A stretch of DNA of 64,000 nt from an uncultured virus (IMG/VR IMGVR_UViG_3300027743_000024) (lineage: Duplodnaviria; Heunggongvirae; Uroviricota; Caudoviricetes). The stretch lies in the IMG/VR virus record IMGVR_UViG_3300027743_000024; one strand, written 5' to 3'. Positions within the stretch are counted from its first letter, which is position 1. Each line of letters begins with the position of its first letter. The translations under genes were made by a program, and so were the position numbers. This document shows positions 1-64,000 of the stretch, piece after piece. The notes under the pieces are model-generated. The model had not been told where the DNA came from. It saw nothing but the letters and a program-made list of their open reading frames with translations, and ran no database searches.

Positions 1-11
1 CCCTCTAAAAA

Positions 12-3000
12 TTAACTAACATCCATTAGCAATTCTTCTTTCTGTTTATCAAATTTAGGATTGCCAACTAATATAGTCTTTTTTTCTGACTCTTGCAACT
101 TTTCAGTAGATTCTTTAACACTAGTAGATGGTTGAGTAACAAACTCTTTAAATCCTTCTATGTCTTGTTTACTTCCTAATATATGAATTTGTTCTGGTTC
201 AAATACCACATATTCAGAATTATAAATATCATTAAATTCTTTATTTCTATTTAAATCTGAAAATCCGTAAACAGTATCATAATTAGAATTTTTAAAAACT
301 TTTCCTATATCTCCGTAATTTTGACCTCTTGTAATATTAACTTCTTTTATACTTTTAGAATTTAATAAACTGGGTATTATATTTTTACCATAATTTTCAG
401 CAGCTTTTTTAAACACACTAAAATATAATCCTTGTCCTTTATTTCTTTTACCTTCTTTAGTAAAATCAAATTTATCAAATTCAGCATCAGTACCATGATA
501 AACAATATCTTTTACTTGACTATCAGGAAATATAGTATCTAAGTATTGAGAGTATTGTTCAATTGTTCCTAATTTAGCTAATTCTGGATTAGATTCAAAT
601 AGTTCTGATACACCTTCTTTAACACTAGTAGATGTTTGAGTTTCACCTTTTTCTTCTTTAGTCATAAAATCAGATAAATATTTATTAGTAGTAATTATTT
701 TATTAGGATCAACTTTTGAAATAACTTTATTAATTTGATCTTTCCAATTTTTAGTGTCATATTTAGCTCCTCTTTCTTGTATTCTTCTTTCAAACTCAGC
801 ATCTGTAAGATTTATAACTTTGTCAAAAGAGTCTAAATTATTTTTTAATAATTCAGTATTAGATGTAAATAATATTTTATTTTCAGAAATAGCTTTTTGT
901 TTTGCAACATCAAACAGTTCCTGCATTATGGTATTATACTCTTTATTCCATACTTGAGATCCACCATCTTTAACTTGATAAGGAGTTACTTTATAAGTTT
1001 CAGCTATTTTATTTACTTTATTGTTTATCTCTGTAGAATAGTCGTCATCTAGTGATATAAATCTATTATCACCATCTTTCTTTAAAAAACTTTTTCCAAT
1101 AGTAGGATGTCCAAATACTATTTTATCTGATTTTTTTAATTGATCATTTCCACCTTCTTCTTTAGTCATAAAACTTTCTCCTTTTTTAAGAGCTTCTTCT
1201 ATAGCATCTAAAGACTGAGCACTTTTAGGAGCATTTGTTGCTTTACCAATTTTTGTAACTGCAGGTCCAAAATCTTCTTTCTGTGCAGCTTTTTCTGCTC
1301 TACTAGCTTTTATATTTTTAATTATATGCCAGCTAGCAATAGCTTCATTATAAGACTGTTTACTAAATGGACTAACTGTATCATAACCAAAAAATTCAAC
1401 TTCATTGTATTCTGCAGTTAATGCCCACTTCTCTGTATATGTTCCTATATCTGTTTTAAATAATTTAGATACTTTACCTATTTTAATTACAATGAATTCA
1501 GGGAATTTAAAATGCTTTCTAGTTCCAAAACTTTTTGCATCAAAACTTGTCCAGAAACTATCACTGCCAAATGCTTGTTTTTTATCTCCTTCTCTAAATG
1601 ATTCATTTGTATTATTTAAAAATTTAAATATTTCCTCAGCTTCAACAGAATTGTTTTTATCTGGATGGAATTTAAATGACAATGTTCTATATGCTCTTTT
1701 AGCATCTTTAATTGTACTGATTGAGTTAAAAACATTTGTTATAAATTCTTTAGCTTCATTAACATCTTTTGTTTCAAAAAGTTTAATGTCATCAAGTATT
1801 TTAATTAAGCTTTCTTCATCTTCAATTTTAACTTCAGCTTTTTCTTCAACTTTAATTTCTTTTACTTTTTCAGCTTTAGTAGGTTCTTCTCCAGGCATCA
1901 TGTCCTTAGATTCAAACCTCATTTCATTCATGTGTTTAACTTTATCAAAACTTTCATTTCCATTTTCATTATTAACACTGAATGTAACTTTACCATTTTC
2001 AAGAGTTACTGCACCATATTCTTTTGAATCTTTTTCAACAAATGCTTTAATTCCAAAAGCTTCTTGAGGCATCTTTCTTGTAAATCTCTTTTGAGTTGGT
2101 AAATAAGAGTTTAATATTTTTCTAAACTCTTCTGATTCAGAATTAAAACCATTTTCATCAGTCTTGTTTATTAAATTACTTAATACATTGTCAAGACCTA
2201 CAGAAACATTCTCAAACATGAATGGAGATATGTATTTAACAAAACTATCATTCTTAAACTCAAGGTTGTCTTTAGTTATTAGATATTGAAAACAATTAAC
2301 AGCAAAATCTCTTGTCTCTTCATTCATGTAAAGATCTTGAAATGAATTTACAATATCATTAATAGATTCTGCAGATAGCTTTATAAAAGACTTACCTGAA
2401 ACTCTATCAAATTCTATTTTGCCATCAACTTCAATTCCTTCTTCATTAAATTTAATCTCTGGTCTTAACCATTTAACAAATGCATTATTACTAATTCTTG
2501 GATTAGTAGAATTTTGCATTTCAATTAATTGTTTAGCAAGAGTTTTTTCTTTAAATTCAGAGAATAACAAGCTATCATTTGAAGGATTGAAATCTGGATT
2601 ACCTCTTTTTTTTTCTTTCATCCATTTAACATATGCTCTAGTTGTAACAAACCCTAAGAATGTTCTTTTAATCTCTCTTATTTCATCATTCTTTAATCCA
2701 GGTCTTAAGTTAGCCATTAGTGTTTTTAATGCTGCTTTAAATGGCTTTGTTTCAGAAACAAAAATAGCTTCTGAATGGTCTAATATTAATAAAGCTTTCT
2801 TAATATTTTCCATTAACAACTTATCTTCTAATATTGCACCATGTAAAATAAATGCAGGATTTTTTTCATTGATTTGCTCAAGTCCAAACATGCCAGATAG
2901 CATTAATCCATCTAAAGAATCTTTTATAGATTTCTCTGCATCAGTAAATGATGTTGGTAATCCTTTTGTTAATTTTATAAGGTTATTTAAATATTGAAAT

Positions 3001-6000
3001 GATTTAGCTTCTTCTTCAATTTGAAGAAACTTAACAAATGCCATAATATTTACATCTCTATTATTATCATTAACACCATTCTGAATAAGATCTTTAATAT
3101 TTTCTGTATTTACATCAGAGTATTTATACATCTTAATAAGTCTGTTTAAATTAACTTTTTCTTCTGTACCAACTATCTCTTGAAGAATTGCTTGCATCTT
3201 AATATCTCTAGAGCCTTTTTCTTCAGCTTGTGTCTTAATACCATACTTGTTCTCTTTTAACATCTGAGCATAAGCCTGAATACTTGGAGCATTTATAATT
3301 ACTGCTGCATCTTCTTCAGAAACTCCTAATGACAACATATAATTAAATGGACTTAATATCTCTAAAGATAATCCAATTTTACCAGCAATAGGATCTTTAG
3401 CATTATCTGTCATTATAGATAATACACTTGAAAGAACGTCTGCAATTCTCTTTTTTGATTTATTTATATAAGAGAATTTTTGAAGTTCTTGTCCATTAAC
3501 TGATAAGAATCTTCCAATTCTTCCTATGTCATTTTTAGCTAAGAATGCAAATGCTTGAATAGCATTAGCTGATGGACCAATACCTGCCTTACCTGCAGAG
3601 TTTTGAACAAAAGATTTAATCATACCAAGTAATGAGCTTGATGATTGTTCAATTTCATTGTAAGTACCTTTTAATGTCTGTATAACTTTTGCTACATTTT
3701 CTAATGATTCTGAAGAAACAGATGTTAATTGAATATCTTCCAATCCTTTATTTGTAAGCATTATTAATTGCTGATCTAATATATCATTATTAAGAGCATC
3801 ATTATTAAGGCCAGAAGTTAATGCATATTCATTTTTATTAGATGGTAGTCCAAAGAACTTCATTGTCTCAATTGTAATATCATTATCAATCTTTCTAAGC
3901 GCTTTCTTTTGCTCTTCAGTTTTATTCTTTGTAGCTTTTAATGTTGAGTAAACAAGACTATTAATCTTTCTGTCAATTAATTCAGCTTTAAACAATTTAT
4001 TTTTCTCTAAATAGCTTTTGTAACTAGACCACTTATCATCTAATGTTGTTTCTGTTCCTGCTTTAATAGCTTTACCATCTTTCATCCAAAAACTTGGTTG
4101 TTGTATAAATAAACTATCAATATCAAAATCCGCTCCAGATAACAATACTAATTCAGCAGGAAATATTCCAGATCCTTCAGCATAATTTGGCATTACATCT
4201 ACAACTCTTAAAGATGTCATAAATGACTTATCTTGTGTTGGAATTCTATATCCTAACATTGTTGCAACATCAACTGGGATTTCATCACCAATCTTTAAAC
4301 CAAACTTAGAGAATACTTTTTCTGATAATATACATTCAGAATACACTTGTCCTGTCACAGGATCTTTAACATTATGAAGAAGTTTTCTAACTTTATTTCC
4401 ATCATAAGCACCTCTGTTAGCTTTAACAGTTTTGTTCATTATTACTTTATTGTTTTTATCAACAACAACAAATGTATGAGCATCAGATACTAATGACACT
4501 TTAGTTCCAGGAACTTTCTGTGATAATACACCACTACCAAAATGAGCTAAAAATAATTGTTCAGCTTTATCAATTGCTGGCAATAAATTCCAGTTCAATT
4601 CAAATATTTGTAATAATTGCTCATCAGCTCCAGAAGCTTCTAATGCTTTTAGGAATTTTACTTTTAACTTGCTTGTATCAATAGCTTCAGAATCTCCAGC
4701 CTCTCTAACTTTACCACTTATATTTTTGATATAAGATTGAGCCATTTTAAAGCTGTTATCTCTAGTCTTAGCCATATTTGATCTGTAGCTAAGTCTTATA
4801 TCTCTTAATGTTTGAACAGATCCATCTGGCAATGTAACTTCAAATAAATCATTTTGTTCACTATCAATTAATTGCATTAATTGAGTTCCAGATGTAATAA
4901 CATTTTTACCTGTAGGAGTTTCAACTTGCAATCTTTTGTATCTATTAGGTATTTTTATCATAGACTTAGACAAGTCTAAATCTTTTGATAATGAATCTTG
5001 AGGAGTTAATGTATAACCTTTTGATGCAGATTCTGCAACAACTTGATCAATACCATTAATGTCCATTTGATTAAGAATCTTATGCAATTGTTCTTTACCT
5101 TTTATTGGAGAATAAAGTGCAACAAGTTTCTTATTTATTTTTATTAAATCTTCTCTAGAAAAATCTTCATTAAGTTCTGCTTTTTCAAGCTCATCCATTA
5201 ATTTATCATATTCAGCTTGATTATCAACATGACTAACCTCATGTCTATGAATAATAGATTCAGATGTTTTAATATAAAACTCTCTTCCAAATGTTACAGT
5301 TTTCCAAGGATTTAAACTAACTTGAGCACTTTCTAAAGCTTCTTGTTCTTTAGCATTAATTTCAATACCTCTTCTAACTTTATTAAGAATTGCTCTTATT
5401 TCATTAGTTCTTCTGCCAAGTCTTTTAGCCATAAATATAATATGGTTAATACTAGACAATGACTGAGCATCATTAGAGTTTATTTTAGATGTTCCATCTT
5501 TTTTATCTGTTCTAACAAGCTGACCATTTACTGGCAACTTTTCAACATAAACATTTATATCTTTAATAAAAGCAATTACATGTTCACCTTTCCCTAAGTC
5601 AGAACCAGAACCCATAGCTCCTTTATGTCTCTTAACAATATCAATTGCTAATTCTTGTTTTGGAGCCTCAACTTCAATTGCTGTAGCATCATCTTGTTTT
5701 GCTTCAGCTAATTTACCATTAACAAATGTGTATTTCATTAATGATCCATCACTGTATTTTTTAACTCCTTTATCATCTCTTGACAATGCATAATCACCAT
5801 CAAATAATTGATTTAATGAAAATGAATTAACATAATCATTAATATACATTTCTTTTAATTGTTGATCAAGTTCTTCTTTTGAAAGAGCTGCATCTTTATC
5901 TAATAAATGAGTTGGCAATGCATAGTTTGATTCTAATTTTCCATCTTTTAAACTTATCAATTTATTATTAGCAAGCATTTTTTTAAATGCAACTATTTGA

Positions 6001-9000
6001 CTTGTTAATGATTTCTTTAATGCTTCTTTTATTTCTGCTTTTAATTCTTCAGATATTTCTTTACCTTTTCTTGCAGACTCAGTTATTTCATTGTATTTTT
6101 CTGGACCAACAACACTTAACATGTTTGAGAACTCTGTAAATCTAAATGCTCTGCCTGTTTTAGAATCATTATATCCCTTAACATTGCCAAGTCCAGATTT
6201 ACTTTCTCTAGCTATTCTATTGTATTCTCCTTCAAAGAATGAATATACAGTGTCAACACCTTGAGTATTAACTTCACCATCTTCACCTATAAAGTTTCTA
6301 ATCTTCATAGTTGATGTATATGCAGTGTTTGAAGCCTCATTCTGTCTGAACAAAGTTTCAACCATACCCTTAGTTTGTGAAAACCAAAATCCAAGATGTT
6401 GTAATAAATACTCTCTTTCAGAAAAATCTCCAAACACTTTACCTTCATTAGTTGATCTTGTGTGATCTCTAATACCATCAATTAAATTAATAACTAAGCC
6501 ATTTAAAGTTGAATCATCTTTAAATAATATATTATCCTTTAGAATTTCATATTTATTCTTTAAAAATTCTCTATATGATGGATTGTTTTTAATTTTAAGT
6601 GCCTCATCTAATACATAACTTGGCTTAATAATATCATGCCTTGTATTGTTATCTGATCCCTTAAAGTTACTTGCAGCTAATGACTCATCAAACATACCAT
6701 TTGCTACAGCATATTTAGATATTGTAGCTCTAATACCAAATCCTTGTTTATCATAAGGATCTTTGTTATTAGACACTAAATTTAAAAATGTCATACCAGA
6801 AGAATCTGCTTTTAAGAATGATATATCTAATGGCTCTCTATCACCAAACATGTCCATGTCATTCTTTTGACTTTCAGATATTTTTGTTTTTGATTTTAAT
6901 AATGAATATCTTAAATATCCAGATGAAAAATCAAATCCAAGCATTCTAAATGCATCCTGAACTTTTACTATTTGAGCATCAAGTTGTTCATCAGATATTA
7001 AAACATCTTTGTTTTCATTAAACTCATCTATTACATTATTAACTCTTTCAGTCCAGAATGCTCTATCTGTTTGATTATTATTTCTTATGTTAATAAGACT
7101 GTTTGCCCATTTTTGTAATGATATTTTTTCAGCAGTATTTATATTTGCATTGTAAGTTTTAACTTTATTTGATGTTAACAAACCTGTTGAGAAATCATAC
7201 CTAGGCATAAACTCAGTGTGCAAGAATGTAACTTTAGCATTTTTAAATGCTGTTATAAACATTCTTAAGTCATTGTTATTTCTCATCTTAGATACCATAA
7301 CACCTTGACTATCATAACTAACTTGTGCATTAGACATAATCATATCTAAAACAGCTTTAGCCTGAGCATTATCTTTAGCATAAACAATAAACTTTTCAAT
7401 CATCTTGTCCTCATCTGTATTTGCTAATACATGTCCAATACCATTATATATGGTTGGTCCATCAACAGACACCATAACCTTTTGATTTGTAAGTTCATCT
7501 ATAGCTTCATACATTGCAAATGTAATCCATTCTCTCATTAATTTACTTGATGATTCTTCTAATGATATAGTCCAAGATTCTTGAGAACCAAATCCAGTTT
7601 CTCCACCTTTTTCATCATCATTGTATTTTGAATCTTCTTCACTTACATCATCTTTTTCAATTTTAAACATGTCAAGTTTCTTATTAACTTGTTCAGTTAA
7701 TAAACCTTTTGCAACTTCATTTCTAAGTGTGAATAATTCATCGTCAATTGATTTTTCCAGTTTTATAGCTAAAGCTTTGTCTTCTAATGAATCTATATAA
7801 TCATAACCAGAAGTTTCAAGTGCCTCAATTCTTTCTTCTATTAAATCTTCTAACACTTCATCTCTTTCAGGCTTTTCACCTTTACCATTCCAATTTGATA
7901 GAATGTATTTTGTTCTTGCAGCAAATGTATTAATCATCTTCTTAGACTTTGTAGAGTCTATAAAAGAATTTTCTCCTGCCATAAGATTTTTATATGCAGT
8001 TTCACTTACAAGAGTTTGCTTATTTGCAACAGCTTTAGTTGAACTAAATGCTCCTCTATCTATTTTTCCAAAGAAGGCATCTAATTTGTCATTCCCAGTA
8101 ATGTAATTGAATAGTCTAGTTAGTCTCTTAAACAACTGAATAAGTCCAACCTTGGTTGTTTTTGATGCCTCTTTAGCATTCTTTTTCCAAGCCATAAATC
8201 TATCAGCCATATGCTCTTCTAATAGTAAAGCATATATTTGATTTTGAGACAATTCAGCATAATCCATATTGGATGCTCTTAACTCATCCATTGCTTTGTT
8301 TATGTTTTCAGCTGTCTTGTATTTTGCAATTACTTCTTTTTCAGCAATTCTTAAATACATGTCAACTTCTTTATCAGATATTGCATATCTAAACACAGCA
8401 TGAAATGCCTCATGATATCCAGTACCAGAAGCAGATTGATTCCAAAGATAAATTACATTCTTTTTAAATGCACCCCATACAGTTCTGTTTTTAATTGTGC
8501 TTCTAATTATTCTTCTTAAATCTTTCTTAGTTTCTATTCTGATTCCTTCTGGAATCATTTCTTCTATTTCTTCTATTTCTTCTTTACTAATTAATTCATC
8601 AGCTATTCCATCAGACATTCTAGCTGCACCTGCATCATCAAGTTTAGGAGCTTGTGGTTTAGCATTTATTTGCTCAGCCTTTTTCCTTGCTCTTTCTTCT
8701 GCTTTTGTTTCAGTTTTTATTTCAGCAGCAACTGATTCAGATTGTTTAGCTTTAGCAGATGTTTTACCACCTTCTAAAGCAGCTAGTTCTGCGTCATATT
8801 TAGCATTAAGAGTATCTAATAATTCTTTTTCTGAATTAGCTAAAATTTGTTCTTTTTCTCCATTTTTATTTATATAAGTGCCATACCATTCTCCAGTCTT
8901 AATCCATTCATCTGAACCAGAAGGAGACATGCTATTTTCTGAATAACCATCATAATTATTTTCATCAGCAACTTCATCAGAAACAGTGGTTAAACTTCTT

Positions 9001-12000
9001 CTATTTTCTATTTCTTTCCCTTCTGGCGTTTGTTTTAATTTTTCTATATCAGCTTTAATATCTGTAGTAGGTGAAGAAGGTGTAGAAACAGGAGTTGCAG
9101 TAATAGGGGCCTCAACAAAATTACCATTTTCATCAAACATTCCAATGTCATTTGATTTAGCTGGTGTCACTGTAACTGTATCAACAGTTTTAATTGCTGC
9201 TGCAGTTTGATTCAATGTTATTTTAACATCTTGCTTGTCAATAACTTTTGGATCTGTATATGTTTGGAAACTTGTTCCTGGATCACCTTTAAAAGATTTT
9301 GAAATTGACTGTCTAAAAGATTTAACATCTAATGTTACAGACACTTTCTTTTTATTTAATTTAGATGTCAATTCAGCTAGCAATGCATCAGAAGTTGTAA
9401 TTGTTTTCATATCTGAATTTTTGATATGAACTTCACCATCAACCTTAACTACTTTTTTACCTCCAGGTGTTTTTTCAACATGAGAAACAATTGCTCTTAA
9501 ATCTCCATTAGGAGCTATACCAATTTTAACACTGATAGCTCCTTTACCCATGCTCTTGATGCTTTCTTTTGATACAGATATAAATAAACCATCAGATATT
9601 TCCTTGTTTAATTTATCAACTTCATCTTGAGTAACTTCTTTATTTACTACTTTATCTGAAATAGATCTTAACTTGTTAAATATTTCATTAACACTTTCTT
9701 GTCCAATTTCAATTGGTGAAACTGGAATAAACATTCTTTTACCAGACTTGTTTTTGAATGCAAGTATATATCTTCCAAGGCTTTTAAATTCTTGAGGCAA
9801 TACAGCATCTTCAGATGATTCTTTAATACCTGCACTAGAAATCATTACAGGTTCAGCACCAGCTTCTTGAGCTTCTGCAGTTTGCTGATCAAATATTACA
9901 TATGATCCATTTGTTTTTACAATGTCATTTAAGCTTGCAAGACTTACTGCTTTTTCAGACACTGCAACTCTTCCATTGCTTATATTAATACCAATACCAA
10001 GAGCTTTAACTGCTTTGTTATCTAATGCTGTTCCAGCTTTAATGCTGTTAATTATTTGATACATAACAGATTTAGGATCTAAATTATTAGGGAAATACCC
10101 TAATACATTGTCACCTATTTTAATTCTAACTGATTTACTAACAACTCCTTTGTTATCAGTATAATCAACAGCATCAATATAAATAATATCATTTATATCT
10201 TCTCCTTTTGCTTCTGATCTATCAATTATTTCTTGAACTTGATCAGAAGACAATAGCTCACCTTTAGTTAAACCAGATATTCTTTCTCTTTCAACATTGC
10301 TTTTAGATCCTGTTTTTGTATCAGGATACATATATATTTCTTCTGAAACATCTTTTGTTATAACTCCCTGTGGAACTTCAGTAACAACTTCAACTGCATT
10401 AATAACAGCTTTAGGTGCTTCAATTATTTTCATTTTAAAATCAGTTGATTCACCTCTAAGTGCATCATCTTCTTCTTTTGAAATTAAATCTTTTTTACCA
10501 GAAGTGTCATCAGCTCTATAGTATACACTATGAACTGGAGTTTCATTATCATCAAAACTTATGTTATGATTAACATCTGTAACAGTTACTTCTTGCTCTT
10601 TACCATTATGAGTTACAATAACTCTATCCCCAACTTTTACTGAATTCTTATCTACTTTTTTCTTTTCAGAAGTTGATGCTGCAGCTTCAGCATTCATTTG
10701 TGCATTCATTTCTGATTCAGAATCAAACTGTGCAGCTGCTTCTTCTCTTTTTTTTGTTTCTTCAGTTTGTTTTATAGCATTATCTTTTTCAACTTTTTCT
10801 TTAACTTGTTTATCATACCAAGCCTTTAATGTTTTATTATCTTTAATCTTTAGCAATTCATTATATTTTGCTGTTATTTCTGATAAGTTAACATTGTTGA
10901 TTAAATATTCTTTATTTTTATTTGATTGGTCAACAGAAGATTCTGGCAAGTCTTTTTCTGACATACCATTTAATGAAAGTATTTCTTCTTTTCTTTTATT
11001 TAATTCAGCAAGTTTTGCTCTTGCAATTTTTAATCTTGATTCTAAATTATATGTTTTACTAAGTTTATTATCATCAACTGTATTTTCAATTGCATTTACA
11101 ATTTTCTCTTGATGGCTAATTAAATTACTAATATTTTCTACTGTTTCAACAACTCCTAATTGCTTAGAGTTTCTTTCTATAGCCATTGTTGAATAGAACA
11201 ATTCTGATTTTGCTTTAGCAAGCATAACCTTTTGTTCTGGAGATGTAAACATTCCTAAGAATCCATTAGGATCTATGTTTTCTAAATGATCCTCTACTTC
11301 TTTATATTTATTGTAAGCATTAATTATATTGTTAACCTCTTCTCCTGCTTGTTCATCAGACATTAAAGGCTGTCCTTTTTCATCTTTATTATCTTTTAAA
11401 TTTCTAACTCCTTCTAAAAGAAAATTAACTGTACCATTTTCAAAATGCTTTTTATATAATTCATCCTTTAATTTAAAAATCTTTTCATCAACATTTGCTA
11501 TTCCACCAGTTTTTAAATCTTTAGATGTTTGTACATATGTATTTATGTCTTTAGCTATTCTAACGCTTGCTCCAATTCCTGAACCTATCATGCCAAGTAA
11601 TCCACCTGCTTCAGCAGCAGCTTGAAATTCTTCATTTTCAGAATATCTTCCACCCATATTTGATTCACCACTTCCCATATAAGGAAGAGAATAGTTAATA
11701 GACTTAAATGTATCTTCTGAATCAGTTAATAGATTTTGCATAAAACCTTTATCTTCATATTGATTAAGATTTAATGCTTTATCAAATTGTCTTTGACCAG
11801 CTGCATATTGCAATCCTTCTTCAAGCTTTTCTCCTGTTCCACCTAAATATGCAAACCCTGCAGTTTTACCAAGTCTTGAATATTTGTTGTATCCTCCAAG
11901 TCTTTCTGCTCCTTTAAAAAATGAACTACCTTTAAACAATGAACTACCAATCATCATTTCAATTCCATCCATTGCAAGAAGTGACATGTTCTCTTTTTCA

Positions 12001-12980
12001 AGATCATCAATACCTTTCATTGATTGAATTCTGATTTGTCTTAAATCATATTCTGAAGGTTGAGGTCCATTAGGATCACCTGTTGGGTTGTATTTTTCAA
12101 ACCAATTTTGTGTTAATTTATTTTTTGCATTTTCAACATTATCTCCTTTTTCAGACATTGTTTCACCATGTCTTGCGCTCCACAATAATGCAATTTGAGT
12201 TGCTGCTGTAAGAGCTGCTGTAACTGGAACGGTTATTTCTGCTGCAGGACCTCCCATTAAACCTTCTGCTGCACCAGTAACTGCAGCTGCGGCTATTTTA
12301 TCTATTGCTTTTTTACCAAATGTAGCAACTAATTGTTGTGCTGCCATTGCACCCATTGATCCAACTCCAGAAGAAAATGTATAAGACATAGCTTCTCCAA
12401 TACCAGCTTTAGCACCTTTAGAATTAACTAAAGCCTCATTTAATCTATATGCCTTAGAAACATATTCACTTTCAATTTCTTGAGCATTTGTTTCAACTCC
12501 TTCTTTTGCATCATCTCTTTCTTTTTCTGCAGCAGCATTTTCTTCATCTATTTTAGATGTTATTTCATTAAGTTTAGCATCATCTATTTTACCAAGTCTT
12601 CTTGCTTTTATCCAATCTTCTCTTAAGTTTTCATTGTTATCAATAATAAGTTGATTGTCATTTACTTTGCTTTGGTATGAAGATTTTTGTGTGCTATCCC
12701 ATGCAGTTTTTAAGCTGTTTAACATACTTTCACTATGAGCTTGAGTTAAGTCCTCATTCTTTAGTGTATTCTCTTCTGATAAATTAACAGACTGATCAGG
12801 CTTAACAAACCCAGAAAACTCTTGTCTACCAATACCTTGAGATACAGGCTCTCCTAGAATATCATTAAGCATTCTGTCAGTTTTTGACACAATATCTTCA
12901 GATGCTTCTGGAGTTGGAGTTTCTTTATTATTTTCTTGATTGTTATTATTACGTATCTGATCTAGTATGTTATTTAGCAT
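12..12980 (-). CDS. Virion-packaged RNA polymerase polyprotein (crAss-like two-barrel vRNAP) with zincin-like, J-domain, P-loop and ART-like accessory domains
   Basis: 4322 aa; catalytic GADFDID motif (4116-4130) preceded by YRIPTQ; HEAFH zincin motif (8400-8414); FHPDK J-domain motif; GHPTIGKS P-loop; YHGT...GLYFS ART-like motif; located after cargo genes as in crAss-like phages. Confidence 0.9.
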   Translation of the reverse strand: MLNNILDQIRNNNNQENNKETPTPEASEDIVSKTDRMLNDILGEPVSQGIGRQEFSGFVKPDQSVNLSEENTLKNEDLTQAHSESMLNSLKTAWDSTQKSSYQSKVNDNQLIIDNNENLREDWIKARRLGKIDDAKLNEITSKIDEENAAAEKERDDAKEGVETNAQEIESEYVSKAYRLNEALVNSKGAKAGIGEAMSYTFSSGVGSMGAMAAQQLVATFGKKAIDKIAAAAVTGAAEGLMGGPAAEITVPVTAALTAATQIALLWSARHGETMSEKGDNVENAKNKLTQNWFEKYNPTGDPNGPQPSEYDLRQIRIQSMKGIDDLEKENMSLLAMDGIEMMIGSSLFKGSSFFKGAERLGGYNKYSRLGKTAGFAYLGGTGEKLEEGLQYAAGQRQFDKALNLNQYEDKGFMQNLLTDSEDTFKSINYSLPYMGSGESNMGGRYSENEEFQAAAEAGGLLGMIGSGIGASVRIAKDINTYVQTSKDLKTGGIANVDEKIFKLKDELYKKHFENGTVNFLLEGVRNLKDNKDEKGQPLMSDEQAGEEVNNIINAYNKYKEVEDHLENIDPNGFLGMFTSPEQKVMLAKAKSELFYSTMAIERNSKQLGVVETVENISNLISHQEKIVNAIENTVDDNKLSKTYNLESRLKIARAKLAELNKRKEEILSLNGMSEKDLPESSVDQSNKNKEYLINNVNLSEITAKYNELLKIKDNKTLKAWYDKQVKEKVEKDNAIKQTEETKKREEAAAQFDSESEMNAQMNAEAAASTSEKKKVDKNSVKVGDRVIVTHNGKEQEVTVTDVNHNISFDDNETPVHSVYYRADDTSGKKDLISKEEDDALRGESTDFKMKIIEAPKAVINAVEVVTEVPQGVITKDVSEEIYMYPDTKTGSKSNVERERISGLTKGELLSSDQVQEIIDRSEAKGEDINDIIYIDAVDYTDNKGVVSKSVRIKIGDNVLGYFPNNLDPKSVMYQIINSIKAGTALDNKAVKALGIGINISNGRVAVSEKAVSLASLNDIVKTNGSYVIFDQQTAEAQEAGAEPVMISSAGIKESSEDAVLPQEFKSLGRYILAFKNKSGKRMFIPVSPIEIGQESVNEIFNKLRSISDKVVNKEVTQDEVDKLNKEISDGLFISVSKESIKSMGKGAISVKIGIAPNGDLRAIVSHVEKTPGGKKVVKVDGEVHIKNSDMKTITTSDALLAELTSKLNKKKVSVTLDVKSFRQSISKSFKGDPGTSFQTYTDPKVIDKQDVKITLNQTAAAIKTVDTVTVTPAKSNDIGMFDENGNFVEAPITATPVSTPSSPTTDIKADIEKLKQTPEGKEIENRRSLTTVSDEVADENNYDGYSENSMSPSGSDEWIKTGEWYGTYINKNGEKEQILANSEKELLDTLNAKYDAELAALEGGKTSAKAKQSESVAAEIKTETKAEERARKKAEQINAKPQAPKLDDAGAARMSDGIADELISKEEIEEIEEMIPEGIRIETKKDLRRIIRSTIKNRTVWGAFKKNVIYLWNQSASGTGYHEAFHAVFRYAISDKEVDMYLRIAEKEVIAKYKTAENINKAMDELRASNMDYAELSQNQIYALLLEEHMADRFMAWKKNAKEASKTTKVGLIQLFKRLTRLFNYITGNDKLDAFFGKIDRGAFSSTKAVANKQTLVSETAYKNLMAGENSFIDSTKSKKMINTFAARTKYILSNWNGKGEKPERDEVLEDLIEERIEALETSGYDYIDSLEDKALAIKLEKSIDDELFTLRNEVAKGLLTEQVNKKLDMFKIEKDDVSEEDSKYNDDEKGGETGFGSQESWTISLEESSSKLMREWITFAMYEAIDELTNQKVMVSVDGPTIYNGIGHVLANTDEDKMIEKFIVYAKDNAQAKAVLDMIMSNAQVSYDSQGVMVSKMRNNNDLRMFITAFKNAKVTFLHTEFMPRYDFSTGLLTSNKVKTYNANINTAEKISLQKWANSLINIRNNNQTDRAFWTERVNNVIDEFNENKDVLISDEQLDAQIVKVQDAFRMLGFDFSSGYLRYSLLKSKTKISESQKNDMDMFGDREPLDISFLKADSSGMTFLNLVSNNKDPYDKQGFGIRATISKYAVANGMFDESLAASNFKGSDNNTRHDIIKPSYVLDEALKIKNNPSYREFLKNKYEILKDNILFKDDSTLNGLVINLIDGIRDHTRSTNEGKVFGDFSEREYLLQHLGFWFSQTKGMVETLFRQNEASNTAYTSTMKIRNFIGEDGEVNTQGVDTVYSFFEGEYNRIARESKSGLGNVKGYNDSKTGRAFRFTEFSNMLSVVGPEKYNEITESARKGKEISEELKAEIKEALKKSLTSQIVAFKKMLANNKLISLKDGKLESNYALPTHLLDKDAALSKEELDQQLKEMYINDYVNSFSLNQLFDGDYALSRDDKGVKKYSDGSLMKYTFVNGKLAEAKQDDATAIEVEAPKQELAIDIVKRHKGAMGSGSDLGKGEHVIAFIKDINVYVEKLPVNGQLVRTDKKDGTSKINSNDAQSLSSINHIIFMAKRLGRRTNEIRAILNKVRRGIEINAKEQEALESAQVSLNPWKTVTFGREFYIKTSESIIHRHEVSHVDNQAEYDKLMDELEKAELNEDFSREDLIKINKKLVALYSPIKGKEQLHKILNQMDINGIDQVVAESASKGYTLTPQDSLSKDLDLSKSMIKIPNRYKRLQVETPTGKNVITSGTQLMQLIDSEQNDLFEVTLPDGSVQTLRDIRLSYRSNMAKTRDNSFKMAQSYIKNISGKVREAGDSEAIDTSKLKVKFLKALEASGADEQLLQIFELNWNLLPAIDKAEQLFLAHFGSGVLSQKVPGTKVSLVSDAHTFVVVDKNNKVIMNKTVKANRGAYDGNKVRKLLHNVKDPVTGQVYSECILSEKVFSKFGLKIGDEIPVDVATMLGYRIPTQDKSFMTSLRVVDVMPNYAEGSGIFPAELVLLSGADFDIDSLFIQQPSFWMKDGKAIKAGTETTLDDKWSSYKSYLEKNKLFKAELIDRKINSLVYSTLKATKNKTEEQKKALRKIDNDITIETMKFFGLPSNKNEYALTSGLNNDALNNDILDQQLIMLTNKGLEDIQLTSVSSESLENVAKVIQTLKGTYNEIEQSSSSLLGMIKSFVQNSAGKAGIGPSANAIQAFAFLAKNDIGRIGRFLSVNGQELQKFSYINKSKKRIADVLSSVLSIMTDNAKDPIAGKIGLSLEILSPFNYMLSLGVSEEDAAVIINAPSIQAYAQMLKENKYGIKTQAEEKGSRDIKMQAILQEIVGTEEKVNLNRLIKMYKYSDVNTENIKDLIQNGVNDNNRDVNIMAFVKFLQIEEEAKSFQYLNNLIKLTKGLPTSFTDAEKSIKDSLDGLMLSGMFGLEQINEKNPAFILHGAILEDKLLMENIKKALLILDHSEAIFVSETKPFKAALKTLMANLRPGLKNDEIREIKRTFLGFVTTRAYVKWMKEKKRGNPDFNPSNDSLLFSEFKEKTLAKQLIEMQNSTNPRISNNAFVKWLRPEIKFNEEGIEVDGKIEFDRVSGKSFIKLSAESINDIVNSFQDLYMNEETRDFAVNCFQYLITKDNLEFKNDSFVKYISPFMFENVSVGLDNVLSNLINKTDENGFNSESEEFRKILNSYLPTQKRFTRKMPQEAFGIKAFVEKDSKEYGAVTLENGKVTFSVNNENGNESFDKVKHMNEMRFESKDMMPGEEPTKAEKVKEIKVEEKAEVKIEDEESLIKILDDIKLFETKDVNEAKEFITNVFNSISTIKDAKRAYRTLSFKFHPDKNNSVEAEEIFKFLNNTNESFREGDKKQAFGSDSFWTSFDAKSFGTRKHFKFPEFIVIKIGKVSKLFKTDIGTYTEKWALTAEYNEVEFFGYDTVSPFSKQSYNEAIASWHIIKNIKASRAEKAAQKEDFGPAVTKIGKATNAPKSAQSLDAIEEALKKGESFMTKEEGGNDQLKKSDKIVFGHPTIGKSFLKKDGDNRFISLDDDYSTEINNKVNKIAETYKVTPYQVKDGGSQVWNKEYNTIMQELFDVAKQKAISENKILFTSNTELLKNNLDSFDKVINLTDAEFERRIQERGAKYDTKNWKDQINKVISKVDPNKIITTNKYLSDFMTKEEKGETQTSTSVKEGVSELFESNPELAKLGTIEQYSQYLDTIFPDSQVKDIVYHGTDAEFDKFDFTKEGKRNKGQGLYFSVFKKAAENYGKNIIPSLLNSKSIKEVNITRGQNYGDIGKVFKNSNYDTVYGFSDLNRNKEFNDIYNSEYVVFEPEQIHILGSKQDIEGFKEFVTQPSTSVKESTEKLQESEKKTILVGNPKFDKQKEELLMDVS

Positions 12981-12981
12981 A

Positions 12982-13539
12982 TTATTTTAATTCCTTTAAT
13001 TTATTATTAAATGTGTTTAAGTAATCTTTAATTGGAACATTCTTTGGAACCTTCTTCTCTCTTGATTGTATTGAATCATTAACAGCTTGTTGAGCTTTAT
13101 CATAATCTGGTTTACCAGTTAAAGCTTTTGAATCATTCAAGCTCTTTAAATAAACATCAGCATCTCCTGCTCCTAAATAATGTGTTAACATCATTAATGT
13201 TTCATCTGGAACATTAAGATTGTATTTAGATTTATATTGAGCTACATTAGCTTTATATTGTTGTCCTAAATAATTTTGATATTTTTCTTGAGCTGATGGA
13301 TTATTTAAATAATCTTCTCTAGTTTTAACTCCAGTTATTTCTTCTATTTTAGATATTTTTTGATTTTTATTGGGCTCACCATGTATGCTCCATATATGCT
13401 GGTATTTACCTGTTGCAGTACTTCCAGGATTATCTTCAGGCTTATAATTATTTCCAGATTCAGTACCTCCAACTACATTGTTAAACCTATCTATTGTTAC
13501 ATCCCCAGAGGATTGCTGTTGTCCTGCTGGGTTGACTGC
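12982..13539 (-). CDS. Lysozyme/lytic-transglycosylase-like domain, -1 frameshift extension of the 786-aa cargo protein
   Basis: Frame open from the GGGAAAG site to 12982 with no start until 13194; translates GGTESGNNY...STATGKYQ...THYLGAG, matching lysozyme-like ES / GxYQ / Y-x-G motifs. Confidence 0.75.
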   Translation of the reverse strand, partial: AVNPAGQQQSSGDVTIDRFNNVVGGTESGNNYKPEDNPGSTATGKYQHIWSIHGEPNKNQKISKIEEITGVKTREDYLNNPSAQEKYQNYLGQQYKANVAQYKSKYNLNVPDETLMMLTHYLGAGDADVYLKSLNDSKALTGKPDYDKAQQAVNDSIQSREKKVPKNVPIKDYLNTFNNKLKELK

Positions 13540-15857
13540 TTTCCCATGCTTGACCCTCCTGCTTCTCCTCCTTGAGAACCACTTGGATACATTACATTAT
13601 AAGCATCTGGATCTGTAAGCCTTAGTTTAATTTGAAACAACACTTTTGCTTTATCAGCCTTGCTCATTTTTTTATCTTCTAACACTTGAACTTTTGCCAA
13701 GTTTAATGCTGTTTGTTCTTTCTGACTTGGAGCAGCTATTTTTTGACCTGTTTGAGGGTCTACATATTTTCCAGACATTATATCATTATAATCTTTATCA
13801 AAATTTGTTATTGTTTGATCAGGATTAGCTTCAAATTGTTTTTGGAATTTGTTTGCTTTTTTCTCTAGCTTATATAAATACAATTGGCTATTAACTTCTT
13901 GCGTTTGCTGAGGAACAACTCCTGCAACCCATTGATGATATCCACCAGCCATATTAGATGTTACATTTCTTACTGCATTTTCTGTATTTTGACCCATTAC
14001 TGGAGTTGTAATATGAAATACATAACCTTCAACTGCAACATCTTCTCCTTGTGCATTTGTTTTATGCAATGTGTGTGGATGTATTAAACCTTGCTTTTCA
14101 AGTTCTTCAAATCCACCTCCAGGTAAAATATCATTATCTGGAGAAATGGTTCTCATTTGCTCTGTAGATGCAAATACATCTCCACTAAGTAATGAGTTTC
14201 CAATATCATCTCCAGTAAAATTCTTTCCAGCTGCTGGCATAAAAGTAATTTCTCCTTTTATGTTATTTAACATTGAATTCATTAATGATATTGATTCAGC
14301 GTCACCAATTTTATCTATTTTTGCATTTATATCTTTATCATCTAAATCAACATCAGCTTTTGCTGCATCTTTTTTCAATTGAATATATCTTGGATCTTTT
14401 TCATTTATACTTGCAAATTTGTTTTTATAGTATTCAGTTTTTTCAAATTCTTTTTCATCCATAACTCTTTCTTTGCCTGTTCTTGAATCATACTCAACAT
14501 ACTGAGCCTCCATTTGCATAAGCCCTGAATTTCTTCCAGGTCTTTTTGAGTATATTTTTTCAGAATAATTAGGTCCAGATCCAGTAATATATTTTGCATC
14601 TAAATTATTTCTTGCTTCAGCCTGAGACTCTGGTAAAACTTTTAATAATTCTGCGTTTTCTTTTTTAATTTGAATCTCTTTTGCTTTTAAAGGGATTGTT
14701 CTTCCAATTAATGCATTTTCTTCAGCTTGTTCAGGAGTGTTTCCAGCATTGCCAACATTTAAATAAAAATCTCTTCCAGTTGCATTTACAGTTACATGAC
14801 CACTTTTATCTGATGTTCCACCAATAATTGCAGCAGCTTGATCTCCATTTACCATTGCTCCTCCAGTTTCATGAGCTTCTCTAACAATGTTTAAAGTTGG
14901 ATTATCTACAGGACCAGCCTCTTTCTTTGTTCTACCACCACCTCCACCACCAGTAGAGTCATCTTTAGGAACTTTAGTTGTGTATAAAAGTTTTTGTGTC
15001 TCAGTTTCTTCTCTTTTTGTTTTTAAATAATTGTCAACAAATATATCTAATGGATCATTATTATCATCCCACTGAGAACCTTTTTCAATAACATTACCAT
15101 TTTCATCTAAAATGTCTTTACCAAATATTTGCTTATGCCTAAGCTTATTATAACCAAATGGATCAAGAGCTCTAAAGCTTGCATCATTCATTAATGGCTG
15201 TGCAATTTTCCTAAGCTCATCTCTTGTTACATTTCTTACAATTTTAGTTCCATTTTGTATATAACTTATTGATCCATCTGGATTAAACTGTTTTTCAAGT
15301 GATCCATCTGGATTAATTTGCTGTTCAATTACATCTTGTATTTGATCATAATAAGGCTTAAATATTTTTTGTGTATCAGGAGGAGCCATTGCAGCATAAT
15401 GATCAGCTGTAAATGGTTTATCAGTAACTTGATTATATTCTCCTTTATCATAATCAAAATAATCTTGAGCAACTTGTCTGTCTTTATCTGCAGTTATAAT
15501 TGCATCTGCACCAGCACTTAATGTTTTATCAGTTAATATACCTTGATAATATGGATTTGCTTCTAATTGATTTTTATATGCTTTAATTTTATTTTTAACT
15601 TGACCATAATCTTTTGTCTCAACAGCTTCATCAACAACACTTTTTAGGAAATTGTTTTTCTCATTCTCTAGTCCTTGAGCAACAGTTTTTGTACTATTTC
15701 CACCAGTTATTACTGGAGCATCAGCAACTGCTGCCATAGCATCATCATATTTCTTTTGCTGTTCTTTGTAGCCAAGTTCTATTTCTTTTAAAGGAAGAGG
15801 CACATATGAGCTTACCCAAGGTTGTTGATCATATGTTTTGTCAAATCTATTTGCCAT
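13497..15857 (-). CDS. Virion cargo/ejection protein (786 aa)
   Basis: ORF between cargo protein 1 and vRNAP; N-terminal YVPLP motif; gene order typical of crAss-like phages. Confidence 0.6.
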   Translation of the reverse strand: MANRFDKTYDQQPWVSSYVPLPLKEIELGYKEQQKKYDDAMAAVADAPVITGGNSTKTVAQGLENEKNNFLKSVVDEAVETKDYGQVKNKIKAYKNQLEANPYYQGILTDKTLSAGADAIITADKDRQVAQDYFDYDKGEYNQVTDKPFTADHYAAMAPPDTQKIFKPYYDQIQDVIEQQINPDGSLEKQFNPDGSISYIQNGTKIVRNVTRDELRKIAQPLMNDASFRALDPFGYNKLRHKQIFGKDILDENGNVIEKGSQWDDNNDPLDIFVDNYLKTKREETETQKLLYTTKVPKDDSTGGGGGGRTKKEAGPVDNPTLNIVREAHETGGAMVNGDQAAAIIGGTSDKSGHVTVNATGRDFYLNVGNAGNTPEQAEENALIGRTIPLKAKEIQIKKENAELLKVLPESQAEARNNLDAKYITGSGPNYSEKIYSKRPGRNSGLMQMEAQYVEYDSRTGKERVMDEKEFEKTEYYKNKFASINEKDPRYIQLKKDAAKADVDLDDKDINAKIDKIGDAESISLMNSMLNNIKGEITFMPAAGKNFTGDDIGNSLLSGDVFASTEQMRTISPDNDILPGGGFEELEKQGLIHPHTLHKTNAQGEDVAVEGYVFHITTPVMGQNTENAVRNVTSNMAGGYHQWVAGVVPQQTQEVNSQLYLYKLEKKANKFQKQFEANPDQTITNFDKDYNDIMSGKYVDPQTGQKIAAPSQKEQTALNLAKVQVLEDKKMSKADKAKVLFQIKLRLTDPDAYNVMYPSGSQGGEAGGSSMGKQSTQQDNSNPLGM
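13504..13559 (-). promoter_or_regulatory. -1 programmed ribosomal frameshift signal
   Basis: In-frame G GGA AAG (13545-13539), 7-nt spacer, hairpin CCCAG-C-AGGA/TCCT-CTGGG (13531-13504), GGAGG 9 nt upstream. Confidence 0.75.
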
Positions 15858-15859
15858 AA

Positions 15860-18670
15860 TTATTTCTTAGTTTTACTATTTTTTTTCTTATCTTCTTTAT
15901 ATTTAGCATATGCTTGTGGATATTCTCTTTCCATAAAATCTATATAGTCTTGATCATATCTAGTTTGCTTAGAATCTCTATTAACATTTGCAAGACTTGT
16001 TCCAATGTCTCCAATGTATTTAGTATTTAGATTTCTATAGTTTGCTAAATCTGCATCACGTTTATCAATTGATTTGTTTGCATAATCTGCAGCAGTTTCA
16101 GCATTTCTATTCATTATCTGAGCATTTGCATTATCATATCTTTCTTGTACTTGAGCTTTTGCTAAAGCATTTCTTGCTGAAACAGAACTTAAGTTACCAA
16201 GTTGTTGACCAACATTTCCACCAGTCATATCTTTTAAAGCTTTTCTTGCAGCATTAGCTTCAATGTTTGCTTGTCTCATAGCTTCAGTACTATTCATTAA
16301 TGATGCTTGTGGTGCAACATAGTTTTGCAATGCAGGTTTTTTATTTGAAATTAATCCTGCTATTGGTCCAGCTAATTGAGCTGCTGCTGCAGCGTAGTCT
16401 GCATAGTTAGAATAGTCTTTAGGGTCTGGAGGTGGTTGTTGACCTGCTCCTTTAGCTGCCATTCCTTGCTCAGTAACTTTTCTAACATCATTTTCATATT
16501 GCAATCTATCTGATTCTCTTGGTGTCATAAAAGGAGAAGGAGTTGAAGAAACTCTTGGATATATATTATTATATGAAGGAGTTTGTGCAACAGTTGTAGG
16601 TGCAGTTTGAGGCTGTTGTCCAGTTGCTGCTGATTCATTTGCTTGTCCTCTTCTATTCATGTCTTCCCAAGCTAATTGATTTTGCTCTTCTTTAGTTATG
16701 AATGGAGCATTAGTTTGATTTGGATTTGCAAATCCTGGCGCTCCAGAATATTCAGGTTTAGGAAAATATGGTGTATACCAATTTGGAGTTATACCATTCT
16801 CATACATAGGAAGTCCTTGTTCACCACCCATTTCATGTTTCCATTTAGCAGCATTTCTAGCAAAGTTAGCCATTTGTCTTACATGTGCATTTGGACTTTG
16901 TAATGCCTCTGCAGTTGTCTTACCAGTTCTTTCTTTGTAAGCAGTAAACTTACCTCTGTTTTCTGGTTTAATATGAATACCACCATCTTTATATTCTACA
17001 GCTTCTTCATCATATATTGGCATTTGAGCACCATGTTTAGCCATAACCATTTCATTTTGAGATTGATCAGGCATTCCTTGAGGTCCTGACATTCCATTAT
17101 TTTTAGAAGGTATCATACCATTCTTTAATGCCTTACGTTCTTCATTGTTAGCAATAACATATTTTTGTAATTCATTTAATTTTTCTTTTTTCATTGCTAA
17201 TGTTGGCAACATTAGGTTAGCCATTGTTTTAGAATATTTATCTCCAGATTCAGCTTTCTTAGTAAACTTGTTTTCCATTTTTGCAATAGCATCAATATCC
17301 TTAGTAAACTTATTGCCTGTCATAGGATTAATTGTTTTACCATTAATAATAGAACCAGGAGCCATATTAATAGGCATTCCTCCATTTGCATGACTAGCTC
17401 CATTAGTTTTATAAGTAGGAGTGCCATATGGATTGTTAGAAGCTAATTCAACTCCACCACCACCAAATGTTTGTGGAGGTGTATTTGATGTAATCATTTC
17501 ATTGCCTTCAACTTCTGCATTTGGCATTTGTGGAACTCCACCCATTGCAAATGTTTGTGATTGATTTTTATTTTGATCAGGATTTGCATAGTAATTATTA
17601 ATTCCAGACTGAATCTGTTGATTCATATATGCTTGTTGTTGAGCTTGTTGTGCAGCAACTTGTTCATCATATGATTTTTTTGCTGCAGCTTGTGCTTCAA
17701 TATTTGCTTTTGCATCTGATTCAACTTGTCTTTGATGTCTACCAGAAAACATTTCAGAATAACCTCCAGTTAATGCACCTGCAACTTTTTCAACATCAGT
17801 TGCGTTTGGGTCACTTTGTAATTCTATCAAAGCTCCTGCTGGATCTAAAAATGCTCCAGCTGCACCAGCAACTTGAGATCCTCCTTTATTAACTAGTTGG
17901 CCTTCAGAATTTGTTTTATCTGCTGAAGCTCTAACCATTTTAGAACCACTATCAACAAGTCCCATTGCTGTTCCAAGTGCTGGATTTATTGCTCCACCAA
18001 CAGCTGTCCCAACACCATAAACTGCATCTCTAGTTGATTGACCTTTTTGCATTGATGTAGCATTTGGATCATTTTGTGTGGTATACATATTCATACCACC
18101 TTTTGCTGCTGCAGCTCCTATATTAACTGCATCTTGAGATGATATTTGACTTTGTTGATTAGCTTTTTGTTGTTGTTTCTGCTCTGTTATTGCAGCAGAT
18201 TCTGCTGGAGCATAATATGGTTTAATTGTTGGATCTTCAGGGACAGTCATTGGAGCCATTCCATCTGGAGTATCTCCGTATGCATACTTAGGCAATTGAA
18301 CACCACCATACTTGTGGTATCTTTGGTAGTCAGACATCATATTGGAAGTTCCAATATTTTTTTCCCAATCCGTTTTAGATATTTGCCTAACACTAGGCAT
18401 TGATGTAATGTTTCCAGATTTGTTTAATTTTAAAAACTCATCTGGAGTTGATTTTACACTACCTTGCCAATATGTTTCAGGCTCACCCTCTAAAAGAATT
18501 TTTTGATATACTGGATAGTTTCTTTGAATGTTTGGATCTATTTTGTTAATATTTCCAGCTGGATTATTTGTTGTTGTAACAGGAGTTAATGGGTCATTAG
18601 GAGTTAATCCAAGTGCATATTTTTTAAGCTTTGGATATTTTTTTGACTTAGATTTTGATGTCTTTTTCAT
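15860..18670 (-). CDS. Virion cargo protein 1-like (936 aa)
   Basis: NAEVEGNE, GASHANGG and IHIKPENRGKFT motifs, Gly/Ala-rich hydrophobic segments, position directly after muzzle gene. Confidence 0.7.
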   Translation of the reverse strand: MKKTSKSKSKKYPKLKKYALGLTPNDPLTPVTTTNNPAGNINKIDPNIQRNYPVYQKILLEGEPETYWQGSVKSTPDEFLKLNKSGNITSMPSVRQISKTDWEKNIGTSNMMSDYQRYHKYGGVQLPKYAYGDTPDGMAPMTVPEDPTIKPYYAPAESAAITEQKQQQKANQQSQISSQDAVNIGAAAAKGGMNMYTTQNDPNATSMQKGQSTRDAVYGVGTAVGGAINPALGTAMGLVDSGSKMVRASADKTNSEGQLVNKGGSQVAGAAGAFLDPAGALIELQSDPNATDVEKVAGALTGGYSEMFSGRHQRQVESDAKANIEAQAAAKKSYDEQVAAQQAQQQAYMNQQIQSGINNYYANPDQNKNQSQTFAMGGVPQMPNAEVEGNEMITSNTPPQTFGGGGVELASNNPYGTPTYKTNGASHANGGMPINMAPGSIINGKTINPMTGNKFTKDIDAIAKMENKFTKKAESGDKYSKTMANLMLPTLAMKKEKLNELQKYVIANNEERKALKNGMIPSKNNGMSGPQGMPDQSQNEMVMAKHGAQMPIYDEEAVEYKDGGIHIKPENRGKFTAYKERTGKTTAEALQSPNAHVRQMANFARNAAKWKHEMGGEQGLPMYENGITPNWYTPYFPKPEYSGAPGFANPNQTNAPFITKEEQNQLAWEDMNRRGQANESAATGQQPQTAPTTVAQTPSYNNIYPRVSSTPSPFMTPRESDRLQYENDVRKVTEQGMAAKGAGQQPPPDPKDYSNYADYAAAAAQLAGPIAGLISNKKPALQNYVAPQASLMNSTEAMRQANIEANAARKALKDMTGGNVGQQLGNLSSVSARNALAKAQVQERYDNANAQIMNRNAETAADYANKSIDKRDADLANYRNLNTKYIGDIGTSLANVNRDSKQTRYDQDYIDFMEREYPQAYAKYKEDKKKNSKTKK

Positions 18671-18717
18671 GTATAATTTGTTTTATTATAAACTTCCCAT
18701 TCCCTATAATATATAAC

Positions 18718-18750
18718 AATATACGGAATGTCATTGTAATAAACAACTTA
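18718..18750 (-). promoter_or_regulatory. Putative late promoter (TAAGTTG-N20-TATATT)
   Basis: TAAG TTGTTT N17 TATATT, 48 nt upstream of the cargo gene; one of 7 copies. Confidence 0.7.
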
Positions 18751-18779
18751 TTCCGTACATTATTTTATAATAAGACTTG

Positions 18780-21700
18780 TTATCTAGGACTCTGCCTAAA
18801 TATTGATTTCAAGTTGTTAAATGAGAAGCTTCTATTTTTTAAGTTATTGTATATTAATTGTATTAACACATATTTATCTCTCATTCTTTCTCCAAGTGGT
18901 TTATCAGTTGGTGATAAGTCTGTAAATATATTAGGACTATTAGAGGTTGAATATAACACTCTATTTCTAGGAACTGCTAATTGCCAACTTCTTTCTTTTC
19001 TTTTTATATTAGCTCCAGGAATTAATAGTTGATAATCAGTGTTTTGATAATCATTGTATATTCTAATTGTATTCCATGTATCATCATTGTAATTAACTCC
19101 ATTAGCATCAATTGCCTGACTGTCATATACTAAGTTGTCAAACACTTTAGTAGTTAAAGGAGACTCATTAGAAACTACATTAATTGATGAATCATATGTT
19201 TTAAAATAGAAGTTAGAATATTTACCACTATCATGTATGTATATTCTAGACAATTCATCAGGGTCTGTAGAAAATATCTTATACCCATCTGTAAAATAGA
19301 TCTTAGGAGTGAATGACATAAATGATGTAAATGCACCAATTCTATCATCATATACAAATGTGTACTTGTTTTTTATTTGACCAGATTGTGTAGGATTATT
19401 TGTATCATGCACAGTGAATATAGCTTGATCATATTTAAAATCATATACAGCAACTACACCATTGATTCCTAATTCCCCATCTTCATATACTGGTTTATCA
19501 AAATTGTTTACATTGTATATTAGGTTTTTATTAAAATATGAAAACATTCCTTTAACATCAGACAATGGAACAACTCCATCTTCACCACTAGATGCAAAGA
19601 ACTTTTTATTGCTAACATCTAACCATACATTTTTATATGAAGATTTAGTTAATCCCCATTGATGTTGAAGTCCAATTTCTGTTGATATATAATCATGTCT
19701 TTGTAATGGTAATCCAGTTCCAACTTGTAGAGCAGAATTAGTGTCATTATTAACATCAGTTATTACAGACCTTGGATTGATTTGAATTATACCAAATGCT
19801 CTGCTTTGCCAAAAAAACATTTTGTCTTTTAATATCTGCATTGCATTAATAGGTCCATAAGTTCCTTCTACATCCCAGAAGTTGTTAATTTTAAATATTC
19901 CCCAATTGTCAGTAAACTCTCCATTTGTTTTAATTTCTGATGCATGGAATCTATTGTCAAATTCTTCATTTAGAATAAATGGATCTGGCTTAGGAAAGAA
20001 ACTTTTAACATCACATTCAGAATGATATGAACTATTATATGTATAAGTTTCTTTCATTTCAATATCAACTGCAGATGGACCACCAACCATATCTTTGTTC
20101 ATATAATATCCATTTCTTAAATCTGGATTACAAACACTCTCAACTGGAAAATAAAATGTTGTTGACCACTTGTTAGGCTGTTGGCCTCTATTTGTTAATC
20201 CAAAGTTTTTAGCAGCTCTGCAAGAATCATACATTGAGACAAATATATCTCCACCAAATAATTTAAAATTATCATTTAGTGTTGCAGAAGAAGTTCTTAC
20301 AGGTCTGTAATGACTACAAGATATGTATGTATTATTTGCTCTTGCTGAATATGTATTACCTCCATATTGATTTGTTAATGTTCTTGAAAATGAAACATAA
20401 AATTTACCAGAAACAAAAATTATTTTTTGATATGGAATATTTGCATTTGAATATAAAAAAAATGCAGGATTACCAATAGCTGAACTTGTTGTAGTTGATG
20501 CATGAGGATCTATAGTTCCTGTTCCATAATCTATACCTTTATCATAATTAAAAACATCTGCTATAGCAGCATCTGCCCATGTATTTCCTCCATAACTAAC
20601 ATATGTGCACTGCTGCAATGAATGAACTAAAGGAAATAATACAGTATCTAATGGCGGAGGAGAAAAATCATAATATTTATAATACCAATATGGATCTCCT
20701 CCAAGACTAATTGATGATCCAATAGAGGTATTTACATTATTCATTATTGAATGAATTGTCATTTTTTGACTTGTATCTGGAAGAACAGTTGAAAAAATTA
20801 TATCTGGAGTTATAAACCAAGCATATTTTTGTGGAGAAGCTGTTCTAGAATCTCCATTATATCCCATAGATGTATTTGTAGTGCTTGGGGTTATCATATA
20901 TATATCACCATCAGTAGCCTGATCAACTGCATTTAAATAACCACTTGCTGTAATTGTTTTGTCTTTATCTTCTCTCTTAACTCTTACAATAGAATATCCA
21001 TCAATTAATTTAGAAATTTCATTAGGTATATTAACTTCAAATTTAACTCCAAGTGTTTGAACAAATGCTTCATCATAAACTCCGCCTGTATTGTTTCCTA
21101 CAAAACACAATCTAAAATCTTGGATAGTAGTTGGTGTCCCATTTGAGTATGTTGAATTAAAATTAATGTCAAAGAAGTCTGGCATTTTAATATCTCCAAT
21201 CCACTTAACAAATGTTGGATTTTTAGATTTATCAAAGAATTGAATTCCAAATCTATAAATTTCATTTCTTTGAAATCCTCTTAATGAAGATGTGTATGGA
21301 GGATATTTAAATCCTGCGTTAATTTTGTTACCACCAAACACAGTTGGCATCTCTTGAGGTGCTTGAGTGTAATTATCTGTAAAGCTTTGTACATCAAGTC
21401 TTAGTGATGTAATATTATAATCTGGATTTGTTGATCTCCAAGGTGCTGGTGTTCCATTAGGAACAGAAAAATATCCTCCAGATGGAGTGTCTTTATCTGC
21501 TGCAATTGCTTCAGTATAAAACTCATAAGATATATTTAATCCTGCACCACCAAGTATTCCACCAGTAGTATTAGGTTTAAATTTGCATTCCAATGCAGTT
21601 CCATATTCATTTATTGTGTCTTCAGTTTGAGGTAATGCTTCAGCAGTGGCTGAAGTGTATGGAAGATTAACATTATCATTTGTTAAGTATATATCAGCTG

Positions 21701-23114
21701 AAGCAGTTAATGGTGGAGGTGATGTAAATGCTCTAAATGCTCTTGCATCATAATCAATTTCTGATAATAAGTTTTTAACATTACCAACAAATAATCTATT
21801 ATCTTTTGTTCCTATTGTTTTGCAATGTGTAAATGCAACTGATGTTGAAAGAAATTCTTCAAGAGTTAAATCAATCCCAAGTTCAGATCCATCATAAGTT
21901 ATTTCATATGAATCAAGTGCACTAATTGGTGAGTCATCAATTATTGTTATTGTTGCAAGTTCAATTGATGTAGACCTAAATGCTACAGCAAACTCAATCC
22001 TGTCATAATCTTTATCAAGATTTGATACAGTCCATGTAATTTGCTTGTTAGTTGTAGAGCCAGCATTTGCTCCTACATAATCCCTAAAGTTTGCTCCTCC
22101 AGTATTAGCTTGTTCATTTGCAGGAACAACATAAACTATATCACTTAATTCACAAAAATTAGTTGTAGCTCCTCCAGTATTTTTAAATCTGTAGCAAGCT
22201 TGGTATGCTCCCACTTTAATTGATGATCCACCACCATTACCAATGTTAGTTAATATTGGTCTATCCATATCAACTGAAGGAACAATGTTTAACAAACTAA
22301 TATCAATTGCTAATGAGTTAGGATCTGCACAATTAATGCTTCTTAATTTATTATAATTGTCTGTAAAATAAATTCTTTCAACTCCAGAGTTTTCATATCT
22401 TCCTTCTGTTGCAGTTGGAGGTATTGCATAATATGTAGAGAAATCTACAAAGTTATTGTAGATTAATTTAAGAGTTCCATTTAAAGTTATCTTGTCATAT
22501 GTGTATTGCCATATTTGACCAACAGATGAAGATTCTATTGGAAGCAATGGATTGTGTCCACCAGGATTTTTAGTTTTATTATTTGTTGTAAATAAATAAA
22601 CCTTTTGTCTTAGCTCAACACTTCCTATAATTTCAAGGCCTGATTGAGCTGGAACATAATCATTTGTAACAAATAGTTCAGAGCTTACAAGAATTGATAC
22701 TATTGTGTATCCAGGATTTGGAACAAATACTAAAAATGTATTACCTATGTATATATTATATGCAATTAATAATTGACTGTATGCTCCAGCTATATAATTA
22801 TATAACTCTTGTGGATTCATTCCAGTTGTATCAAATGTTGTGCTTTGAGTTGTTATTACACCAGATGGAGCACTAGTTGCTATTGCTAATAATACACCTG
22901 TTCCATCTGCAATTATCTCAAGCTTTTTAAATTCAGGTGTATCAGGAATAACAATATTATCTAATGTTCCCTTTACATTATTAATAGAAAATGATGTAGA
23001 ACCTACATCATTCAATATTCTAACATTGTTAGCTTCTCTATATTTTGTTTTATCAAGGTTTAATGGATTAATATCTAAATCCATCCCCTTGCTAAAAGTA
23101 TTAATTGACTCCAT
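18780..23114 (-). CDS. Tail muzzle / tail stabilization protein (1444 aa)
   Basis: N-terminal NTFSKGMDLD...YREANNVRI, IYRFGIQF, FGGDIF and RMRDKY motifs seen in crAss-like tail stabilization proteins; synteny. Confidence 0.8.
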   Translation of the reverse strand: MESINTFSKGMDLDINPLNLDKTKYREANNVRILNDVGSTSFSINNVKGTLDNIVIPDTPEFKKLEIIADGTGVLLAIATSAPSGVITTQSTTFDTTGMNPQELYNYIAGAYSQLLIAYNIYIGNTFLVFVPNPGYTIVSILVSSELFVTNDYVPAQSGLEIIGSVELRQKVYLFTTNNKTKNPGGHNPLLPIESSSVGQIWQYTYDKITLNGTLKLIYNNFVDFSTYYAIPPTATEGRYENSGVERIYFTDNYNKLRSINCADPNSLAIDISLLNIVPSVDMDRPILTNIGNGGGSSIKVGAYQACYRFKNTGGATTNFCELSDIVYVVPANEQANTGGANFRDYVGANAGSTTNKQITWTVSNLDKDYDRIEFAVAFRSTSIELATITIIDDSPISALDSYEITYDGSELGIDLTLEEFLSTSVAFTHCKTIGTKDNRLFVGNVKNLLSEIDYDARAFRAFTSPPPLTASADIYLTNDNVNLPYTSATAEALPQTEDTINEYGTALECKFKPNTTGGILGGAGLNISYEFYTEAIAADKDTPSGGYFSVPNGTPAPWRSTNPDYNITSLRLDVQSFTDNYTQAPQEMPTVFGGNKINAGFKYPPYTSSLRGFQRNEIYRFGIQFFDKSKNPTFVKWIGDIKMPDFFDINFNSTYSNGTPTTIQDFRLCFVGNNTGGVYDEAFVQTLGVKFEVNIPNEISKLIDGYSIVRVKREDKDKTITASGYLNAVDQATDGDIYMITPSTTNTSMGYNGDSRTASPQKYAWFITPDIIFSTVLPDTSQKMTIHSIMNNVNTSIGSSISLGGDPYWYYKYYDFSPPPLDTVLFPLVHSLQQCTYVSYGGNTWADAAIADVFNYDKGIDYGTGTIDPHASTTTSSAIGNPAFFLYSNANIPYQKIIFVSGKFYVSFSRTLTNQYGGNTYSARANNTYISCSHYRPVRTSSATLNDNFKLFGGDIFVSMYDSCRAAKNFGLTNRGQQPNKWSTTFYFPVESVCNPDLRNGYYMNKDMVGGPSAVDIEMKETYTYNSSYHSECDVKSFFPKPDPFILNEEFDNRFHASEIKTNGEFTDNWGIFKINNFWDVEGTYGPINAMQILKDKMFFWQSRAFGIIQINPRSVITDVNNDTNSALQVGTGLPLQRHDYISTEIGLQHQWGLTKSSYKNVWLDVSNKKFFASSGEDGVVPLSDVKGMFSYFNKNLIYNVNNFDKPVYEDGELGINGVVAVYDFKYDQAIFTVHDTNNPTQSGQIKNKYTFVYDDRIGAFTSFMSFTPKIYFTDGYKIFSTDPDELSRIYIHDSGKYSNFYFKTYDSSINVVSNESPLTTKVFDNLVYDSQAIDANGVNYNDDTWNTIRIYNDYQNTDYQLLIPGANIKRKERSWQLAVPRNRVLYSTSNSPNIFTDLSPTDKPLGERMRDKYVLIQLIYNNLKNRSFSFNNLKSIFRQSPR

Positions 23115-23125
23115 TTATATTTTAA

Positions 23126-23869
23126 TTAAGAGTTTATATTTCTTCTTTCTTTTCTACCTAAGTTAATAAAGCTTCTGTCGTACTCATTAGTGAGCGGTAA
23201 CATTCTTCTCCATACATTTTTAAGTCTTTCCATTTGAGCAACATTAGGCATGTTTGCAGCACCTTTAGCAGCAGCTACATAGAACAACCACTCTTTCTCA
23301 GACTCATCTTTAATCTTGTCTGCAATCTTTCCCTTTCTCCAATCTTGTCTATCTAACATATAAGTTATATATGCTGTAATTGCTTTTGCAAAATAAACAT
23401 CATCTGGAATCATTGGAAATCCTTCTTCATCAACTGGCATTCCTAAATATACAATACAAACATTTGTTGGATTAAGAACAACTATATTTGTTTGTGTACT
23501 TGTTTTAATATTTGTAATTAAATAATTATCATTTAAATAAAATGTGTAATCACATTGGTTTGTATTACACACAGGTATCTGACATTCACTACACTGATAG
23601 TTTGATGCATTAGTATTGTTTGCCCAATGCATAGGAATTCCTTTATAGTTAATTGCAACTAGCTTGTAGAAATTACATGGTAGTTTAGCTTTACCATCTA
23701 CAAGTTCTATACAATCACTTGTTGATTCATATTGAGAATAAGCTCCAATTAAGTTCAGCCCTTCTGCAGCCCATTCAACCATTGAACTAAGTGGAATCTC
23801 TTCATTGATTCCAAGGTCACGGTAAACCTTTGCTAATATTACATTGAGAGAAATATATCCTGATATCAT
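23126..23869 (-). CDS. Tail ring/adaptor protein
   Basis: 247 aa; DEEGFPMIPD motif; directly upstream of muzzle gene. Confidence 0.7.
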   Translation of the reverse strand: MISGYISLNVILAKVYRDLGINEEIPLSSMVEWAAEGLNLIGAYSQYESTSDCIELVDGKAKLPCNFYKLVAINYKGIPMHWANNTNASNYQCSECQIPVCNTNQCDYTFYLNDNYLITNIKTSTQTNIVVLNPTNVCIVYLGMPVDEEGFPMIPDDVYFAKAITAYITYMLDRQDWRKGKIADKIKDESEKEWLFYVAAAKGAANMPNVAQMERLKNVWRRMLPLTNEYDRSFINLGRKERRNINS

Positions 23870-23875
23870 TTTAAT

Positions 23876-24328
23876 TTATTTGAAATAATCAATTTGTGTT
23901 GTTGATAATGTTTTTTTAACAAGTCTTTTAGCACCTCTATTTGCTGTAAACTTATATCCAGTCTTATTAATAAATATAGCACTTGTCTTTTTCCAATTCC
24001 ATTTATATGTAAATTCATCCTCATGGTAAACTCTATATCCAAGTTCTTTTGATCTTTTGTAATCTGTTGGCCATTTTTCTTTTGGTCTGTCAAAGCTTCT
24101 TTCATATTTAGATATCTGAAGTGCACCAAGTCTATATGGTATTTCAAACAGCTTTGCTTCTTTAACAACAACAGTTATAATCTCCTCATTTAAGGCCTTT
24201 ATTATTCTAGCATATTCTTTATACTCAATCTTAGTTTTAGAATTCTTACAAAAGTATTTGTACATATCTCTAACTCCAAGTGGTTTAACAATTTTGCCTT
24301 TCCCCCTTTTAGCATTTTGTTTTATCAT
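23876..24328 (-). CDS. HU/IHF-like DNA-binding protein
   Basis: Basic 150 aa with FEIPYRLGALQI strand motif; conserved position between ring genes in crAss-like phages. Confidence 0.6.
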   Translation of the reverse strand: MIKQNAKRGKGKIVKPLGVRDMYKYFCKNSKTKIEYKEYARIIKALNEEIITVVVKEAKLFEIPYRLGALQISKYERSFDRPKEKWPTDYKRSKELGYRVYHEDEFTYKWNWKKTSAIFINKTGYKFTANRGAKRLVKKTLSTTQIDYFK

Positions 24329-24426
24329 TTATACGACCATTTAAATTTTCCAGCAGTTTTTAATTTACCTTTGCATGCTGCAGATATTGAACTTACGTCA
24401 ATTTTTAAACTATTATTTTCTTCCAT
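24325..24426 (-). pseudogene. 33-aa remnant of a NUMOD1-containing homing endonuclease
   Basis: MEENNSLKIDVSSISAACKGKLKTAGKFKWSYK*, resembling the NUMOD1 C-terminal ISxCCxGKxKTAGGFKWxY motif; overlaps both neighbours. Confidence 0.6.
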
Positions 24427-25093
24427 CTTGAGTTAAATTTGCTCCATCATTTTTGTCATCTGGTATAAATGTCATGAATGGCATCACTTTAGTTTTAATA
24501 ATAATGTCAGTTATTTGTGAGCTCATATTTGCTGATGCAGGATATGGTGAGTCAGTTGTAAAACAAACTCCTCCTTCACATGTAGGGAAGTTTGCAAGTT
24601 CCATTGGATCTTCAAATAATGCTTGCACATTGATTATAGATAGGTCCTCATTATTGACAACATAAATATAATCATTTTTTAAATAATAATATTTCTTATT
24701 GCCAGTGTATTTATTATACTTTTGATATCTATTACTAAATTGATTTGATTTTGGAATCTGATCACCAAATGCAGTTGTTACACTAACAATCCAGTTTGGC
24801 TTCCATGTATCAATAGTTGCAGGTAATTTTTTAACTGTTTTAAGAACATAGCATCCACTTGGAGCTAAACAACATTCAGACTCATCAGCTAGCTCTAAAG
24901 CCATACAATTAATCTGCTGTAGCCATGTGTCATTTAAATCATCTTTCTTTAACAAAGATTGATTAATTAACATTGCTCTAGTTTGGTTTATCCAATACCA
25001 TATTTGTTCATTTGGTATTTTGAAGTTATCTGGGTTACTACCGCTTGATGCAATAGCTCTGATATCATCTGTAATTTCCTGAAGAGTTATCAT
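24413..25093 (-). CDS. Tail ring protein
   Basis: 226 aa; ALFEDP and DSPYP motifs; synteny. Confidence 0.65.
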   Translation of the reverse strand: MITLQEITDDIRAIASSGSNPDNFKIPNEQIWYWINQTRAMLINQSLLKKDDLNDTWLQQINCMALELADESECCLAPSGCYVLKTVKKLPATIDTWKPNWIVSVTTAFGDQIPKSNQFSNRYQKYNKYTGNKKYYYLKNDYIYVVNNEDLSIINVQALFEDPMELANFPTCEGGVCFTTDSPYPASANMSSQITDIIIKTKVMPFMTFIPDDKNDGANLTQDGRK

Positions 25094-25136
25094 CTAAATA
25101 AAATTAAAGGCTAATTCATTAAAATTAGCCTGTTTT

Positions 25137-25169
25137 AATATAATGAAAATAGTTGAATTAAGCAACTTA
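25137..25169 (-). promoter_or_regulatory. Putative late promoter
   Basis: TAAG TTGCTT N17 TATATT upstream of ring gene. Confidence 0.7.
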
Positions 25170-25754
25170 TTTTCTGCTTTTAATTAGTCTTATTCCAAGA
25201 CCAATATTATGTGTTTTATCAACAATTCCATATCTATATGTTATGCTGATCTTCTTTGCATTTAATGTTAAAAATGGAGATGCATTAAACTTGGATGTAT
25301 TACCTCCAACTTCTAGACCTCCATATAAACTCCAGTTAGGACTTTTGATCACTTTTAATGTATCCACTCTTGATACAGTTTTTATGATCTCTAATGGAGT
25401 TTTAAGCCTATATGATATAGATTGTTCTTTAATTAAACCAAGCACCTTATAGTTTGAAAAAATAGTTAAATTACTATCAGACAATGAGTCATTATAAACT
25501 CTTGTTATTGGTGTGTTAAACTCTGGCCAAGAATCTGTTGTATCAACATAAGCAGTATCCCATTTTGGATAGTACTTAGTTTTAAACTTAATCACTTCAT
25601 ATGGTCTATCAATTGTGTCAAATATAATCATTGACTCACCCCTAATGTATTCAATTATTGGCTCTTCTTTTTTACCATTACATCCTTTTAAAAGAAACAA
25701 TACAAGAATGATTAGTCCTAATATTAATATTAAATATTCCTTTATCTTTTCCAC
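25167..25754 (-). CDS. Membrane-anchored lysis-module protein (spanin-like lipoprotein)
   Basis: Hydrophobic N-terminus ending LKGC, beta-rich C-terminus; follows endolysin and holin. Confidence 0.45.
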   Translation of the reverse strand: MEKIKEYLILILGLIILVLFLLKGCNGKKEEPIIEYIRGESMIIFDTIDRPYEVIKFKTKYYPKWDTAYVDTTDSWPEFNTPITRVYNDSLSDSNLTIFSNYKVLGLIKEQSISYRLKTPLEIIKTVSRVDTLKVIKSPNWSLYGGLEVGGNTSKFNASPFLTLNAKKISITYRYGIVDKTHNIGLGIRLIKSRK

Positions 25755-25978
25755 TAATCCTTTTTATTAAAATTAGTTAAGAACTTGCCTACAACTCCAA
25801 GTACAATTGAGGTTGTAATCATTCCTCTTAATTGACCTGATGTAAACACTTCTTTAAGTGTATCAAATTGCCAAATTCCTCCTACAGCAACTACTGTTGC
25901 AGCTGCTAATAAACCATCTCCTATTTTCCTCCATTTTTCAGGAGTTGGAGATAAATACAATTCTTTTATTTTTTTCAT
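25754..25978 (-). CDS. Putative holin
   Basis: 74 aa, two hydrophobic helices, PTPEKWRKIGD N-terminus, next to endolysin. Confidence 0.6.
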   Translation of the reverse strand: MKKIKELYLSPTPEKWRKIGDGLLAAATVVAVGGIWQFDTLKEVFTSGQLRGMITTSIVLGVVGKFLTNFNKKD

Positions 25979-25981
25979 GTT

Positions 25982-26452
25982 TTATATAATTGGATATCCT
26001 TCTAAATCTTTTTTAAGTAATTTTATCTCTGCTAATTTATGATTGAAAGTTTGCTCAAAATGAGGGGTGTCTATTATTGATTTAAAATCTCCTCCCCAAG
26101 TCCAACCATGAGATTTAAATACAGCAACAACTTCCATCCAATCTTTCTTACCATCTTTGTCTACATCTTCAGTCATTGACCAAGAAATGCTTCCATCATT
26201 GTGTAATAAGCAGAAGTCTACAGCAAGTCCATAATTATGCATAGAATCTCCACCTTTAGCTTTTGTAACTATATTGCCTGGCCTTGTTCTTCCTTGTGCA
26301 TACAAATTGTTTTGTTCTTCAATAGTTCTCAGGCCCTGAGTTATCCTGATGTTAATTCCTTTTGATTGTATTTCTAAAAGAATACTAGCACATTCACTTC
26401 TTAGTTTAGGATGAATTTTTGCAATTCTAGATATTGAAACTTTATCACTCAT
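25982..26452 (-). CDS. Endolysin, M15 family L-alanyl-D-glutamate peptidase
   Basis: GLRTIEEQ..LYAQGRT, SMHNYGLAVDF, WGGDF..D.PHFE motifs. Confidence 0.9.
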   Translation of the reverse strand: MSDKVSISRIAKIHPKLRSECASILLEIQSKGINIRITQGLRTIEEQNNLYAQGRTRPGNIVTKAKGGDSMHNYGLAVDFCLLHNDGSISWSMTEDVDKDGKKDWMEVVAVFKSHGWTWGGDFKSIIDTPHFEQTFNHKLAEIKLLKKDLEGYPII

Positions 26453-26509
26453 TTCCTTTAATTTTTTTATGTATTTGATTCTTTGGTAATTAACTGGGAT
26501 ATTTCATTT

Positions 26510-27841
26510 TTATCTAATTTCTTTAAATTTAAGGCCACCACTACAATCAGAAGTTCCACCAATTCCGCTTACTATTAATGATAGAGTACCAAGTGATCTA
26601 ACTGCTCCAGAAGCATCTAATGTCATTGGATATCTAGATACAACAGTATTATTAATAAGTCCTGGAGAAGCTCCAGAAGCTGCAACCCAACCAGCGTCAA
26701 TTACAATTACAGGTGATCCACTTATAGTTCCTGCTGTATTATATTCTACAGATGAATATGTTGTATTAACATCATTATATGTTGTTGTTCCGCTTATTGC
26801 TTGACCAATACATAATTCCCATCTAACAGGTTTTGTTCCAGTTACAAATAACTCTACATCTATGTATACAACTCTTGTTCTGTTTGAAAATCCATTAAAT
26901 GTTGTTTTTGGTCTAAGACTTAATAAATGAGTTCTTGCTCCAGATGATGCTGTAACAGATCCTGATTGAACAAATGTGTATCCAAATTTATCTGTATCTT
27001 CTACACCACCTTCACTAATTACAGAAGAACATATGAAATTCATTGTTGTACTTACAGTTGCTGTTGATGTCATTCCACATCTAACTGGCAAGTTAGCTGT
27101 TTGAATATATGGATAGGTTGATATATTTGAATGTAAAAATTCATGACAATAAATAATTGTTCCTCCAATATCAAAACCCATTCTAACTCTACCAACATAT
27201 AATGCCTGAAAATCAATTACAAGAATTTGTGTTTTACTTACATCTAAAACTATTCCACTTGATCCAGTTCCATTTAATTTATCTAGATTCCAATTTTGTT
27301 GTGAAACAGTTTCAGTTCCATTTCCACTTGCTGAATAAATAACAAACTGATTTGATCCATTTAAAACTTGAAATTCAAATCCATTTGTTCCATCAGATAG
27401 TCCAGCAAATTTAATTACATTTGAAACTCCTGAATTCATATTGAATGTAATAAATACAAGTTGAGATTTACCAGGTTGATATGGAAGGTATTCAAAGCTT
27501 TGCATATAACTCTTTCCACCTGTTGGTGTAGAGCTAAATGTCATTAATGCACTTCTATTAGTTGTATCATGAGATATTGTTGACCCAGATCCATTTATAA
27601 CTTGCTCATACAAAAGAGGAGCAAGGCCATATGTTAGTTGAGCACTAAATAATGTTAAAGGATTAGATATCCTTAATCTGCTAAATGAATCAAGATTTGC
27701 TCCATCTTTAAATGATATCTCACTCTTATTTACATCAACTTCATTACCACTAGCATCATATAATGTTACACGTGCTGCTTTACTAATGGGATCAATTCTT
27801 AGTTCATCTGTTGAATTATCACTACCTATATTTACTGACAT
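26510..27841 (-). CDS. Virion structural protein, beta-rich (fibre/spike-associated)
   Basis: 443 aa Ser/Thr/Gly-rich; DSFSRLRIS, YQPGKSQL, LYVGRVRMGF motifs. Confidence 0.5.
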   Translation of the reverse strand: MSVNIGSDNSTDELRIDPISKAARVTLYDASGNEVDVNKSEISFKDGANLDSFSRLRISNPLTLFSAQLTYGLAPLLYEQVINGSGSTISHDTTNRSALMTFSSTPTGGKSYMQSFEYLPYQPGKSQLVFITFNMNSGVSNVIKFAGLSDGTNGFEFQVLNGSNQFVIYSASGNGTETVSQQNWNLDKLNGTGSSGIVLDVSKTQILVIDFQALYVGRVRMGFDIGGTIIYCHEFLHSNISTYPYIQTANLPVRCGMTSTATVSTTMNFICSSVISEGGVEDTDKFGYTFVQSGSVTASSGARTHLLSLRPKTTFNGFSNRTRVVYIDVELFVTGTKPVRWELCIGQAISGTTTYNDVNTTYSSVEYNTAGTISGSPVIVIDAGWVAASGASPGLINNTVVSRYPMTLDASGAVRSLGTLSLIVSGIGGTSDCSGGLKFKEIR

Positions 27842-27842
27842 A

Positions 27843-28334
27843 TTATATTTTATAATTAATTATAAATTTACCACTTATTGTGCCACTTAATGATTTTACA
27901 TATAAATGGAAAAATTGATTATCTGCTTTTGCACTTAAGTCTAATGATTCAAGCCATAGTTCATCAACCTTTCTTCCATCACTAGTTTGCTTTACACCTT
28001 TTGATAAAAGTATTATACTATCTAATGTAACATTTGCATCTTGTATTGTAAATGTTTTTGATCTCTGATATCTGCCTGTTCCAAAGTCTATTTCAATTTG
28101 TTTATTCTTTGTTAAGTCATCATCTTTAACAAGCTCATCTAATGTGTTTTTAACATTAGTGTTATTTAAGGTTAGTGGATTTGCATATTGAACAGAATAT
28201 GATTTCTCTAACATCCTTAATCTTCTATCAGGAGTTCCTATATATACATTCTCATCATCTCCATAGTATCTTGCACCTGGAGTTGCTATTCTATTAGAAT
28301 GTATTCTTTTTCTTTCTTGATAAGATAGAGCCAA
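27843..28334 (-). CDS. Hypothetical structural protein
   Basis: 163-aa ORF in tail operon. Confidence 0.5.
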   Translation of the reverse strand: MALSYQERKRIHSNRIATPGARYYGDDENVYIGTPDRRLRMLEKSYSVQYANPLTLNNTNVKNTLDELVKDDDLTKNKQIEIDFGTGRYQRSKTFTIQDANVTLDSIILLSKGVKQTSDGRKVDELWLESLDLSAKADNQFFHLYVKSLSGTISGKFIINYKI

Positions 28335-28336
28335 AA

Positions 28337-28603
28337 TTATTTAATCTTTGCAGTTAATTCCTTGATCTCTTTAGTAAGAACAATTATACTATCTTTTAAA
28401 TCATCAAATTTGTCAGACATTGATTCATGCTTGTTAACATGGTCTGTCTTTAAAACTTCTAATTCAGACCTTGTTTTAATTGCAAGATCTTTTGTTTCTT
28501 TTAAATCATTCATTGTTTGCTTTAAAAAGTATCCAATAATACTAACAATTATTGTTGTAAGCGCTGTAAGAATTGTTAATATAACTGCTTCTATTGAAAT
28601 CAT
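28337..28603 (-). CDS. Small membrane protein with coiled coil (holin/antiholin-like)
   Basis: One N-terminal TM helix then charged heptads. Confidence 0.5.
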   Translation of the reverse strand: MISIEAVILTILTALTTIIVSIIGYFLKQTMNDLKETKDLAIKTRSELEVLKTDHVNKHESMSDKFDDLKDSIIVLTKEIKELTAKIK

Positions 28604-28613
28604 AATGGAAATG

Positions 28614-28784
28614 TTATTTTTTTAATTGGTAAATATAATTATTACCATCACAGATAACACTTGCAATGGATTTAATTTCTTGTTCTGTTAATTCTCTTTC
28701 TGGAAATAAAACAATATTTTCAATTGTATTACCTTGTTCATCAACACTTTTAATAGTGTTTGTCACTGCTTTAATTACTATCAT
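28614..28784 (-). CDS. Small hypothetical protein (56 aa), possible fibre chaperone
   Basis: ATG overlaps stop of 345-aa gene; fills gap in operon; below ORF-track cutoff. Confidence 0.5.
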   Translation of the reverse strand: MIVIKAVTNTIKSVDEQGNTIENIVLFPERELTEQEIKSIASVICDGNNYIYQLKK

Positions 28785-29821
28785 TATTCCTCAATTAATA
28801 AACGTGCATTATCTACTCTAACTGAATCTAAAGCACTACCTGCTTTACCCGTAATTACAATGTATTGACCGCTTAAATCAACATCTAAATTTGTTCTTGC
28901 TACTGATGATAATATTTCGGTAGCAGCAGATGCTGTAGCAGGAAATACTGAATTTGAAGTAACTGAATTTTTGTTTGTTATATCTCTATTGAATGGAGCA
29001 AATTGCGATGCTGCAATAAAATTGCTTAATGCAATCTGAACTGGTGAACCACTTAAATCAGGTGTAGTATTATAGTACATTTTAAAAACTGCATTTACTG
29101 CTGTTCCTACTTTTCCACAATGAGACATTATTTTTAACGTAGTATTTGCTCCTAATGTAGGAATTAATAATGTCTTTAATACTGTCTCTACTGTTGTCGA
29201 CGTTGTAGATGCATCGGTGTTACTTTGTACTGATACCTTTCTTATTCTTGTATCGGTTAGTAATGGTTGAATACTTTGTGTAACTCCTTTTACATAACTT
29301 AGTTCAGTTAATGATGGATATGTTGCAACTGGCAATGATGCAATAGATGTAGCAGAATTTCCATAAACTAATTCATTTGTAGTTAGTCCAGAAATGCCTC
29401 CTCCTCCAGCATTAAAATCTTCAAGATCAAGTATATTATCAATATTTAAATTAGAATAATATATTGCTTTGATTTTTAATACATAAATTATAGCAACAGG
29501 GAAAGCACTTGGAGTGCCAGTAAGAGTATAATTCCCCAACGCATCAAAACTGGAGACATCCACTGGAGTGCCACCACTTGTTTGTGGAAGAATGCCCGTA
29601 GGTTGACCATTGACAATTGTGCTGACATATGCGTCAATTCCTGAAAAGAATTGGTCAAGGAGGATTGTTGATTGCGCTGGCTTTGTAATTGTTCCCGTTG
29701 CTGCGCTAACTGACTCAAAATATGTGATTTTATATTCATTGTTTTCAAGGGTTGAGACTCTGAATGTTAATCCAGCATCAGAAGTTGACCAAACTCTTTT
29801 ATAATTAATTTTACTTGACAT
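28784..29821 (-). CDS. Tail fibre-like protein (mosaic)
   Basis: 345 aa; TELSYVKGVTQSIQ fibre-type repeat motif; elevated CpG content. Confidence 0.55.
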   Translation of the reverse strand: MSSKINYKRVWSTSDAGLTFRVSTLENNEYKITYFESVSAATGTITKPAQSTILLDQFFSGIDAYVSTIVNGQPTGILPQTSGGTPVDVSSFDALGNYTLTGTPSAFPVAIIYVLKIKAIYYSNLNIDNILDLEDFNAGGGGISGLTTNELVYGNSATSIASLPVATYPSLTELSYVKGVTQSIQPLLTDTRIRKVSVQSNTDASTTSTTVETVLKTLLIPTLGANTTLKIMSHCGKVGTAVNAVFKMYYNTTPDLSGSPVQIALSNFIAASQFAPFNRDITNKNSVTSNSVFPATASAATEILSSVARTNLDVDLSGQYIVITGKAGSALDSVRVDNARLLIEE

Positions 29822-29858
29822 TATATTTTAATATGAATTAAGATGCTATATGTCAGCT

Positions 29859-30206
29859 TTATTTGTAATACTGTATATTTAACTTGTGTGTTCCTGCAGC
29901 CTCTTGTATAACTTGAAATCCAGCTAAATTCTGAGCATCTGTAATATCAAACACAGCTCCATCAGAAAATGGCATCCCAAGTCCAATTGCAACTGCTGTT
30001 TGTTTTGTTTCTAAGTATCTACCACATATTGTTGTTATGTTAGATTCAACTGTAATTAAAGCATACTTAGCTCCATCTGGAATTGTCAGATTTTGAACTG
30101 CATTGCTAAGAGTTAATTGTTGATAAGAGAAAGCTTTAAAACTATTTAAATTTGCTTGCAGTACCCTAGCAACGTAGACTTTGGTTTGATCCCCTGTAAT
30201 TGGCAT
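29859..30206 (-). CDS. Hypothetical structural protein
   Basis: 115-aa beta-rich ORF in tail operon. Confidence 0.5.
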   Translation of the reverse strand: MPITGDQTKVYVARVLQANLNSFKAFSYQQLTLSNAVQNLTIPDGAKYALITVESNITTICGRYLETKQTAVAIGLGMPFSDGAVFDITDAQNLAGFQVIQEAAGTHKLNIQYYK

Positions 30207-30220
30207 TTTATATTATTTTA

Positions 30221-30838
30221 TTAAGTGTGTAAATCTGTATATGTAAAATCATATGGTTGAAAGCATATGTTTATTAATTTAGAAATCTTGTCTAGCATTA
30301 ATGCAAGTTGTTCTTCTGTAATGCAATTTTTATATTCTGTTGTTGATGCACAAACTCCACCTATAACTTCTACTGGATAAGTTGTTGAATCTTTTATATT
30401 TTCATACAATATATTAATTGTAGAATCAGTACATGGTCCAGAAAAATTTAATGTAAATTGACTGTTTCCATTATTCGAACTAGCAATAATTTCTGATTGA
30501 CTATCATTAAATAAACTTACAATATCATCAATTTCCCCTGAATTAATTATTGGCATAGGTGGAGTTATTAATACACCACCTATTGAAATTGAAATTGTTC
30601 CTGTATTATAACTAAGAGTTATGGATCCAGTACTAAGTTGCTCTTCTATAATTAATGCAACTTTATAACATTCAAGCAATTCTAAATAAGCATTTAACAA
30701 AACTAAATTTCTCTGATTCTCTACAATACATTTTCTTCCGTATTTTAGGTTATCAGCAAATTCATTTGTTAATTGACCAAACTTACATCCAGTCAATTGC
30801 ATTCTTACATCTAAATCTTGTTGAGATATGTAATCCAT
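30221..30838 (-). CDS. Tail hub-like protein
   Basis: 205 aa; LKYGRKC motif, Cys-containing C-terminus; synteny. Confidence 0.45.
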   Translation of the reverse strand: MDYISQQDLDVRMQLTGCKFGQLTNEFADNLKYGRKCIVENQRNLVLLNAYLELLECYKVALIIEEQLSTGSITLSYNTGTISISIGGVLITPPMPIINSGEIDDIVSLFNDSQSEIIASSNNGNSQFTLNFSGPCTDSTINILYENIKDSTTYPVEVIGGVCASTTEYKNCITEEQLALMLDKISKLINICFQPYDFTYTDLHT

Positions 30839-31842
30839 TATAATTTAGTTACTTCTAGTGAAATTAAAACTTTTCCTCCAGCTGTTGTTTTAGCAGTTAA
30901 TATAGTTAATATATCTCCAGCAACAAATGTATTGCTAGCTGTAACTGCACTTGTGTATGCTGTACCAAATGCATCAGAAGCTGCAAAACTAATTGGAGTT
31001 GTTACTGTCATTGTAGTTCCTGCATTGTCTTTTAAAACAACTGTTCCAGCATCTGTTGCAGCAATTGCTTTAGTTGCAATAGCATAAACATTTACAATAG
31101 AGCCAGGATATGGCATTTTAAATTTAATAGCTCCCAGCTCTCCAGTTTCAAATGATGCTGGTATAGTTAACACTTCTGCCTTTAATTCTGCAGAAACTTT
31201 TGCAACTGTTACATTATCATTAAGTATTTTAACTGTTGTAATTGCATTGTTTGCAATTGTTAGTGCTCCAGTTCCACTTAATGATGCATCTCCAGATATA
31301 GGCAAACTAACTACATCTGTTCCATTACCCATTACAACTTGTCCAGCTGTTACAGCATTAACTCCTTGTAAAACACCATTAGTACCACCTCTAATAATAT
31401 ATCCTCTTGCAGCTAATGGTGCAATTTTAGTAATTGTAATATTACCAAATAGTTTAGAATCAGTTACAGATAAATTAACTAAATCTGCTCCATCAAGATC
31501 AGGAGTTAAACCTAGGTCAGTTGATGAAATATGAACATCATAAGATGAGCCATTAAAAACTGCTGTAATATATTGTTCATATAAACATTGGTCAGCACTT
31601 AATGCTGCTCCAAAGAATGTACATGTGTTTGCACCTAATGTAAACCCACCACCAAATCTAATGTTATATGTTGTTTGAATTGTTGGAGTCCCTGAACCTG
31701 AAACTGAAATATTGCCAGCAAGAACAATTGCTCCACCACTAGCAACAAAGTTGTACACATCAATAGTGTCATCAACAGCTAATGATGTAGTTAAACCAGC
31801 AGCTAATATTGTATATGTATTGTATGTTTTATTTACAGCCAT
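30838..31842 (-). CDS. Fibre-like structural protein
   Basis: 334 aa; ISGDASLSGTGALTIANNAITTVKI fibre repeats. Confidence 0.55.
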   Translation of the reverse strand: MAVNKTYNTYTILAAGLTTSLAVDDTIDVYNFVASGGAIVLAGNISVSGSGTPTIQTTYNIRFGGGFTLGANTCTFFGAALSADQCLYEQYITAVFNGSSYDVHISSTDLGLTPDLDGADLVNLSVTDSKLFGNITITKIAPLAARGYIIRGGTNGVLQGVNAVTAGQVVMGNGTDVVSLPISGDASLSGTGALTIANNAITTVKILNDNVTVAKVSAELKAEVLTIPASFETGELGAIKFKMPYPGSIVNVYAIATKAIAATDAGTVVLKDNAGTTMTVTTPISFAASDAFGTAYTSAVTASNTFVAGDILTILTAKTTAGGKVLISLEVTKL

Positions 31843-31846
31843 TTTC

Positions 31847-32824
31847 TTATTTATTAAAATATCTTATTAGTAATTGGTTTTGTGCAATTGTTTCAGATGC
31901 AACACTTGGCCATGATATGTTTTCTGCAAAACATGCAAATGATAATGTTGCTAATAAGTTAACCCCAGCTAAATTTTCATCAAAACTATATCCAACATTG
32001 CTTCCACTTATAATGTAATAGGAATCAGTTCTTAGCATTTCAATAGTTATGTATAATGTTGTTAATGAAGTTCTTGTTAATTTAATTTTAACTTTAGCAT
32101 GTTTAGCTCCTTTAGATACCTCTAAAACTCCAGACGTAATCTTTGTAATAAAATTAGATCCACCAATTTTAAATGATAGTTGCTTTTCATCAACAACCCC
32201 ACTAAATTCAAATACTGCATCCACCTCAACTACATCTCCATCATTTTTTAATTGATTTGCTGGAATAGAATATGACATTAATGGGTCAACTCCAGCTCCA
32301 ATTGTAGACACTGGAATAGTTTTATTATATAATACAAGTGAAGTGCCAGCTCCTGATGGACTAAATGTTAATACAATTGAATCTGATGCTGAAAAAATGT
32401 TTGATGTTGTTGCATTACTTGCTGTAATGTATGTAACTGTTAATGTTGCATATGTACCACTGTCTGCAACTCCAGTTATTTTACCCATCCAAAATGCAGT
32501 TGAGTCTGTTTGTTTAAAAATTCTTACATAACCATATTGGCTATTGTTTAATAGTGATGCTAAAAAAGCAGTGTAATTAACTGATGATGGTCCAGTCTCA
32601 GCAACAGTAATTGTTGTAACATTTGCTGATACATCTGCTCCATTAAATCTTAAAAAAGTATCTGCTGGAGCTCCTCCATCAGTTAAATCAAATAACCAAT
32701 CTCCTGAGAATCCACCATATAATCCTTGCTCACCAGTTTTACCAGTTGCTCCTGTATTACCAATTGGTAAAGCTGTTGAATTTGAGGTACAGCTACATCC
32801 TCCTATACATCCACCTGCGCACAT
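31847..32824 (-). CDS. Fibre-like structural protein with short collagen-like segment
   Basis: 325 aa; Cys-rich N-terminus followed by GNTGATGKTGEQG (G-X-Y) run. Confidence 0.55.
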   Translation of the reverse strand: MCAGGCIGGCSCTSNSTALPIGNTGATGKTGEQGLYGGFSGDWLFDLTDGGAPADTFLRFNGADVSANVTTITVAETGPSSVNYTAFLASLLNNSQYGYVRIFKQTDSTAFWMGKITGVADSGTYATLTVTYITASNATTSNIFSASDSIVLTFSPSGAGTSLVLYNKTIPVSTIGAGVDPLMSYSIPANQLKNDGDVVEVDAVFEFSGVVDEKQLSFKIGGSNFITKITSGVLEVSKGAKHAKVKIKLTRTSLTTLYITIEMLRTDSYYIISGSNVGYSFDENLAGVNLLATLSFACFAENISWPSVASETIAQNQLLIRYFNK

Positions 32825-32825
32825 G

Positions 32826-33407
32826 TTATTTACAATTTTTACAGTTAGTATTAGAACACAATTTGTTTACTTGTGTTAGTATGTTGTTGAAATATGTTGA
32901 GTTTCCGCAATTTGCAGAATATATTAATCCTTTTAATAATGCATAAGCTTTAAGAGCTTTATTCATTTTGTCTTCATTGCATCCATTACAATCTAAATCT
33001 AGATTTGCAAACATAGACATAACACAGCATTGAGCCTGACAATAAAATGCCTGACTAATAACTTGATGGTATTCTTCACCATCAGCAATAACTGTATATG
33101 TAAATTTGATTATTTGATCTGCTATTGCAGAACCAGATGCTCCACCAATTACATCAGATGTAATTAAGTATTCAAATGTGGTGTCATCTGTTGGGAAGTT
33201 ACCTGTTGCAAACAGGTCTATAGAGTAAGTGTTTCCACTTGATAATTCAATTGTAAGTATTGCAGATGTTGCTCCAGCTAATTCTGGATTAGGATCTCCC
33301 CATCCAGTTTCATTTGTAGTTTCTGCATAAGCTCCTGTAGTTTCTACAAAAGTTAATTCTGCACAATCACTTGATTGACAGATTTCAAAATTTAATATTA
33401 ATCCCAT
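32826..33407 (-). CDS. Tail hub-like protein
   Basis: 193 aa; ETTGAY...NETGWG motif, Cys-rich C-terminus; synteny. Confidence 0.5.
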   Translation of the reverse strand: MGLILNFEICQSSDCAELTFVETTGAYAETTNETGWGDPNPELAGATSAILTIELSSGNTYSIDLFATGNFPTDDTTFEYLITSDVIGGASGSAIADQIIKFTYTVIADGEEYHQVISQAFYCQAQCCVMSMFANLDLDCNGCNEDKMNKALKAYALLKGLIYSANCGNSTYFNNILTQVNKLCSNTNCKNCK

Positions 33408-33445
33408 TATGTGTCTGTCTATTATAAATTAAAAGAGTTGCGTAC

Positions 33446-33529
33446 CCTCTCTAGGAAAGAAAAAGGAAGGAAATTAAAACCTAGAGAGGAGCAACAAGAT
33501 AATACATGGAGTCCTTCCAAACTCCATGT
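33446..33529 (-). terminator. Two tandem hairpins downstream of the 448-aa gene
   Basis: ACATGGAGT/ACTCCATGT (33504-33529) and CCTCTCTAGG/CCTAGAGAGG (33446-33489). Confidence 0.5.
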
Positions 33530-33543
33530 TATTTTAATTAATA

Positions 33544-34890
33544 TTAAGACGCTAGTGTTACAGTTGCTGGAGCTAAAGGAATTGAAGTCATCCAAGCATT
33601 TAGGATGTCTAACAAATCAAGGCACTCAGCAGAAGTGTCTGCAGAATCTAATGTTCTGTCAAATGGATCAGCAGCAGCAGCATCAATAGATGGAGTTGCA
33701 ATCATGATAGATTTGTTAGCAAACATTCCCATGTTAGCACCAGCACCAGTTGTTACATCACTTATAGTGATTGTAATTACATTGTACAAGTATTTAACTT
33801 TAATGTTAGCAGCTGCTCCATAAGATGCAGTTGCAGGAGTTGTAATTACAAACTTAGTTGCAGACAATATGTATTTAATTTCATATTGAACTCCATCAAT
33901 GTCAATAATTTCTCCTGGACGTAATCCAGTTGTTGCAGTTGCAACAGTAACAACATCTTCATTAATTACAGTTGTAACATTTCCAGTTGGAGATGTTGCA
34001 GCAGCAGCAACGTTACCAGATGTAACAAATGTTGCAGAAGACAAATATGCCAATGTTGGGATAGGCCATTTAGTTCTGTTAAGAACACCTTCAAATTGGT
34101 AGTTGTAATTTTCTTTTGTAAAGATTTGGTTGTAAGTTCCAACACCAGGATCCATTGTTTGAACAAGAGAAGAAGTAGTTGTAGTTCCAAATCCACTTGC
34201 ATCATCAACTTGTGCAGAAAAATACACATATAATGGAGCGTAAGTTGTATTTTGGAATTGATTTACATCAAGACCCCACATTTCAACACCATAAGCAGAA
34301 GCTCCAGTTAAACCATAAACACCAGTTCCATTACCAATTGTAACAGCTTTAATAACCTTAATTCCAGCTGGTTGAGAACCATAAGCAGAATTGTTGATTA
34401 AGCTTGTAATTTGAGTTGCAATGTTTAATTGTGTTGCAGCTGCAGCAGATGTGAAAGAAATTCTAAGCATTTCTGGACGCTCAGAGAAAAATTGTTTGTC
34501 CCATTTAAATCTAACTGATAGATTATAAAGAGTGTCATTGTTTACTTCAATAGATCCAGCTGCAGCAGTAGTAACACCATCAACTACTGATCCACGTTGG
34601 TAACCAACTGTTGCAACACAACGTCTTGCTGGAGCATAATGCTCAGCATTGTAGCTTGTTACAGAAGTTCCTTTAACTGGGAAAGAGCGTTTTAGATCTC
34701 CATTAGCTAATTTGTTAACTAAATAGATTGTAGGTTGTGTTGTGATTGTGTCTCCACCTGCTGGGTTAAGAGCTGTCATGTCAGCACCAACAATAGCAGT
34801 TTGCTTAGTAATAGCTGCAATATTAGTATTGTTAGCATCTAAAGCTGCTCCATTACCAATAAAGATTTCATTTACATTAATAGTATTCAT
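33544..34890 (-). CDS. Auxiliary capsid/structural protein (448 aa)
   Basis: Ala/Thr-rich; CGT-biased Arg codons as in the capsid gene, suggesting high expression; synteny. Confidence 0.6.
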   Translation of the reverse strand: MNTINVNEIFIGNGAALDANNTNIAAITKQTAIVGADMTALNPAGGDTITTQPTIYLVNKLANGDLKRSFPVKGTSVTSYNAEHYAPARRCVATVGYQRGSVVDGVTTAAAGSIEVNNDTLYNLSVRFKWDKQFFSERPEMLRISFTSAAAATQLNIATQITSLINNSAYGSQPAGIKVIKAVTIGNGTGVYGLTGASAYGVEMWGLDVNQFQNTTYAPLYVYFSAQVDDASGFGTTTTSSLVQTMDPGVGTYNQIFTKENYNYQFEGVLNRTKWPIPTLAYLSSATFVTSGNVAAAATSPTGNVTTVINEDVVTVATATTGLRPGEIIDIDGVQYEIKYILSATKFVITTPATASYGAAANIKVKYLYNVITITISDVTTGAGANMGMFANKSIMIATPSIDAAAADPFDRTLDSADTSAECLDLLDILNAWMTSIPLAPATVTLAS

Positions 34891-34943
34891 TATTTTTTAA
34901 TTTTAAATTTTAATTGTATTTGTTGTATTTGTTTTGTTTAATT

Positions 34944-35498
34944 TTAAGCTAATCTAAATAATTTTGCTGCTGTTGCAGATGTAAAATACAATCTGAATGT
35001 TCCAACAGAGTTTGCTGTAGAAACTGTCAAAGTTGCTCCACCTGTAATTGCTGGTGTAACTACTGCAATTGTTGCTCCTGAATCTACTGCTAATGTAACA
35101 GTGCTTGCCCCAGCTGAATTGTCAATTGCAAAATCATACCAAGAACCTGCTGCTGCACCTAATGCTGTTGCAAGAACTGTTGCTGATGGCAATGTAACTG
35201 CAACTGCTGCTGCAGAAGTTGATGTCATCAAACCTGCAACTACACCTGCTTGAACAGTTGTTAATGTTGCTAGTGCAGTTGTATTAACTGCTACACCAGT
35301 GTGTTTAGCTAGTACACCAGCTGCTGTTGTAACTTGACCTGATGCTGAAAGAGTTGTAGTTGTTGTAGCTCCTAATGTTGCAGTTGTTGCAAGACCATTA
35401 ATAGCATCAATCATCTCTTTAATCTTATCATATTGTGTCTTTGGAAAAGCTTTTACACTTGCACCCAAAGATGGATTAATTGGATATTTAATACTCAT
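34944..35498 (-). CDS. Head fibre/decoration-like protein
   Basis: 184 aa, very Ala/Thr-rich; VTLPSA motif. Confidence 0.5.
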   Translation of the reverse strand: MSIKYPINPSLGASVKAFPKTQYDKIKEMIDAINGLATTATLGATTTTTLSASGQVTTAAGVLAKHTGVAVNTTALATLTTVQAGVVAGLMTSTSAAAVAVTLPSATVLATALGAAAGSWYDFAIDNSAGASTVTLAVDSGATIAVVTPAITGGATLTVSTANSVGTFRLYFTSATAAKLFRLA

Positions 35499-35514
35499 TT
35501 TGAATTAATTTTAA

Positions 35515-36201
35515 TTATTCGTTTGTTTTATCTATTGTATTGTATGTTTGTTGTCTTCTTGCTTCTATATCTTCTAAAGCTAATAACACTGCTCCATCAA
35601 CTAATTCATCATGTAAATGATCTGATAATTCACAATCAACTATTGGAACTATTGAACTAATTGATACAGGTCTTCTGATATATCTTAATCTGTAATTAAT
35701 TATTGAAGAATTTGTATCATGAATTAATTCTACTCTTCCTTCTTCCATAAGTCTTAAGATTCTATTCTTGCTAGCCTTAAGAAATGCATTACCTATAACC
35801 TTATTTATATCATTATGCTGAATTCCATACACACTAACTGTTTCCTGAACCTGAGCATTGTTACAATCTGGATAAGATATAAGTGCTCTTTCTTGTAAAA
35901 TAAACCAATGATCTTGAGGTAGATTTACAAACTGTGCTGTAACATCTATATTATCAATAGCATTAGGTAATGGAGCAAGTATAGCATTTGATACAATTGC
36001 TTTTAAGTCTTCAGTTCTCTTTTGAGTTTCTTCAAAAGATTCTCTTTTGATATTGTTAGACCCATATCTTTGTTTGACTAATCTCTCTTGAGCTTGATTT
36101 AATAACAAGTCAATTTCTGTATTGTCAAAGTTTGGATAATTTAAACTGTCTGCTTTATCTAACCTAAACTTAAATGCAACTACCATTTCTGGTGCAGTCA
36201 T
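35515..36201 (-). CDS. Tail ring/adaptor protein
   Basis: EIDLLLNQAQ, FEETQKRTEDL, YIRRP, CELSDHLHDELVD motifs of crAss-like ring proteins. Confidence 0.75.
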   Translation of the reverse strand: MTAPEMVVAFKFRLDKADSLNYPNFDNTEIDLLLNQAQERLVKQRYGSNNIKRESFEETQKRTEDLKAIVSNAILAPLPNAIDNIDVTAQFVNLPQDHWFILQERALISYPDCNNAQVQETVSVYGIQHNDINKVIGNAFLKASKNRILRLMEEGRVELIHDTNSSIINYRLRYIRRPVSISSIVPIVDCELSDHLHDELVDGAVLLALEDIEARRQQTYNTIDKTNE

Positions 36202-36204
36202 CTA

Positions 36205-37011
36205 TTAATCTTCTTTAGTAGGTTTCTTTACATCTTGTTTAGCAGCAATTTTAATTGATTGCTTTTTAGGATCTTTAAAGAATTCTAATACACCATCAAT
36301 AGATGATCCAAGAGATTCTCCCTCATAAACATAGTAGTTTGATTTCTTTGTAAGCTTTCCTTGCTCAAGTAATTCTTCAATCATAACTCTGGTTGACAAA
36401 TCTTTATCTGATGCAATTTCAATGAACTTCTTTGGATCATTTTTAAGTTTCTTATACAATTCAGCTTTAATAATTGTCTCAGACAAGTTATCAATTCCAC
36501 GCATAGGAACTCTTTCAAATCCATTTAATATTTTAAGCAAGCCTTTCTTTTCTGCTGTAGTTGTTGCTGAGAATTTCTCCATTGCAGTTAATTCAACATC
36601 AGCTTGTAGTTCTAATTCTTTTGCTTGTGATTCTAAATCTTCAACAAAGAATTCAACATTAGGGTTTGCTTTAATTTCTAAAGAACTCTTAGCAACATTA
36701 CTTCTTTCACAAAGTGCTTTAAATTTAACAACATCCATAATTGATGATGTTGGAAATTTAGTAGGCTTGTCATTGTTTAGTCTTAGTTCTAATTGTCCCC
36801 AAAATTCTGCATTAGTTTTACTGAAATGTCCTTTAGGCAATCCTAGTTCTTCTGCATATTCAACTTCCTCTTTGTGAGTTAGTCCTGTTTTATATAATCC
36901 ATCATGATCTAATTGAGCTCCAGTATAAACTGTTCTTGTTTTAGGTAAGGAAGAAACTCCTGAGAATTTAGCCTTAACATGTGGTTTGATGATGTACGTT
37001 TTTTGTTCCAT
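36205..37011 (-). CDS. Conserved protein downstream of major capsid gene
   Basis: 268 aa; own promoter; typical position in crAss-like capsid module. Confidence 0.55.
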   Translation of the reverse strand: MEQKTYIIKPHVKAKFSGVSSLPKTRTVYTGAQLDHDGLYKTGLTHKEEVEYAEELGLPKGHFSKTNAEFWGQLELRLNNDKPTKFPTSSIMDVVKFKALCERSNVAKSSLEIKANPNVEFFVEDLESQAKELELQADVELTAMEKFSATTTAEKKGLLKILNGFERVPMRGIDNLSETIIKAELYKKLKNDPKKFIEIASDKDLSTRVMIEELLEQGKLTKKSNYYVYEGESLGSSIDGVLEFFKDPKKQSIKIAAKQDVKKPTKED

Positions 37012-37061
37012 TTTAATTTTCCTTTTTTAATGTTTCCTTTTGATTTTTTTGTTGTATTCTT

Positions 37062-37094
37062 AATATACAGATTAAATCACTAATTAGCAACTTA
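37062..37094 (-). promoter_or_regulatory. Putative late promoter
   Basis: TAAG TTGCTA N17 TATATT. Confidence 0.7.
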
Positions 37095-37117
37095 ATTAAC
37101 TGTTAATTTAATAATAA

Positions 37118-37148
37118 GTGTAGAGAGGATGTTTTAAGTCCTCTCCAC
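37118..37148 (-). terminator. Hairpin after major capsid gene
   Basis: GAGAGGAT/GTCCTCTC stem with T-rich tail on minus strand. Confidence 0.5.
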
Positions 37149-37166
37149 ATTATCATTAGTATTTTA

Positions 37167-38621
37167 TTAAGACATAGAATCTACGTCTAAAATAAATTGA
37201 GCAGCATTACTAGGGTCACGTAACAATACACCTTGTTCTGTCATGATATGGAATTCATATCCATCAACAGCTGTAGCAGATGTTCCGTTTTTCTTAGGAC
37301 CATAAGGGCCATACATACCTTCAACATAAGTACTTACAGTCTCACGACCTTTAGTATATACTTTTTGGATAGATGGTTCACCTTTAGAGTACGACTTAAA
37401 ATTCAAGAATGTTGCTTTATAAGACTCAGCTGGTAAACCAGTGTGAGGGTGCAACAAACGATTTCTCATTGTAGAATTGTATGGTTTGTATTCTTGTAAC
37501 ACAAATGAATCTCCATTCAAACCTGTGTATTTAGTGAACTGACCACCTAATTGCAAGTCTTGACCTGAACCAGAGATAAATTTACTATCCACTAATGTGA
37601 ATCTTGAAGCAGAAGCTTTCATTGCTTGGTCAAACAAATCCATGAATCCACGGCCACATAGAGCAACATACTCACGAGGACCATCTTCAGTACCATTGTA
37701 TGACAAGTCATTCATGAACTTACGGATAGTGTCTTCAGTTAAAGTTGTGTAGTAACGTTTGTTACCAGCAGCAATTTGTTGTTCTAATCCAGCACCAGTA
37801 TAGATAGTGTTTCCAGAAGCACCTTTCATATCAGTTGTACCATTAGTCTTAACATTAGACTTACCATACATCAACATGATTTCTACTTCATCCATCCACT
37901 GACACCAAAATTCCCACTCATTATACTTAACCCAAGTAGATGCTTGTTCAGAACCATCTGGATTAGTTAATTTAATGTTTAGAACTTTGTCATGAGCAGC
38001 ACCTGTAATGCTATAAGACTTACGCAATGTAGTCATATAATTCTCCAACATAAGTGGAGTTGCATAGTGTGTTTCTCCTGATGTACGGGAATGGTCATTT
38101 TCAACAATGTTGAAATCTTTAGACAATTCTTTTCCAACTGCTAATAAAGCTGCAGGAATGTAATCAGCTTGATTGTTTGTAACCATTTGACATGTCATAA
38201 TGAAGTCAACTCCATCATACTCAACTGCAGAAACTACTCTGAAAGAATAACGTGCATCATCTGGAATTAAAACGTCACCTTCTGTAAACCATTTTTCACC
38301 AGTTCCAATTTGGAATGTTGAAGATGCAATACCAGGATAAGTTGTTGCTCCATTAAATACAGCTTTAGTAATAGGCACTGCCTTACGGCTATCTCCCATT
38401 ACACCCCAACGGTAAATAATGTCATTTAGTTCTTTAGCTTTACCAACGCCACCTGTCAACAAAGACAAAGCATTTTTAAAACCATTTTGTTTGTTATAAA
38501 TACGTGTTACAACTTGACTTGCCATTTCAGGCTCAGTTAAGAAGAAAGTACGTAAGTGTGTTGCTTGGGTTAAACCAGCATGCCAGTTACCTTGGCTTAT
38601 TTGTAATCCACTTATTTGCAT
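37167..38621 (-). CDS. Major capsid protein
   Basis: 484 aa; GAGLEQQI and DGYEFHIMTEQGV motifs; strong codon bias; downstream of portal and acidic scaffold. Confidence 0.9.
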   Translation of the reverse strand: MQISGLQISQGNWHAGLTQATHLRTFFLTEPEMASQVVTRIYNKQNGFKNALSLLTGGVGKAKELNDIIYRWGVMGDSRKAVPITKAVFNGATTYPGIASSTFQIGTGEKWFTEGDVLIPDDARYSFRVVSAVEYDGVDFIMTCQMVTNNQADYIPAALLAVGKELSKDFNIVENDHSRTSGETHYATPLMLENYMTTLRKSYSITGAAHDKVLNIKLTNPDGSEQASTWVKYNEWEFWCQWMDEVEIMLMYGKSNVKTNGTTDMKGASGNTIYTGAGLEQQIAAGNKRYYTTLTEDTIRKFMNDLSYNGTEDGPREYVALCGRGFMDLFDQAMKASASRFTLVDSKFISGSGQDLQLGGQFTKYTGLNGDSFVLQEYKPYNSTMRNRLLHPHTGLPAESYKATFLNFKSYSKGEPSIQKVYTKGRETVSTYVEGMYGPYGPKKNGTSATAVDGYEFHIMTEQGVLLRDPSNAAQFILDVDSMS

Positions 38622-38657
38622 TTTTGTTTATATTTGATTGTTTAATTAAATTTTTAT

Positions 38658-39821
38658 TTATACAGCTAGTTTTCTAAATCCAGCAAAGCTATTTGTCTGC
38701 TCTTTTTCTTCTCTTGTAGTTCCAGACTTAATCTTGCTTCTTCCATCTGAATAGTTTGATAGTTTCTTTTTAACTTCACTAACAACTTTATTCTTTAGGT
38801 TCTTTTCAAGTTTACTAGCATCCCAATTGTTTTTCATTAGGTATGCAAAGATGTATCTTGCTTCTGGTCCTTTATCAATTGAATCCTTTTGATATGCAGT
38901 GGCTCCTGTTTTCTTATCAACAACTTTGGTCATATAATCCCAAAGATCTTGTTTAGTTTTAGAATTAAATTTGAATCCAGATATTTCTTCTTTCTCAAAT
39001 AAACCTTTTTTAAAAGAATCCCATTCTTGTCTCTTAACTTCTTTCTGCTCTTCAGCATATCTTTTTTGAGAGGCAACTAGGATGTCTTTTTGTTCTCCTT
39101 CTAATTTTTGAAGTCTCTTGAGATGTGATTCAGCTTTAGCTTCTAATTTTCCTGCATCTTCATACAAAGAAATCTCATCATTAATCTCATCTTCATCTTC
39201 CCAACCAGCTGCAATTAGACCTTCTCTAATAACATGCTTCTGAGCTTCTTCATCACCTTCAAGTCTTAATCCAGAGAATGTTGAATCATTGTAATAGTAT
39301 TTGTGGAAGTCAGATGGTCTACCACCATTCTCAACAAACTCTAAATATTTCTGAGTATCCTCATCATATCCAGATCTCCATTTAGAGATACCATTTGTAA
39401 TTGTTTTAGCCTGAATCTTTTCTAGATATTCTTCAGAGTCTTCAAACTCTTCATCATTTTCATCCCAATCAAGCAAACCCTTATTTGCCATGTGACTAAT
39501 AAAAGGCTTTAAACTTCCTTCTTCAGATTCTTCTTCAACTTCTTCTTCCTCTTCTTTAGTTTCAGAGTATTCCTCGTCAACTTCTTCTTTAGGTTCAGAT
39601 TTCTTATTAGATTTCTTAGAATTTATTTCATCAACTTCTTTCTTTGCAGAATCAAATACATCTTCATTTGATGTATCATCATTGTCTTCAATAACTTCTT
39701 TACTTTCTGTTGTTTCCTTTTTAGCTTTAACTTCCTTTTCTGGTGCAGCTAATGCATCATCTTTTAAAAGATTGAATCCTTCAAAAGGATTCTCTTCTTT
39801 AACTTCTTTTTCTTTGCTCAT
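38658..39821 (-). CDS. Putative scaffolding protein
   Basis: Highly acidic 387 aa directly upstream of capsid gene. Confidence 0.65.
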   Translation of the reverse strand: MSKEKEVKEENPFEGFNLLKDDALAAPEKEVKAKKETTESKEVIEDNDDTSNEDVFDSAKKEVDEINSKKSNKKSEPKEEVDEEYSETKEEEEEVEEESEEGSLKPFISHMANKGLLDWDENDEEFEDSEEYLEKIQAKTITNGISKWRSGYDEDTQKYLEFVENGGRPSDFHKYYYNDSTFSGLRLEGDEEAQKHVIREGLIAAGWEDEDEINDEISLYEDAGKLEAKAESHLKRLQKLEGEQKDILVASQKRYAEEQKEVKRQEWDSFKKGLFEKEEISGFKFNSKTKQDLWDYMTKVVDKKTGATAYQKDSIDKGPEARYIFAYLMKNNWDASKLEKNLKNKVVSEVKKKLSNYSDGRSKIKSGTTREEKEQTNSFAGFRKLAV

Positions 39822-39841
39822 TTTAACTTTCCTTTTAATTT

Positions 39842-39874
39842 AATATAATGGTTTAACTTGTTATATGCAACTTA
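39842..39874 (-). promoter_or_regulatory. Putative late promoter
   Basis: TAAG TTGCAT N17 TATATT, 21 nt upstream of scaffold gene. Confidence 0.75.
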
Positions 39875-39913
39875 TTTATTAGGTTGGTATTGAAACTATA
39901 CTTTCTGTATAGC

Positions 39914-40441
39914 TTATAAATAATCTTTTAATTCATGGTCAAGTAGTCTCATAGCTATTTTGTCTTCTCCAAATGCTTCTAACTGGTCAATTAAGTTTTG
40001 AATCTTTCCTAGCTCTTCTTGTTGCTCTTGTAGGAATTTAATTGCTAATTGATGAAGCAAGTGATTACTCATCTTTAATGCATGTGTAGCTAATTCATTG
40101 CATTGCTTTGTAATAACTATCTCATGGTCATATGACTTTCTGATAATGTCAGGCAATCCTTCAAATGATCTCATTGGTTCTTTTAATGCTGGTGTATTAG
40201 GTTGTATACCCATATCTAATAGATATTCCTTTGCCCATGATGCATGAACCATTTCTCCATCTGAATCCTTCTGCCAAAGTTTAGCAGCATTTAAATACCC
40301 TTTATTATTTAACCACAATGACATTGCATGGTATATCCTGCTTGAATATTCTTCTTGTTCAATTCTAAAGTTTAATATATCAATGCATTCTTTTGATGTA
40401 AATGGGTTCTTTCCTTTTGGTGTAAATTTTGGTGTTATCAT
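39914..40441 (-). CDS. ftnA: Non-haem ferritin (FtnA-like)
   Basis: EEYSSRIY, EMVH, HEIVIT, EQQEE ferroxidase-centre motifs with ferritin spacing. Confidence 0.85.
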   Translation of the reverse strand: MITPKFTPKGKNPFTSKECIDILNFRIEQEEYSSRIYHAMSLWLNNKGYLNAAKLWQKDSDGEMVHASWAKEYLLDMGIQPNTPALKEPMRSFEGLPDIIRKSYDHEIVITKQCNELATHALKMSNHLLHQLAIKFLQEQQEELGKIQNLIDQLEAFGEDKIAMRLLDHELKDYL

Positions 40442-41709
40442 TTTGTTTGTTTATTTTTATATGTTGGGTCTTTCTTTTTATTGTATTGACCAGTAGGTAT
40501 TTTACCAGTTTCTGATAAGTATTTTATGTAAGCTTTTTTTTGATATGGAGTTAAATTAGAAGCTCCTACAACTGAACCAATCATATTGTTATATGCATCA
40601 GCTGCAGACTCTTTTACTTTCATTCCCATAGTTCTTGTGTCATCATCATCATTTTTATTTAACAAAGTTGATGCCTCATGTCCAAGTCCTAAAACATTAG
40701 AACCTATAAATCCTGCTGCTTTTGAAAAGCCTGGTATAGCACTTGCATATGGAATTAGATTTGCATATTTCTCTATTGCTTCTTGTGTATATCTACCAGC
40801 TGCTGCATGTCTTACATTATCTACTGATTCTGATGTTGTTTGTCTTCTTGTTCTAGGATCAACTACAAGTCCTTTATAATCTGAATCTATTTCAGCTTTA
40901 TTCATAGGATCCCCTAAACGTTTATTGATAGACTCTTCTATTCCACCTTCTTGGTATTTTTGAATGCCACCCATTTCCTTCTTATAAGACTCACCTCTTT
41001 CTATTTCAGTTACCCCTCCATACATTGTATCATATGTTTGTTTTGTAACTGGTTTATTATCTACAAAATAATATGGAGTTCCAGCTCCAGATACTGTTTG
41101 GTATTTTGCTTGCTTTGGTGGCAAATTTGGCAATGTTGGAATTTCAGCTTTTGGCTCAATAACTTTTTCAACTTTTATTGATTGATTCTGATATGGTGAA
41201 TCATTAAACTTAACTTGTTTGTTTTCTAATTTTTGTTTTACCAGTCTAACATCTTGAGTTGGATATTGATACATTGCTACATTATATCCAATGTTTGTTC
41301 CTGGTTTTTTTAAAAGCATTGATTGAGTTGGATTGTATCCAGCAATTGTTGATTGGTTAACTGTAGGACCTTCATTTAAGCTTGAGTATTTACTTTGTGT
41401 TGTATCAACATTCCGTATGTTTTTATTTACATTTTGTGGAACATAACCAGCACTTCTTAATGTATTTATATTTGACAGTCCTTGATTAGCCATCTCCATA
41501 CTATCTGTAAGCTTCTTAAATCTTGGATCATTAGGATCTGATGTATAATATGTTTTAGGAGTTGATGGAGGTAATGAAACTTTTCCACCACTCTCAAATT
41601 CTTCATAACTAGCATTATAGTCATCAATCATATCATTATATGAAAACCCACCTTTTTTGTAGGCTTTCATAAGTTCAGATTTTTTATCAGCAGATAATTT
41701 TGTCCACAT
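40438..41709 (-). CDS. Putative head cargo protein (423 aa)
   Basis: Repeated xxxGG motifs (YKKGG, FESGG, KEMGG, YQEGG) shared with cargo 1; C-terminal DNVRH...GHE...D.YNN motif. Confidence 0.5.
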   Translation of the reverse strand: MWTKLSADKKSELMKAYKKGGFSYNDMIDDYNASYEEFESGGKVSLPPSTPKTYYTSDPNDPRFKKLTDSMEMANQGLSNINTLRSAGYVPQNVNKNIRNVDTTQSKYSSLNEGPTVNQSTIAGYNPTQSMLLKKPGTNIGYNVAMYQYPTQDVRLVKQKLENKQVKFNDSPYQNQSIKVEKVIEPKAEIPTLPNLPPKQAKYQTVSGAGTPYYFVDNKPVTKQTYDTMYGGVTEIERGESYKKEMGGIQKYQEGGIEESINKRLGDPMNKAEIDSDYKGLVVDPRTRRQTTSESVDNVRHAAAGRYTQEAIEKYANLIPYASAIPGFSKAAGFIGSNVLGLGHEASTLLNKNDDDDTRTMGMKVKESAADAYNNMIGSVVGASNLTPYQKKAYIKYLSETGKIPTGQYNKKKDPTYKNKQTK

Positions 41710-44276
41710 TATTTCTTAGGAGTTTTTTTAGCATTAATTTTCATCTTTTCAATTTGCATCTTCTTATCCATCATATCTTTGTCAGCTTTATGCTTCTCTC
41801 TTGATAGTTTGTCTTGGTTTGCATTTTGAATCTTAATTGCTTCAATCTTTTTATTCTCTATTTCCTTTTTATTTTCCATTTCCTTTTCCTTAATAGACAT
41901 TTGCTTATCATGTTTGCCTTTATCATTGGAAATCTTTTGTTGCTCTGTAAATGATTTTGCAGAAAGTTCTTGTTGCTTTAGAGACTGCATTGCAATTTCC
42001 TGAGCATCAGGTATTGCATTTGCATTAGCATCTTCTGATGGCATTTTAAAATAGTTTGCAATCTCTTGCACTTCTATCTTAGTTCTATTTGCTGCATCAG
42101 AAACATACTGTTTTAAATCTCTTTCTTTCTGTCTATCCATCATCTCTTCTTGATGTCTAGCATTTTGAGCTTCTATATTAGCTTGATTGTCTTTAGACTG
42201 TTGTTCTTGTTGTTGCTTCTGTCTTTCATAGAAAGATTCTTCACCACGTTTAAGTTCAGCAATAATGTCTTTAGGACTATCATTTAATATTGTATTAATA
42301 ATTGTAGACAAGTCTGCTTTTTGTTGTTGCATTGCAACTTGTGCTAATTGTTCAAGCTTAGCAATAACTGCTTTGTCCTTAGAAGAGTTTGTTACAAACA
42401 CTGAAAATTCAGAATTCTCAAATTCAAATTCTTCTAGTCTTAGCATTTCAATTCCCATATCATCAGAAACATATTGCTGAACACTTCCATCCTTGTAAGC
42501 AATCTTAGCAACTTCTATTAATGATCCATACACTCTTCTAATAACTTCATTATGAGCAGTGAATAAATACTCTGTAATTAATGATGATTGATTAACAGCT
42601 CTTTCTGTATTACCTACAAGTTCAGAGTTATTAATTGCTCCAAGACGTTGAGGTGTAATACCAGACACTGTATATATCTGTTGCTCAATGTATTGTAAGT
42701 AGTTAATGTATGATTGAATTGAGTTTGCTAATGATAAGTCAATTGCTGTGAATTGATTAAAATTAGATGTCTTACCTTGTTGAGCTCCTTTGCCACTTTC
42801 CTCATGTGAATTGACAAAAGCTATCTTCATCTCATTTAAGTAGTACATCCATTGGTCAACATCAATACCTTCACTTCTAGGAATAGATGCCATGTCCATT
42901 AAAAACACTTTACCTTTGTCACTAGCAAATGCTAGCTCAAGTCTAAATGCAATAATATCATATAAATATTGATATGGCTTAAGTCTATCAATTAATGAAA
43001 CAGAACGTGAGTTAGTTGCTTCATAAATATATCCAGTGTAGCCAAGCTTGCAATAGTATGGGTTGTCCATTCTGCGTCTCTGGTTTTCTTTTGCTCTAAT
43101 ATCTAAATAAATATCTGCTCCAATTTTAACACCTTCCCAAGCCTCATTGATCCAATCCCATTCAAGTTCTGCATCAGGAAAGTTTTCTTTGAATAATTTA
43201 AATGAACTTCCAAATGTGTCATCAACCTGTTCCATTTGTGGTTGACCTTCTTCATCTGTGTAAGACAAGAAACCAATCTTTTTCATAGATATCCATTCAA
43301 CTCTGGCAACTCTGACAGCATAATTGTTTACATTGTTACCATTGAATGAAGATGTAGGTGTTGCTCCATTAATAACTGCTCTTCCATCAACTATCTGCAT
43401 TGTAGGTTCAAATCCACCTGCAGTGTTGAATGATCCAAATGTACCACGGGAGTATTCAATTAGTTTATCTCTAGTTTCATTAGTTAATTGATCACCATAT
43501 TCATCAATGATTGATGGCACAGTTAACATCCTTTCCTCAACCACTGCAATTGCATCATCATAAAATACACAGTCATCATCTAGAATTACAGTGATATTTA
43601 ATGTGTTACATTTTCTTAATGCTGGCTCTCCATTTAGAATACCAGTCCAATAAACTTCTTCTCCTGCAATTAATGCATCTTTAAATCCTTGATTGAATAA
43701 CCATTTAGTATTAAGTTTCTTTTTAAGAATCTTTAACATTCTATTTGCTTTTGATTCAATTAAATCTGAAGGAGAATATTGCTCAGCCTTAATAATTTGC
43801 TCAGGTGTTGGTGGAGGATTGTTTGGATCAATTGATGCTGGATCTATTTCAGCTTGTAACTGCTGATTCAATGCCAACAAAAGCTTCTTTTTTAAGTTAG
43901 CTTGCTTTCTATCTAAATCATCTGGAGCTTCAGATACTACTAATGAGTTATCTGGTTTAGCAGACTCTTCTCCAATTAAAAGTCTGATTGGTTCTGATAT
44001 CTTATCATAATGCATGAACTTGTCAGCCCATGTGTTACCTGTATATCCTAATGGATTACAAATAGCTTCTACATCACTCTTGTTAATTACACCATTATAT
44101 AAATCATAATTAGTAATCTTTTTAGATCTATCACTTCTTAAGTTTGATCCATTTGTATATCTGAAGTTTAGGTAGTAGTCAACTGATGACTCTTTCCATG
44201 CTTTATTCTTTTGTGCAGTTGTAACCTTTTGTACTGGAAGGGAACTTGAGCTTGCATTATCTATTGGTGCTGACAT
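41709..44276 (-). CDS. Portal protein
   Basis: 855 aa; NYDLYNG, LIGEE, WINEAWEG, SGITPQRLG motifs; follows terminase. Confidence 0.9.
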   Translation of the reverse strand: MSAPIDNASSSSLPVQKVTTAQKNKAWKESSVDYYLNFRYTNGSNLRSDRSKKITNYDLYNGVINKSDVEAICNPLGYTGNTWADKFMHYDKISEPIRLLIGEESAKPDNSLVVSEAPDDLDRKQANLKKKLLLALNQQLQAEIDPASIDPNNPPPTPEQIIKAEQYSPSDLIESKANRMLKILKKKLNTKWLFNQGFKDALIAGEEVYWTGILNGEPALRKCNTLNITVILDDDCVFYDDAIAVVEERMLTVPSIIDEYGDQLTNETRDKLIEYSRGTFGSFNTAGGFEPTMQIVDGRAVINGATPTSSFNGNNVNNYAVRVARVEWISMKKIGFLSYTDEEGQPQMEQVDDTFGSSFKLFKENFPDAELEWDWINEAWEGVKIGADIYLDIRAKENQRRRMDNPYYCKLGYTGYIYEATNSRSVSLIDRLKPYQYLYDIIAFRLELAFASDKGKVFLMDMASIPRSEGIDVDQWMYYLNEMKIAFVNSHEESGKGAQQGKTSNFNQFTAIDLSLANSIQSYINYLQYIEQQIYTVSGITPQRLGAINNSELVGNTERAVNQSSLITEYLFTAHNEVIRRVYGSLIEVAKIAYKDGSVQQYVSDDMGIEMLRLEEFEFENSEFSVFVTNSSKDKAVIAKLEQLAQVAMQQQKADLSTIINTILNDSPKDIIAELKRGEESFYERQKQQQEQQSKDNQANIEAQNARHQEEMMDRQKERDLKQYVSDAANRTKIEVQEIANYFKMPSEDANANAIPDAQEIAMQSLKQQELSAKSFTEQQKISNDKGKHDKQMSIKEKEMENKKEIENKKIEAIKIQNANQDKLSREKHKADKDMMDKKMQIEKMKINAKKTPKK

Positions 44277-46351
44277 TATCTTGCTTTAAATGTGAATTTG
44301 TTTTGTGAGTTATAATCTTTCTTTTCCCATAACTTTTTTAAAAACGGATCATTTGAATATGATCTTGAACTATTAGACATTGATTCTACATGTATCTTAT
44401 GTAAATCTTTAGTCTGTAGTATACACAGCATAAACGCAATAACTCTATCAAAGTTACCAGTGATATCATAAGCAACTAATTCCTTTAGTAATGCTATTGA
44501 TTTTATTGTGTGTAAGTTTAATATTTTATTACCATCTACATCATCTCTTTCAGAATATAACCAATCCTTTAGATAAAGCTCACATGTATCTTTAATGCCT
44601 GAAGAACCATTAGATCCTCTTGACATATGTATTCCATATCCCCGCTGAACTTTAGAGTCTTTAACTATATCTCTAATAATAGATGGTTGTTGGTATAAAT
44701 AATGTAATGAATTCTTTTGTTCAAAATATCCCTTAAACCCTTTTAACATATTCTCGTATAACACTTTAGCATTGTAATAAACACATAGTTTTCTACAGTT
44801 TTCATAGAAGTCATCTGCAAACTTAGGTCTACCAGTACATTCTGCTACCATTATATCATGTGTCTTACCTGCAGAATAGAATCTCTTATATACAAAGAAA
44901 GAACCTAATGAATTGGTTCCTGATTTATCCATATCATAAGGGTCACATCCAGCAACATATAATGCATATGGTATTTCTCCATTAACTCTCTCTGGTCTTT
45001 CAAATATTGCAATACATCCACTAGCATCTATATAAGAGTTTGAATCTTTGTTATTATTAAGTGGGAATTCTGTTATGTAGTGCATGTCATCTGATGGCTC
45101 AAACTCAATCTCACTATTTCTAAATACTAAATGTCCAGTCTCAACTGAGTTTCTAATAGAAGGAGTTGTCTCAACTGTTGATAGCCATTCTAACATTTCA
45201 GGAGAACTAAATATGGCCCCTTTATCTCTTAAAAAAGCTTCTTTATATGATAGAGGGAATTGTGTTAGAACACCATGCAAAGCTTTAGGATCAAGTCCAG
45301 TTTTAGCTTTATTTCTTAGATGCTCTAAGTCATCAATAGCTGCTGCTTCATTTGAATTACCATTCTCATCTACCATTGGTTGTTTATACCATTTAGAATC
45401 TGGGTTCATACATAGTCCCCAACGTCCTTTGGCTGCTGATGAAAAGAATCCAGTTAATTTAGATTGGTCCTCTGGGTCTTGGAACTCAAGCATATTATAC
45501 TTGCTTGGATTCATAAACATCTCATAGAAATATTTAGATCCTGTGTCCATGTTACCTGATGAACCAAATAGTAATGCAACTCCCGTATATATTGAACCAT
45601 CTTTAATAAGTGGTTCTGTATAAGAATATGTATCCACTATATTAGGGAATACACCAGTCTCATCCAGTATCAACCAATTAGCTGACAAACCCACGGCAGC
45701 TGTTGGGTTATCTTTAAATGATATTGATTTAACATTACTCTTATATCCTTTCCAAACTTTAATACCTCCTAAGTCAACTTGATATCTAGCAACTATATTA
45801 TCTTTTAAGTCTGGATTTCTTTGCTTTCTAAATTCTGTATTAGCATTTAAATGGTTAAGATTATCTACAACCATGTTCATTGTGTTCTGACTAAATGCAG
45901 ACATAAATGCACCAATAACAGTTCTTGAATCTGGATAGAATGTAAACTCATGTGAGCCAATAGCTCCTGCTTTATAACTCCATCCTTGACGTCTACCTTT
46001 AACAGCAATCAAACTTTTTTGGTTGTGTCTACAATAATCAATCATCCAAAAGTATTCATAATCTAAGTCAACAAACTTAGGGAATATCTTACTCTTCCTA
46101 CCAGTAGCTTCATTGTGACCTAATATAGGACAGAAGTTTAAATAAAAAAAATGTATACCTGTTATACTAATCCCATCTGAATTAGTAATTCCATTTATAC
46201 ATTTATCCTTTACATCTTCCCAGAACAACTTATATTCATATGTTCCTCTAGGCAAATTAGTATACATACCATTCTCATTAAAGAACTCAGCTAAATAGCT
46301 AAACTCTTTTGAGTTTGTAAATGTTTCTACATTTGGTATATACTTATTCAT
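44276..46351 (-). CDS. terL: Terminase large subunit
   Basis: Walker A KGRRQGWS, Walker B LILDE, nuclease GCDPY and NFDRV motifs. Confidence 0.92.
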   Translation of the reverse strand: MNKYIPNVETFTNSKEFSYLAEFFNENGMYTNLPRGTYEYKLFWEDVKDKCINGITNSDGISITGIHFFYLNFCPILGHNEATGRKSKIFPKFVDLDYEYFWMIDYCRHNQKSLIAVKGRRQGWSYKAGAIGSHEFTFYPDSRTVIGAFMSAFSQNTMNMVVDNLNHLNANTEFRKQRNPDLKDNIVARYQVDLGGIKVWKGYKSNVKSISFKDNPTAAVGLSANWLILDETGVFPNIVDTYSYTEPLIKDGSIYTGVALLFGSSGNMDTGSKYFYEMFMNPSKYNMLEFQDPEDQSKLTGFFSSAAKGRWGLCMNPDSKWYKQPMVDENGNSNEAAAIDDLEHLRNKAKTGLDPKALHGVLTQFPLSYKEAFLRDKGAIFSSPEMLEWLSTVETTPSIRNSVETGHLVFRNSEIEFEPSDDMHYITEFPLNNNKDSNSYIDASGCIAIFERPERVNGEIPYALYVAGCDPYDMDKSGTNSLGSFFVYKRFYSAGKTHDIMVAECTGRPKFADDFYENCRKLCVYYNAKVLYENMLKGFKGYFEQKNSLHYLYQQPSIIRDIVKDSKVQRGYGIHMSRGSNGSSGIKDTCELYLKDWLYSERDDVDGNKILNLHTIKSIALLKELVAYDITGNFDRVIAFMLCILQTKDLHKIHVESMSNSSRSYSNDPFLKKLWEKKDYNSQNKFTFKAR

Positions 46352-46353
46352 AA

Positions 46354-46875
46354 TTATTGTTCTTCAAACATTCCAACATCTGCATTACCCCTCACCTTTG
46401 TTCCATGAGATTCTTCTGATTTACATTGCTTTAATGCATCATTTAAACTCTGAACAGTTTTAGGCATTAGGTTAATAATCTTTATAACTTTTTCTGGATC
46501 ATCCTCACCTGCAAAATCTATACCTCTATAATACTCTTCCATTTTAAAGATGACAGAGTTAGCCGCATCTAACATTCTCATTGCTGGTGTTAGATGCAAG
46601 CTGGTATATTTCTCTATCCCTTCCTTTATATCTTTAGTTACACTAAACTTCTTGTCTTTAATTACATCACTAATAATAAGATTATGGCGGTCTTTATCAG
46701 GATGTATAAAATATGGAGAATTAAAATCAGAATAAAACCATATGTATTTTATTTGATTTGTAGCTAATGTCTTGTCCTTTGATTTGTCACTCTGCCATAA
46801 TTCAGAGAAAGGACTAATGCATAAAGCCTCTGGTGAGATTACTATTTTTGAATCAATTAAATCTATTATTCTCAT
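46354..46875 (-). CDS. Putative terminase small subunit
   Basis: 173 aa directly upstream of terL; DKSKDK and KVRG motifs. Confidence 0.5.
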   Translation of the reverse strand: MRIIDLIDSKIVISPEALCISPFSELWQSDKSKDKTLATNQIKYIWFYSDFNSPYFIHPDKDRHNLIISDVIKDKKFSVTKDIKEGIEKYTSLHLTPAMRMLDAANSVIFKMEEYYRGIDFAGEDDPEKVIKIINLMPKTVQSLNDALKQCKSEESHGTKVRGNADVGMFEEQ

Positions 46876-47029
46876 TTATCTTCCTTTGTAACTTCTGCTG
46901 ATATTTTATTATCAATGCATATGTTATATATCAATGTTGCTAACTTATCAAAGTCTTCACACTTGATTTTAATTTTGAATTTCTCTTTTGAGCTTTCAAA
47001 TGCTATTTCAAATGTTTCTTCCATCATCC

Positions 47030-47266
47030 TTATTTTAATAAATTAATTGCTTCATGCTCAGAGAATATCTGAATTGTTGGTTCTAGTTTCTTAACTCTTA
47101 ATTCTATAGTCTCAGCCCATTTAGCTTGGCCTTGAATCACTTCTTTCATTTCATCTATAATAATATAAGCCGTCTTTAATCTTGCTTCTAGTTCAATTAT
47201 AACACCAGCCAGGTTTAATCCTTTTTCTGAGCTATGTCTTGAAAATATATCATTTCCTTTTTCCAT
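47030..47266 (-). CDS. Hypothetical coiled-coil protein
   Basis: 78-aa ORF, coupled to upstream gene. Confidence 0.5.
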   Translation of the reverse strand: MEKGNDIFSRHSSEKGLNLAGVIIELEARLKTAYIIIDEMKEVIQGQAKWAETIELRVKKLEPTIQIFSEHEAINLLK

Positions 47267-47547
47267 TATTTTTCACTTGTTATTAGTATTTGGTGAAGAG
47301 CCTTTGCCATTGTATCAACCAATATCTCATCTCTATCTAAAGCATCATATCCTAAACTTTCAAACATGCAGTGCATTAGTTCATGTAAATAGACTTGCTC
47401 CTTCTGTTCTTGCGTAAGACTCTTCTTAATCTTAATAGTATTCTTTGACGCATCATGTTCTCCCCAACTACCCTCTTTATCAATTTTAACAACTTGTCTC
47501 ACTTTATATGTTTGACCAAATATCTGAAACTTTTTAGGAATTACCAT
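47266..47547 (-). CDS. Small zincin-like metallopeptidase
   Basis: YLHELMH (HExxH) motif followed by a downstream Glu. Confidence 0.65.
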   Translation of the reverse strand: MVIPKKFQIFGQTYKVRQVVKIDKEGSWGEHDASKNTIKIKKSLTQEQKEQVYLHELMHCMFESLGYDALDRDEILVDTMAKALHQILITSEK

Positions 47548-47809
47548 ATCTGAATCCTTTCACTTCTATATGTCCTGTAATTCTTTCCATTTCCTCATAT
47601 TTATGATTAACTTTAAAATACTCTCCATCAGACTTAATCATACACCATCTTTTGCTTGGTGTGCCTTTTGAATTCATGTATTCTTCAATTAATATTTCTG
47701 TAGATTCAAACTGTTTCTTTGACTGTACATTCCTTTTAATTAACTTCTGCTTACCATTCTTATCTGGCTTACCATATATATCATTCAGCACTTGCAGAGT
47801 TATTTTCAT
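47534..47809 (-). CDS. Hypothetical protein
   Basis: 91-aa ORF in packed operon. Confidence 0.55.
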   Translation of the reverse strand: MKITLQVLNDIYGKPDKNGKQKLIKRNVQSKKQFESTEILIEEYMNSKGTPSKRWCMIKSDGEYFKVNHKYEEMERITGHIEVKGFRYGNS

Positions 47810-47821
47810 ATTATTATTCCT

Positions 47822-48106
47822 CTAAAATTTGCCTATTGGACATTGACTTGTACTTCTCACTTTCAATCTTAATTCACAACCACATCCATTTACTATTTGA
47901 TCTTTCTTTCTTTTCTCACTTCCATATGTAAAGTCTTTTACCACTCTAGCTGTATTTCTAGCTGAACAAACAAATTGATCTCTTATAGGACAATCAAAGC
48001 ATCTCTTTAGTTTTTCCTCAGCAACACTTTCTACTGCTTCATTCTTGAATATCAGGTTCTTGAAACCCTGGAATATTTTTGGTATATCTTTTAGATCCAT
48101 CTTCAT
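47822..48106 (-). CDS. Cys-rich (zinc-binding) hypothetical protein
   Basis: CFDCP, GCGC, CPIGKF motifs. Confidence 0.6.
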   Translation of the reverse strand: MKMDLKDIPKIFQGFKNLIFKNEAVESVAEEKLKRCFDCPIRDQFVCSARNTARVVKDFTYGSEKRKKDQIVNGCGCELRLKVRSTSQCPIGKF

Positions 48107-48275
48107 TGTATTTTTTATTCACATGAAACTTGCCTAGGTATATGCAATTGATTGCTTTCTTCTCCTTAACCATATCTACAACAAACTTAAACTCACTCTT
48201 ACAGATTTCTTCTGCAAGGGCTTCACTTATGTTTAGCTTATTAGCAACTCTCTTAGCAATACCTTCAATTTGCAC
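48039..48275 (-). CDS. Possible HU-like small protein
   Basis: GTG start; IAKRVANKLNIS...IYLGKF resembles HU fold. Confidence 0.4.
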   Translation of the reverse strand: MQIEGIAKRVANKLNISEALAEEICKSEFKFVVDMVKEKKAINCIYLGKFHVNKKYNEDGSKRYTKNIPGFQEPDIQE

Positions 48276-48456
48276 TCTCTTCTAATTTTAATGTTCTTAC
48301 TATTATATAATCTTCATCAATGTGCTTCTCTATTATACATGTAAAGTCTGGATGCTTCCTTGCATATTCTCCCATTCTTTCTTCTGTAACAGAAACTAGC
48401 TCATCTAAGCTTTCATCATCATTTGCAACAATCTTTGCATTAATTATTTTTATCAT
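48265..48456 (-). CDS. Hypothetical protein
   Basis: 63-aa ORF overlapping neighbours. Confidence 0.45.
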   Translation of the reverse strand: MIKIINAKIVANDDESLDELVSVTEERMGEYARKHPDFTCIIEKHIDEDYIIVRTLKLEESAN

Positions 48457-48769
48457 TACATTTTATAACTATATTAACCTCTCCTCCTTCTATCATAGAT
48501 AGTATGTTAGGATTGATTATTAATTCTTTGCTTCCAATCAAAGTTTTCTTGTCCTTTAATTTCTTGATGTAATTATTAAAGCTCATTGTGTTAAGATTTA
48601 ATGTCTTTACAAGATGTGCTCTAGTGCTTCTATTTAAAGAACTAATGTTATTGTTAAGCATACCAACTATAATAGATAGTTCATATTCACTCATGTTCAA
48701 AAAGCAGTTCAATAACTTAATAGCTGCTTTGTTATAATTCTCTTTTGAGACAGGTATAATCTTTTGCAT
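48440..48769 (-). CDS. Winged-HTH-like DNA-binding protein
   Basis: SFNNYIKKLKDKK...IINPNI motif; first gene after a late promoter. Confidence 0.5.
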   Translation of the reverse strand: MQKIIPVSKENYNKAAIKLLNCFLNMSEYELSIIVGMLNNNISSLNRSTRAHLVKTLNLNTMSFNNYIKKLKDKKTLIGSKELIINPNILSMIEGGEVNIVIKCNDKNN

Positions 48770-48805
48770 TGTATTATAATAAAATGTATTATTGATGTAT
48801 ATATC

Positions 48806-48838
48806 AATATAAGCATTTAGATTATAAATTGCAACTTA
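48806..48838 (-). promoter_or_regulatory. Putative late promoter of the packaging operon
   Basis: TAAG TTGCAA N17 TATATT. Confidence 0.7.
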
Positions 48839-48864
48839 ATTTAATAATATATTTAATTATTAAA

Positions 48865-49141
48865 CAATAAAGAGTTTAAGCAGCAATTTAGCTACTCAAA
48901 CTCTATGTCTTGAAAATGAGAAGATTTTGATATCTTTAGTTTAACGGTTCCCTATTTGTCTTGTGTTTCCATTTAGACTCTTAGGATTATTCTGTTGAAT
49001 GGGTATTGCCTTTACACCTTGATGTACCATTCTTAAACCTATTATATTCTTTCACTGCAGGTATCTAAGGAAGTCCATATAACTTTCAAGTTTCCTTGTT
49101 TTGAATTAGGGCCTTAGACTAGTTGCAAACTTTCTCTGTCT
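48865..49141 (-). ncRNA. Candidate late-expressed non-coding RNA (~270 nt)
   Basis: Bounded by a promoter copy (49148-49180) and a 14-bp hairpin (48871-48904); longest ATG ORF seen is 29 aa. Confidence 0.45.
48871..48904 (-). terminator. Intrinsic terminator
   Basis: AGAGTTTGAGTAGC/GCTGCTTAAACTCT stem with G-U pairs valid only on minus strand, followed by TTATTG. Confidence 0.65.
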
Positions 49142-49147
49142 TTAATT

Positions 49148-49180
49148 AATATATGGTATTAAAAGTTAATATGCAACTTA
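49148..49180 (-). promoter_or_regulatory. Putative late promoter
   Basis: TAAG TTGCAT N17 TATATT. Confidence 0.7.
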
Positions 49181-49215
49181 ATTTGAATATTTATTTACTT
49201 TCATAATCTGCATTA

Positions 49216-49452
49216 TTATAAAGCTACATAGTCTGGGTGATTTACTATCTCCTCCACCCTTTTATATTCATCCATTAGCTCATCACTTATATGTATGTTG
49301 TCAATGTTATCAGTTGCATCACATATCTGTTTAAAGTTGTCATCACTAACTTGATTAAATGTTACCCTCCTTTTAGATGCAATACTAATTAGTCTCTTGC
49401 CTAGCTTTAATAGTTTCTCATCTCTCCAATCTAATATTCTATTAATCAGCAT
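49216..49452 (-). CDS. Hypothetical protein
   Basis: 78-aa ORF. Confidence 0.45.
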   Translation of the reverse strand: MLINRILDWRDEKLLKLGKRLISIASKRRVTFNQVSDDNFKQICDATDNIDNIHISDELMDEYKRVEEIVNHPDYVAL

Positions 49453-49657
49453 TGTCCCAGTTTTTATTAGTAGTGTTAAATGTCTCTATCTTCTTCATTG
49501 CTGATTCCCAATAGTTTATCTGTGTTGAATTATCACTTGTTAATGTAGGATAGTTCATTCTCCTAACACCTTCCTTTAAATGTATATCTCCATTCTCTAC
49601 ATCTACAAATAATATTTCATCATCATAGTAGTTCTTACTCATTGTCTTTGCTCTCAT
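49442..49657 (-). CDS. Hypothetical protein
   Basis: 71-aa ORF overlapping next gene. Confidence 0.45.
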   Translation of the reverse strand: MRAKTMSKNYYDDEILFVDVENGDIHLKEGVRRMNYPTLTSDNSTQINYWESAMKKIETFNTTNKNWDNAD

Positions 49658-50207
49658 ATTTTTTAGTTATTTCTTTTTGTGAGTTTATAATTCCTTGTTG
49701 TGATAGTTCTAAGATCATTGTATTAATAATCTTAATCTTTAATTCTGCTGTTAACTTATCCCATTCTAATAATGTGTTAACATATTCCCTTGTTACTCTC
49801 TCCATTGTTTTTTATATCTTACATCCATACATAAGCATCATTTCATATTGGTTTTTTAGTCTGAACCATGATTCATATCCAAGCTTCTTCTTTCTTCTTT
49901 CTATTAATGCTTGCATTCTAAACTGTGATTTTCTCTTGTTCTTGATAGTCATAGCAATCTTTTAATGTTAATGGATGGTATGCATGTCCTGTAACTTTAT
50001 AGGTATTTCTCATTGTTGACATGTAATTATACAATTTTCTTGTATTATATATTCTTTTCCTTTTATTTTTTATTGTCATAATAATAAGTGTTCATTATAT
50101 TCCTATGCATTCCATGGTGTTTCCATTCTTTTATAAATTGCTCAACTGAAAGACTTTTTGGTATATTCTTATAATCCATTGTGTATATTCTCTTCTTCCT
50201 TTTGTTC

Positions 50208-50423
50208 TTAATAGTCATTGTATTTTCTGCTTATATATAATTGTTTCATTAATTCAATACATCCTTCCTCATCTCTTTGGTTATAATTAAATATTCCATT
50301 AACCATTCCCCTCATTGTGTTCACTTGAGCTATTATATTAGCACCATTTAATACAAGGCATTTACCAACTGATAGTCTTGTTTGATGGTTAGTTACAATT
50401 ATTTTTATGTTTTCTGTTTCCAC
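50208..50423 (-). CDS. Hypothetical protein
   Basis: 71-aa ORF (GTG start) after host-type promoter. Confidence 0.4.
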   Translation of the reverse strand: METENIKIIVTNHQTRLSVGKCLVLNGANIIAQVNTMRGMVNGIFNYNQRDEEGCIELMKQLYISRKYNDY

Positions 50424-50456
50424 TATTAATGTATAGCTATTAGTTTAATTTCAATA

Positions 50457-50492
50457 CAAAGGTAGTGTATAATTATAACATATACAACTTTG
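50457..50492 (-). promoter_or_regulatory. Bacteroidota housekeeping-sigma promoter
   Basis: TTG...TACCTTTG matches the Bacteroidota -33/-7 (TAnnTTTG) consensus. Confidence 0.55.
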
Positions 50493-50628
50493 TTTTATAT
50501 TTTTTTTGTAAAATTTTTTGTGTGTGTTAAGAGAGGGAGGTTATTTTTATTTTTTTTGAGTATGTTTAAAGGTGGGGCAACTCCAGAAACCTCCCCTCCT
50601 TAAATCTACGGGGAAAAATGCTTTCCAA

Positions 50629-50730
50629 GTGCTTCTGTCAACCGCAGATTTGATGTGCCAAACGCACAAGCACACGTATTAGCTCATTGGTCAAACGCCA
50701 ACCAGTCTGTCAAACACAGATGAGCTAATA
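50629..50730 (+). repeat. Four 5-bp hairpins with CAAAC/CAACC loops in two multibranch structures
   Basis: TCTGT-CAACC-GCAGA, TGTGC-CAAAC-GCACA, TTGGT-CAAAC-GCCAA, TCTGT-CAAAC-ACAGA. Confidence 0.8.
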
Positions 50731-50802
50731 ATAGCACAATATTATCCTTATGGTAGATGGTGAACCATTCTTTATTTATTATGCTTGCAAATACCGCTTA
50801 TT

Positions 50803-51108
50803 ATGGAATCTAAATTGAAAGTTGTAACAGTACAAGAGTTTATGAAATCAAATGGTATGGTTTCTATTGTACCTGTAGTACGCACAAATGTGAATGATTA
50901 TCCTTACATCACATTCATTAACAACAAGAATGAATCAGAGAACATATACTTCTCTAAGGATTCTTCCAAGTTGTTAACTAAAGGATTGCCTATTACAAGA
51001 GGCTTCTTTGCTAACTATAGTATTGGGTTCACAACCAATGCTGCAGGTGAGACAAGAACCAAACTTGTTGGACAAGGTCAACGTTTATCTGTTGAGGACT
51101 TGTTCTAA
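50803..51108 (+). CDS. First plus-strand (early) gene, hypothetical
   Basis: ATG at 50803 (MESKLK...) preferred over the TTG at 50785. Confidence 0.65.
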   Translation: MESKLKVVTVQEFMKSNGMVSIVPVVRTNVNDYPYITFINNKNESENIYFSKDSSKLLTKGLPITRGFFANYSIGFTTNAAGETRTKLVGQGQRLSVEDLF

Positions 51109-52014
51109 GGATCACGCATACACACAAGCTATCTACCATTGAGTAGGTTGAAAATGGATAACCATTGCTTGTGTGTGTGTGCCTTTAATTACTTAAATGA
51201 ATTAGATTAATTATTTACATTTAAATTAAATTAAATGATTTCAATTAATGGGTGTGTTTGTGTTTCTTTAGAAGATTCACTTGCATTTGATTTTAAATAG
51301 AGGTTTAATTGCCTTGTTAAAGAAATGAGGGATAATGATATTGATTGATATAACTTATTGATTGTCAGGATATTATAGATTAAAGGAGTGTTTATTCCAT
51401 TTAATTATAATTGATTGATTGTCAATGAGTTATATTGATAACTAATTAGATAAATCACTTAAAAATGATTGAGTAAATGAGCTGAATGACTAGTTAGACT
51501 AGGGGTACAGCCCATTCTTCCAATGATTAACCATTTTAGTCTTTATTCAAAAAAGATTAATATGTATTTTATATAGCTTTTAATTAATTAATCAGAACAT
51601 GATACAAATTTTATTGAATTAAGAATATAAATAAAATGTAGTTGTAATTCTGTTAAATGATTGTATATATTAATCAATTATTAGCTTATTTACAAGTCCT
51701 TATGAACTAATGATTAAGGCATATTATTATGTTTAAAACAAAAGAAGCTGTTAAGTACGCAATTGACCTAAAATCGTTTAAGCAACGTGTGATTAACTCA
51801 TATGTGTCACTAGGGAATGTAATTGCCAGTTAATTCAGAGTTGTACAATAAGACTATAAAATCTAGTTAATATTATTGTATAATATAACTGCCACAAAAT
51901 TCAAAAAGATAAAATGTCTTTTGATATGTAATAACGAGTAACTGAATAGTTATACATATATTTTCTTTTATTAACTAATTAACAACTAACCGCTTACTAA
52001 AAACATTTAAACAA

Positions 52015-52272
52015 ATGAAACAATTCAAAACATTAATCAAAGAATCTGCAATTATATGTTTAATTGTATTTGCATTCATATTGTCAATATTTATGACATC
52101 ATGTGAAGAACCACAACCAAGAATTCCATCAATAGCTGATGAAGTTGTTAAATATTCTGGTAATTATGAAATCATTAATGATTCTATTGCTGTTCTTAAA
52201 GATGGCAAAGCAAATAGAGATTTTATATACAAGAAAATTGCCTTAAATGGCAGATGGAAAAGAGTTATTTAA
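52015..52272 (+). CDS. Putative small lipoprotein
   Basis: Signal peptide ending FMTSC. Confidence 0.55.
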   Translation: MKQFKTLIKESAIICLIVFAFILSIFMTSCEEPQPRIPSIADEVVKYSGNYEIINDSIAVLKDGKANRDFIYKKIALNGRWKRVI

Positions 52273-52292
52273 ACCTTTAAAAAAATAAACAA

Positions 52293-52646
52293 ATGAAAGT
52301 ATTAATTAATGATTGCTACGGTGGATTTTCATTCTCCACTGAATTTAAAGACCATATCAATTCTATAACTGATAATCTTATAAATAAATATAAACTTTCA
52401 GCAAGACATAATGTTCTTTTAGTTGAAGAAGCTATTAAATTTGGTCTTGACAAAGCATCAGGTATATGTGCTCAACTAATTGTAGTTGAAATTCCAGATG
52501 GTTGTGAATACAACATACGTGAATATGATGGAATGGAACATATTAATGATATTTGGATAGAAGTATCTAAAGAAGATTTATCAAATGGTTTATCTGAAGA
52601 CCAAATAAATATGGTCCTAAAGGGATGTTCCATAAAGCTTAAATAG
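52293..52646 (+). CDS. Conserved phage hypothetical protein
   Basis: INDCYGGFSFS...VVEIPD...EYDGMEHI motif pattern recurrent in phage proteins. Confidence 0.65.
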   Translation: MKVLINDCYGGFSFSTEFKDHINSITDNLINKYKLSARHNVLLVEEAIKFGLDKASGICAQLIVVEIPDGCEYNIREYDGMEHINDIWIEVSKEDLSNGLSEDQINMVLKGCSIKLK

Positions 52647-53045
52647 AATGTTTTTAGTTTTTCATTCTATTGTTTAACCAACTCCTAATAAATGCAGAAG
52701 ATATAGTACTAGGACTTCTGTTGGTTTAATTTAAAACTATAAAATTAATTATAAACCGCTTATTAAAAATCTAAAACAAATGGTAACATTATGTATTTTA
52801 CCACATATTATATGTGGAACAAAAAAAGGAGGATGGAATATCATCTCCAAAATAACAGGAATGCTTAGTTGTATTGCAATGGATGCAATATATGTCATAC
52901 CTTTAATATTTATGTAATATGTATGAAATAATTTACTATAAACAAGATAATACATTTCATTATGTTGTTCATGCTTATCCAGACAAGTGCAATGAAGTGC
53001 TTGCTTCTGAAAAAGAAACTTTATTAATCTATTTAAACTAAAATT

Positions 53046-53195
53046 ATGAAAAATTTCATTAACACATTAGGTTGGACAGGAATAATATTAACAATATTGG
53101 TATTTATATTATCAAGTTGTTCAACAAGTAAAAGAGTGGATTATGTTTCTAAATGTCCTAAATGGGACAAAACTAATTCATATTCAGGTAACTAG
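53046..53195 (+). CDS. Putative small lipoprotein (49 aa)
   Basis: MKNFINTLGWTGIILTILVFILSSC lipobox; below ORF-track cutoff. Confidence 0.5.
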   Translation: MKNFINTLGWTGIILTILVFILSSCSTSKRVDYVSKCPKWDKTNSYSGN

Positions 53196-53269
53196 AGAGT
53201 TTATGTGTAAGCGGTTACCATAAGAAGTAGATTGGCCTATTGTAGTCAAAAATGGAGTGTGAATCTCCA

Positions 53270-53334
53270 TGCTAATGCATCATAACTATCTTTCCAAGGG
53301 ATAGCAGTTGTAATAAACTGAATGCAGAGGAGCA
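53270..53334 (+). ncRNA. Twister-like self-cleaving ribozyme (type P1 with P5)
   Basis: P1 TGC/GCA, L1 TAA...GA-GGA, P2 TGCA/TGCA, P4 CTATC/GATAG around TTTCCAAGG, T1 TCC/GGA, P5 CAGTT/AACTG. Confidence 0.55.
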
Positions 53335-53367
53335 GAATTTAGTATTAATATATAAAGAAAGATTGAT

Positions 53368-53577
53368 GTGGAGATTTTAACATTTAAAGAAATTAAGAAG
53401 TTACAGAACTTGTTTAGTTGGGCACAGTTCTATCAGAATAGTGAGCAATTAGCAATATCTAGATATCCTAGACACTATTATTATGAGTATGGCAAGAAAT
53501 GCACATTAATGCCTGAAAATGATGTTATTAGATATAACAATGTTCAACAAGAGATTAAACTAATTGGCAACAAATAG
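53368..53577 (+). CDS. Hypothetical protein
   Basis: 69-aa ORF, GTG start. Confidence 0.35.
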   Translation: MEILTFKEIKKLQNLFSWAQFYQNSEQLAISRYPRHYYYEYGKKCTLMPENDVIRYNNVQQEIKLIGNK

Positions 53578-53732
53578 TTAAAAAGAATTAATTATAATTG
53601 ATTACATTATCTACAGACTGTATGTCTCAAAGTTAGATTTAAAATGTAATTAGTTAAATTATATAAAGGAATCATCCCTCTCCTTATTACAAACTGGGAT
53701 TTATTAAAAAACAATCAATAAATACAATTATT

Positions 53733-54284
53733 ATGAAAACTTTAGAAACATTATCAAAAGGAGAAACTTTATTAACATCTGTTAGAAAAGTAAATGGTGG
53801 CAAATTTCAAATTGAAATTGCTGAAATGGTAGAGAACCCAAATGCAAAGGTTAATGTTGCATCTCTATTGAATGCAGGTGATGAGCGTTTTGCTCAATCT
53901 AATGGCAAGCCACGTAGAGCTTGGCAATCTGCAACTCCTGAAGGTTTGATGCTAGTTGGACTAGATGTAAACAAATTATCATTTGCTAATGTAAATGGTA
54001 AGGAAGTTGCAACAGTTAACATGTTAAACCCAACACTTGATGGTGAGCGTTTACATGTACGTTTAGTTGACAAGTATGAGCCTTCTTATGAAGGACAAGC
54101 TCCTAAGCAAGTTGTTGATAAAGATGGTAATAAAACATTCTTTATGAGTGATAAAAAATACATCTATCAATCAACAGAAATTGTTTGTGGAACACCTCAA
54201 CATTCTATCATTAAATCTGATGAGAGAGTTAAACAAGGTGCACATGTTGCATCTGTTAGTTCTGCAAGTGCATTGAATGCATAA
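53733..54284 (+). CDS. Conserved hypothetical protein, likely highly expressed
   Basis: 183 aa; CGT Arg codon bias; followed by terminator. Confidence 0.7.
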   Translation: MKTLETLSKGETLLTSVRKVNGGKFQIEIAEMVENPNAKVNVASLLNAGDERFAQSNGKPRRAWQSATPEGLMLVGLDVNKLSFANVNGKEVATVNMLNPTLDGERLHVRLVDKYEPSYEGQAPKQVVDKDGNKTFFMSDKKYIYQSTEIVCGTPQHSIIKSDERVKQGAHVASVSSASALNA

Positions 54285-54296
54285 TGCAATATAATT

Positions 54297-54335
54297 AGAT
54301 GAGTGAACGTTAATAGCGTTTGCTCATCTTTTTAT
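54297..54335 (+). terminator. Intrinsic terminator
   Basis: AGATGAGTGAACG/CGTTTGCTCATCT stem followed by T-run. Confidence 0.7.
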
Positions 54336-54357
54336 TTTAATTTAAATTTATAATCAA

Positions 54358-54618
54358 ATGGAAAAATATAAATTAAAAAGAATTGATGATGGTTTAGTTA
54401 AAGAAGCAAACAAAGTTATTTACATTGAATGGAATGACAATGGTACATTTAAATCTAAACATGATGAAGCTGCTATTGGAAGAAGTCTTATGTTAGATTC
54501 AAATAATTTTAATTATACTTGGTTAACAACTCAAATAGTTGAAATATTAGAAGAAAAAGACAAATACATTAAGTTTAAAACAGAAAATTCAACATATGAA
54601 CTTGTTCAACATTTTTAA
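54358..54618 (+). CDS. Hypothetical phage protein
   Basis: 86 aa; TWLTTQIVEI...FKTENSTYEL. Confidence 0.65.
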   Translation: MEKYKLKRIDDGLVKEANKVIYIEWNDNGTFKSKHDEAAIGRSLMLDSNNFNYTWLTTQIVEILEEKDKYIKFKTENSTYELVQHF

Positions 54619-54778
54619 AAAGAAGCCCATCATCATTCCACTTGTGTTCAACGGACAAGCAAATGGACAGTGGGTAGAATGTTTTAAAGGAGACGATACA
54701 TACAACAAGTTAGTTAAGTTGTATGGAGAACCATTGCCTAAACAAATTGAAGTAAAGCCAGTAGAACCGGAAAAGTAG
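54596..54778 (+). CDS. Hypothetical protein
   Basis: 60-aa ORF overlapping previous gene. Confidence 0.45.
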   Translation: MNLFNIFKKKPIIIPLVFNGQANGQWVECFKGDDTYNKLVKLYGEPLPKQIEVKPVEPEK

Positions 54779-54790
54779 AAACAACACCTC

Positions 54791-54910
54791 CCCAGTTTCT
54801 TGTTGACTATGCACAGTCAAAGGATTTATAAGGACCATACAAGTAGAAAATACATCTCTGATTTTCTTGTTCCGTGCGTAGGGAAGGATTTAAAGGAGAG
54901 TGAGATTGGG
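54791..54910 (+). ncRNA. Structured RNA candidate with loop-loop pairing
   Basis: Closing stem CCCAGTTTC/GAGATTGGG; loops ATGCAC and GTGCGT complementary. Confidence 0.45.
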
Positions 54911-54955
54911 CGACGTTTATCTTTTGTAACTCAACAACAAACAGAAAAAGATGTT

Positions 54956-55041
54956 AGTCAGGTAATGCGTAATGTGGAAATGGCATCACATCCTTTAGTA
55001 CAATGGTTGCATCGTTACAGGTTCGAGTCCTGTTCTGACTA
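54956..55041 (+). ncRNA. tRNA-like RNA A (no canonical anticodon arm)
   Basis: Acceptor AGTCAGG/TCTGACT+A, T-arm ACAGG-TTCGAGT-CCTGT. Confidence 0.6.
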
Positions 55042-55047
55042 CAAATT

Positions 55048-55151
55048 TCACTCTTAGTGTTATGAGGTAAAACACTTTGACCCTTATATCGCCTGATGTT
55101 GCAACATCCGAATATAAGGAGAGTAAGTTGGTTCGAATCCAACAGAGTGGA
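55048..55151 (+). ncRNA. tRNA-like RNA B with extended central hairpin
   Basis: Acceptor TCACTCT/AGAGTGG+A, D-arm GTGT/ACAC, T-arm GTTGG-TTCGAAT-CCAAC; long CCTTATAT...ATATAAGG arm capped by GATGTTGCAACATC. Confidence 0.6.
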
Positions 55152-55156
55152 CAAAT

Positions 55157-55228
55157 AGTCAGGTGGCGGAATTGGTTAGACGCAGGTATCTCATGATATG
55201 ATTGCAGGTTCGAATCCTGTTCTGACTA
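55157..55228 (+). ncRNA. tRNA-like RNA C (Leu-type D arm, shortened CAT-containing arm)
   Basis: AGTCAGG-TG-GCGGAATTGGTTAGACGC...GCAGG-TTCGAAT-CCTGT-TCTGACT-A; central GTATC-TCAT-GATAT has no 7-nt loop. Confidence 0.6.
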
Positions 55229-55380
55229 CTTTATCTGCTGAAAGCAAACATATAAAGCTGGACCTACGGAATAGGTTTATAATCCCAACCAAGATGGAGT
55301 TGTTTGTAGACAGATACTCGTACCAGCTTATATATTATGTATAAGACGAAGTATTCACACACTTGGAGTGACAGGAATAT

Positions 55381-55402
55381 AAAGAGAGGGTAACACCTCT
55401 CT
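55381..55402. terminator. Bidirectional terminator at end of endonuclease gene
   Basis: AAAGAGAGG-GTAACA-CCTCTCTTT inverted repeat. Confidence 0.65.
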
Positions 55403-56056
55403 TTATTTATATTTAAAAACAAGTTTATTACAGCTTTTAGCTTTATTTCTACAACATCTTGCTATATTAGCAGGGTCAATGTTGTAAAAAGCGGCACATT
55501 CTGCTACAGATGAAAACTCAGATATATTAATATTGTTTTTATATACTAATACAGTCTTTTTTTGTTTTTCTCTAAAATGTTGGACATTTTTGAGTTTAAT
55601 GAAAGATAAAGGATTAGTATAAAACAAATTATAAGCTTTTATAGCTTTTTTAGATGTGTTAAATTCTCCAATATAATAAACAGTATTAAGATATGAGCAT
55701 CTTACACGATACTTTCCTTTGTATATATCATACTTTTTGGCTGTAGTTTTAGGAAGATAATCTTTACATTGCAGTTTACCACCTATATGATTATTACATA
55801 ATTTGTTTGATTGATAATAACTTATCCAGTATATTTCTCTTTGTTCCCAAGATTCTTCTATACATTCTTCAATTATATCTATAATAGGTAATTTATTAGA
55901 TTTGGCTAAATATTTTATCCAGTTAGCTAATCTTGATTTTAGCCTTTTTGCATTAGATATATGAGAAGAATACCTGTTTTTTATATTACCAGTTTTTCCT
56001 ATATATCTTATTTCTAAGGTATCAGGATCCATTAACTTATAAATGTATATTTTCAT
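55403..56056 (-). CDS. Free-standing GIY-YIG homing endonuclease with AP2-like and NUMOD1-like domains
   Basis: YIYKL...RYIGKT..R..H; YIGEFNT..AIKAYN; FSSVAECA...NIARCCRNK; antisense to neighbours. Confidence 0.85.
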   Translation of the reverse strand: MKIYIYKLMDPDTLEIRYIGKTGNIKNRYSSHISNAKRLKSRLANWIKYLAKSNKLPIIDIIEECIEESWEQREIYWISYYQSNKLCNNHIGGKLQCKDYLPKTTAKKYDIYKGKYRVRCSYLNTVYYIGEFNTSKKAIKAYNLFYTNPLSFIKLKNVQHFREKQKKTVLVYKNNINISEFSSVAECAAFYNIDPANIARCCRNKAKSCNKLVFKYK

Positions 56057-56061
56057 ATTAT

Positions 56062-56094
56062 AATATACATAAATTACCTGTCATATGCAACTTA
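56062..56094 (-). promoter_or_regulatory. Putative late promoter of the endonuclease
   Basis: TAAG TTGCAT N17 TATATT, 5 nt before the ATG. Confidence 0.7.
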
Positions 56095-56148
56095 TTTGCA
56101 TATTTTTTTGGAGTGACAGGTAATAACTAAACGCTAGTGGGTAAAGCG

Positions 56149-56262
56149 TAGCAACAGAATGTCCTATTCATACTACATTAATCTATATAGCTGGTCAAGT
56201 CAGTATGTGAGCACATAAGGACACATAATAGATTATAAGGTAGTGTGTTGTAAAGGTTGCTG
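56149..56262 (+). ncRNA. Structured RNA candidate (nested stems, pseudoknot)
   Basis: TAGCAAC/GTTGCTG, CATACTAC/GTAGTGTG, TAATCTAT/ATAGATTA; TGTCCT/AGGACA. Confidence 0.45.
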
Positions 56263-56264
56263 AT

Positions 56265-56406
56265 AGTCAGGTGGTATATTAGAAAACATTTGGTAATATG
56301 GAGCTGCAGTGAAGTATTACATGGCAGGTTAAGTAAAGAGTAATTACTTTATGTAAACTGATAAAGGAATCATCCTTTGGTACCAGGGCAGAACTGGTCC
56401 TGACTA
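56265..56406 (+). ncRNA. tRNA-like RNA D (142 nt, expanded interior)
   Basis: Acceptor AGTCAGG/CCTGACT+A, T-like arm ACCAG-GGCAGAA-CTGGT, several internal hairpins. Confidence 0.55.
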
Positions 56407-56437
56407 CAATTAACAATTAATATTTAACTTTGAACCC

Positions 56438-56740
56438 ATGAAAGTAGACTTAGATGATGAAAAAGCAGCTATTGGCTTAGAAAAAAATAGTAAGGATTGT
56501 AAACATGGATGGAATGATGGTAGTTGCTGTTGTAATTGCAGTAATTTAGTATTAGTTAATAGACATCCAAGCAATACTTTAGTTGAAGCTAAAGGAAGCA
56601 TATCAACTACTTTTGGTTTTGGATGTAAAGCAATGACATTTGATGAGAGTGGAGAAAATAAAAACAAAATAGATAGAATAATATTTAGCTCATCTTTACA
56701 TGGAATGTGTGAATTACATTGTAGAAATAAACCAAAATAA
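56438..56740 (+). CDS. Cys-rich hypothetical protein
   Basis: 100 aa; CCCNC and HGMCELH motifs. Confidence 0.55.
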   Translation: MKVDLDDEKAAIGLEKNSKDCKHGWNDGSCCCNCSNLVLVNRHPSNTLVEAKGSISTTFGFGCKAMTFDESGENKNKIDRIIFSSSLHGMCELHCRNKPK

Positions 56741-56741
56741 A

Positions 56742-56829
56742 TGTGTTGTTCCTTTGAGAAAGGAATTGGTTAGAGAGATAAAGTGAAGGTTATGCTAACA
56801 CTCTACAACACAGAGGACTTCTCATCCTC
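56742..56829 (+). ncRNA. Structured RNA candidate with kissing loops
   Basis: TGTGTTGT/ACAACACA stem; loops TGAGA and TCTCA complementary. Confidence 0.5.
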
Positions 56830-56835
56830 AAACAT

Positions 56836-56907
56836 TGGACAGAGCAGGGTATTGTAGCTTGAGGTTCCTAGGCTCAAGAAGATGGGTTTCAAATACCCAC
56901 TGTCCAG
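56836..56907 (+). ncRNA. tRNA-like RNA E (degenerate D arm, 9-nt central loop)
   Basis: TGGACAG/CTGTCCA+G, T-arm TGGGT-TTCAAAT-ACCCA, CTTGAG-GTTCCTAGG-CTCAAG. Confidence 0.55.
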
Positions 56908-56914
56908 CAAAAAT

Positions 56915-57005
56915 AGTCAGGTGGCGGAATTGGTTAGACGCTATATAGCAGTTTGGAAACAAGCCCAGCTACGAAAAATTACAGGTTCGAATCCTGTCCT
57001 GACTA
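56915..57005 (+). ncRNA. tRNA-like RNA F (anticodon arm replaced by GAAA-capped hairpin)
   Basis: Same 5' 27 nt as RNA C; TAGC-A-GTTTG-GAAA-CAAGC-CCA-GCTA; ACAGG-TTCGAAT-CCTGT-CCTGACT-A. Confidence 0.65.
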
Positions 57006-57006
57006 C

Positions 57007-57113
57007 AATAGGTTGATTGGGGAAAGCTGCTCATGCGGAAGAGGAGGATATAATCCAAAGTAATGCCAATCATAAAAGCAGATGTCCACGCACCCATCTT
57101 CTGCTTTCCTATT
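57007..57113 (+). ncRNA. Structured RNA candidate (three-way junction)
   Basis: AATAGG/CCTATT, TGATTGG/CCAATCA, AAAGCAGA/TCTGCTTT. Confidence 0.5.
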
Positions 57114-57149
57114 TTATTTAATTATTAATATTTAAACTAAAAAAAACTA

Positions 57150-57290
57150 ATGAAAATAGTAATAACAATAGGAGATTTTAAAGTTGAACTATCTGATAAT
57201 ACTGATAGTGCTATAAAATACATTTTTGTAGAAATTAGACAAACAATAACAAGTGTTGTAACAGATTATAAATCACTAAACAAACAATAA
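57150..57290 (+). CDS. Mini-gene (46 aa) ending SLNKQ
   Basis: ORF read manually; ends in array junction motif. Confidence 0.5.
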   Translation: MKIVITIGDFKVELSDNTDSAIKYIFVEIRQTITSVVTDYKSLNKQ

Positions 57291-57294
57291 TAAT

Positions 57295-57492
57295 ATGGCA
57301 GACATAACAAAATGTAAAGGTATAGATTGTTCAATTAAAGATACATGTTATAGATATACAGCAATTGAATCAATATTGCAATCTTACTTTATGGAATCTC
57401 CTATTAAGGATGGTAAATGTGATATGTATTGGGGTGAGGATGCTGAAGCTATATTTAATCAGTTAAAAGGAATACTAAACAAACAAGACTAA
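57295..57492 (+). CDS. Cys-containing mini-gene ending LNKQD
   Basis: MADITKCKGIDC...CYRY; 65 aa. Confidence 0.65.
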   Translation: MADITKCKGIDCSIKDTCYRYTAIESILQSYFMESPIKDGKCDMYWGEDAEAIFNQLKGILNKQD

Positions 57493-57623
57493 TATGAAAA
57501 CAGAATTATGTTAGAAAACGAAAATTTGAATGAAGCAGAAAAACCGCAATTGAATATAGGTGCTGTTAGGTATCAGTATTTTTAAACAGAAGGGGAGAAA
57601 TTAAAAACTAAAATTATATAGAT

Positions 57624-57944
57624 ATGAGAAATGAAAAAACAGTAACAACAAAATTAATGATGAGCTTGTACGCAATGGCTTCCCATCAAGGTTTTTTAGG
57701 TGTTAGAACAGGTAATAATGATTTAGATTTATTTGTTTTAAATCAATGGATTAGAAAGCGTATTAATATCCATATTTTAATTGAATTAGACTATGAAGAA
57801 GGAATGTATAGAATAAATGCTTGTAATATACAACGTGAGCCTGAATGGATGTTAAATAAAATATACGATAAATATTTATTCAAAAATTATGAATTCGCTT
57901 TATTTACAGGTATTAGTGAATTTTTAAAACAAAACTATTTATGA
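57624..57944 (+). CDS. Hypothetical protein (cassette 1)
   Basis: 106-aa ORF. Confidence 0.6.
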   Translation: MRNEKTVTTKLMMSLYAMASHQGFLGVRTGNNDLDLFVLNQWIRKRINIHILIELDYEEGMYRINACNIQREPEWMLNKIYDKYLFKNYEFALFTGISEFLKQNYL

Positions 57945-58207
57945 AAACAAAAGACGATTTAAAAAAAGAGTATGTTTTTAGGCATACAAAAAATTGGGAT
58001 AAAGAAACTACTGAAAAATACATATATAATGTTTTAGAAGATTTTAGTGTTTTTTATCAGGGATATTTGGAAGGAATAAAATCTGTTGCTGATAAAGCAT
58101 TGCCAATTTTAGAATACACAAAAGGCAAATTAGATTCATCGGCAGGCTTTTTTCAGCAATCAGTTGATAATTTAATAACGGATTTGCACACACACACAGG
58201 CGGGTAG
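57941..58207 (+). CDS. Hypothetical protein (cassette 1)
   Basis: 88-aa ORF, ATGA-coupled. Confidence 0.6.
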   Translation: MKTKDDLKKEYVFRHTKNWDKETTEKYIYNVLEDFSVFYQGYLEGIKSVADKALPILEYTKGKLDSSAGFFQQSVDNLITDLHTHTGG

Positions 58208-58223
58208 GGTTTAAAAATATTGT

Positions 58224-58317
58224 ACCTAACGGTCGAGGCTATGAGCAGTTGCCTTGTAAATACTGTTCAATTAACCAACAAACGCTGATAGGCAATTGCT
58301 TATAGCCTTTGTTAGCA
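58224..58317 (+). repeat. attC-like recombination site (94 bp)
   Basis: ACCTAAC ... AGGCTATGAGCAGTTGCCT / AGGCAATTGCTTATAGCCT ... GTTAGCA. Confidence 0.65.
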
Positions 58318-58673
58318 AACGTATTTTATGGATTATAAATTAACAACAAACAGACAATATTCACACCACGATAAAGATGGTGCTGATAGAAATTACATAT
58401 CCTATTTTTTGAATGGTATATTAATATTGAAACAAAAAATACCATTTGATACAAATTGGGAAAGAGGTTTTGATAGACGAACATCAATATATGATGAATA
58501 TATTTTGAATGGTAAAATGTATCAAAAACGCAGAAAATGGCTTGGGTGTTCTAATGAGGATAATGATAAAACAGAGATACGAGAAGTATCATTTCCATTA
58601 TCAAAAAATAGATTAGCACAATTTGATATACCAAAGGACTTTCGGATTGTGGTGTCTTAATATGTTTGCTAAC
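58311..58673 (+). mobile_element. Integron-like gene cassette 2
   Basis: Starts GTTAGCAAACGTATT, ends AATATGTTTGCTAAC (14/15 complementary), tightly enclosing one ORF. Confidence 0.6.
58328..58660 (+). CDS. Hypothetical protein (cassette 2)
   Basis: 110-aa ORF. Confidence 0.65.
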   Translation: MDYKLTTNRQYSHHDKDGADRNYISYFLNGILILKQKIPFDTNWERGFDRRTSIYDEYILNGKMYQKRRKWLGCSNEDNDKTEIREVSFPLSKNRLAQFDIPKDFRIVVS

Positions 58674-58727
58674 TAATGGCTAACCGCCATAACGTGGCGT
58701 ATATACAACTAAATAAACAAGACTAAT
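58667..58727 (+). repeat. Direct repeat copy 1 (47 bp exact, 61 bp with 2 mismatches)
   Basis: TGCTAACTAATGGCTAACCGCCATAACGTGGCGTATATACAACTAAA, repeated 490 bp downstream. Confidence 0.9.
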
Positions 58728-58971
58728 GAAAACTAAAGAAGAAATAGTAATACAAGCAAAAGCGTATGCAGAATCTATTGGTAATGAAGATGGAACATCT
58801 GCTTATGATTATGTAATGGGTTACAACCAATGCCAAGAAGATATAAAGGAATATATTTTTGAAGTAGCATTTCAATTTCATAGATTAGGCAAATATAGTG
58901 GTAACACAAGTGATACTCATTTTACTGATATTTATGAAGAAACAATAAACTCACTAAACAAACAAGACTAA
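58726..58971 (+). CDS. MKTKEEI...LNKQD family mini-gene
   Basis: 81 aa; shares GYNQCQED block with 59385-59594. Confidence 0.65.
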   Translation: MKTKEEIVIQAKAYAESIGNEDGTSAYDYVMGYNQCQEDIKEYIFEVAFQFHRLGKYSGNTSDTHFTDIYEETINSLNKQD

Positions 58972-59162
58972 TGACAAGTAGAGATTTTGCCTTTTGGCTA
59001 CAAGGGTTTTTTGAAGTAAGCAATGCTGAAACAATTACCAAAGAACAAACACAAGTGATTAAAAAGCATTTAAACTTAGTATTTAAGCATGAAATAGACC
59101 CAAGTATGGGAGATGAAAAACATCAACAGGAGTTAAATGAAATACATAGCCCTTACTGCTAA
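58971..59162 (+). CDS. Phage mini-gene (MTSRDFAFWLQGFFE)
   Basis: 63 aa; TAATG-coupled. Confidence 0.65.
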   Translation: MTSRDFAFWLQGFFEVSNAETITKEQTQVIKKHLNLVFKHEIDPSMGDEKHQQELNEIHSPYC

Positions 59163-59217
59163 CTAATGGCTAACCGCCATAACGTGGCGTATATACAACT
59201 AAAAAAACAAGACCAAT
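59157..59217 (+). repeat. Direct repeat copy 2
   Basis: Matches 58667-58727. Confidence 0.9.
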
Positions 59218-59385
59218 ATGAACAAAATAGAGAGAGCAATTTATGATGCTAAAATTCATATAAAAGATTTAGAAAAAGACAGACTTATAATTGAAACTAA
59301 AATTGATGCCTTTAACAGTATGCTGACTAACTTAGAAAGCATTGAAAGTTCTACAAGTATTCCACATATAAACAAACAAGAATAA
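59218..59385 (+). CDS. Mini-gene (55 aa) ending INKQE
   Basis: ORF read manually between two junction motifs. Confidence 0.55.
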   Translation: MNKIERAIYDAKIHIKDLEKDRLIIETKIDAFNSMLTNLESIESSTSIPHINKQE

Positions 59386-59594
59386 TGAAAACACAAGAAG
59401 AAATAAAACAGTTAGCTGAATCAATTTATGGTAAAGGTAAAGTTGAAGATTATGAAGAAGGATTTATAGATGGTTACAACCAATGCCAAGAAGATATGGC
59501 TAAGAAATACGCAGAAGATGATATGTTAAAATGTTGGAATACTGCTCACAAAATGGCAGAACAATACTACAAAAAAACATTTAAACAAGACTAA
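59385..59594 (+). CDS. MKTQEEI...FKQD family mini-gene
   Basis: 69 aa; TAATG-coupled. Confidence 0.65.
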   Translation: MKTQEEIKQLAESIYGKGKVEDYEEGFIDGYNQCQEDMAKKYAEDDMLKCWNTAHKMAEQYYKKTFKQD

Positions 59595-59860
59595 TGAAAA
59601 CAAAAGAAGAAATAGAAGCAATGGCAAATGACTTTGTATCACTTGCATTTAATAAACAAGATTTGTATGATGGCTTTATAAATGGCTACACTCAAGGCAG
59701 TTTAGATATGGCTAATGTTGATAATGTAAAAGTAACAAGATTTGAAGTCATTGATGAAAGTGGGAGAGTATATACTAAGCGTAAGTGTAAAGTAGAATTA
59801 TCTTACCAAGATGATGACACAACTTTAAAAGTATTTATTAAACAAACAAGAATAATATGA
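59594..59860 (+). CDS. MKTKEEI family mini-gene fused to VTRFEVID...GRVY module
   Basis: 88 aa; TAATG-coupled. Confidence 0.65.
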   Translation: MKTKEEIEAMANDFVSLAFNKQDLYDGFINGYTQGSLDMANVDNVKVTRFEVIDESGRVYTKRKCKVELSYQDDDTTLKVFIKQTRII

Positions 59861-60034
59861 AAACACACATCAAAGCATCACTCATCACACTGTTGATTAT
59901 ATCAGCAATTATAGGATTAGTATATTCAATGATATTTTATCCTCAATTATTGGTAGATATTTTTATGTATATAGCATTAGTGGTAGTTGTTGTAGCCATT
60001 TATCAATTAGTGTTAATAAACATAAAGAAATAAG

Positions 60035-60149
60035 GGTCCTCATTACCATTATAATAAAAGCAAAGAAGAAGTATGTCAGCTATAATGGTTATGTAACGTC
60101 TGTGACACTATATGTTTTCATACTTTCCTATAGTGTAGATAACGGGACC
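60035..60149 (+). ncRNA. Structured RNA candidate with kissing loops
   Basis: GGTCC/GGACC, ACCATTATA/TATAATGGT, ACACTATA/TATAGTGT; loops contain AAGTATG and CATACTT. Confidence 0.5.
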
Positions 60150-60171
60150 AAATTATTAAATAAACAATACA

Positions 60172-60378
60172 ATGACAGTTATACATGAAGTACAACAAGT
60201 TTTATGGGTAACTACACCACATGGTGATGGTCAAGTTCTTTTTATTATGGACTATGGTGTACATGAGAACACTATCTGGGTGGTAGCCTTAGAAGATGGT
60301 AGTGAAATAAAGCATTATAATACCACACAAATAAAACTTTGTTGGAATAATACATTAAATTTTAATCTAAATAAATAA
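60172..60378 (+). CDS. Hypothetical phage protein
   Basis: 68 aa; WVTTPHGDG...DYG motif. Confidence 0.6.
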   Translation: MTVIHEVQQVLWVTTPHGDGQVLFIMDYGVHENTIWVVALEDGSEIKHYNTTQIKLCWNNTLNFNLNK

Positions 60379-60383
60379 AAATT

Positions 60384-60530
60384 ATGACAAGTTATGATGA
60401 TTGGAAGTTAGCAACACCTGATAATGAAGGTGATGCAATTAATGTTGAATGCCCTGAATGTGAAGGATGGGGATTAATTGATGATGAAGAATGTTTTGAA
60501 TGTGAAGGTAAAGGAATTATTAATAAATAA
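60384..60530 (+). CDS. Small zinc-finger protein (DnaJ-type CxxCxGxG x2)
   Basis: CPECEGWG and CFECEGKG in a 48-aa ORF read manually. Confidence 0.6.
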   Translation: MTSYDDWKLATPDNEGDAINVECPECEGWGLIDDEECFECEGKGIINK

Positions 60531-60540
60531 ACTATAAAAA

Positions 60541-60813
60541 ATGGGACAAAAAGTAATTATTGAAGATCTACAGCCTGGTAAAACATCCAATGGCAATGAT
60601 TATTCTACAGAGAGTATGAAAGTTTACATTAAAGCTCAACATAAGTTGTCTGCTTTAGTGCCTAGAGATGCAACAGTTTGGACTAAAACTGATAGTGAAA
60701 TAAAAGAATTAAAGAAAGCTAAAATGCAACATAAAGTGTTGATGCTATCTAATTATCCAGAATACACTAATAAATCTGATTTTTACACTCAAAAAGCGCT
60801 AATATGGAACTAA
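60541..60813 (+). CDS. Hypothetical protein
   Basis: 90-aa ORF. Confidence 0.55.
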   Translation: MGQKVIIEDLQPGKTSNGNDYSTESMKVYIKAQHKLSALVPRDATVWTKTDSEIKELKKAKMQHKVLMLSNYPEYTNKSDFYTQKALIWN

Positions 60814-61094
60814 CTAACAACCAAAAAATCAATGAATTTTATTCAGAAGCATTATCATTCATACAAAGAGATGATTATAAGAAAGCAACTAAGATTCTAT
60901 ATAATTCTATGCCAGAATCATTATATGATCAGTCTATGGATATTCTATTTAATAGAAATACAAAGACAATTGATGATGAGTTTAAAGAGCTAAGAGAGCT
61001 AATTAAAATGGTTGATGATAAGTTATGTGCTTTTTCATTTAAAGATGAAGTTAATGAAGAGATAGTTGATCATTTTAATGGTGATATATTTTAA
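60804..61094 (+). CDS. Hypothetical protein
   Basis: 96-aa ORF. Confidence 0.55.
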   Translation: MELTNNQKINEFYSEALSFIQRDDYKKATKILYNSMPESLYDQSMDILFNRNTKTIDDEFKELRELIKMVDDKLCAFSFKDEVNEEIVDHFNGDIF

Positions 61095-61096
61095 TT

Positions 61097-61285
61097 ATGA
61101 TAGTAGAAATAACAAGAGAAGAGAAGAGTCAAATTGTTAGAGATACATTGGACAGAATAGTTTATTGTAATAACTATAAAGAAGAGCTAATAAAGCTTAA
61201 TAGTAAATACAATCCACATAGAGATGTCAAATATAGATATAACAGTATTCAAGAAACTTTAATAATCCCTCAAATAATAACATAA
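61097..61285 (+). CDS. Hypothetical protein
   Basis: 62-aa ORF. Confidence 0.5.
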   Translation: MIVEITREEKSQIVRDTLDRIVYCNNYKEELIKLNSKYNPHRDVKYRYNSIQETLIIPQIIT

Positions 61286-61286
61286 G

Positions 61287-61529
61287 ATGAATTATAGAGA
61301 TAAGAAAAGATTAACAAGCAAAGATAAGTCTTTAATAAAGGCTAGATATTTTGCTAAAGTGGAAGAATATAAGCTAAAGACTATTGATGAGTTAACTGAT
61401 ATATTTAGAAACACTAAGATATCAGCAACAGATAGGAATGCAATTATTGCTGCAACAGAATATCTAATGCAAGATAGTATGGACAAAATTACAACAATGA
61501 AAATTGATAGTGAAATAGATGCTGAATAA
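61287..61529 (+). CDS. Hypothetical protein
   Basis: 80-aa ORF. Confidence 0.55.
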   Translation: MNYRDKKRLTSKDKSLIKARYFAKVEEYKLKTIDELTDIFRNTKISATDRNAIIAATEYLMQDSMDKITTMKIDSEIDAE

Positions 61530-61885
61530 TGGCAAAAAAGAATACAGGAGATAAGTCATTAGTAATTTCTAAAGCTATATTTGACAAGTTTACTAAAATT
61601 GATGATAAGAACATTAAAGATTTCTTTAATGAAACTACAATGTTTATAATAATTGTCAATGCTAAAAACAAAATTAATATGTTGCATTCATTTATGGTAA
61701 CCAAAAAACTTACTAAAGGTGTGTTTAAATTCAATTACATGTGGGATGGCAACTTGTCATCCTGCAATGTAATTGTAAGAGAGAATGAATCAGCAGAAAA
61801 TTATGAAATTAGAATTAATGATTTAAAATCCTATATGAAAAATGAAATCAAACTTGGAAGATTGTATGCAAGATCAATACAATGA
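61529..61885 (+). CDS. Hypothetical protein
   Basis: 118-aa ORF, TAATG-coupled. Confidence 0.55.
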   Translation: MAKKNTGDKSLVISKAIFDKFTKIDDKNIKDFFNETTMFIIIVNAKNKINMLHSFMVTKKLTKGVFKFNYMWDGNLSSCNVIVRENESAENYEIRINDLKSYMKNEIKLGRLYARSIQ

Positions 61886-62042
61886 GCTTACATTAGTTTC
61901 AATTGTTAATAGTTTTACAATTGTAGATAAAAAGATGAAGATAATTAATATATCTGAAGATATGTTATCTGAAGATAATTTGAATTATTTAATGCAATTA
62001 AAAAAGAGATATAAATATAGTTTACAATACACAATTAAATAA
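61842..62042 (+). CDS. Hypothetical protein
   Basis: 66-aa ORF; true start may be the internal MQDQ. Confidence 0.4.
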   Translation: MKSNLEDCMQDQYNELTLVSIVNSFTIVDKKMKIINISEDMLSEDNLNYLMQLKKRYKYSLQYTIK

Positions 62043-62048
62043 AAAGAA

Positions 62049-63230
62049 ATGGAACAAAATTTAATATTAGACATTAATAGGATTTCTAAGAAACTTCTTG
62101 TTAATGATATTTTCTATGGTTTGTTTTTGACAACAATAGAGAAAAAAGAATCAAAAGATGTGCCATTGGCTGCTGTTGGTCTTAATAAGAATACAATGGA
62201 ATTCTGTTTAATAATTAATCCAGAAGAATGGTTTAAGCTTACAGATGAGATTAAGTTTGGTGTATTAAAACATGAGGCTATGCATTTAACAGCATTCCAT
62301 TTAATAACTATGGATTTATATCCAAATGCTAAAATGGATAATATTGCTTGTGACATTGATATTAATCAAAAGATACCAAAGCAATATTTGCCAAAATGGG
62401 GATGTTTCTTGGAAGAATTCCAAACAAAATATCCACTATTAAATTGGCAAGAAAATGCTGGTAGAGCTCATTATTACAAAGAACTTGGTAAATTATCTGA
62501 AGAAGAAAAAGAGGAGATTGGTATTGATGAAAAATCACAGCATAAATGGGTTATAGTTGATGGTAAAGGTAAGCCATGTAATGGTGAATTAACTGATGCA
62601 ATGAAAGATGCTATTAGAGTTCAGGTTGAACACACTATTGAGAATATAGCTGAAGAGATTCAAAAGTCTCAAGGTAATATTCCTGTAGAAATTGATAAAT
62701 TGATTAAAGGATTTGTTAAGCCTAAGCCTAAGTTTAATTATGCCAAATATATCAAGAATTTTGTTGGTAATTCAACTAAATACATGATTGGATCAACTAA
62801 GCTTAGAGAGAATCAAAGATTCCCAGGACAGCCTAAAATCATATTAAAACCAGTATCTAAAATGCTTGTATTGATTGATGAGTCAGGTTCTGTTTCAGAA
62901 AAAGAATTGTATGATTTCTTAAATGAAATTCATCACCTATCTAAGAAAACTGATATAGAAATTAGACCATTTGACACTGCTGTAATGGATCCTGTTAAAT
63001 ATTCTGGTAAAGGATCATTTAAAAGAACTAATTGTGGTGGTACATCATTTACAGCTGCTGTTGATTTTTATAATAAAACCAAATACAATTCATGTATTAT
63101 ATTTACAGATGGATTTGCAGAAACTCCTCCAGTATGTAATAAGCGTTTATTATGGGTTATTAGTTCTAATGGTGATGAATCTCCTATAAAAGATCATGCA
63201 ACATGGATTAAAATCCCTCAAGAGAATTAG
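62049..63230 (+). CDS. Metallopeptidase-vWA domain protein (DUF2201-like)
   Basis: KHEAMH (HExxH), NIACDIDIN, vWA MIDAS DESGS, GGT and FTDG motifs. Confidence 0.85.
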   Translation: MEQNLILDINRISKKLLVNDIFYGLFLTTIEKKESKDVPLAAVGLNKNTMEFCLIINPEEWFKLTDEIKFGVLKHEAMHLTAFHLITMDLYPNAKMDNIACDIDINQKIPKQYLPKWGCFLEEFQTKYPLLNWQENAGRAHYYKELGKLSEEEKEEIGIDEKSQHKWVIVDGKGKPCNGELTDAMKDAIRVQVEHTIENIAEEIQKSQGNIPVEIDKLIKGFVKPKPKFNYAKYIKNFVGNSTKYMIGSTKLRENQRFPGQPKIILKPVSKMLVLIDESGSVSEKELYDFLNEIHHLSKKTDIEIRPFDTAVMDPVKYSGKGSFKRTNCGGTSFTAAVDFYNKTKYNSCIIFTDGFAETPPVCNKRLLWVISSNGDESPIKDHATWIKIPQEN

Positions 63231-63290
63231 GTGTCTTAGTTAAGACATTGATTAAAATAAAATAACATAGTTATAAAAACAACTTAAAAC

Positions 63291-64000
63291 ATGAAAATTA
63301 CACAACATCCTATAATTGATATTAATGTATCAAAAGCTTTAGAATTGCCATTCAATAGACCTAAAATTGAGAAACAAATAAAAATCATAGGTCAATCTGT
63401 AGTTTCAGTAGGAATTCTTAGAACTCCTGTATTTGTAAAAACAAAAGCTATAACTGGTAGATATGAATTATATAGTCTTGATGGTCAGCATCTTATAGAA
63501 GCCTGCAAAAGACTTGATGTTAAAACTGTTAAAGGCATAGTTGTAGAAACAGATTCTATTAGTGAAATGGTAAAAATGATGTCATTACTTAATAATGTAA
63601 ACCAAAGATGGACTCTCATAGATTATGTTAATTCATATTGTGGTACAGGTAATGCTGACTTCTTTGCATTAAAAAACCATTCCATTACTAATGGATTTAC
63701 TATAGCTATATCAGCTAGTATTCTTAGTGGAACTAATGTTTCAGGTGCAGGGTGTAAAAGTATTAAGAATGGTACATTTAAAGTTAATGCTGTTGAGCAA
63801 GATGTTATTACACAAAATCTTATTGATGTATCTACATTGATTAATACAACTAATGCCAAATTTCATAGAGCATATCTTAATTTTTATAGATCACTTGGTA
63901 GCACTTATAATCATAAGAAAATGATAACTAAGATTCAAGCAAGCAAAGAGTTTGCTAAGTTACCACATGATCAAACTTATCTTTATGATTTAATTCACAA
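63291..64000 (+). CDS. ParB/Srx-like domain protein, truncated by window end
   Basis: ATG at 63291, MKITQHP...PFNR...LDGQHL; appears open to the window edge. Confidence 0.65.
   Translation, partial: MKITQHPIIDINVSKALELPFNRPKIEKQIKIIGQSVVSVGILRTPVFVKTKAITGRYELYSLDGQHLIEACKRLDVKTVKGIVVETDSISEMVKMMSLLNNVNQRWTLIDYVNSYCGTGNADFFALKNHSITNGFTIAISASILSGTNVSGAGCKSIKNGTFKVNAVEQDVITQNLIDVSTLINTTNAKFHRAYLNFYRSLGSTYNHKKMITKIQASKEFAKLPHDQTYLYDLIH

Follow-up and report, generated by a model that had tools for sequence, protein, structure and literature searches.

A probable -1 ribosomal frameshift joining a lytic-transglycosylase-like domain to a cargo-position protein in a freshwater crAss-like phage

In phage lambda, ribosomes slip by -1 close to the 3' end of a virion-module gene and so make the G and G-T products, a short and a C-terminally extended protein in a fixed ratio, an arrangement like the one proposed here; the heptamer that lambda itself uses is G_GGA_AAG. 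This heptamer has been named both as a g-t shift site and as one that is highly prone to shifting in E. coli (PMC5009743). In the crassvirus crAss001, cargo proteins are packed in the virion and, on the published view, leave it first (PMC10172136). According to the structural atlas of crAss001, cargo proteins would form a channel; the words transglycosylase, lysozyme and peptidoglycan are absent from its main text (PMC10172136). Here, we analyzed a 64,000-nt stretch of DNA from a freshwater crAss-like phage (the window), which carries on its minus strand a locus where a programmed -1 ribosomal frameshift at G_GGA_AAG very probably yields, from one gene, a 786-aa protein and a 958-aa protein with a lytic-transglycosylase domain.

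Gene order and frame layout at the locus

Genes for ring 1, a muzzle protein (1444 aa), and proteins of 936 aa, 786 aa and 4322 aa followed one another in the window, matching the order of gp43, gp44, gp45, gp46 and gp47 in crAss001. The first-pass annotation, made from the letters of the window, had called the 786-aa product a virion cargo protein, and by gene order it would be one. Against that label, even with E allowed up to 0.1 the Pfam models PF25712 (crAss_CARGO2) and PF25725 (crAss_CARG1) matched neither the 786-aa protein and eight relatives nor the 936-aa protein; the controls gp46 and gp45 did match the crAss cargo models, at E 6e-219 and 2e-66, and hhalign of the 786-aa protein to gp46 gave a probability of 0.1%. 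The label has gene order behind it, and the profile comparisons do not bear it out. A tblastn search with the 786-aa protein of 50,697 phage records returned no match, and a pattern search in viral contigs returned no relative. Elsewhere in the window, a recoded genetic code was considered for 47-62 kb, where long ORFs are few, and was rejected; under table 11 the region is full of 60-120-aa ORFs. The features of the locus are as follows.

13497..15857, minus strand: 0-frame gene P0001, 786 aa, stop TAA at 13499-13497, in the position of crassvirus cargo protein 2
13555..13572, minus strand: two copies of AGGAGG (13560-13555 and 13572-13567), the proximal copy 9 nt before the heptamer
13539..13545, minus strand: G_GGA_AAG, a slippery heptamer in X_XXY_YYZ phase and the proposed site of the -1 shift
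13504..13531, minus strand: GC-rich hairpin, CCCAG-bulge-AGGA pairing with UCCUCUGGG, 7 nt past the heptamer, the proposed frameshift stimulator
12982..13545, minus strand: -1 frame extension P0002, 187 codons from GGG plus a stop at 12984-12982
12985..13500, minus strand: lytic-transglycosylase-like domain, extension residues about 16-187, proposed catalytic Glu29 at 13461-13459
12982..13194, minus strand: 70-aa ORF beginning at an internal Met of the domain, an ORF-listing artefact and no separate gene
12..12980, minus strand: downstream gene for the giant 4322-aa protein, its ATG 1 nt past the extension stop

The first G of the heptamer is codon position 3 of the 786-aa ORF (atG GGA AAG), and the 0-frame stop follows 15 codons later. 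Open from 17 codons before the heptamer onward, the -1 frame meets no stop for 187 codons when GGG is counted as the first, or for 185 codons past GGG AAA; its earliest ATG is at 13194, and GTG and TTG are also absent before that point. Joined at the heptamer, gene residues 1-773 and the 185 residues of the extension would form the predicted trans-frame product of 958 aa. GC content was 0.44-0.50 at 13450-13599, compared to about 0.3 in the flanks. The first-pass annotation had described this anatomy as a GC-rich patch ending the gene, an in-frame G GGA AAG, a 7-nt spacer, a hairpin, and a 185-codon -1 frame that lacks a start until 13194 and carries motifs upstream of and across the 70-aa ORF; every one of these elements was found in place, and within the extension the motif ES occupies residues 29-30, GKYQ 46-49 and HYLG 122-125.

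As we propose it, a ribosome translating the 786-aa gene would come to G_GGA_AAG and have its P-site tRNA-Gly paired with GGA and its A-site tRNA-Lys paired with AAG, and the GC-rich hairpin 7 nt downstream would stall it there, so that some ribosomes could re-pair one base back on GGG_AAA. Those that do not slip would stop 15 codons on and release the 786-aa protein, and those that slip would read 185 more codons to give the 958-aa form. Given the hairpin, the shift could be frequent. A second tRNA-Lys makes A_AAG less slippery, a point against the shift if the host has one. Such a second tRNA-Lys occurs in about half of bacteria (PMC5009743). If the carrier is, as gene order suggests, packed in the virion and ejected ahead of the DNA, the enzyme would reach the periplasm and would open the peptidoglycan at infection, like the N-terminal transglycosylase of T7 gp16.

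Conservation of the cassette across ten loci

Taken by itself, the heptamer is not beyond chance. The window has nine copies of GGGAAAG where 4.4 would be expected, a count reached in 2 of 100 shuffles; five copies lay on the coding strand within genes, and only the one at 13545-13539 is in slippery phase and has both a long -1 frame and a strong fold. What lifts the frameshift signal above chance is that the cassette is conserved in relatives. We scanned metagenomes with an alignment of full-length domains (A2) and compared 10 distinct loci, the window and nine diverged relatives whose domain is at least 43% identical to that of the window. An in-phase heptamer was present in all ten (G_GGA_AAG in nine, G_GGA_AAA in one), with positions 1-6 invariant and position 7 being G in nine and A in one. 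In every locus the 0-frame stop lay 14-17 codons past the heptamer, and the -1 frame, which opens 0-17 codons before it and runs for 176-654 codons, encoded the domain. Conservation of slippery site and hairpin had been put forward in the first-pass annotation as a check on its reading, and the whole cassette proved to be kept in 10/10 loci.

Predicted GC-rich hairpins began 4-7 nt past the heptamer in all ten loci, with energies of -12.5 to -24.2 kcal/mol, and ranked among the most stable 0-3.9% of windows per locus. The hairpin of the window itself, nine pairs with one bulge, is modest: the 53 nt past the heptamer have a folding energy of -12.5 kcal/mol (shuffle z -1.9) and rank in the top 3.9% for stability among 819 windows taken from the same 10 kb, and z is about 0 once longer flanks are folded. 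The outer 5-6 stem pairs are nearly invariant, but the same bases encode conserved 0-frame residues (P-Q and L-G), so these pairs alone are no proof of structural constraint. RNAalifold on a MAFFT alignment of nine junctions recovered only a trivial 3-pair stem and not the hairpin stem; the arms lie in different registers between loci and come from different segments in four. Covariation is thus treated descriptively here.

Upstream of the heptamer, (A)GGAGG stood at exactly 9 nt in four of the ten loci (window, L002, L007 and L025), which belong to both groups of upstream proteins. AGGAGG occurred 16 times in the window against 11.75 expected, and its presence alone is not significant. Genes of this phage have no Shine-Dalgarno sequence at their starts, and the first-pass annotation had set GGAGG aside as possibly irrelevant. 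The recurrent 9-nt spacing suggests that this dismissal may be premature. GGAGG here also encodes Gly-Gly, and it may be a Shine-Dalgarno-like enhancer or simply a pair of glycine codons.

The extension domain and competing explanations

The domain model had a pLDDT of 93.8 and a lysozyme-like alpha-helical fold. In an alignment of six sequences, E29, G46, K47, Y48, Q49, H122 and G125 were invariant; among 60 sequences, E29 and S30 were at least 90% conserved, and G46, Y48, Q49, H122 and G125 remained invariant. A profile of the six sequences had no match in the PDB, and the 60-sequence profile matched phiKZ gp144 at E 5e-8 with the motifs ES, GxxQF and HFxG aligned (which gp144 residue is catalytic we have assumed). 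As a single protein, the domain of the window matched no Pfam family, including SLT (PF01464) and Transglycosylas (PF06737), and no PHROG family; PF06737 matched 7 of 38 distant relatives under its curated cut-off, at E 2.6e-4 to 6e-3. The lysozyme-like domain of the first-pass annotation, for which an HHpred search had been suggested, is thus borne out by fold and profile matches to lytic transglycosylases, and the 958-aa form would end in a domain of the lytic-transglycosylase (goose-lysozyme/SLT-fold) type that is related to phiKZ gp144 and has putative activity. In some relatives the same domain forms the N-terminus of giant proteins, and elsewhere it is in frame on a C1-like protein, as in P0028, where it accompanies a crAss_CARG1 domain (E 1.1e-27). 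This in-frame occurrence with neighbouring genes in more distant relatives indicates that the domain has moved in evolution. In L004 and L009 the -1 ORF continues far beyond the domain at its C-terminal end; Pfam searches with these long continuations, and with the giant proteins P0016, P0020 and P0038, returned no family.

Were translation to begin within the -1 frame, whether at an internal or non-canonical start or through re-initiation past the 0-frame stop, the domain would be made on its own and the heptamer would be irrelevant. This is possible in L002 and L005, because an ATG (19 codons past the heptamer) and a TTG (29 codons past it), respectively, stand shortly before the catalytic Glu, and gene callers have called such ORFs (e.g., P0008 and P0012). 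In the other 8 of the 10 loci, however, the first start, counting ATG, GTG and TTG and no rarer codons, lies 36-119 codons past the heptamer and beyond the catalytic Glu, and in the window an ORF from 13194 would leave out both ES and GKYQ. The starts differ in position between loci, in contrast to the conserved heptamer, and the -1 frame is kept open back to it in 10/10 loci; we consider independent initiation improbable. A frame break introduced by sequencing or assembly, which the first-pass annotation had named as fatal to its reading, would mean that the true gene is one 958-aa ORF, and one base lost or gained near the G/A run would look the same in the contigs that we compared. Yet the frame layout is the same in ten distinct loci that were assembled separately, contigs from two further runs (X2 and X3) match the window exactly across the junction and are free of any indel, and all three database homologues end at the 0-frame stop. 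Run X4 had no contig that spans the junction, and none of the 24 listed runs was of RNA. The 150 listed representatives, moreover, share no BLASTP-detectable part with the upstream proteins, save for a weak match between the L010 protein and P0091 (E 4e-4). The chance that the frame break is such an error is, in our view, close to nil.

The mobility of the domain, in frame with the giant protein N-terminus or the C1-like protein in more distant relatives, would also suit a -1 ORF that is a decaying, unexpressed remnant cut from a neighbouring gene. Across the ten loci, however, the domain is 43-65% identical and its frame intact, its motif residues are invariant in the six-sequence alignment and its model is confident, and a remnant is highly unlikely because frame, motifs and upstream heptamer have been kept over this divergence. 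Recoding might also take another route, by RNA-polymerase slippage or by a shift elsewhere in the 52-100 nt overlap, and other in-phase heptamers do occur there (AAAGGGC in L004, GGGGGGA in L006, GGGTTTG and TTTGGGG in L010). None of them is common to several loci, however, the -1 frame opens exactly at the heptamer in L010 and one codon before it in L005 and L009, and the longest homopolymer at the site is 3-4 bases compared to about 9 for transcriptional slippage (PMC5009743), leaving such a route very unlikely. The reading favored here, a programmed -1 ribosomal frameshift giving forms of 786 and about 958 aa, is that of the first-pass annotation, and it is supported by the conserved cassette, the lack of starts, the contigs, and the fold and profile matches.

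The upstream proteins fell into two groups with no BLASTP link between them; P0001 and the L005 protein matched locally at two places, weakly in the N-terminal part and without significance (E 0.56) in the final 17 residues, which are the cassette. Because the groups are unlinked and this extra match covers the cassette only, we raise the more speculative idea, which we think doubtful, that slippery site, hairpin and transglycosylase domain form a portable recoding module grafted onto the 3' ends of barely related cargo-position genes, which would keep the wall-cutting copies in each virion few and constant in number, with AGGAGG, 9 nt upstream, boosting slipping by pairing with 16S rRNA in some lineages. 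Were such pairing real, the anti-Shine-Dalgarno of elongating ribosomes would be accessible in hosts that do not initiate by Shine-Dalgarno pairing.

To our knowledge, crassviruses have no established route across the cell wall. Coupled by frameshift to a cargo-position protein, a wall-cutting domain would be a concrete, testable entry enzyme for environmental crass-like phages, its activity being putative, and the frameshift a possible way to set the copy number of that enzyme. Gene callers miss the domain or call fragments of it, such as the 70-aa ORF, whose nearest database relatives are similar truncated calls, and the 62-132-aa entries P0009-P0011 and P0015. The frameshift mechanism is textbook, and no paper was found reporting this use: a search of the literature outside subscription journals found no crass-like phage described with a transglycosylase attached by frameshift. 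The locus is a well-conserved candidate for -1 recoding, and it lies outside the usual places to look for phage frameshifts, the genes for tail chaperones and capsid.

Comparison with described systems

The lambda frameshift is not known to need a hairpin, unlike the present locus with its conserved downstream hairpin. The appended domain in lambda belongs to a chaperone, whereas here a podovirus-like crass phage would extend a protein of about 780 aa with an enzyme domain; the lambda G and G-T products are described as absent from virions (PMC5009743). Gene order most resembles that of crAss001, in which ring and muzzle are likewise followed by two proteins, C1 (gp45) and C2 (gp46), and by one or more giant RNA-polymerase-associated proteins; those two differ from the 936-aa and 786-aa proteins in matching PF25725 and PF25712. 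As here, E. coli dnaX (A_AAA_AAG) combines an X_XXA_AAG heptamer with a stem-loop a few nucleotides downstream, and its upstream Shine-Dalgarno-like element resembles the (A)GGAGG seen in some of the present loci, where it is not universal. The dnaX shift gives a shorter product, with a stop one codon later (PMC5009743), whereas the shift proposed here would give a longer one. In phiKZ, gp144 is 14% identical to the extension and is a separate protein with its own peptidoglycan-binding domain, and no frameshift is involved. The phiKZ virion protein gp181 presumably has a gp144-like domain as well. No sequence similarity was detected between T7 gp16 and the extension domain, and the two differ in how the enzyme is attached: in gp16, an internal core and ejection protein, the transglycosylase is N-terminal and in frame, whereas here it is C-terminal and would be reached only by frameshifting.

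The candidate frameshift site

The end of the 786-aa open reading frame (ORF; its protein is P0001) contained all the elements described in the first-pass annotation, namely a GC-rich patch, an in-phase G_GGA_AAG, a 7-nt spacer and a hairpin:

15857..13497, minus strand: 786-aa ORF, from the ORF listing
13545-13539, minus strand: GGGAAAG heptamer, within the last 16 codons of the 786-aa ORF
13531-13504, minus strand: predicted hairpin of nine pairs and one bulge, beginning 7 nt past the heptamer

The first G of the heptamer occupied codon position 3 (atG GGA AAG), i.e. the X_XXY_YYZ phase, and the 0-frame stop TAA (13499-13497) lay 15 codons past it, in a GC island of 0.44-0.50 compared with ~0.3 in the surroundings. 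The -1 frame, which encodes the extension P0002, was open from 17 codons 5' of the heptamer to a stop at 12984-12982 (187 codons from GGG). Its earliest ATG, GTG or TTG was an ATG at 13194, 117 codons past the heptamer, bearing out the earlier description of a long frame with no start until that point; the listed 70-aa ORF starts there, mid-way through the conserved domain. A slip at the heptamer would yield a 958-aa protein composed of residues 1-773 and 185 more.

Taken alone, the window sequence made a weak case for a signal beyond chance. GGGAAAG occurred nine times against 4.4 expected, and the 53 nt past the heptamer folded at -12.5 kcal/mol, in the top 3.9% for stability among 819 windows in the same 10 kb, with a shuffle z of only -1.9 that fell to ~0 once longer flanks were included. 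Of five coding-strand copies inside genes, only the one at 13545 was both in slippery phase and followed by a long open -1 frame. The other in-phase copy (23327..23333, minus strand), inside the ring protein 1 gene, had just 7 open codons in the -1 frame and a weak downstream fold of -8.1 kcal/mol, and is probably incidental.

Conservation of the cassette and alternative explanations

The search for related loci used the domain as its query and made no use of the frameshift signal. A single-protein query of viral contigs yielded one locus, a first domain alignment (A1) two more, and a second, made from full-length domains (A2), twelve from metagenome contigs; searching viral contigs with A2 returned six: a single new locus, three contigs already in the set and two duplicates of L010 without a difference in 6567 bases. 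This gave 10 distinct closer loci (the window, L002, L004-L010 and L025), with domains 43-65% identical to the window's, and seven more distant ones (L011-L017) at 27-36%.

All ten closer loci shared one layout of upstream ORF, heptamer, 0-frame stop and domain in the -1 frame. The upstream ORF was long, at 720-790 codons in the loci that contain all of it, and the stop came 14-17 codons past the heptamer. The in-phase heptamer was G_GGA_AAG in nine and G_GGA_AAA in L025; anchored on it, positions 1-6 were identical in 10/10 loci and position 7 was G in 9/10, and identity in the flanking columns from -21 to +13 never exceeded 8/10, a single A at -12 excepted. The codon preceding GGA encoded M, V, E or S, yet its last base was always G. 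Since the -1 frame opened at the heptamer itself in L010 and one codon earlier in L005 and L009, there is almost no alternative point at which the frame could change. The upstream proteins formed two BLASTP groups (window/L002/L007 and L004/L005/L009/L010/L025) with no BLASTP link between them at E up to 0.01; compared directly, P0001 showed no significant similarity to the proteins of L004 or L005, and hhalign joined the groups over the N-terminal ~100 residues only (probability 79%, E 1.6e-5). The cassette of heptamer, hairpin and -1 frame domain is thus conserved to a far higher degree than the gene whose end it forms.

As the first-pass annotation had proposed checking, the slippery site was accompanied by a predicted hairpin in every closer locus, within the 53 nt past the heptamer. 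Stems started 4-7 nt downstream, with stabilities of -12.5 to -24.2 kcal/mol that ranked in the top 0-3.9% of windows of their own locus (<=0.6% in eight of the ten), and local GC was 0.40-0.60 compared with 0.28-0.35 for whole loci. The outer stem, pairing CC(C/U)CAG with CUGGGG, was nearly unvarying, which says little either way because these pairs also encode 0-frame P-Q and L-G. At equal depth the inner pairs varied between loci (A-U, G-U, G-C, C-G, U-A), and the 3' arm in L004, L005, L010 and L025 was a more distal segment than elsewhere. Stem registers differed between loci, and RNAalifold on a MAFFT alignment did not recover the stem. The 0-frame tail past the heptamer kept the peptide pattern GK..PQ..(D/N/G)PLG in all ten loci; peptide and RNA constraint are inseparable here because the same bases form both hairpin arms.

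In 4/10 loci (window, L002, L007 and L025, from both upstream-protein groups) an (A)GGAGG lay exactly 9 nt 5' of the heptamer, encoding Gly-Gly each time; AGGAGG was not rare in the window. It may stimulate slipping, as the Shine-Dalgarno (SD)-like element of dnaX does, or serve only as Gly-Gly codons. Gene starts in the window had A/T-rich leaders, with a 4-base SD core in only 5/31 against a 10% background, a pattern that fits a host initiating without SD pairing.

Translation of the domain from its own start has candidates in L002 (ATG) and L005 (TTG), where a start codon precedes the catalytic Glu; the other eight loci had no ATG, GTG or TTG before that residue. Its nearest proteins among 1.84 billion representatives were calls of 62-132 aa (P0009, P0010, P0011, P0015) that start at an internal Met and have neither ES nor GKYQ, which suggests that further loci of the same kind may lie behind short database calls. 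An assembly indel is opposed by assembled contigs of two runs other than the likely source, which span the junction with zero differences and zero gaps. In the range 432-1376 aa the database contained three homologues of the 786-aa protein (786, 776 and 778 aa); all finish ..GKQ..NPLGM, with no in-frame fusion among them. As regards decay, E29, G46-K47-Y48-Q49, H122 and G125 were retained in a six-sequence alignment, and the -1 frame was unbroken in 10/10 closer loci.

Frameshifting by -1 at a slippery heptamer is a textbook mechanism, and we consider a programmed -1 frameshift at G_GGA_AAG very probable. Most likely, on ribosomes paused by the downstream hairpin, tRNA-Gly and tRNA-Lys would slip in tandem by -1 (GGA_AAG to GGG_AAA), giving the 786-aa protein and, at some fraction, the 958-aa protein carrying the enzyme domain. 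According to PMC5009743, G_GGA_AAG is highly shift-prone in E. coli; by the same review, no more than about half of bacteria possess just one tRNA-Lys, a caveat for the host of this phage.

Identity and gene settings of the domain

Single-sequence searches assigned the window's domain to no Pfam or PHROG family. An AlphaFold2 model from a 60-sequence alignment was confident (pLDDT 93.8, pTM 0.88) and scored under 50 nowhere but at residues 1-7, and the 60-sequence profile matched phiKZ gp144 (E 5e-8) with the ES, GxxQF and HFxG stretches aligned; PF06737 matched below threshold in 7/38 distant relatives. We conclude that the domain probably has the lytic-transglycosylase (goose-lysozyme) fold in a diverged form that retains the catalytic Glu; its enzyme activity is a prediction.

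Distant relatives encoded the domain in frame. It occupied residues ~66-233 of giant proteins P0016, P0020 and P0038 (3001-4950 aa), which share regions with the window's 4322-aa giant protein (E 1e-20 to 2e-7), lay within a relative of the window's 936-aa protein in L014 (E 2e-6), and was on the N-terminal side of a genuine crAss_CARG1 domain (E 1.1e-27) in P0028. The sole match among 50,697 phage records, in the cyanophage Leptolyngbya phage Lbo-JY46 (PP438436.1, 4885-6372; 31% identity, E 1e-9), formed the C-terminal part of a hypothetical protein of 495 aa, and in all seven of L011-L017 it lay inside ORFs with their own starts. Because distant relatives encode it in frame, the frameshift would be one of several ways in which this domain is tied to large virion proteins. 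In L004 (3501-5465) and L009 (2977-4764) the -1 frame extends 654 and 595 codons, and a frameshift product would add ~400-470 residues past the domain, for which Pfam gave no match.

Phage context and possible role

The window belongs to a crass-like phage, with Pfam Crass_capsid (E 7e-121), ring proteins 1, 2 and 3/4, and a 1444-aa muzzle protein (Pfam E 8.5e-149) ~27% identical to those of gut crassviruses; metagenomes containing its DNA were from freshwater and sediment. Near its C-terminus, the 4322-aa giant protein (12..12980, minus strand) carried DnaJ (3756-3803) and ART-PolyVal ADP-ribosyltransferase (4159-4265, E 1.6e-8) domains. Within the structural module, the capsid gene and the portal-side genes flanked a gene for a 175-aa protein with a ferritin-like domain (39917..40441, minus strand; E 1.7e-18). 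ARAGORN reported one tRNA-like gene (55157..55229, plus strand) with its anticodon shown as 'ca' and not determined. About 40 small ORFs of 60-120 aa, lying on either strand, fill the ~15 kb at 46900..62000; this stretch resembles a block of early genes and gave no hint that a stop codon has been reassigned. Pfam also identified a separate wall enzyme candidate:

25985..26452, minus strand: M15 peptidase (Peptidase_M15_4 / VanY, 156 aa)

This peptidase is likelier to be the endolysin than the frameshift-attached domain, which fits an entry role for the latter; the peptidase would then be the phage's second wall enzyme, encoded separately. Our full-text literature search returned no report of a frameshift-attached transglycosylase in crass-like phages, and the main text of the crAss001 structural atlas mentions no wall-cutting activity (PMC10172136). 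As far as could be found, this frameshift case is new.

The first-pass annotation had called the 786-aa product a virion cargo protein. Pfam cargo models matched neither it nor the 936-aa protein, whereas crAss001 controls did match, and hhalign gave no match of the 786-aa protein to crAss001 gp46; the label is therefore positional, and we lean modestly towards an ejected-cargo role for the carrier. What stands is the gene order: ring 1, muzzle, 936 aa, 786 aa, extension and 4322-aa giant protein in the window mirror gp43, gp44, gp45 (C1), gp46 (C2) and gp47 of crAss001. According to the atlas, the crAss001 virion carries gp45 and gp46 as cargo, which should be the first to exit and should build the channel (PMC10172136).

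Follow-up and report, generated by a model that had tools for sequence, protein, structure and literature searches.

Hairpins that share a loop are a recurrent device in regulation. In the RsmZ and CsrB RNAs, with their GGA loops, and in arrays of iron-responsive elements, several hairpins with unrelated stems present one shared loop to copies of one protein. In phages, the lambda nut (boxA/boxB) and HK022 put sites provide structured early-operon leader RNA, including pentaloop hairpins, that acts on the transcribing polymerase. Hairpins also serve as DNA signals, as in phage N4, whose virion RNA polymerase (RNAP) promoters P1-P3 carry a template-strand hairpin with a GC-rich heptamer centred at -11. 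The polymerase injected by crAss-like phages belongs to a fold class unrelated to the T7-like enzyme of N4; no promoter is known for it, nor is a role known for the abundant early non-coding transcripts. To our knowledge, no multi-hairpin, shared-loop system has been described for Bacteroidota phages.

The control of early expression in crAss-like phages is an open question, and here we describe a compact, bounded candidate regulatory module at the expected early start of one such genome. We conclude that this structured element is genuine and under strong selection, that it has not been described before and that it is most likely an accessory leader RNA of multivalent binding design.

Genomic setting

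We analysed a stretch of 64,000 nt (the window) whose source is an environmental, uncultured crAss-like phage. The minus strand carries crAss-type late genes from position 12 to about 50423, including a 4322-aa ORF and the genes for the large terminase (44276-46351, minus strand), the portal and the major head protein. The terminase shows at most 35.5% identity to any deposited phage, and all 162 records that it matched are crAss-like or Bacteroidota phages. From 50803 rightwards, dozens of small ORFs occupy the plus strand. Searches against Pfam gave nothing above the curated cut-off for 20 rightward ORFs, except DUF2201 in a 393-aa ORF, and nothing above it for the 28 small proteins near the element, hence no binder candidate came from there.

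The element lies at the strand switch, within a divergent intergenic region of 380 nt, and the first rightward gene follows it at a distance of 70 nt. The pattern of small rightward ORFs points to an early region, and the initial annotation had spoken of the first early gene; this designation derives from gene order and from other crAss-like phages (phi14:2 and crAss001), and is presumed rather than measured. A blastn search with 49500-52500 returned no matches among deposited phages. In the leftward direction, a promoter box of the form TAnnTTTG (TACCTTTG, 50457..50464, minus strand), which we take to be the Bacteroidota -7 consensus, would drive transcription of the leftward genes and faces away from the element; an exact minus-strand match is present in 7 of 10 sequences compared.

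A T-rich run followed by a TGTGTG motif (50510..50526, plus strand) is kept in relatives, and the stretch adjoining it is hypervariable, with many indels. Contig ends were seen in this neighbourhood. The related locus L002 ends at window position 50539, and in all five of the IMG/VR loci L057-L061 a gene resembling the first rightward gene lies 0.3-2.5 kb from the contig end, pointing outwards; such ends may reflect an assembly break caused by hypervariable sequence, or a genome end. In L008, the segment matching window 49450-51300 (L008 347-3101) is inverted relative to the terminase gene, compared with the window, which may be an inversion or an assembly artefact.

Further into the rightward region, three tRNA-like copies lie within 54970-57010, with near-identical T-arms (55015-44, 55202-31 and 56979-57008) and identical 31-nt 5´ parts at 55153-83 and 56911-41. 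ARAGORN calls only one of the copies, with an odd anticodon. Two are recognised by Rfam, of which one measures 91 nt, and between the copies lies a gene for a GIY-YIG homing endonuclease (55403-56056, minus strand).

Four like loops on two three-way junctions

We scanned the 64-kb window for CAA[AC]C loops closed by stems of 4 or more pairs. On the plus strand four were found, all within 90 nt (50634-50721), which confirms the four hairpins with CAAAC or CAACC loops previously noticed before the first rightward gene. The minus strand gave three scattered singletons, a background far below the plus-strand cluster.

Both RNA and DNA folds of the plus strand arrange the hairpins in two three-way junctions, and all 45 listed pairs were confirmed base by base. 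Unit A (50629..50673) is closed by a 5-bp stem, GTGCT/AGCAC (50629-33 with 50669-73), which holds hairpin 1 (50634-50648, 5-bp stem, loop CAACC) and hairpin 2 (50654-50668, 5-bp stem, loop CAAAC), separated by the 5-nt linker TTTGA. Unit B (50677..50730) has a 10-bp closing stem, TATTAGCTCA/TGAGCTAATA (50677-86 with 50721-30), around hairpin 3 (50687-50701) and hairpin 4 (about 50706-50720), each with a 5-bp stem and a CAAAC loop, and the linker CCAG between them. The two multibranch units of the initial annotation are thus supported, with one correction. The closing stem of unit A had been given as GTGCTT/AAGCAC, but its sixth pair and the outer pairs of the two enclosed hairpins compete; with those hairpins kept at 5 bp, the closing stem is left with 5 bp rather than 6.

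The stems of the four hairpins differ by two-sided changes that preserve pairing, while the loops are alike, so that the four helices display the motif (U/C)CAAAC(G/A). Compensatory stem differences combined with like loops argue for folded hairpins and not for a duplex sequence motif. At the sequence level, the four copies of the core, of about 10 bp, are in direct orientation with spacings of 20, 33 and 19 bp.

The plus strand had been proposed as the folding strand because two stems need T-G wobbles. These wobbles (50638-50644 and 50691-50697) both close loops, and on the minus strand the loops merely grow to 7 nt. Fold z scores for the 106-nt element were -4.0 for plus-strand RNA, -1.9 for minus-strand RNA, -4.4 for plus-strand DNA and -3.6 for minus-strand DNA. 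Wobbles and z scores therefore favour the plus strand without proving it, given that the minus strand folds as well.

Close relatives keep the element almost unchanged

A metagenome scan with a degenerate pattern gave 23 loci, of which two, L079 and L070, were true and 21 were judged unrelated by eye. L079 represents the window's own sequence, with full identity across 4627 bases, and L070 is 79.6% identical over 50259-51300. Within the element, L070 has a single mismatch in 102 nt, compared with 60 in 306 nt of the adjoining gene (Fisher p = 2e-7), where 32 of the 60 fall at third codon positions; mismatches number 10 in 222 across the wider block (50578-50802). The one change, 50716 A>G in unit B, converts the loop-closing T-A of hairpin 4 to T-G, a wobble allowed only on the plus strand. 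All loops, all other stem bases and the 14 unpaired linker bases are unchanged.

Contigs from sequencing runs gave the same picture. The wastewater contig (X17) has no substitutions and one 1-nt gap over 50580-50731, compared with 18 substitutions in 285 for the gene contig of that run. In the freshwater run (X9), the stretch 50580-50834 is free of substitutions and has 6 nt inserted behind the ATG, compared with nine substitutions and six gaps in the upstream contig. The soil run (X12) contributed two exact pieces. Unit A is invariant in L070 and in the contigs of X9, X12 and X17; the word shares of 0.20-0.32 found in runs X8-X22 agree with the block's size, and the evidence used here is confined to the contigs of X9, X12 and X17. 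The flanks of the three lineages with the conserved element differ by about 4-20%. The X9 and X17 Logan contigs both begin at 50580, which gives the shared sequence a sharp left edge, and in both the conservation extends through the start codon, as expected if leader and translation start work as one RNA.

The block also has indels of 1 and 2 nt in L070 and X17 (at 50614, after 50626, at 50733-34 and at 50770), which exclude a hidden coding frame. Collectively, these data place the element under extreme purifying selection: it is almost letter-perfect where neighbouring genes drift, and it is very likely functional. The initial annotation had proposed a comparison of relatives for conserved loops and covarying stems. 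Conservation is near-perfect in close relatives and the hairpins are missing in more distant ones, and no stem covariation was seen between phages, the element being too conserved to show any.

A single-copy element of one narrow lineage

In 737,607 bases (the window plus 61 related loci), the element is the only cluster of four hairpins with the same loop; the 13 other same-loop clusters have three weak members each. From 738,781 bases, a covariance model (R1) recovered the element in the window and L070 alone, and the best of the remaining hits had an E value of 0.4. In viral contigs, neither an exact 25-mer nor the degenerate pattern was found, and none of eight loci from species genomes was true. 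At the gathering score, Rfam returned two tRNA matches for the whole window and assigned the element to no family; a permissive scan of 50400-52100 added three chance-level matches, all outside the element. With no terminator-like sites in 50200-51400, the element is not an intrinsic terminator. The early non-coding regions of phi14:2 contain no same-loop hairpin arrays, only tRNA-like T-arms.

The four hairpins are missing in L005 and L008, whose terminases are 87% identical, and in L057-L061. The element is single-copy and restricted to one narrow environmental lineage that has no cultured member.

A promoter-like module shared with more distant relatives

The conserved block begins with a part (50580..50626, plus strand) that starts where the X9 and X17 contigs do and has similar motifs in relatives. 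It comprises a C-rich box (CCTCCCCTCCTTAAAT, 50590-50605), downstream of the T-rich run and TGTGTG motif, and a hairpin-forming segment, GGAAA/TTTCC (50612-50626). A C-box-like motif followed by a hairpin-forming segment also lies upstream of the equivalent gene in L008 (1622-1660) and L057-L061 (L057 2474-2510 and 2901-2935; L058-L061 about 2876-2990). L005 has the C-box (about 3384-3340, minus strand) with a very weak hairpin. The C-box pattern matches the gene strand only, and the 85-kb record behind L057 has two tandem copies.

Both L005 and L008 have the layout of minus-strand TAnnTTTG box, T-rich run with TGTGT, C-rich box and hairpin-forming segment, which then leads straight into a different first gene. 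The five IMG/VR loci L057-L061, which encode homologues of the first rightward protein at 39-52% identity, have a C-box, TTGG, a hairpin of unrelated sequence and a short leader, and none has CAAAC hairpins. That the next relatives keep this module and lack the four hairpins suggests that the hairpins are an add-on between a promoter-like module and the start codon. The C-rich box and hairpin may be the promoter, or a 5´ element, of the rightward unit; they adjoin the four hairpins, are more widely conserved and offer a testable promoter candidate. Across diverged relatives, the box before the first rightward gene has a consensus near CCCC-Y-A-C-T, followed in the more distant ones by TTGG and then, in most, by a hairpin of unrelated sequence. 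For a possible pairing between a G-rich stretch and the C-box (50569-77 with 50593-601), the L070 changes are not compensatory.

The downstream part of the block (50732..50802, plus strand) runs up to the ATG and contains a hairpin, ATGGT/ACCAT (50750-50768). An upstream reading frame of 22 codons (50750-50818, plus strand) begins within this hairpin and overlaps the first 16 nt of the first gene. In L070 the loss of 1 nt shifts this frame, with 21 codons staying open, so the peptide is not conserved.

The first rightward gene (50803..51108, plus strand) encodes P0002, a 101-aa protein for which Pfam, PHROGs and a PDB profile search gave nothing usable. It has 12 homologues and no assigned family; homologues P0005-P0012 are 47-60% identical to it. 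Its predicted structure, a confident model (pLDDT 89), is a small beta-barrel. The best structural neighbours (Foldseek, VIA) are OB-fold ssDNA-binding proteins, at a best E of 0.039 and a best Z of 3.9, both below trust level, and Atlas matches were below 0.9. Directly after the gene lies a long hairpin, ACGCATACACACAAGC ... GCTTGTGTGTGTGT (51113-51185), whose apical part, CCATTGAGTAGGTTGAAAATGG, is kept in L070 and in L005, the latter being without the four hairpins. The about 900 nt from 51108 to 52015 hold no rightward ORF of at least 50 aa but do hold conserved short frames; one, ending ...SLEDSLAFDFK* at about 51300, is common to the window, L008 and L070.

A candidate leader RNA and competing explanations

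Tentatively, we read the element as an accessory, lineage-specific structured 5´ leader RNA that would offer four like loops to an oligomeric binder. A structured 5´ leader is in keeping with its position, its sense, its wobbles and the way conservation continues across the start codon; a promoter-like module common to distant relatives precedes it, the start codon follows it, and the leftward promoter faces away from it. The data establish the structure of the element, its uniqueness, that it is non-coding, its purifying selection and its position; what we infer is its action as RNA, the transcript start, the binding of a protein and the consequence of that binding. The 5´ end of the rightward (presumed early) transcript would fall at the C-rich box and hairpin (50580-50626) or shortly beyond them, and the nascent plus-strand RNA would fold into two three-way junctions showing four copies of the loop. 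One oligomeric RNA-binding factor, from phage or host, might then bind all loops together, and binding could determine what becomes of the early transcript, by affecting how stable it is, how the gene 70 nt downstream is translated or how processive the polymerase is. Antitermination, which the initial annotation had listed, or another leader-RNA role is compatible with everything seen.

Several observations temper this proposal. The minus strand and single-stranded DNA fold nearly as well. Covariation between phages is not seen, and pairing is supported instead by comparison of the four paralogous hairpins and by a single wobble change. Stems and linkers are also more strictly conserved than a protein-binding leader would usually require. 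A single contig of depth 2 from RNA-library run X23 (50796-51064) covers the gene only and starts 7 nt before the ATG, a weak hint that the transcript could start downstream of the element.

The DNA fold score (z -4.4) would also suit a signal that acts as single-stranded DNA, an unlikely alternative in which hairpins extruded from supercoiled or partly unwound DNA would help an ssDNA-dependent virion RNAP or a primase to load, perhaps assisted by P0002. The phi14:2 virion RNAP transcribes ssDNA and hardly dsDNA, and its early promoters have no known motif. N4 hairpin promoters are activated by SSB. In the window, L070, L008 and L005, the plus-strand sequence that precedes the block has no exact TAnnTTTG. 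The weak OB/SSB-like matches of P0002 point the same way but are below any trust level. However, the hairpins are missing in L005, L008 and L057-L061, though the C-box/hairpin module is kept there, and no second copy of the element occurs in the window or in any of the loci compared. N4 moreover has one template-strand hairpin per promoter, whereas here there are four and the non-template strand is favoured. A core virion-RNAP promoter, an origin or a packaging site is unlikely because close relatives lack the hairpins, and the C-box/hairpin module is the better promoter candidate. Of the multivalent platform that had been proposed, the platform itself fits the anatomy, with four like loops, compensatory stems and extreme conservation, and the virion-RNAP promoter, replication and packaging functions suggested for it become unlikely, with the hairpins missing in relatives as close as L005 and L008.

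The same loops could in principle work in trans. A repeated leader motif (TAAACAAACAAGA..ATG), found within the 45 nt before 6 of 32 rightward genes, has CAAAC at its core, in the same sense as in the loops. We nevertheless consider it distinctly unlikely that a small stable decoy RNA titrates a host RNA-binding protein or nuclease recognising CAAAC in unstructured A-rich leaders. The element is accessory, confined to one lineage and very strongly conserved, as is often the case for counter-defence items, and the non-coding early regions of phi14:2 are among its most abundant transcripts. Yet no terminator-like site follows the element, no candidate partner emerged, and the enrichment of the leader motif is weak because its carriers are a duplicated small-gene family. 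The bolder version, a sponge RNA made first after injection whose four CAAAC loops titrate a host RNA-binding protein or a defence nuclease, is likewise quite doubtful; if true, early messages would be freed or protected, and crAss-like (Bacteroidota) phages would have their first described protein-sponge RNA. Seven copies of the leader motif (ACTAAACAAACAAGACTAAT, then ATG) precede small paralogous rightward genes in window 57274-59865. An antisense brake on late mRNAs was rejected, as the complement GTTTG occurs in just 1 of 41 late-gene leaders.

Recognition of the duplex or of a cruciform, with iteron-like TG(Y)CAAAC(R)C repeats bound by a replication initiator or a transcription regulator beside an AT-rich unwinding stretch, seems to us very unlikely. 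The four direct cores, the adjoining T-rich runs (50490-50560) and the location at the cumulative GC skew minimum suit such a site, but the arms differ yet stay complementary, which serves folding and not duplex recognition, and the two long closing stems would have no role. The skew minimum says little because gene orientation changes at the same place, and close relatives are again without the element. Least of all do we believe that the sequence has no function of its own and is a recent insertion or a selfish palindromic element, spread by recombination and mimicking conservation. Its presence or absence among relatives, its sharp left boundary at 50580 and the indel-rich adjoining intergenic region would agree with this. 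Against it, the element occurs in one genomic context only: the true matches, L079 and L070, share that context (2 of 23 metagenome loci, no viral loci, 0 of 8 genome loci), which is not the distribution of a miniature inverted-repeat or other mobile element. It is also conserved in lineages whose flanks have diverged, and the sole stem change keeps pairing.

Comparison with known systems

The resemblance to N4 is that a phage with an injected RNA polymerase of its own has small hairpins where its early region begins, and that the stems, of about 5 bp, are free in sequence if paired. In N4, however, one hairpin serves each of three dispersed promoters, whereas here four hairpins with 5-nt loops form one cluster, with no single template-strand hairpin centred at -11 and no further early copies in the 64 kb that relatives would share. 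The N4 hairpins are on the template strand; here the non-template strand is favoured and close relatives are without the hairpins.

Like lambda nut and HK022 put, the element would be a structured leader with pentaloop hairpins, here in a candidate leader. A lambda-type nut site requires a boxA consensus, a boxB hairpin with a GNRA-like pentaloop and a cognate N protein. The element differs in loop sequence, CAAAC not being of the GNRA-like boxB type, and in number, with four hairpins arranged as two junctions where those leaders have one or two; the polymerase here is probably not the host enzyme. Closest in design are the RsmZ/CsrB-type RNAs, from which the element is set apart by its other motif and by its place in a candidate phage 5´ leader.

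Follow-up and report, generated by a model that had tools for sequence, protein, structure and literature searches.

Six small genes with a tRNA frame and no anticodon arm in a crAss-like phage, four of which belong to a widespread phage family with one frame and many cores

Six small genes that retain the outer frame of a tRNA and lack the codon-reading arm were found in a crAss-like phage (54956-57005). All coordinates refer to the window, that is, the whole stretch of DNA analysed, which comprises 64,000 nt of an uncultured virus (IMG/VR IMGVR_UViG_3300027743_000024). The explanation that we prefer, with a probability of roughly 55%, is that the six elements, designated E1 to E6, are genes for small non-decoding "tRNA-shell" RNAs, which are matured and stabilized by tRNA enzymes and carry swappable cores. 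The elements and the remaining features of the island are listed below.

54779..54955, + strand: leader sequence for the first RNA unit; it contains a tandem repeat of about 68 nt (direct repeat D5)
54956..55041, + strand: E1, 86 nt, acceptor AGTCAGG/TCTGACT, then A
55048..55151, + strand: E2, 104 nt, acceptor TCACTCT/AGAGTGG, discriminator A (A73)
55157..55228, + strand: E3, 72 nt, acceptor AGTCAGG/TCTGACT, then A
55229..55378, + strand: tentative spacer RNA, for which the long-range helix AUAAAGCUGG/CCAGCUUAU would form the closing stem (fold z -1.8)
55379..55406, + strand: intrinsic-terminator-like hairpin and T run, ending the first RNA unit
55403..56056, - strand: GIY-YIG homing-endonuclease gene (Pfam PF01541, 26.6 bits; PHROG 5123 and 314)
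56265..56406, + strand: E4, 142 nt, acceptor AGTCAGG/CCTGACT, then A
56438..56740, + strand: small Cys-rich ORF of 100 aa, inside the island
56743..56829, + strand: module 2 RNA, GUGUUGU...ACAACAC plus the hairpin GAGGACUUCUCAUCCUC, directly upstream of E5
56836..56907, + strand: E5, 72 nt, acceptor TGGACAG/CTGTCCA, discriminator G (G73)
56915..57005, + strand: E6, 91 nt, acceptor AGTCAGG/CCTGACT, then A
57006..57125, + strand: tail at the 3' end of the second unit, in which a stretch closed by a stem is followed by a hairpin and a T-rich run

The 7-bp acceptor stem, discriminator base, and 5-bp/7-nt T-type hairpin noted in a preliminary description of this DNA were recovered in all six elements from the sequence, the folds, and the frame finder, and none of them has a usable anticodon arm. 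The T arm held in its 5-bp/7-nt geometry everywhere but not in its loop, since that of E4, GGCAGAA, is not of the tRNA type. The acceptor AGUCAGG/YCUGACU-A is indeed common to E1, E3, E4, and E6 (86, 72, 142, and 91 nt), which form part of what is here called the AGUCAGG shell family, while E2 and E5, with different acceptors, lie outside it. The GAAA-tetraloop hairpin described for E6 is present as GUUUG-GAAA-CAAGC. E3 and E6 carry GGCGGAATTGGTTAGACGC, an instance of the leucine-type D arm GGCGGAAU(U)GGUAGACGC, and E1 and E4 have D-like hairpins of other types with a GG loop. The interior cores that replace the anticodon arm in the window are 20-108 nt long, the frame ends recur as direct repeats of 30-31 nt (families D1 and D2), and all six elements have a T at position -1 and a C after the discriminator.

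Undetermined calls had been expected from ARAGORN, and E3 alone was called, as "tRNA-???" with a 2-base anticodon. With the Rfam tRNA model (RF00005), E6 (39.3 bits) and E3 (37.3 bits) exceeded the 29-bit gathering threshold, E1 stayed under it with 24.0 bits, and E2, E4, and E5 remained unmatched with the cut-off relaxed to E ≤ 10. For comparison, scores of 50-75 bits were obtained for true tRNAs of related islands. The Rfam alignments placed 33 nt in E6 and 14 nt in E3 where the 17-nt anticodon arm would be. Neither ARAGORN nor Rfam found a true tRNA gene in the window, and every Rfam match other than tRNA between 54300 and 57700 was far under threshold.

The proposal that a search of phage metagenomes would reveal one constant tRNA frame with variable interiors kept by selection was strongly borne out. 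At least 138 loci on viral contigs were recovered with the 3' half of the frame and at least 122 with the 5' half, and 185,579 prokaryote genomes yielded 22 frame loci, every one on MAG contigs. The AGUCAGG frame is a widespread, phage-specific family. Among the matches listed, the frame is near-constant in sequence and the cores, 16-140 nt long, are almost all unrelated, with 109 cores falling into 96 clusters, 86 of them singletons. The number of copies with different fillings can reach a dozen or more in one phage, and in other phages the shells sit within clusters of true tRNA genes, clustered on one strand. The 15 frame pairs were paired in 96.6% of cases across 68 sequences, compared with 29-40% when the partner was slid, which shows that the frame is genuine and maintained. 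The D stem of the frame covaries, and the strict leucine-type D arm pattern was found in 70 of the 141 family members among the matches listed. The acceptor AGUCAGG/CCUGACU is kept letter for letter, with G.U changes only, even where the T stem covaries.

Shell elements are not tRNAs. ARAGORN called 31 of the 141 family members among the matches listed, giving six of them an anticodon of 2 or 4 bases and distributing the remaining 25 among nine isotypes; within shell islands, 26 of 168 AGTCAG frames were called as standard tRNAs versus 147 of 199 frames with other acceptors. The processing context of the shells is the same as that of true tRNA genes in phage islands, the discriminator being followed by C in 165/168 shells compared with 147/147 true tRNAs, and position -1 being T in 148/168 and 110/147, respectively. 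No description of the shell family was found in Rfam or in the literature searched. A set of 10,006 phage RNA motifs reported in PMC10690425 contains "tRNA or tRNA-like" candidates, and the supplements of that paper may include the family.

The cores of E1, E2, and E4 are under selection at the RNA level, because the hairpin and T stem covary in E1 and paired positions are compensated in E2 and E4. E1 is an AGUCAGG shell with a conserved core of its own, comprising an extra helix, the GG-loop D-like hairpin, and a variable insertion site; its subfamily counts 36 viral loci, and the covariation was seen in 23 aligned sequences. The interior of E2 consists of a 6-bp D-like hairpin and a long hairpin where the anticodon arm would be, and its fold (z-score -3.0) was equalled in stability by none of 200 shuffles. 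In two relatives of E2, L014 and L048, the acceptor, T stem, and long hairpin have changed in a compensatory manner, and L048 has an insertion of about 150 nt at the hairpin tip. E4 surrounds a conserved 108-nt core with an AGUCAGG shell; at least four pairs are compensated in its relatives L072 and L418-L420, in which the T loop is the canonical TTCGAAT versus GGCAGAA in E4. Against the family model R1, E4 scored 25 bits, being outside the training set.

E3 is a minimal leucine-type AGUCAGG shell with a core of a 5-bp stem and a UCAU tetraloop, and E6 is a shell of the same type whose core is a bulged hairpin capped by the GAAA tetraloop (fold z -2.9). Their scores against model R1, 68.5 bits for E3 and 77.4 bits for E6, are those of sequences that were themselves in the training alignment. 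The E6 core had no relative among the matches listed, and E6 gave no blastn match in E. coli genomes. E5, without a normal D arm and without the 8-9 spacer, has a 6-bp stem with a 9-nt loop that can be read as the 7-nt loop UUCCUAG closed by a G.G mismatch; it is the nearest of the six to a real tRNA, yet it was called by neither ARAGORN nor Rfam.

Taken together, the cores folded only slightly better than shuffles (mean z -0.60, with 7% below -2), so that many of them may not be tightly structured payloads. GNRA tetraloops occurred in the cores at about 0.044 per nt, with no enrichment found relative to a rough expectation, and inner T-loop-like hairpins were present in four cores only. Antisense pairing of the cores within the window was not supported: the longest complementary runs to both strands of the 64-kb window were no longer than those of shuffled cores, and the best case, a 15-mer in E4, was reached by 11 of 200 shuffles. 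An origin of the cores as guides or spacers found little support: blastn with the whole island against 50,697 phage records gave no match, and the core lengths are very uneven.

The island around the shells also carries signs of exchange between phages. The repeat of the leader (54763-54790/54831-54858, plus two copies of TTTCTTGTT..GGATTTAWAGG) is confined to this site within the window, and the leader was found again in loci L107 and L118. Between the window and L107, the leader is identical at 166 of 181 positions (92%), the frame ends at 9/9 and 22/25, and the core at 18/47, a pattern that indicates exchange at the frame borders, with an unrelated core between shared ends. The GIY-YIG gene splits the island, and a 13-nt direct repeat, TTGGAGTGACAGG (D11), lies on both sides of it (55363-55375 and 56108-56120). 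Module 2 represents another RNA family, in which the ends are constant and the middle varies: its 3' 25-mer was found at 97 viral loci, and in 67 distinct copies, the 5' end was kept in 62 and an AGUCAGG-type shell came next in 34. The ORF at 56438-56740, which begins 31 nt after the end of E4, is an orphan with two near-identical relatives only and no Pfam or PHROG match. No relative of the spacer RNA at 55229..55378 was found. In the 3' tail, 57056-57114 is about 90% identical in three other phage loci (L064, L052, and L138), and the folds of 57006-57128 and 56121-56264 were no better than shuffles.

The island had no blastn match in 50,697 phage records, and among 727 ORFs from the 3-kb flanks, no protein cluster was co-located in more than six loci. 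The CCA-enzyme domain PF01743 was present in one of five large shell-bearing records. Contigs from four DNA runs, which left several bins uncovered, yielded no strain with an intact tRNA, or a form lacking the endonuclease, in place of the island. The summed depth of these contigs was 27-912 in frame-end bins and 0-11 in neighbouring bins, and many joints skipped 37-50 nt inside E6; we read this as other organisms' shells in the same communities and not as variants of this phage.

From the sequence, we infer transcription, processing, stability, and some function of the shells as follows. The acceptor stem, discriminator, and T arm, together with the leucine-type D arm in E3 and E6, are the parts of a tRNA that its maturation enzymes read. 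Two operon-like transcripts would be made, in which RNase P would cut the shells at the 5' end and the 3' end would be trimmed and receive CCA, and the excised shells could be as long-lived as tRNA. The core in place of the anticodon arm, different in each gene, would be the working payload, a folded module for a putative partner, and the constant frame ends may also serve as joints for swapping cores and neighbouring modules between phages. An engineered parallel is the man-made "tRNA scaffold", which retains the acceptor and T arm and in which cargo in the place of the anticodon arm gains tRNA processing and stability. Of the three roles put forward in the preliminary description, the carrying of variable RNA inserts fits best; the shells might also be decoys that counter tRNA-targeting defences, or punctuation for processing. 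E4, without a tRNA-type T loop, counts against maturation as a shell. RNase P, 3' trimming, and the CCA enzyme need no particular acceptor sequence, and the letter-for-letter conservation of the acceptor is not accounted for by maturation.

That conservation points to sequence-specific reading, and it is possible, if unlikely, that the frame itself is active: shells of the leucine type, which include E3, E6, and the majority of the family, may be charged by the host LeuRS or bound by an acceptor-reading factor, as non-decoding Leu-acceptors, sinks, or decoys, the core being merely something other than an anticodon arm. Among the matches listed, A73 was present in 90 of the 110 elements recovered with only the 5' half as query, U8 in 136 of 141, and U before the T stem in 121 of 141. 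The consensus D arm GGCGGAAUUGGUAGACGC resembles annotated or ARAGORN-called phage tRNA-Leu D arms (T5 tRNA-Leu; L176), the T loop UUCGAAU is kept in leucine-type shells, and weakly folding, extremely diverse cores fit a dispensable core. The LeuRS of E. coli is reported to use A73 and the D/T-loop tertiary core, with the anticodon and variable arms dispensable (PMC9976931), and E3 and E6 have such LeuRS-type sequence features (A73 and the D/T core) by these rules, which are those of E. coli and may not be those of this phage's host. The LeuRS remark in the preliminary description was apt for E3 and E6 with their leucine-type D arm, but not for E2 and E5, which have other acceptors and non-leucine D regions, with G73 in E5. 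Against an active frame also stand the E1, E2, and E4 cores, whose conservation with compensatory changes argues that they are not mere filler, and the dozen or more differently filled copies that a single phage can carry, which are hard to explain if the frame alone matters. Moreover, the Leu/Phe-tRNA protein transferase domain (PF03588) was found in none of the five large shell-bearing records. An active frame would be compatible with swappable cores.

The shells might act in cis as punctuation, i.e., cleavage signals comparable to plant mitochondrial t-elements, at which RNase P and the 3' enzymes split a long transcript and release the shells as by-products; their flanks match those of true tRNA genes, and they abut other RNA modules, with module 2 before E5 and E4 just ahead of the ORF. 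However, E1, E2, and E3 stand back to back, 3-6 nt apart, so that most cuts would free only other shells, which argues against punctuation as the main role, and punctuation needs neither conserved cores nor a single fixed acceptor sequence; we consider it improbable. The constant ends could instead be mainly DNA-level recombination sites, homology arms for cassette exchange and homing-endonuclease gene conversion, with the RNA shape a relic of a tRNA gene. The breakpoint lies exactly at the frame borders, in Leu-type shells found from one half of the frame, the half not used in the search is near-identical too (CCTGACT in 84/110 and the T stem ACAGG/CCTGT in 87/110 among the matches listed), and the island contains a GIY-YIG gene, for which T4 SegB (PMC2330249), encoded between tRNA genes in the T4 tRNA cluster, is a precedent. 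But covariation preserves pairing in the D stem and also, within the E1 subfamily, in the T stem, and acceptor changes are limited to those keeping G.U pairs; since both point to selection on RNA and not on DNA identity, this role seems quite improbable. It is very improbable that the elements are decaying tRNA pseudogenes, or intron-interrupted or split tRNAs repaired at the RNA level, even though E3 and E6 pass the Rfam tRNA threshold, the E5 loop is readable as UUCCUAG, and the E4 T loop is damaged. Over hundreds of phages, conservation of the frame far exceeds that of the flanks or cores, and the objections anticipated earlier found no basis: no intact tRNAs occupied the same places in relatives, as L107 and L118 behind the same leader and the relatives of E1, E2, and E4 are all non-decoding shells, and no removable group I intron (RF00028) was matched in the window by a model that does match in L012. 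Cores of 16-140 nt are also too short for a group I intron, and no conserved half anticodon stems flank them.

Beyond the shells with swappable cores, a bolder, speculative, and in our judgement unlikely model would be a modular "RNA display", in which an invariant, sequence-specifically recognized tRNA-Leu frame, host-matured and probably leucylated, would show more than 100 unrelated, fast-evolving cores swapped as cassettes at the frame ends. The cores would be host-takeover or anti-defence effectors, and the acceptor a handle for a putative reader.

The closest known RNAs are RNA1 and RNA2 of phage T5 and species 1 of phage T4, which set a precedent for stable RNAs shaped like the shells. 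T5 RNA1, RNA2, and RNA3 are located at 30501-30644, 32959-33083, and 33877-33949 of AY543070; RNA1 and RNA2 are annotated as "tRNA-like stable RNA with unknown functions", and "putative tRNA-like RNA" is also used. All three likewise lie in a phage RNA island, where further small stable RNAs, promoters, small ORFs, and genes for homing endonucleases are also encoded, and have an acceptor stem and T arm around a long interior without an anticodon arm. RNA1 has the leucine-type D arm GCCGGAATTGGTAGACGG, and RNA2 has the T arm GCAGGTTCGAATCCTGT, as in E3, and an inner GTTCGATTC hairpin, as in some family cores. Their acceptor sequences, however, are not those of the shells, and there is no demonstrable homology: model R1 gave 25 bits on the 3' part of RNA2 only and did not match RNA1, compared with 38 bits for T5 tRNA-Lys. 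Furthermore, T5 has a full set of true tRNAs while the window has none, and a single constant frame around about 100 unrelated cores is not described there. T4 species 1 and 2 (rnaC and rnaD; AF158101, 70908-71171) are small stable RNAs that end the tRNA cluster, beside the GIY-YIG gene segB, and rnaC has a terminal tRNA-type T arm, CCGGGUUCGAAUCCCGG, closed by a short helix. In contrast to the shells, rnaC and rnaD lack the 7-bp AGUCAGG acceptor and the leucine-type D arm, the fold of rnaD shows no tRNA frame, and each T4 RNA is a single copy with no frame family.

A phage tRNA-Leu gene is the most likely origin of the shell frame. The D arm, U8, T loop, A73, and flanks of tRNA-Leu (class II) recur in E3, in E6, and in the consensus of the family, but shells have neither a 5-bp/7-nt anticodon arm nor a regular long variable arm, their 1-72 pair is A-U, and they cannot decode. 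The tRNA-like domain of tmRNA similarly keeps an acceptor and T arm while its interior is another RNA; it differs by G3:U70, where shells have U-A at 3-70, and by pseudoknots and a tag reading frame, and neither ARAGORN nor Rfam found a tmRNA in the window. Plant mitochondrial t-elements, mascRNA, and gammaherpesvirus TMERs also mimic the acceptor and T arm for RNase P and RNase Z and have no part in decoding. These examples come from eukaryotes or organelles, where each works singly, as a cis signal or a precursor, and they form no family of one frame with many cores.

The small stable tRNA-like RNAs of T4 and T5 have been known for decades, and to our knowledge no function has been found for them. 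The present family shows that RNAs of this kind are more than a curiosity of two coliphages: they make up a large group in which a fixed frame surrounds many different cores and exchange takes place at the frame borders. The defined frame provides a handle for experiments on RNase P cleavage, CCA addition, and leucylation. Since tRNA finders assign shells random isotypes or "pseudo" status, phage tRNA counts can be distorted, and with them the arguments on suppressor tRNAs or codon usage that they support. Should the cores prove to be effectors, they would be phage-encoded RNAs of a new class, with a regulatory or counter-defence role.

The window comes from a crAss-like phage genome, in which portal protein, large terminase and major head protein were matched (PHROG profiles, E 1e-107 to 1e-131) and which carries an ORF of 4322 aa on the minus strand elsewhere in the window. 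From about 50.5 kb onward the genes are small and lie on the plus strand, and there six tRNA-framed elements, E1 to E6, occupy a 2.4-kb stretch nearly without protein genes. They fall into two RNA units, between which stands a GIY-YIG endonuclease gene on the opposite strand.

Features of the RNA island
Unit 1, 54763-54900: tandem repeat of the leader before E1
Unit 1, 54956-55041: E1, 86 nt, acceptor AGUCAGG/YCUGACU-A
Unit 1, 55048-55151: E2
Unit 1, 55157-55228: E3, 72 nt, acceptor AGUCAGG/YCUGACU-A, followed by a stem-closed spacer
Unit 1, 55379-55406: terminator-like hairpin
Unit 2, 56265-56406: E4, 142 nt, acceptor AGUCAGG/YCUGACU-A
Unit 2, 56438-56740: orphan Cys-rich ORF
Unit 2, 56743-56829: module 2, an RNA element directly upstream of E5
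Unit 2, 56836-56907: E5
Unit 2, 56915-57005: E6, 91 nt, acceptor AGUCAGG/YCUGACU-A
Unit 2, 57056-57114: conserved tail 3′ of E6

A 7-bp acceptor stem and its discriminator base, together with a 5-bp/7-nt hairpin where a tRNA has its T arm, are found in all six elements, and the frame ends are repeated in the window as direct repeats of 30-31 nt. The acceptor sequence common to E1, E3, E4 and E6 and the lengths of these four agree with the preliminary description; its claim of a T arm throughout stood for the hairpin but not for the loop of E4, which is not of tRNA type. No standard anticodon arm was seen in any of them by folding, ARAGORN or the Rfam tRNA model, as had been claimed. ARAGORN, from which pseudo or undetermined calls were expected, called E3 alone, with a 2-base 'anticodon', and the Rfam model placed only E6 and E3 above threshold, both by skipping the anticodon arm, with E1 under threshold and E2, E4 and E5 unmatched. 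E3 has a 5-bp stem closed by a tetraloop as its core, and E6 a bulged hairpin whose GAAA cap had already been noted. E5 is nearest to a tRNA, its loop being readable as UUCCUAG with G.G closure, and lacks a normal D region. Such a tRNA frame with a non-anticodon core is called a shell below.

The AGUCAGG frame defines a large family specific to phages. Its 22-nt 3′ half matched viral contigs at a minimum of 138 loci, while the 5′ half alone retrieved at least 122 more, so that the proposed search for a constant scaffold with a variable interior was productive from both ends. Among the matches listed for the 3′ half, 80 named loci lie on 70 contigs, of which some have as many as 7 copies. The 3′-half loci contain 164 distinct 3′ contexts; in 141 of these, AGTCAG[GA] lies within 260 nt upstream, delimiting elements of 67-191 nt, and several of the other 23 differ by one letter or run off the end of the locus. 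The 5′-half matches listed yielded 110 distinct framed elements (6 other matches without a closable frame were left out), with the 3′ acceptor strand CCTGACT in 84, the T stem ACAGG/CCTGT in 87 and A73 in 90. Across 185,579 prokaryote species, one genome each, the 3′ half occurred in only 22 loci, all of them MAG contigs and 13 under Bacteroidota names; therefore, the frame was not copied from a host tRNA. Bins with frame ends in four freshwater-sediment metagenomes gather many other contigs, a pile-up that fits many coexisting shell-bearing genomes. Rfam holds no family for the shells other than partial tRNA matches, and full-text literature searches found the family nowhere described; a survey of phage RNA motifs published in 2023 mentions unnamed tRNA-like candidates (PMC10690425).

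Alignment of 68 shells showed 96.6% pairing for the 15 frame pairs, versus 29-40% with a slid partner, and double changes in the D stem. For the E1 subfamily, 36 viral loci were retrieved by a query without the 3′ half, and 23 sequences were aligned. These show free covariation in the T stem (CG, UA, GC or UG at one pair; AU, GU, GC or UA at its neighbour), and the D-like hairpin covaries too. Therefore, the structure is under RNA-level selection, and the observation that the stems stay paired holds in the aligned shells. The seven acceptor pairs of the E1 subfamily show G.U changes only, and in all frames the acceptor variants seen more than once are single transitions preserving a G.U pair. 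The acceptor sequence itself is thus held fixed, which is not a requirement of RNase P, 3′ trimming or CCA addition.

The cores range from 16 to 140 nt, and among the matches listed, 109 cores reach 25 nt or more and form 96 clusters, 86 of them singletons, which bears out the idea of a scaffold with a variable core. Taken as a group, they are only slightly more stable in folding than shuffled sequences, with a mean z of -0.60 and with 32% under -1 and 7% under -2. The larger cores of the window (E1, E2 and E4), by contrast, are conserved RNAs. In the E2 relatives L014 and L048, two of the fetched phage loci, acceptor, T stem and long hairpin all contain compensated changes; in L048 (995-1250) about 150 nt are inserted at the tip of that hairpin, and therefore a second frame type also takes variable cargo. 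The E4 relatives L072 and L418-L420 show at least four compensated pairs, and the E4 palindrome (56303-56310) reads CTGCAG in the window versus GTGGCCAC in L418-L420, the letters being changed and the palindrome kept, which could permit loop-loop RNA dimerisation. The E6 core had no relative among the loci fetched, and the cores had no significant complementarity to either strand of the window. In four loci (L035, L073, L089 and L136), extra RNA lies within the D loop, between GGCGGAA and GGTAGACGC, where it replaces or adds to the cargo at the anticodon position.

Cores were exchanged at the frame borders. Locus L107 matches the window at 166 of 181 positions in the leader before E1 and at 9/9 and 22/25 positions in the frame ends; in the core, 18/47 positions are identical, which is the chance level, and the similarity stops 3′ of the shell. 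In L118 the E1-type leader precedes yet another shell. Random decay of tRNAs that are intact in relatives would be the alternative, and neither L107 nor L118 has an intact tRNA behind the leader.

Within the leader, a stretch of about 68 nt is tandemly repeated, and every copy includes a short hairpin as well as TTTCTTGTT and GGATTTAWAGG. This repeat is absent from the remainder of the window, is conserved in L107 and L118, and may serve the RNA unit as a pair of promoters or operators. A 13-nt direct repeat, TTGGAGTGACAGG (55363-55375 and 56108-56120), flanks the terminator and the GIY-YIG gene as a 745-bp unit and looks like an insertion footprint; no GIY-YIG-free island was found among the relatives compared. 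The ORF at 56438-56740 encodes 100 aa rich in Cys and His, has no Pfam or PHROG match, and has only two relatives, near-identical, among 5.8 billion proteins. The tail, a hairpin with a T run, shares about 90% identity with L064, L052 and L138, phage loci that are otherwise unrelated, and is unusually conserved for a simple terminator.

Module 2 represents a second RNA family, in which the ends are constant and the middle varies: GTGTTGT and TTCCYTTGAGAAAGGAAT, then 25-75 variable nt, then ACAACAC and the hairpin GAGGACTTCTCATCCTC. The 25-mer at its 3′ end was found at 97 viral loci, as a rule once per contig, and the 5′ end is retained in 62 of 67 distinct copies. The gene directly 3′ is an AGUCAGG-type shell in 34 of the 67, and elsewhere a true tRNA or another RNA. 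The variable part in the window includes the D-loop-like GGAATTGGTTAGA, and module 2 has no Rfam entry.

The AGUCAGG elements are non-decoding RNAs in a tRNA-gene context. ARAGORN called 31 of 141 shells among the matches listed, 6 with 2- or 4-base anticodons and the other 25 spread over nine isotypes. A generic frame finder gave 367 distinct framed elements in the window and the loci among the matches listed, of which full-length standard tRNA calls covered 26/168 with AGTCAG acceptors versus 147/199 with other acceptors. In other phages the shells are grouped in one region on a single strand, amid true tRNAs of 50-75 bits, two tmRNAs and a group I intron. Among the matches listed, C follows the discriminator in 165/168 shells and 147/147 true tRNAs, T stands at position -1 in 148/168 and 110/147, and the full CCA is encoded in 5/168 and 9/147; all six window elements have both the T and the C. 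These common flanks are the strongest indirect sign that one enzyme set would mature shells and true tRNAs, and the C in all 147 true tRNAs, but CCA in only 9, suggests an unusual 3′-end rule shared by these phages or their hosts. Over the islands compared (L001-L138 and the window at 54956-57008), the canonical tRNAs called by ARAGORN are mostly followed by CAA or CTA, CCA being rare.

By analogy with established tRNA maturation, RNase P would cleave 5′ of A1, and the 3′ end would be trimmed before CCA is completed. The L-shaped frame would then give a long-lived RNA, comparable to the stable tRNA-like RNAs in the T5 and T4 records, and the core would project at the place of the anticodon arm and act on a putative partner. 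For the leucine-type frames, whose D arm resembles that of tRNA-Leu (E3, E6 and the family consensus), charging by LeuRS is a plausible further step. These frames retain A73, U8, the leucine-type D loop, the U 5′ of the T stem and the T loop, which match the needs of E. coli LeuRS according to a study in which tRNA-Leu minus its anticodon and variable arms was still charged (PMC9976931). The earlier suggestion that LeuRS would read A73 and the D/T core and not the anticodon agrees with this for E3 and E6. LeuRS recognition could be a cause of the fixed frame sequence, but E2 and E5 are not in line with it.

The closest known RNAs are RNA1, RNA2 and RNA3 of T5 and species 1 of T4, which have the same frame-plus-core build and lie in islands similar in kind, homing endonucleases included; T5 RNA1 has a leucine-type D arm, as in E3 and E6. 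Sequence homology of the shells to these four RNAs was not demonstrable. The analysis establishes that the frames are those of tRNAs and have tRNA-gene flanks, that selection at the RNA level acts on the frame and some cores, that the cores are hypervariable, and that exchange occurs at the borders. The shells are real and conserved, and they add a novel form to a type of phage RNA that is long known and unexplained.

Follow-up and report, generated by a model that had tools for sequence, protein, structure and literature searches.

In integrons, an insert specific to the integrase IntI contacts the extrahelical bases of the folded attC site. Xer recombinases act on duplex DNA at dif or at plasmid pdif modules, and XerCD integrates the folded single-stranded DNA of the CTX phage at the host dif. 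For the PeSL of T4-like phages, gene shuffling is reportedly attributed to homologous recombination at a promoter-terminator motif.

Qi et al. (2023, PMC9892861) report CALINs, attC clusters that lack an integrase, from virulent phages, and the accessible text of that report contains no occurrence of crAss or of Xer. Bacteroidales carry recombinase-associated acquired interbacterial defence clusters, rAID-1 (Ross et al. 2019, bioRxiv 10.1101/471110). As set out in the accessible part of that preprint, they are recognized by a recombinase that shares 44% identity or more with the B. fragilis NCTC 9343 reference and lies 5′ of at least two co-directional low-GC genes, by conserved repetitive intergenic sequences and by orphan immunity cargo; they are reported in 226 of 423 Bacteroidales genomes. 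In the accessible portion of a 2025 rAID preprint (PMC12247911), the words phage, hairpin and integron are absent, and rAID biogenesis is called an open question.

Here, we compare these systems with a locus in a crAss-like phage. We consider it likely that the block at ~57510-58699 of the window (the whole 64-kb stretch of DNA that was analyzed) is a horizontally acquired cassette pair belonging to an integron-like system of Bacteroidota and their phages.

Composition and layout of the block

The block stands out by its CpG content, as an earlier note on this DNA had observed. The observed/expected ratio is 0.91 in 57541-58713, versus 0.13 for the whole window and 0.10 in 59200-62000, and the CpG-rich block spans 57519 (the first CpG) to 58698. 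In a close relative (L140) the flanks are 95-99% identical and unrelated small ORFs occupy the block position, where the covariance model described below found no folded sites. The CpG contrast and this comparison support the conclusion that ~57510-58699 is foreign to the phage backbone. The features are as follows.

57510..57587, + strand: left edge of the putatively imported block; a 25-codon leader ORF crosses the 3′ half of a long-type site
57565..57587, + strand: cassette 1 start box (GTTAGG...), pairs with 58209-58230
57624..57944, + strand: cargo ORF 1 of cassette 1, 106 aa
57941..58207, + strand: cargo ORF 2 of cassette 1, 88 aa
58209..58230, + strand: cassette 1 end box, read from the sequence, terminating in CCTAAC; similarity to viral contig L001 begins at 58226
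58218..58323, + strand: sole complete folded site (attC-like), by covariance model, folds and covariation
58311..58325, + strand: cassette 2 start box (GTTAGCAAACGTATT), pairs with 58659-58673
58328..58660, + strand: cargo ORF 3 of cassette 2, 110 aa; the same cassette occurs in other viral contigs
58659..58673, + strand: cassette 2 end box (...TATGTTTGCTAAC), right limit of the unit common to contigs L001, L003 and L005
58674..58699, + strand: CpG-rich remnant with two further TAAC boxes, a 5-bp mini-hairpin and CpGs at 58685, 58693 and 58698
59157..59227, + strand: second copy (92%) of a 71-nt repeat, 58667-58737, that includes the TGCTAAC box and the CpG-rich remnant

At the left edge, a 3′-arm remnant (57547-57564) is followed by the GTTAGG box, forming the right half-site ahead of cassette 1 (57547-57570) that had been pointed out before; the 5′ arm is missing and 57510..57587 yields no hairpin on folding. 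In long-type sites of other loci, the ORF start sits within the loop. At the other end, 58674..58699 probably represents another, truncated site, with which the imported block ends on the right. The repeat copies 58667-58737 and 59157-59227 flank two CpG-poor native-type ORFs, and the second copy has CpGs at 59175, 59183 and 59188. Truncated sites at both edges are unlike the products of site-specific insertion. The three cargo ORFs have no match in Pfam, PHROGs or PADLOC, and ORF1 has no relatives among viral contigs.

The start of each cassette pairs with its own end. For cassette 1 (57565-57587 with 58209-58230), this involves 8 bp, a bulged T and 14 bp, with one G·T whose G is in the 5′ arm, and for cassette 2 (58311-58325 with 58659-58673) it involves 15 bp with one G·T. 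A repeat search of 4 kb places both long-range pairs (I11 for cassette 1, I9 for cassette 2) among 58 inverted pairs, and since many of those are AT-rich chance pairs, the start/end pairs are not significant by length alone. Across 36 cassettes, the contiguous run of own-end complementarity has a median of 11 and reaches at least 9 in 26, versus a median of 5 and at least 9 in 3.8% of 1222 mismatched cassette pairs; own-end pairing is weak in 10 of the 36. It is this own-end complementarity, along with the covariance-model score, the covariation and the CpG content, that makes the features significant.

Relatives of the phage were sought by several routes. Used as a query, the window's capsid protein retrieves a complete relative (G011) at 72% identity and has no match in G006, G001, G009 or G004, of which only G009 is complete; this last is a site-carrying phage whose sole integrase is unrelated and has no sites nearby. 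The loci of nine relatives, searched with the covariance model, contain no sites. A DNA search of INPHARED with the window returned no close relatives, one with two sites and one cassette gave only two marginal matches, and an exact 60-base search with the window's end found no match in viral contigs. As had been noted before, no integrase is present in the window: a profile search of its 53 ORFs found no tyrosine recombinase. A complete 89.7-kb relative has no recombinase either.

The folded site, its covariation and its breakpoints

In the complete site, the box stem (CTAACG/TGTTAG) leads through an asymmetric internal loop into a stem of 17-20 bp, in which 58234-58253 pairs with 58291-58311 and two of the pairs are G·T; a 37-nt loop closes it. 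All the elements from which an attC-like site had been proposed, ACCTAAC at 58224-58230, GTTAGCA at 58311-58317 and the two arms, are in place. A covariance model was built from 18 sites, the window site among them. It has only two matches up to E 10 in the 64 kb, both at 58218-58323: the + strand reaches 91.7 bits (E 8e-17), the - strand 21.2. With RNA parameters, the + strand folds at -42.7 kcal/mol versus -31.5 for the - strand, and with DNA parameters at -17.4 versus -15.1. Rfam contains no family that matches: only two tRNAs reach gathering scores, and 57300-59300 has one sub-threshold match.

In 18 phage sites from other contigs, 94.4% of alignment cells are paired versus 74.6% in shuffles, with none of 500 shuffles as high, and sliding the 3′ partner by 1-3 columns drops the paired cells to 32-50%. 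Compensatory changes occur in 12 of 20 pairs, and a G·U is conserved at one stem position (17/18 sites) and at the box (18/18). In an alignment fitted to the model, 74 bacterial sites are 95.4% paired and have the G·U at that stem position in 73 of 73. The consensus structure has no conserved bulged (extrahelical) bases and has conserved G·T wobbles instead; arm mismatches are almost exclusively G·T pairs whose G belongs to the 5′ arm. A simple pattern scan matched 119 stretches, mostly by chance, and in a scan of loci a partner box lies within 1.5 kb of 19 of 122 matches. An RNA role in phage transcripts would fit equally well with the G·T wobbles and with a long-range stem that ends against the start and stop codons.

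The unit at 58226-58673, comprising the site, the ORF and the closing TGCTAAC, recurs in three unrelated viral contigs at 96%, 88% and 68% identity. Similarity to L001, L003 and L005 starts at 58226, 58213 and 58280, respectively, and stops at 58673 or 58674, with unrelated flanks. It breaks off at the TAAC boxes, where the earlier note had expected breakpoints at G|TTA. The shared unit has a CTAAC box at either end, at 58226-58230 and at 58669-58673, which would place the exchange within TAAC|G. The crossover at the end of cassette 1 would then fall within TAAC|G at 58230|58231, and not at G|TTAGCA (58311) as first proposed. The breakpoints map inside a shared TAACG core, within which the sequence does not fix the exact bond. 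By the same comparison, the window hairpin would go with the ORF that follows it.

The ORF3 cassette is 96% identical to its copy in L001, a viral-contig fragment rated 11% complete. Other loci provide similar cases. A 359-nt cassette bounded by TAACG...CCTAACG is common to L028 and L070 at 100% identity with unrelated flanks, and L008 and L028 are 99.8% identical over 5.6 kb and diverge just past ...CTACTAACGTTTTGC. ORF3 homologues occur in five contigs, two of which (L002 and L004) have neither a site nor a TAAC end. Exchange is not always at the core, since L015 and L043 share one ORF and right end behind two different left sites. In public Logan contigs (depth about 2-7, covered parts only), the circular-cassette joints that the earlier note had expected in reads are not seen, and no recombination event or excision joint was observed; joints in contigs from public runs fall at the phage's native ORF-junction motif, not at TAAC|G.

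Tyrosine recombinases beside the sites in other phages and in Bacteroidota

PF00589 recombinases are encoded in four of five array-bearing contigs (5 genes), and junction motifs occur only upstream of each PF00589 gene, on its strand. The best 80 viral loci with relatives of this recombinase contain 255 model sites, and 59 of the 80 have matches. All sites but one (254/255) are on the recombinase strand and all but two are upstream; where at least 2 kb of upstream sequence is available, 52 of 57 loci have model matches. A hairpin-less TAAC|G lies ~50 nt ahead of the recombinase start codon in L070 and L175. In L028, the recombinase gene at 6354-7169 encodes 271 aa. One of the phage contigs is 246 kb, with 92% estimated completeness. 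The isolated Cellulophaga phage Ingeline and Polaribacter phage Freya, whose homologous integrases are 40% and 33% identical, show no junction-motif bias and no model matches.

What kind of enzyme is this? The best NCBIfam match is NF040815 (XerA/‘integron integrase’) at 166-207 bits; the integron integrase family TIGR02249 is second for three of four proteins at 146-171 bits, in two stretches and below its cut-off of 265. The N-terminal domain is PF13495, and XerA is closest among solved structures (4a8e, 5hxy). In an alignment with IntI4 (2a3v), the 31 aa of query residues 179-209 face 77 aa of the chain, residues 179-255. Judged from these alignments, the linked enzyme is without the IntI-specific insert and is not an IntI. 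The proposal of an integron-like cassette system is upheld in that other phages link this site family to a tyrosine recombinase, but not in the identity of the enzyme. In a tree, a branch with SH-aLRT 99 separates the viral recombinases from 78 bacterial ones.

Among 80 Bacteroidota loci, 63 model sites occur in 29, and 62 of the 63 are downstream of the recombinase on the opposite strand; 25 of 38 loci with at least 3 kb of downstream sequence have a site. Two Bacteroidales genomes show the same downstream, opposite-strand pattern. Of 61 genomes sampled from the order to which G016 (a Paludibacter MAG) belongs, 26 have a recombinase homologue (34-52% identity). A recombinase was thus found elsewhere, as the earlier note had suggested it might be, in other phages and in Bacteroidota, but not in the complete relative of the window's phage. 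A single covariance model has matches in the window, in the phage arrays and in the bacterial ones. In bacterial arrays, ORFs are on the non-folding strand (14356 aa vs 1463), and in phage arrays they are on the folding strand (4483 aa vs 868). The folding strand is constant per site while the ORF strand flips, which argues for a role at the DNA level rather than in mRNA.

Origin of the block and comparison with known systems

The proposed cassette, on the folding strand, would read G, hairpin, TGTTAR, x, ORF, x′, YTAAC, with exchange inside the 5-nt TAAC|G core. Given that the start box (GTTAR-x) pairs with its own end box (x′-YTAAC), the ends of a circularized cassette would close one long hairpin; in the circle predicted for cassette 2, 58673 would be joined to 58231. 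The putative enzyme is a small XerA/IntI-like tyrosine recombinase of 265-271 aa that may act on the folding strand as single-stranded DNA. Conserved G·T wobbles would mark that strand where attC has extrahelical bases, and the + strand of the window would behave as the integron ‘bottom’ strand. In recombinase-bearing phages, the array directly upstream on the gene's strand and the hairpin-less TAAC|G in the attI position would amount to canonical integron geometry, but with inverted cargo ORFs that start inside or just past the site.

Could the hairpins and start/end stems instead be RNA elements of phage early transcripts, with genes shuffled by homologous recombination between such conserved intergenic stretches, the mechanism reportedly suggested for PeSL motifs in T4-like phages? 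They might serve RNase III-type processing, act as stabilizing panhandles or exert translational control. There are papers on PeSL (PMC2839356, PMC4122927). Read on the strand that encodes the phage ORFs, every wobble is a G·U. The RNA fold of the + strand is by far the more stable, and the long-range stems stretch from the start-codon side to the stop codon. Moreover, ORFs begin in the loop of long-type sites, the loop resembles the phage's own ORF-upstream motif, and mosaic joints between related strains fall at that native motif. We nonetheless consider this explanation unlikely. The same fold and the conserved G·T occur antisense to the ORFs in 16 bacterial arrays, and a dedicated tyrosine recombinase adjoins the sites in 52 of 57 viral loci. 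Neighboring sites differ in stem sequence, leaving only 5-7 conserved nucleotides at the breakpoints, and flanks switch exactly at TAACG. Furthermore, no terminator-like sites were found at the locus, and promoter-like sites are not enriched there, falling below the shuffle mean.

Another explanation retains the recombinase and has it use ordinary duplex DNA, in the style of Xer at dif or pdif, with the arms as protein-binding arms. The affinity of the enzyme to XerA, by structure and by NCBIfam, and its lack of the IntI insert fit this. It is decidedly unlikely, however, given that the arms covary rather than keep one sequence (12/20 pairs compensatory), are 35-70 nt or more apart and have a G-in-5′-arm G·T asymmetry that is meaningless in duplex DNA. 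The units might also be passengers of an IS200/IS605-like (PATE-like) system, in which an HUH Y1 transposase cuts after a fixed pentanucleotide beside a hairpin. Such recognition would be strand-specific, and each unit does follow YTAAC, with the hairpin just 3′ and the same pentanucleotide at its end. Yet PF01797 is encoded in none of the five array-bearing contigs (controls positive) and by none of the window ORFs, units have a single hairpin rather than two, and the consistently adjacent enzyme is a tyrosine recombinase, all of which make this very improbable. Lastly, the 58 inverted pairs in 4 kb, many of them equally long, could suggest that the palindromes are functionless chance features of AT-rich DNA. 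The covarying arms, the covariance-model scores and the return of such sites in hundreds of loci refute that notion, and the CpG contrast also speaks against it.

Returning to an acquired, integron-like cassette pair, how did it reach this genome? The window's phage most likely has no recombinase of its own, and its cassettes may have come from another phage, as the near-identical ORF3 cassette in L001 suggests. Entry could have relied on a recombinase supplied in trans by the host or by a co-infecting phage, or on recombination via the start-signal motif that the site loops contain. The block, down to one complete site and with no recombinase in the window or in the complete relative, is probably a CALIN-like imported cluster or relic. 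The idea that the crAss-like phage itself captures genes, as put forward in the earlier note, finds no support here: no recombinase is found in the window or in the complete relative, the loci of nine relatives have no sites, and the block has a single complete site and truncated edges.

It is an even call whether phages of Bacteroidota, large ones included, run their own integron-like capture platforms. These would combine a phage-clade XerA-like recombinase with folded sites arrayed upstream, the loops of which would also serve as gene start signals. Such platforms would trade early or accessory genes across unrelated phage families, crAss-like phages included, in one exchange network with hosts and with the G·T wobbles as the strand-choice signal. 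The site family is the same as in the hosts' rAID arrays; if the reading is true, host and phage cassette pools and trans-acting host recombinases would form that one network. Our literature search brought up no paper on such arrays in phages. The gain and swapping of the many small accessory genes of virulent phages is largely unexplained, and a defined site with a linked enzyme offers a testable mechanism. Bacterial rAID clusters gain a structural recombination site, with a folding strand, a core and a conserved wobble. Integron-type logic may, on the evidence of these genes, work with a recombinase that lacks the IntI insert. If cassettes do cross unrelated phage families, this would be a new route of gene flow among Bacteroidota phages.

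Of the described systems, IS200/IS605 elements and PATEs differ in that no Y1 HUH gene (PF01797) is present here and a hairpin occurs at one end only. PeSL likewise involves small accessory genes of hyperplastic phage regions that lie between copies of a motif containing a stem-loop and move as modules, but here the stems covary, a dedicated recombinase accompanies the sites and the breakpoints fall within a core of 5 nt. The XerCD-CTX system likewise pairs an Xer-type tyrosine recombinase with a folded single-stranded phage hairpin as substrate, but there a whole phage genome enters dif and no cassette array is involved.

The bacterial loci found here match the rAID-1 layout exactly, as given in the accessible part of its description, and carry the same site family, and the repetitive intergenic sequences of rAID-1 correspond to one site family across the window, phages and bacteria. 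The phage loci differ from rAID-1 in that their recombinases form a separate clade and their cargo has no immunity domains recognized by Pfam, PHROGs or PADLOC. The recombinase is 3′ of the array, with sites on its strand, whereas in rAID-1 it is 5′ of co-directional genes.

Compared with integrons, the recombinase lacks the IntI insert and scores below IntI cut-offs, box complementarity reaches 9-18 bp, and conserved G·T wobbles stand where attC has extrahelical bases. Phage cargo ORFs share the folding strand, with starts inside the site or directly behind it, and the window, unlike other phages, has no array adjoining an integrase via attI. In other respects the parallel with integrons is close. 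Both have an imperfect hairpin folded between RYYYAAC- and GTTRRRY-type boxes, cassette starts that complement their own ends, probably here too a crossover at one box only, and site clusters without an integrase, as in the window. In other phages, a tyrosine recombinase gene has the array against its 5′ end, and a simple junction takes the place of attI.

Cassette block and its folded site

The window comes from a crAss-like phage, with Pfam matches to crAss major capsid, muzzle and tail-ring proteins on the - strand and a run of small + strand ORFs starting at ~57.1 kb. Pfam found no integrase or transposase among the 53 window ORFs, consistent with the earlier note, which saw no integrase. 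CpG is very scarce in the phage genome (201 CpGs in 64 kb, observed/expected 0.13). The reported CpG enrichment of 57541-58713 is real (0.91, against 0.13 over the 64 kb and 0.10 at 59200-62000), and the CpG-rich stretch extends from 57519 to 58698. All sequence elements named in the earlier note were found where it placed them.

Features of the cassette block and the nearby nuclease gene (from the sequence unless indicated)
55403-56056, - strand: GIY-YIG gene, the only nuclease found among the 53 window ORFs (Pfam)
from the leader ATG at 57510, + strand: left edge of the block, a site without its 5' arm
57547-57570, + strand: 3' half-site
57565-57587 with 58209-58230, + strand: long-range complementary pair of cassette 1
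58218-58323: the one site in the 64 kb (covariance model, 91.7 bits on the + strand, 21.2 bits on the - strand)
58224-58230, + strand: ACCTAAC box
58234-58253 and 58291-58311, + strand: hairpin arms
58311-58317, + strand: GTTAGCA box
58311-58325 with 58659-58673, + strand: long-range complementary pair of cassette 2
58674-58699, + strand: right edge of the block, a short remnant with two more TAAC boxes

Every non-Watson-Crick pair in the window helices is a G·T whose G belongs to the 5' arm, so the + strand of the site gives a considerably more stable fold than the - strand (-42.7 vs -31.5 kcal/mol as RNA; -17.4 vs -15.1 with DNA parameters).

Local CpG peaks occur at 29-30, 37-39, 50-52 and 54-59 kb; one island is the tRNA and GIY-YIG region, another the cassette block. 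The ~2.4 kb at 54603-56979, including the GIY-YIG gene, are replaced by ~216 bases in the close relative L140 and look like a homing-endonuclease insertion within a tRNA-rich region. Rfam reports a 91-nt tRNA at 56915-57005 where ARAGORN gives none; ARAGORN instead finds an odd tRNA with a two-letter anticodon at 55157-55229. Many contigs from four runs match both ends of 56915-57005 but skip 37-52 nt between ~56930 and 56983, which may be an intervening sequence, or the contigs may only hold tRNAs of other organisms. Very few ORFs ≥45 aa (code 11) occur on either strand at 47000-53700, between the structural and small-ORF blocks.

Mobile unit, arrays and linked recombinase

The 110-aa ORF3 (58328-58660), the cargo of cassette 2, has relatives in five viral contigs. 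Similarity to the window at the DNA level covers 58226-58673 in L001 (96.2%), 58213-58673 in L003 (88.1%) and 58280-58674 in L005 (68.2%). In the alignment a CTAAC box marks both the start and the end of similarity, and both flanks are unrelated; thus, the moving unit is hairpin, ORF and terminal TGCTAAC. Judging from these observed breakpoints, the crossover lies within TAAC|G, and not at G|TTAGCA, where it had first been placed. The expected recurrence of the cassettes in other phages is seen for the ORF3 unit in three contigs, with a different breakpoint; in L002 and L004 the ORF is present, but both site and TAAC end are missing. With the window capsid protein as query, a homologue (72%) was found in the complete crAss-like relative G011, but none in the complete 60.5-kb phage that carries L005, nor in three fragments, so the cassette is common to unrelated phages. 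Just upstream of the ORF3 cassette in L001, a start and an end box stand only 9 bases apart (2876-2904, GTTAGCAAAT...TGTTTGCTAAC), in what looks like an empty cassette.

L003 encodes at least 10 small + strand ORFs, each with a terminal [CA]TAACG[GT], a motif with 11 occurrences on that strand and 0 on the other. Most matches of a 14-base scan arose by chance, yet it recovered 17 cassettes, the majority of which share one architecture: YTAAC|G(G/T), an arm of 17-19 nt, a conserved loop of ~35 nt, the complementary arm, TGTTAR-x, the ORF and x'-YTAAC. Most cassette ends of six arrays form runs of 9-18 bp with a box that lies 80 or 120 nt inside their own cassette, and a G·T recurs at the eleventh position. 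Runs of at least 9 link 26 of 36 cassettes to their own end, compared with 3.8% of 1222 pairings to other cassettes. When 18 sites, including that of the window, were aligned, 94.4% of cells were paired in the common structure (0 of 500 shuffles were as high, and slid controls gave 32-50%), 12 of 20 pairs show compensatory changes, and a G·U pair is conserved at one stem position in 17 of the 18. A 359-nt cassette is 100% identical in L028 and L070, where it lies between TAACG and CCTAACG in unrelated flanks. L008 and L028 are identical over 5.6 kb and diverge just after a TAACG.

Among five array-bearing contigs, four have tyrosine recombinase genes (five in total), and none has a Y1 transposase. 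Each recombinase gene is directly 3' of an array on the same strand, and junction motifs are upstream only. The proteins (265-271 aa, PF13495 and PF00589) have NF040815, XerA/'integron integrase', as top NCBIfam match, under the cut-off; for three of four the second match is the integron integrase TIGR02249, in two stretches and also under the cut-off. The nearest solved structures are XerA and then IntI4. Relative to IntI4 ~46 residues are missing (77 IntI4 residues opposite 31 query residues), a region that we take to be the IntI-specific domain. Neighbors of the arrays are phage genes for DNA polymerase, 3'-5' exonuclease, HNH endonuclease, a QueC-like protein and a sigma factor. On the 246-kb viral contig L015, array and recombinase (254-6403) lie between a DNA polymerase gene and a 3'-5' exonuclease/polymerase exonuclease-subunit gene.

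Distribution of the sites and their likely role

A covariance model built from the 18 aligned sites was run on several locus sets. The best 80 viral recombinase loci, which include some duplicates of one phage, contain 255 matches, 254 on the recombinase strand and all but two upstream; 80 Bacteroidota loci contain 63 matches in 29 loci, 62 of them downstream and on the opposite strand. Where enough sequence is available, matches occur in 52 of 57 viral loci (≥2 kb upstream) and 25 of 38 bacterial loci (≥3 kb downstream). There were no matches in nine loci of crAss-like relatives or in the isolated Freya and Ingeline phages. In a quick, midpoint-rooted tree of sets that are each the best 80 to one query, 71 viral recombinases and two MAG contigs, one with the phage layout, are split from 78 bacterial sequences by a branch with SH-aLRT 99.

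Many of the bacterial contigs (L142-L227) stop within 1-3 kb after the recombinase gene; <1.5 kb of downstream sequence is left in 34 of 80 loci, and three of six fetched Bacteroidales regions are cut there, which fits assemblies breaking at repeated sites. Among the near-identical Polaribacter phage isolates Freya_1 to Freya_10 (INPHARED), the integrase start ranges from record position 71 to 4168 and genome length rises from 43978 to 48920; Freya_10 is without sites of the studied family.

Is the element a DNA site, or does it serve the mRNA? An mRNA-serving element is expected to track the ORF. The folding strand is constant relative to site and junction, while the ORF strand varies: ORFs of 16 bacterial arrays are on the non-folding strand (14356 aa vs 1463), those of six phage arrays on the folding strand (4483 aa vs 868). 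All 73 of 73 bacterial sites keep the G·T conserved in phage sites, in an alignment fitted to the model. Since the site tracks junction and recombinase, and not the ORF, the element is, in our reading and by analogy with attC, a site of DNA recombination that adopts its fold in single-stranded form. An additional RNA role in phage transcripts is possible because phage ORFs begin in or just after the site. The integron-like interpretation thus stands in substance, with changes to the crossover side, the enzyme family and whether the window phage is itself active.

Origin of the window locus and relation to known systems

L140 is 95-99% identical to the window at 53316-54603, 56979-57117 and 60024-62405, and has unrelated small ORFs in place of 57118-60023 and no sites. 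Truncated sites bound the CpG-rich block on both sides, and each of these edges passes into the native ORF-junction motif of the phage, which the site loops resemble. This motif (ACTAAACAAACAAGACTAATG and variants, 6-7 copies in 57274-60397) supplies the ...NKQD C terminus of a small ORF and extends into the start of its successor. At the locus, gene order differs in low-depth contigs from further runs; one order joins 57289 directly to 58725 and bypasses the block, and the mosaic joints among related strains lie at the native motif. A 71-nt direct repeat (58667-58737 and 59157-59227, 92% identity) brackets two CpG-poor native-type ORFs; it opens with a TGCTAAC box and has three CpGs per copy.

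We infer that the two cassettes were imported from another phage, perhaps by recombination through the native ORF-junction motif or by a recombinase supplied in trans, and that the locus is now probably largely fixed. Of the earlier proposal that this phage captures or shuffles accessory genes, import is retained, but the activity is probably not its own: no tyrosine recombinase was found in a complete 89.7-kb relative or among the window ORFs.

Integron components do occur in phages. Clusters of attC sites without an integrase (CALINs) are reported in 17 phages, some with attC sites recombined by IntI1, in a paper whose accessible text mentions neither crAss nor Xer (PMC9892861). Integrons are rare in Bacteroidetes, according to the accessible part of the IntegronFinder 2.0 paper (PMC9024848). 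In the bacterial loci, as in the published rAID-1 clusters, short co-directional genes with intervening repeats come after the recombinase. The biogenesis of rAID clusters is still called open in a 2025 preprint, and the words phage, hairpin and integron are absent from its accessible text (PMC12247911). Of 61 genomes sampled from the order of a Paludibacter MAG, 26 have a homologue of the phage recombinase, and in two of these 26 the studied site family lies downstream of the recombinase gene. Neither phage-borne arrays accompanied by this recombinase nor such a widespread phage-borne platform is described in any paper that our literature searches turned up. The window site is a member of a large family, and this family joins the platform to the bacterial rAID arrays.
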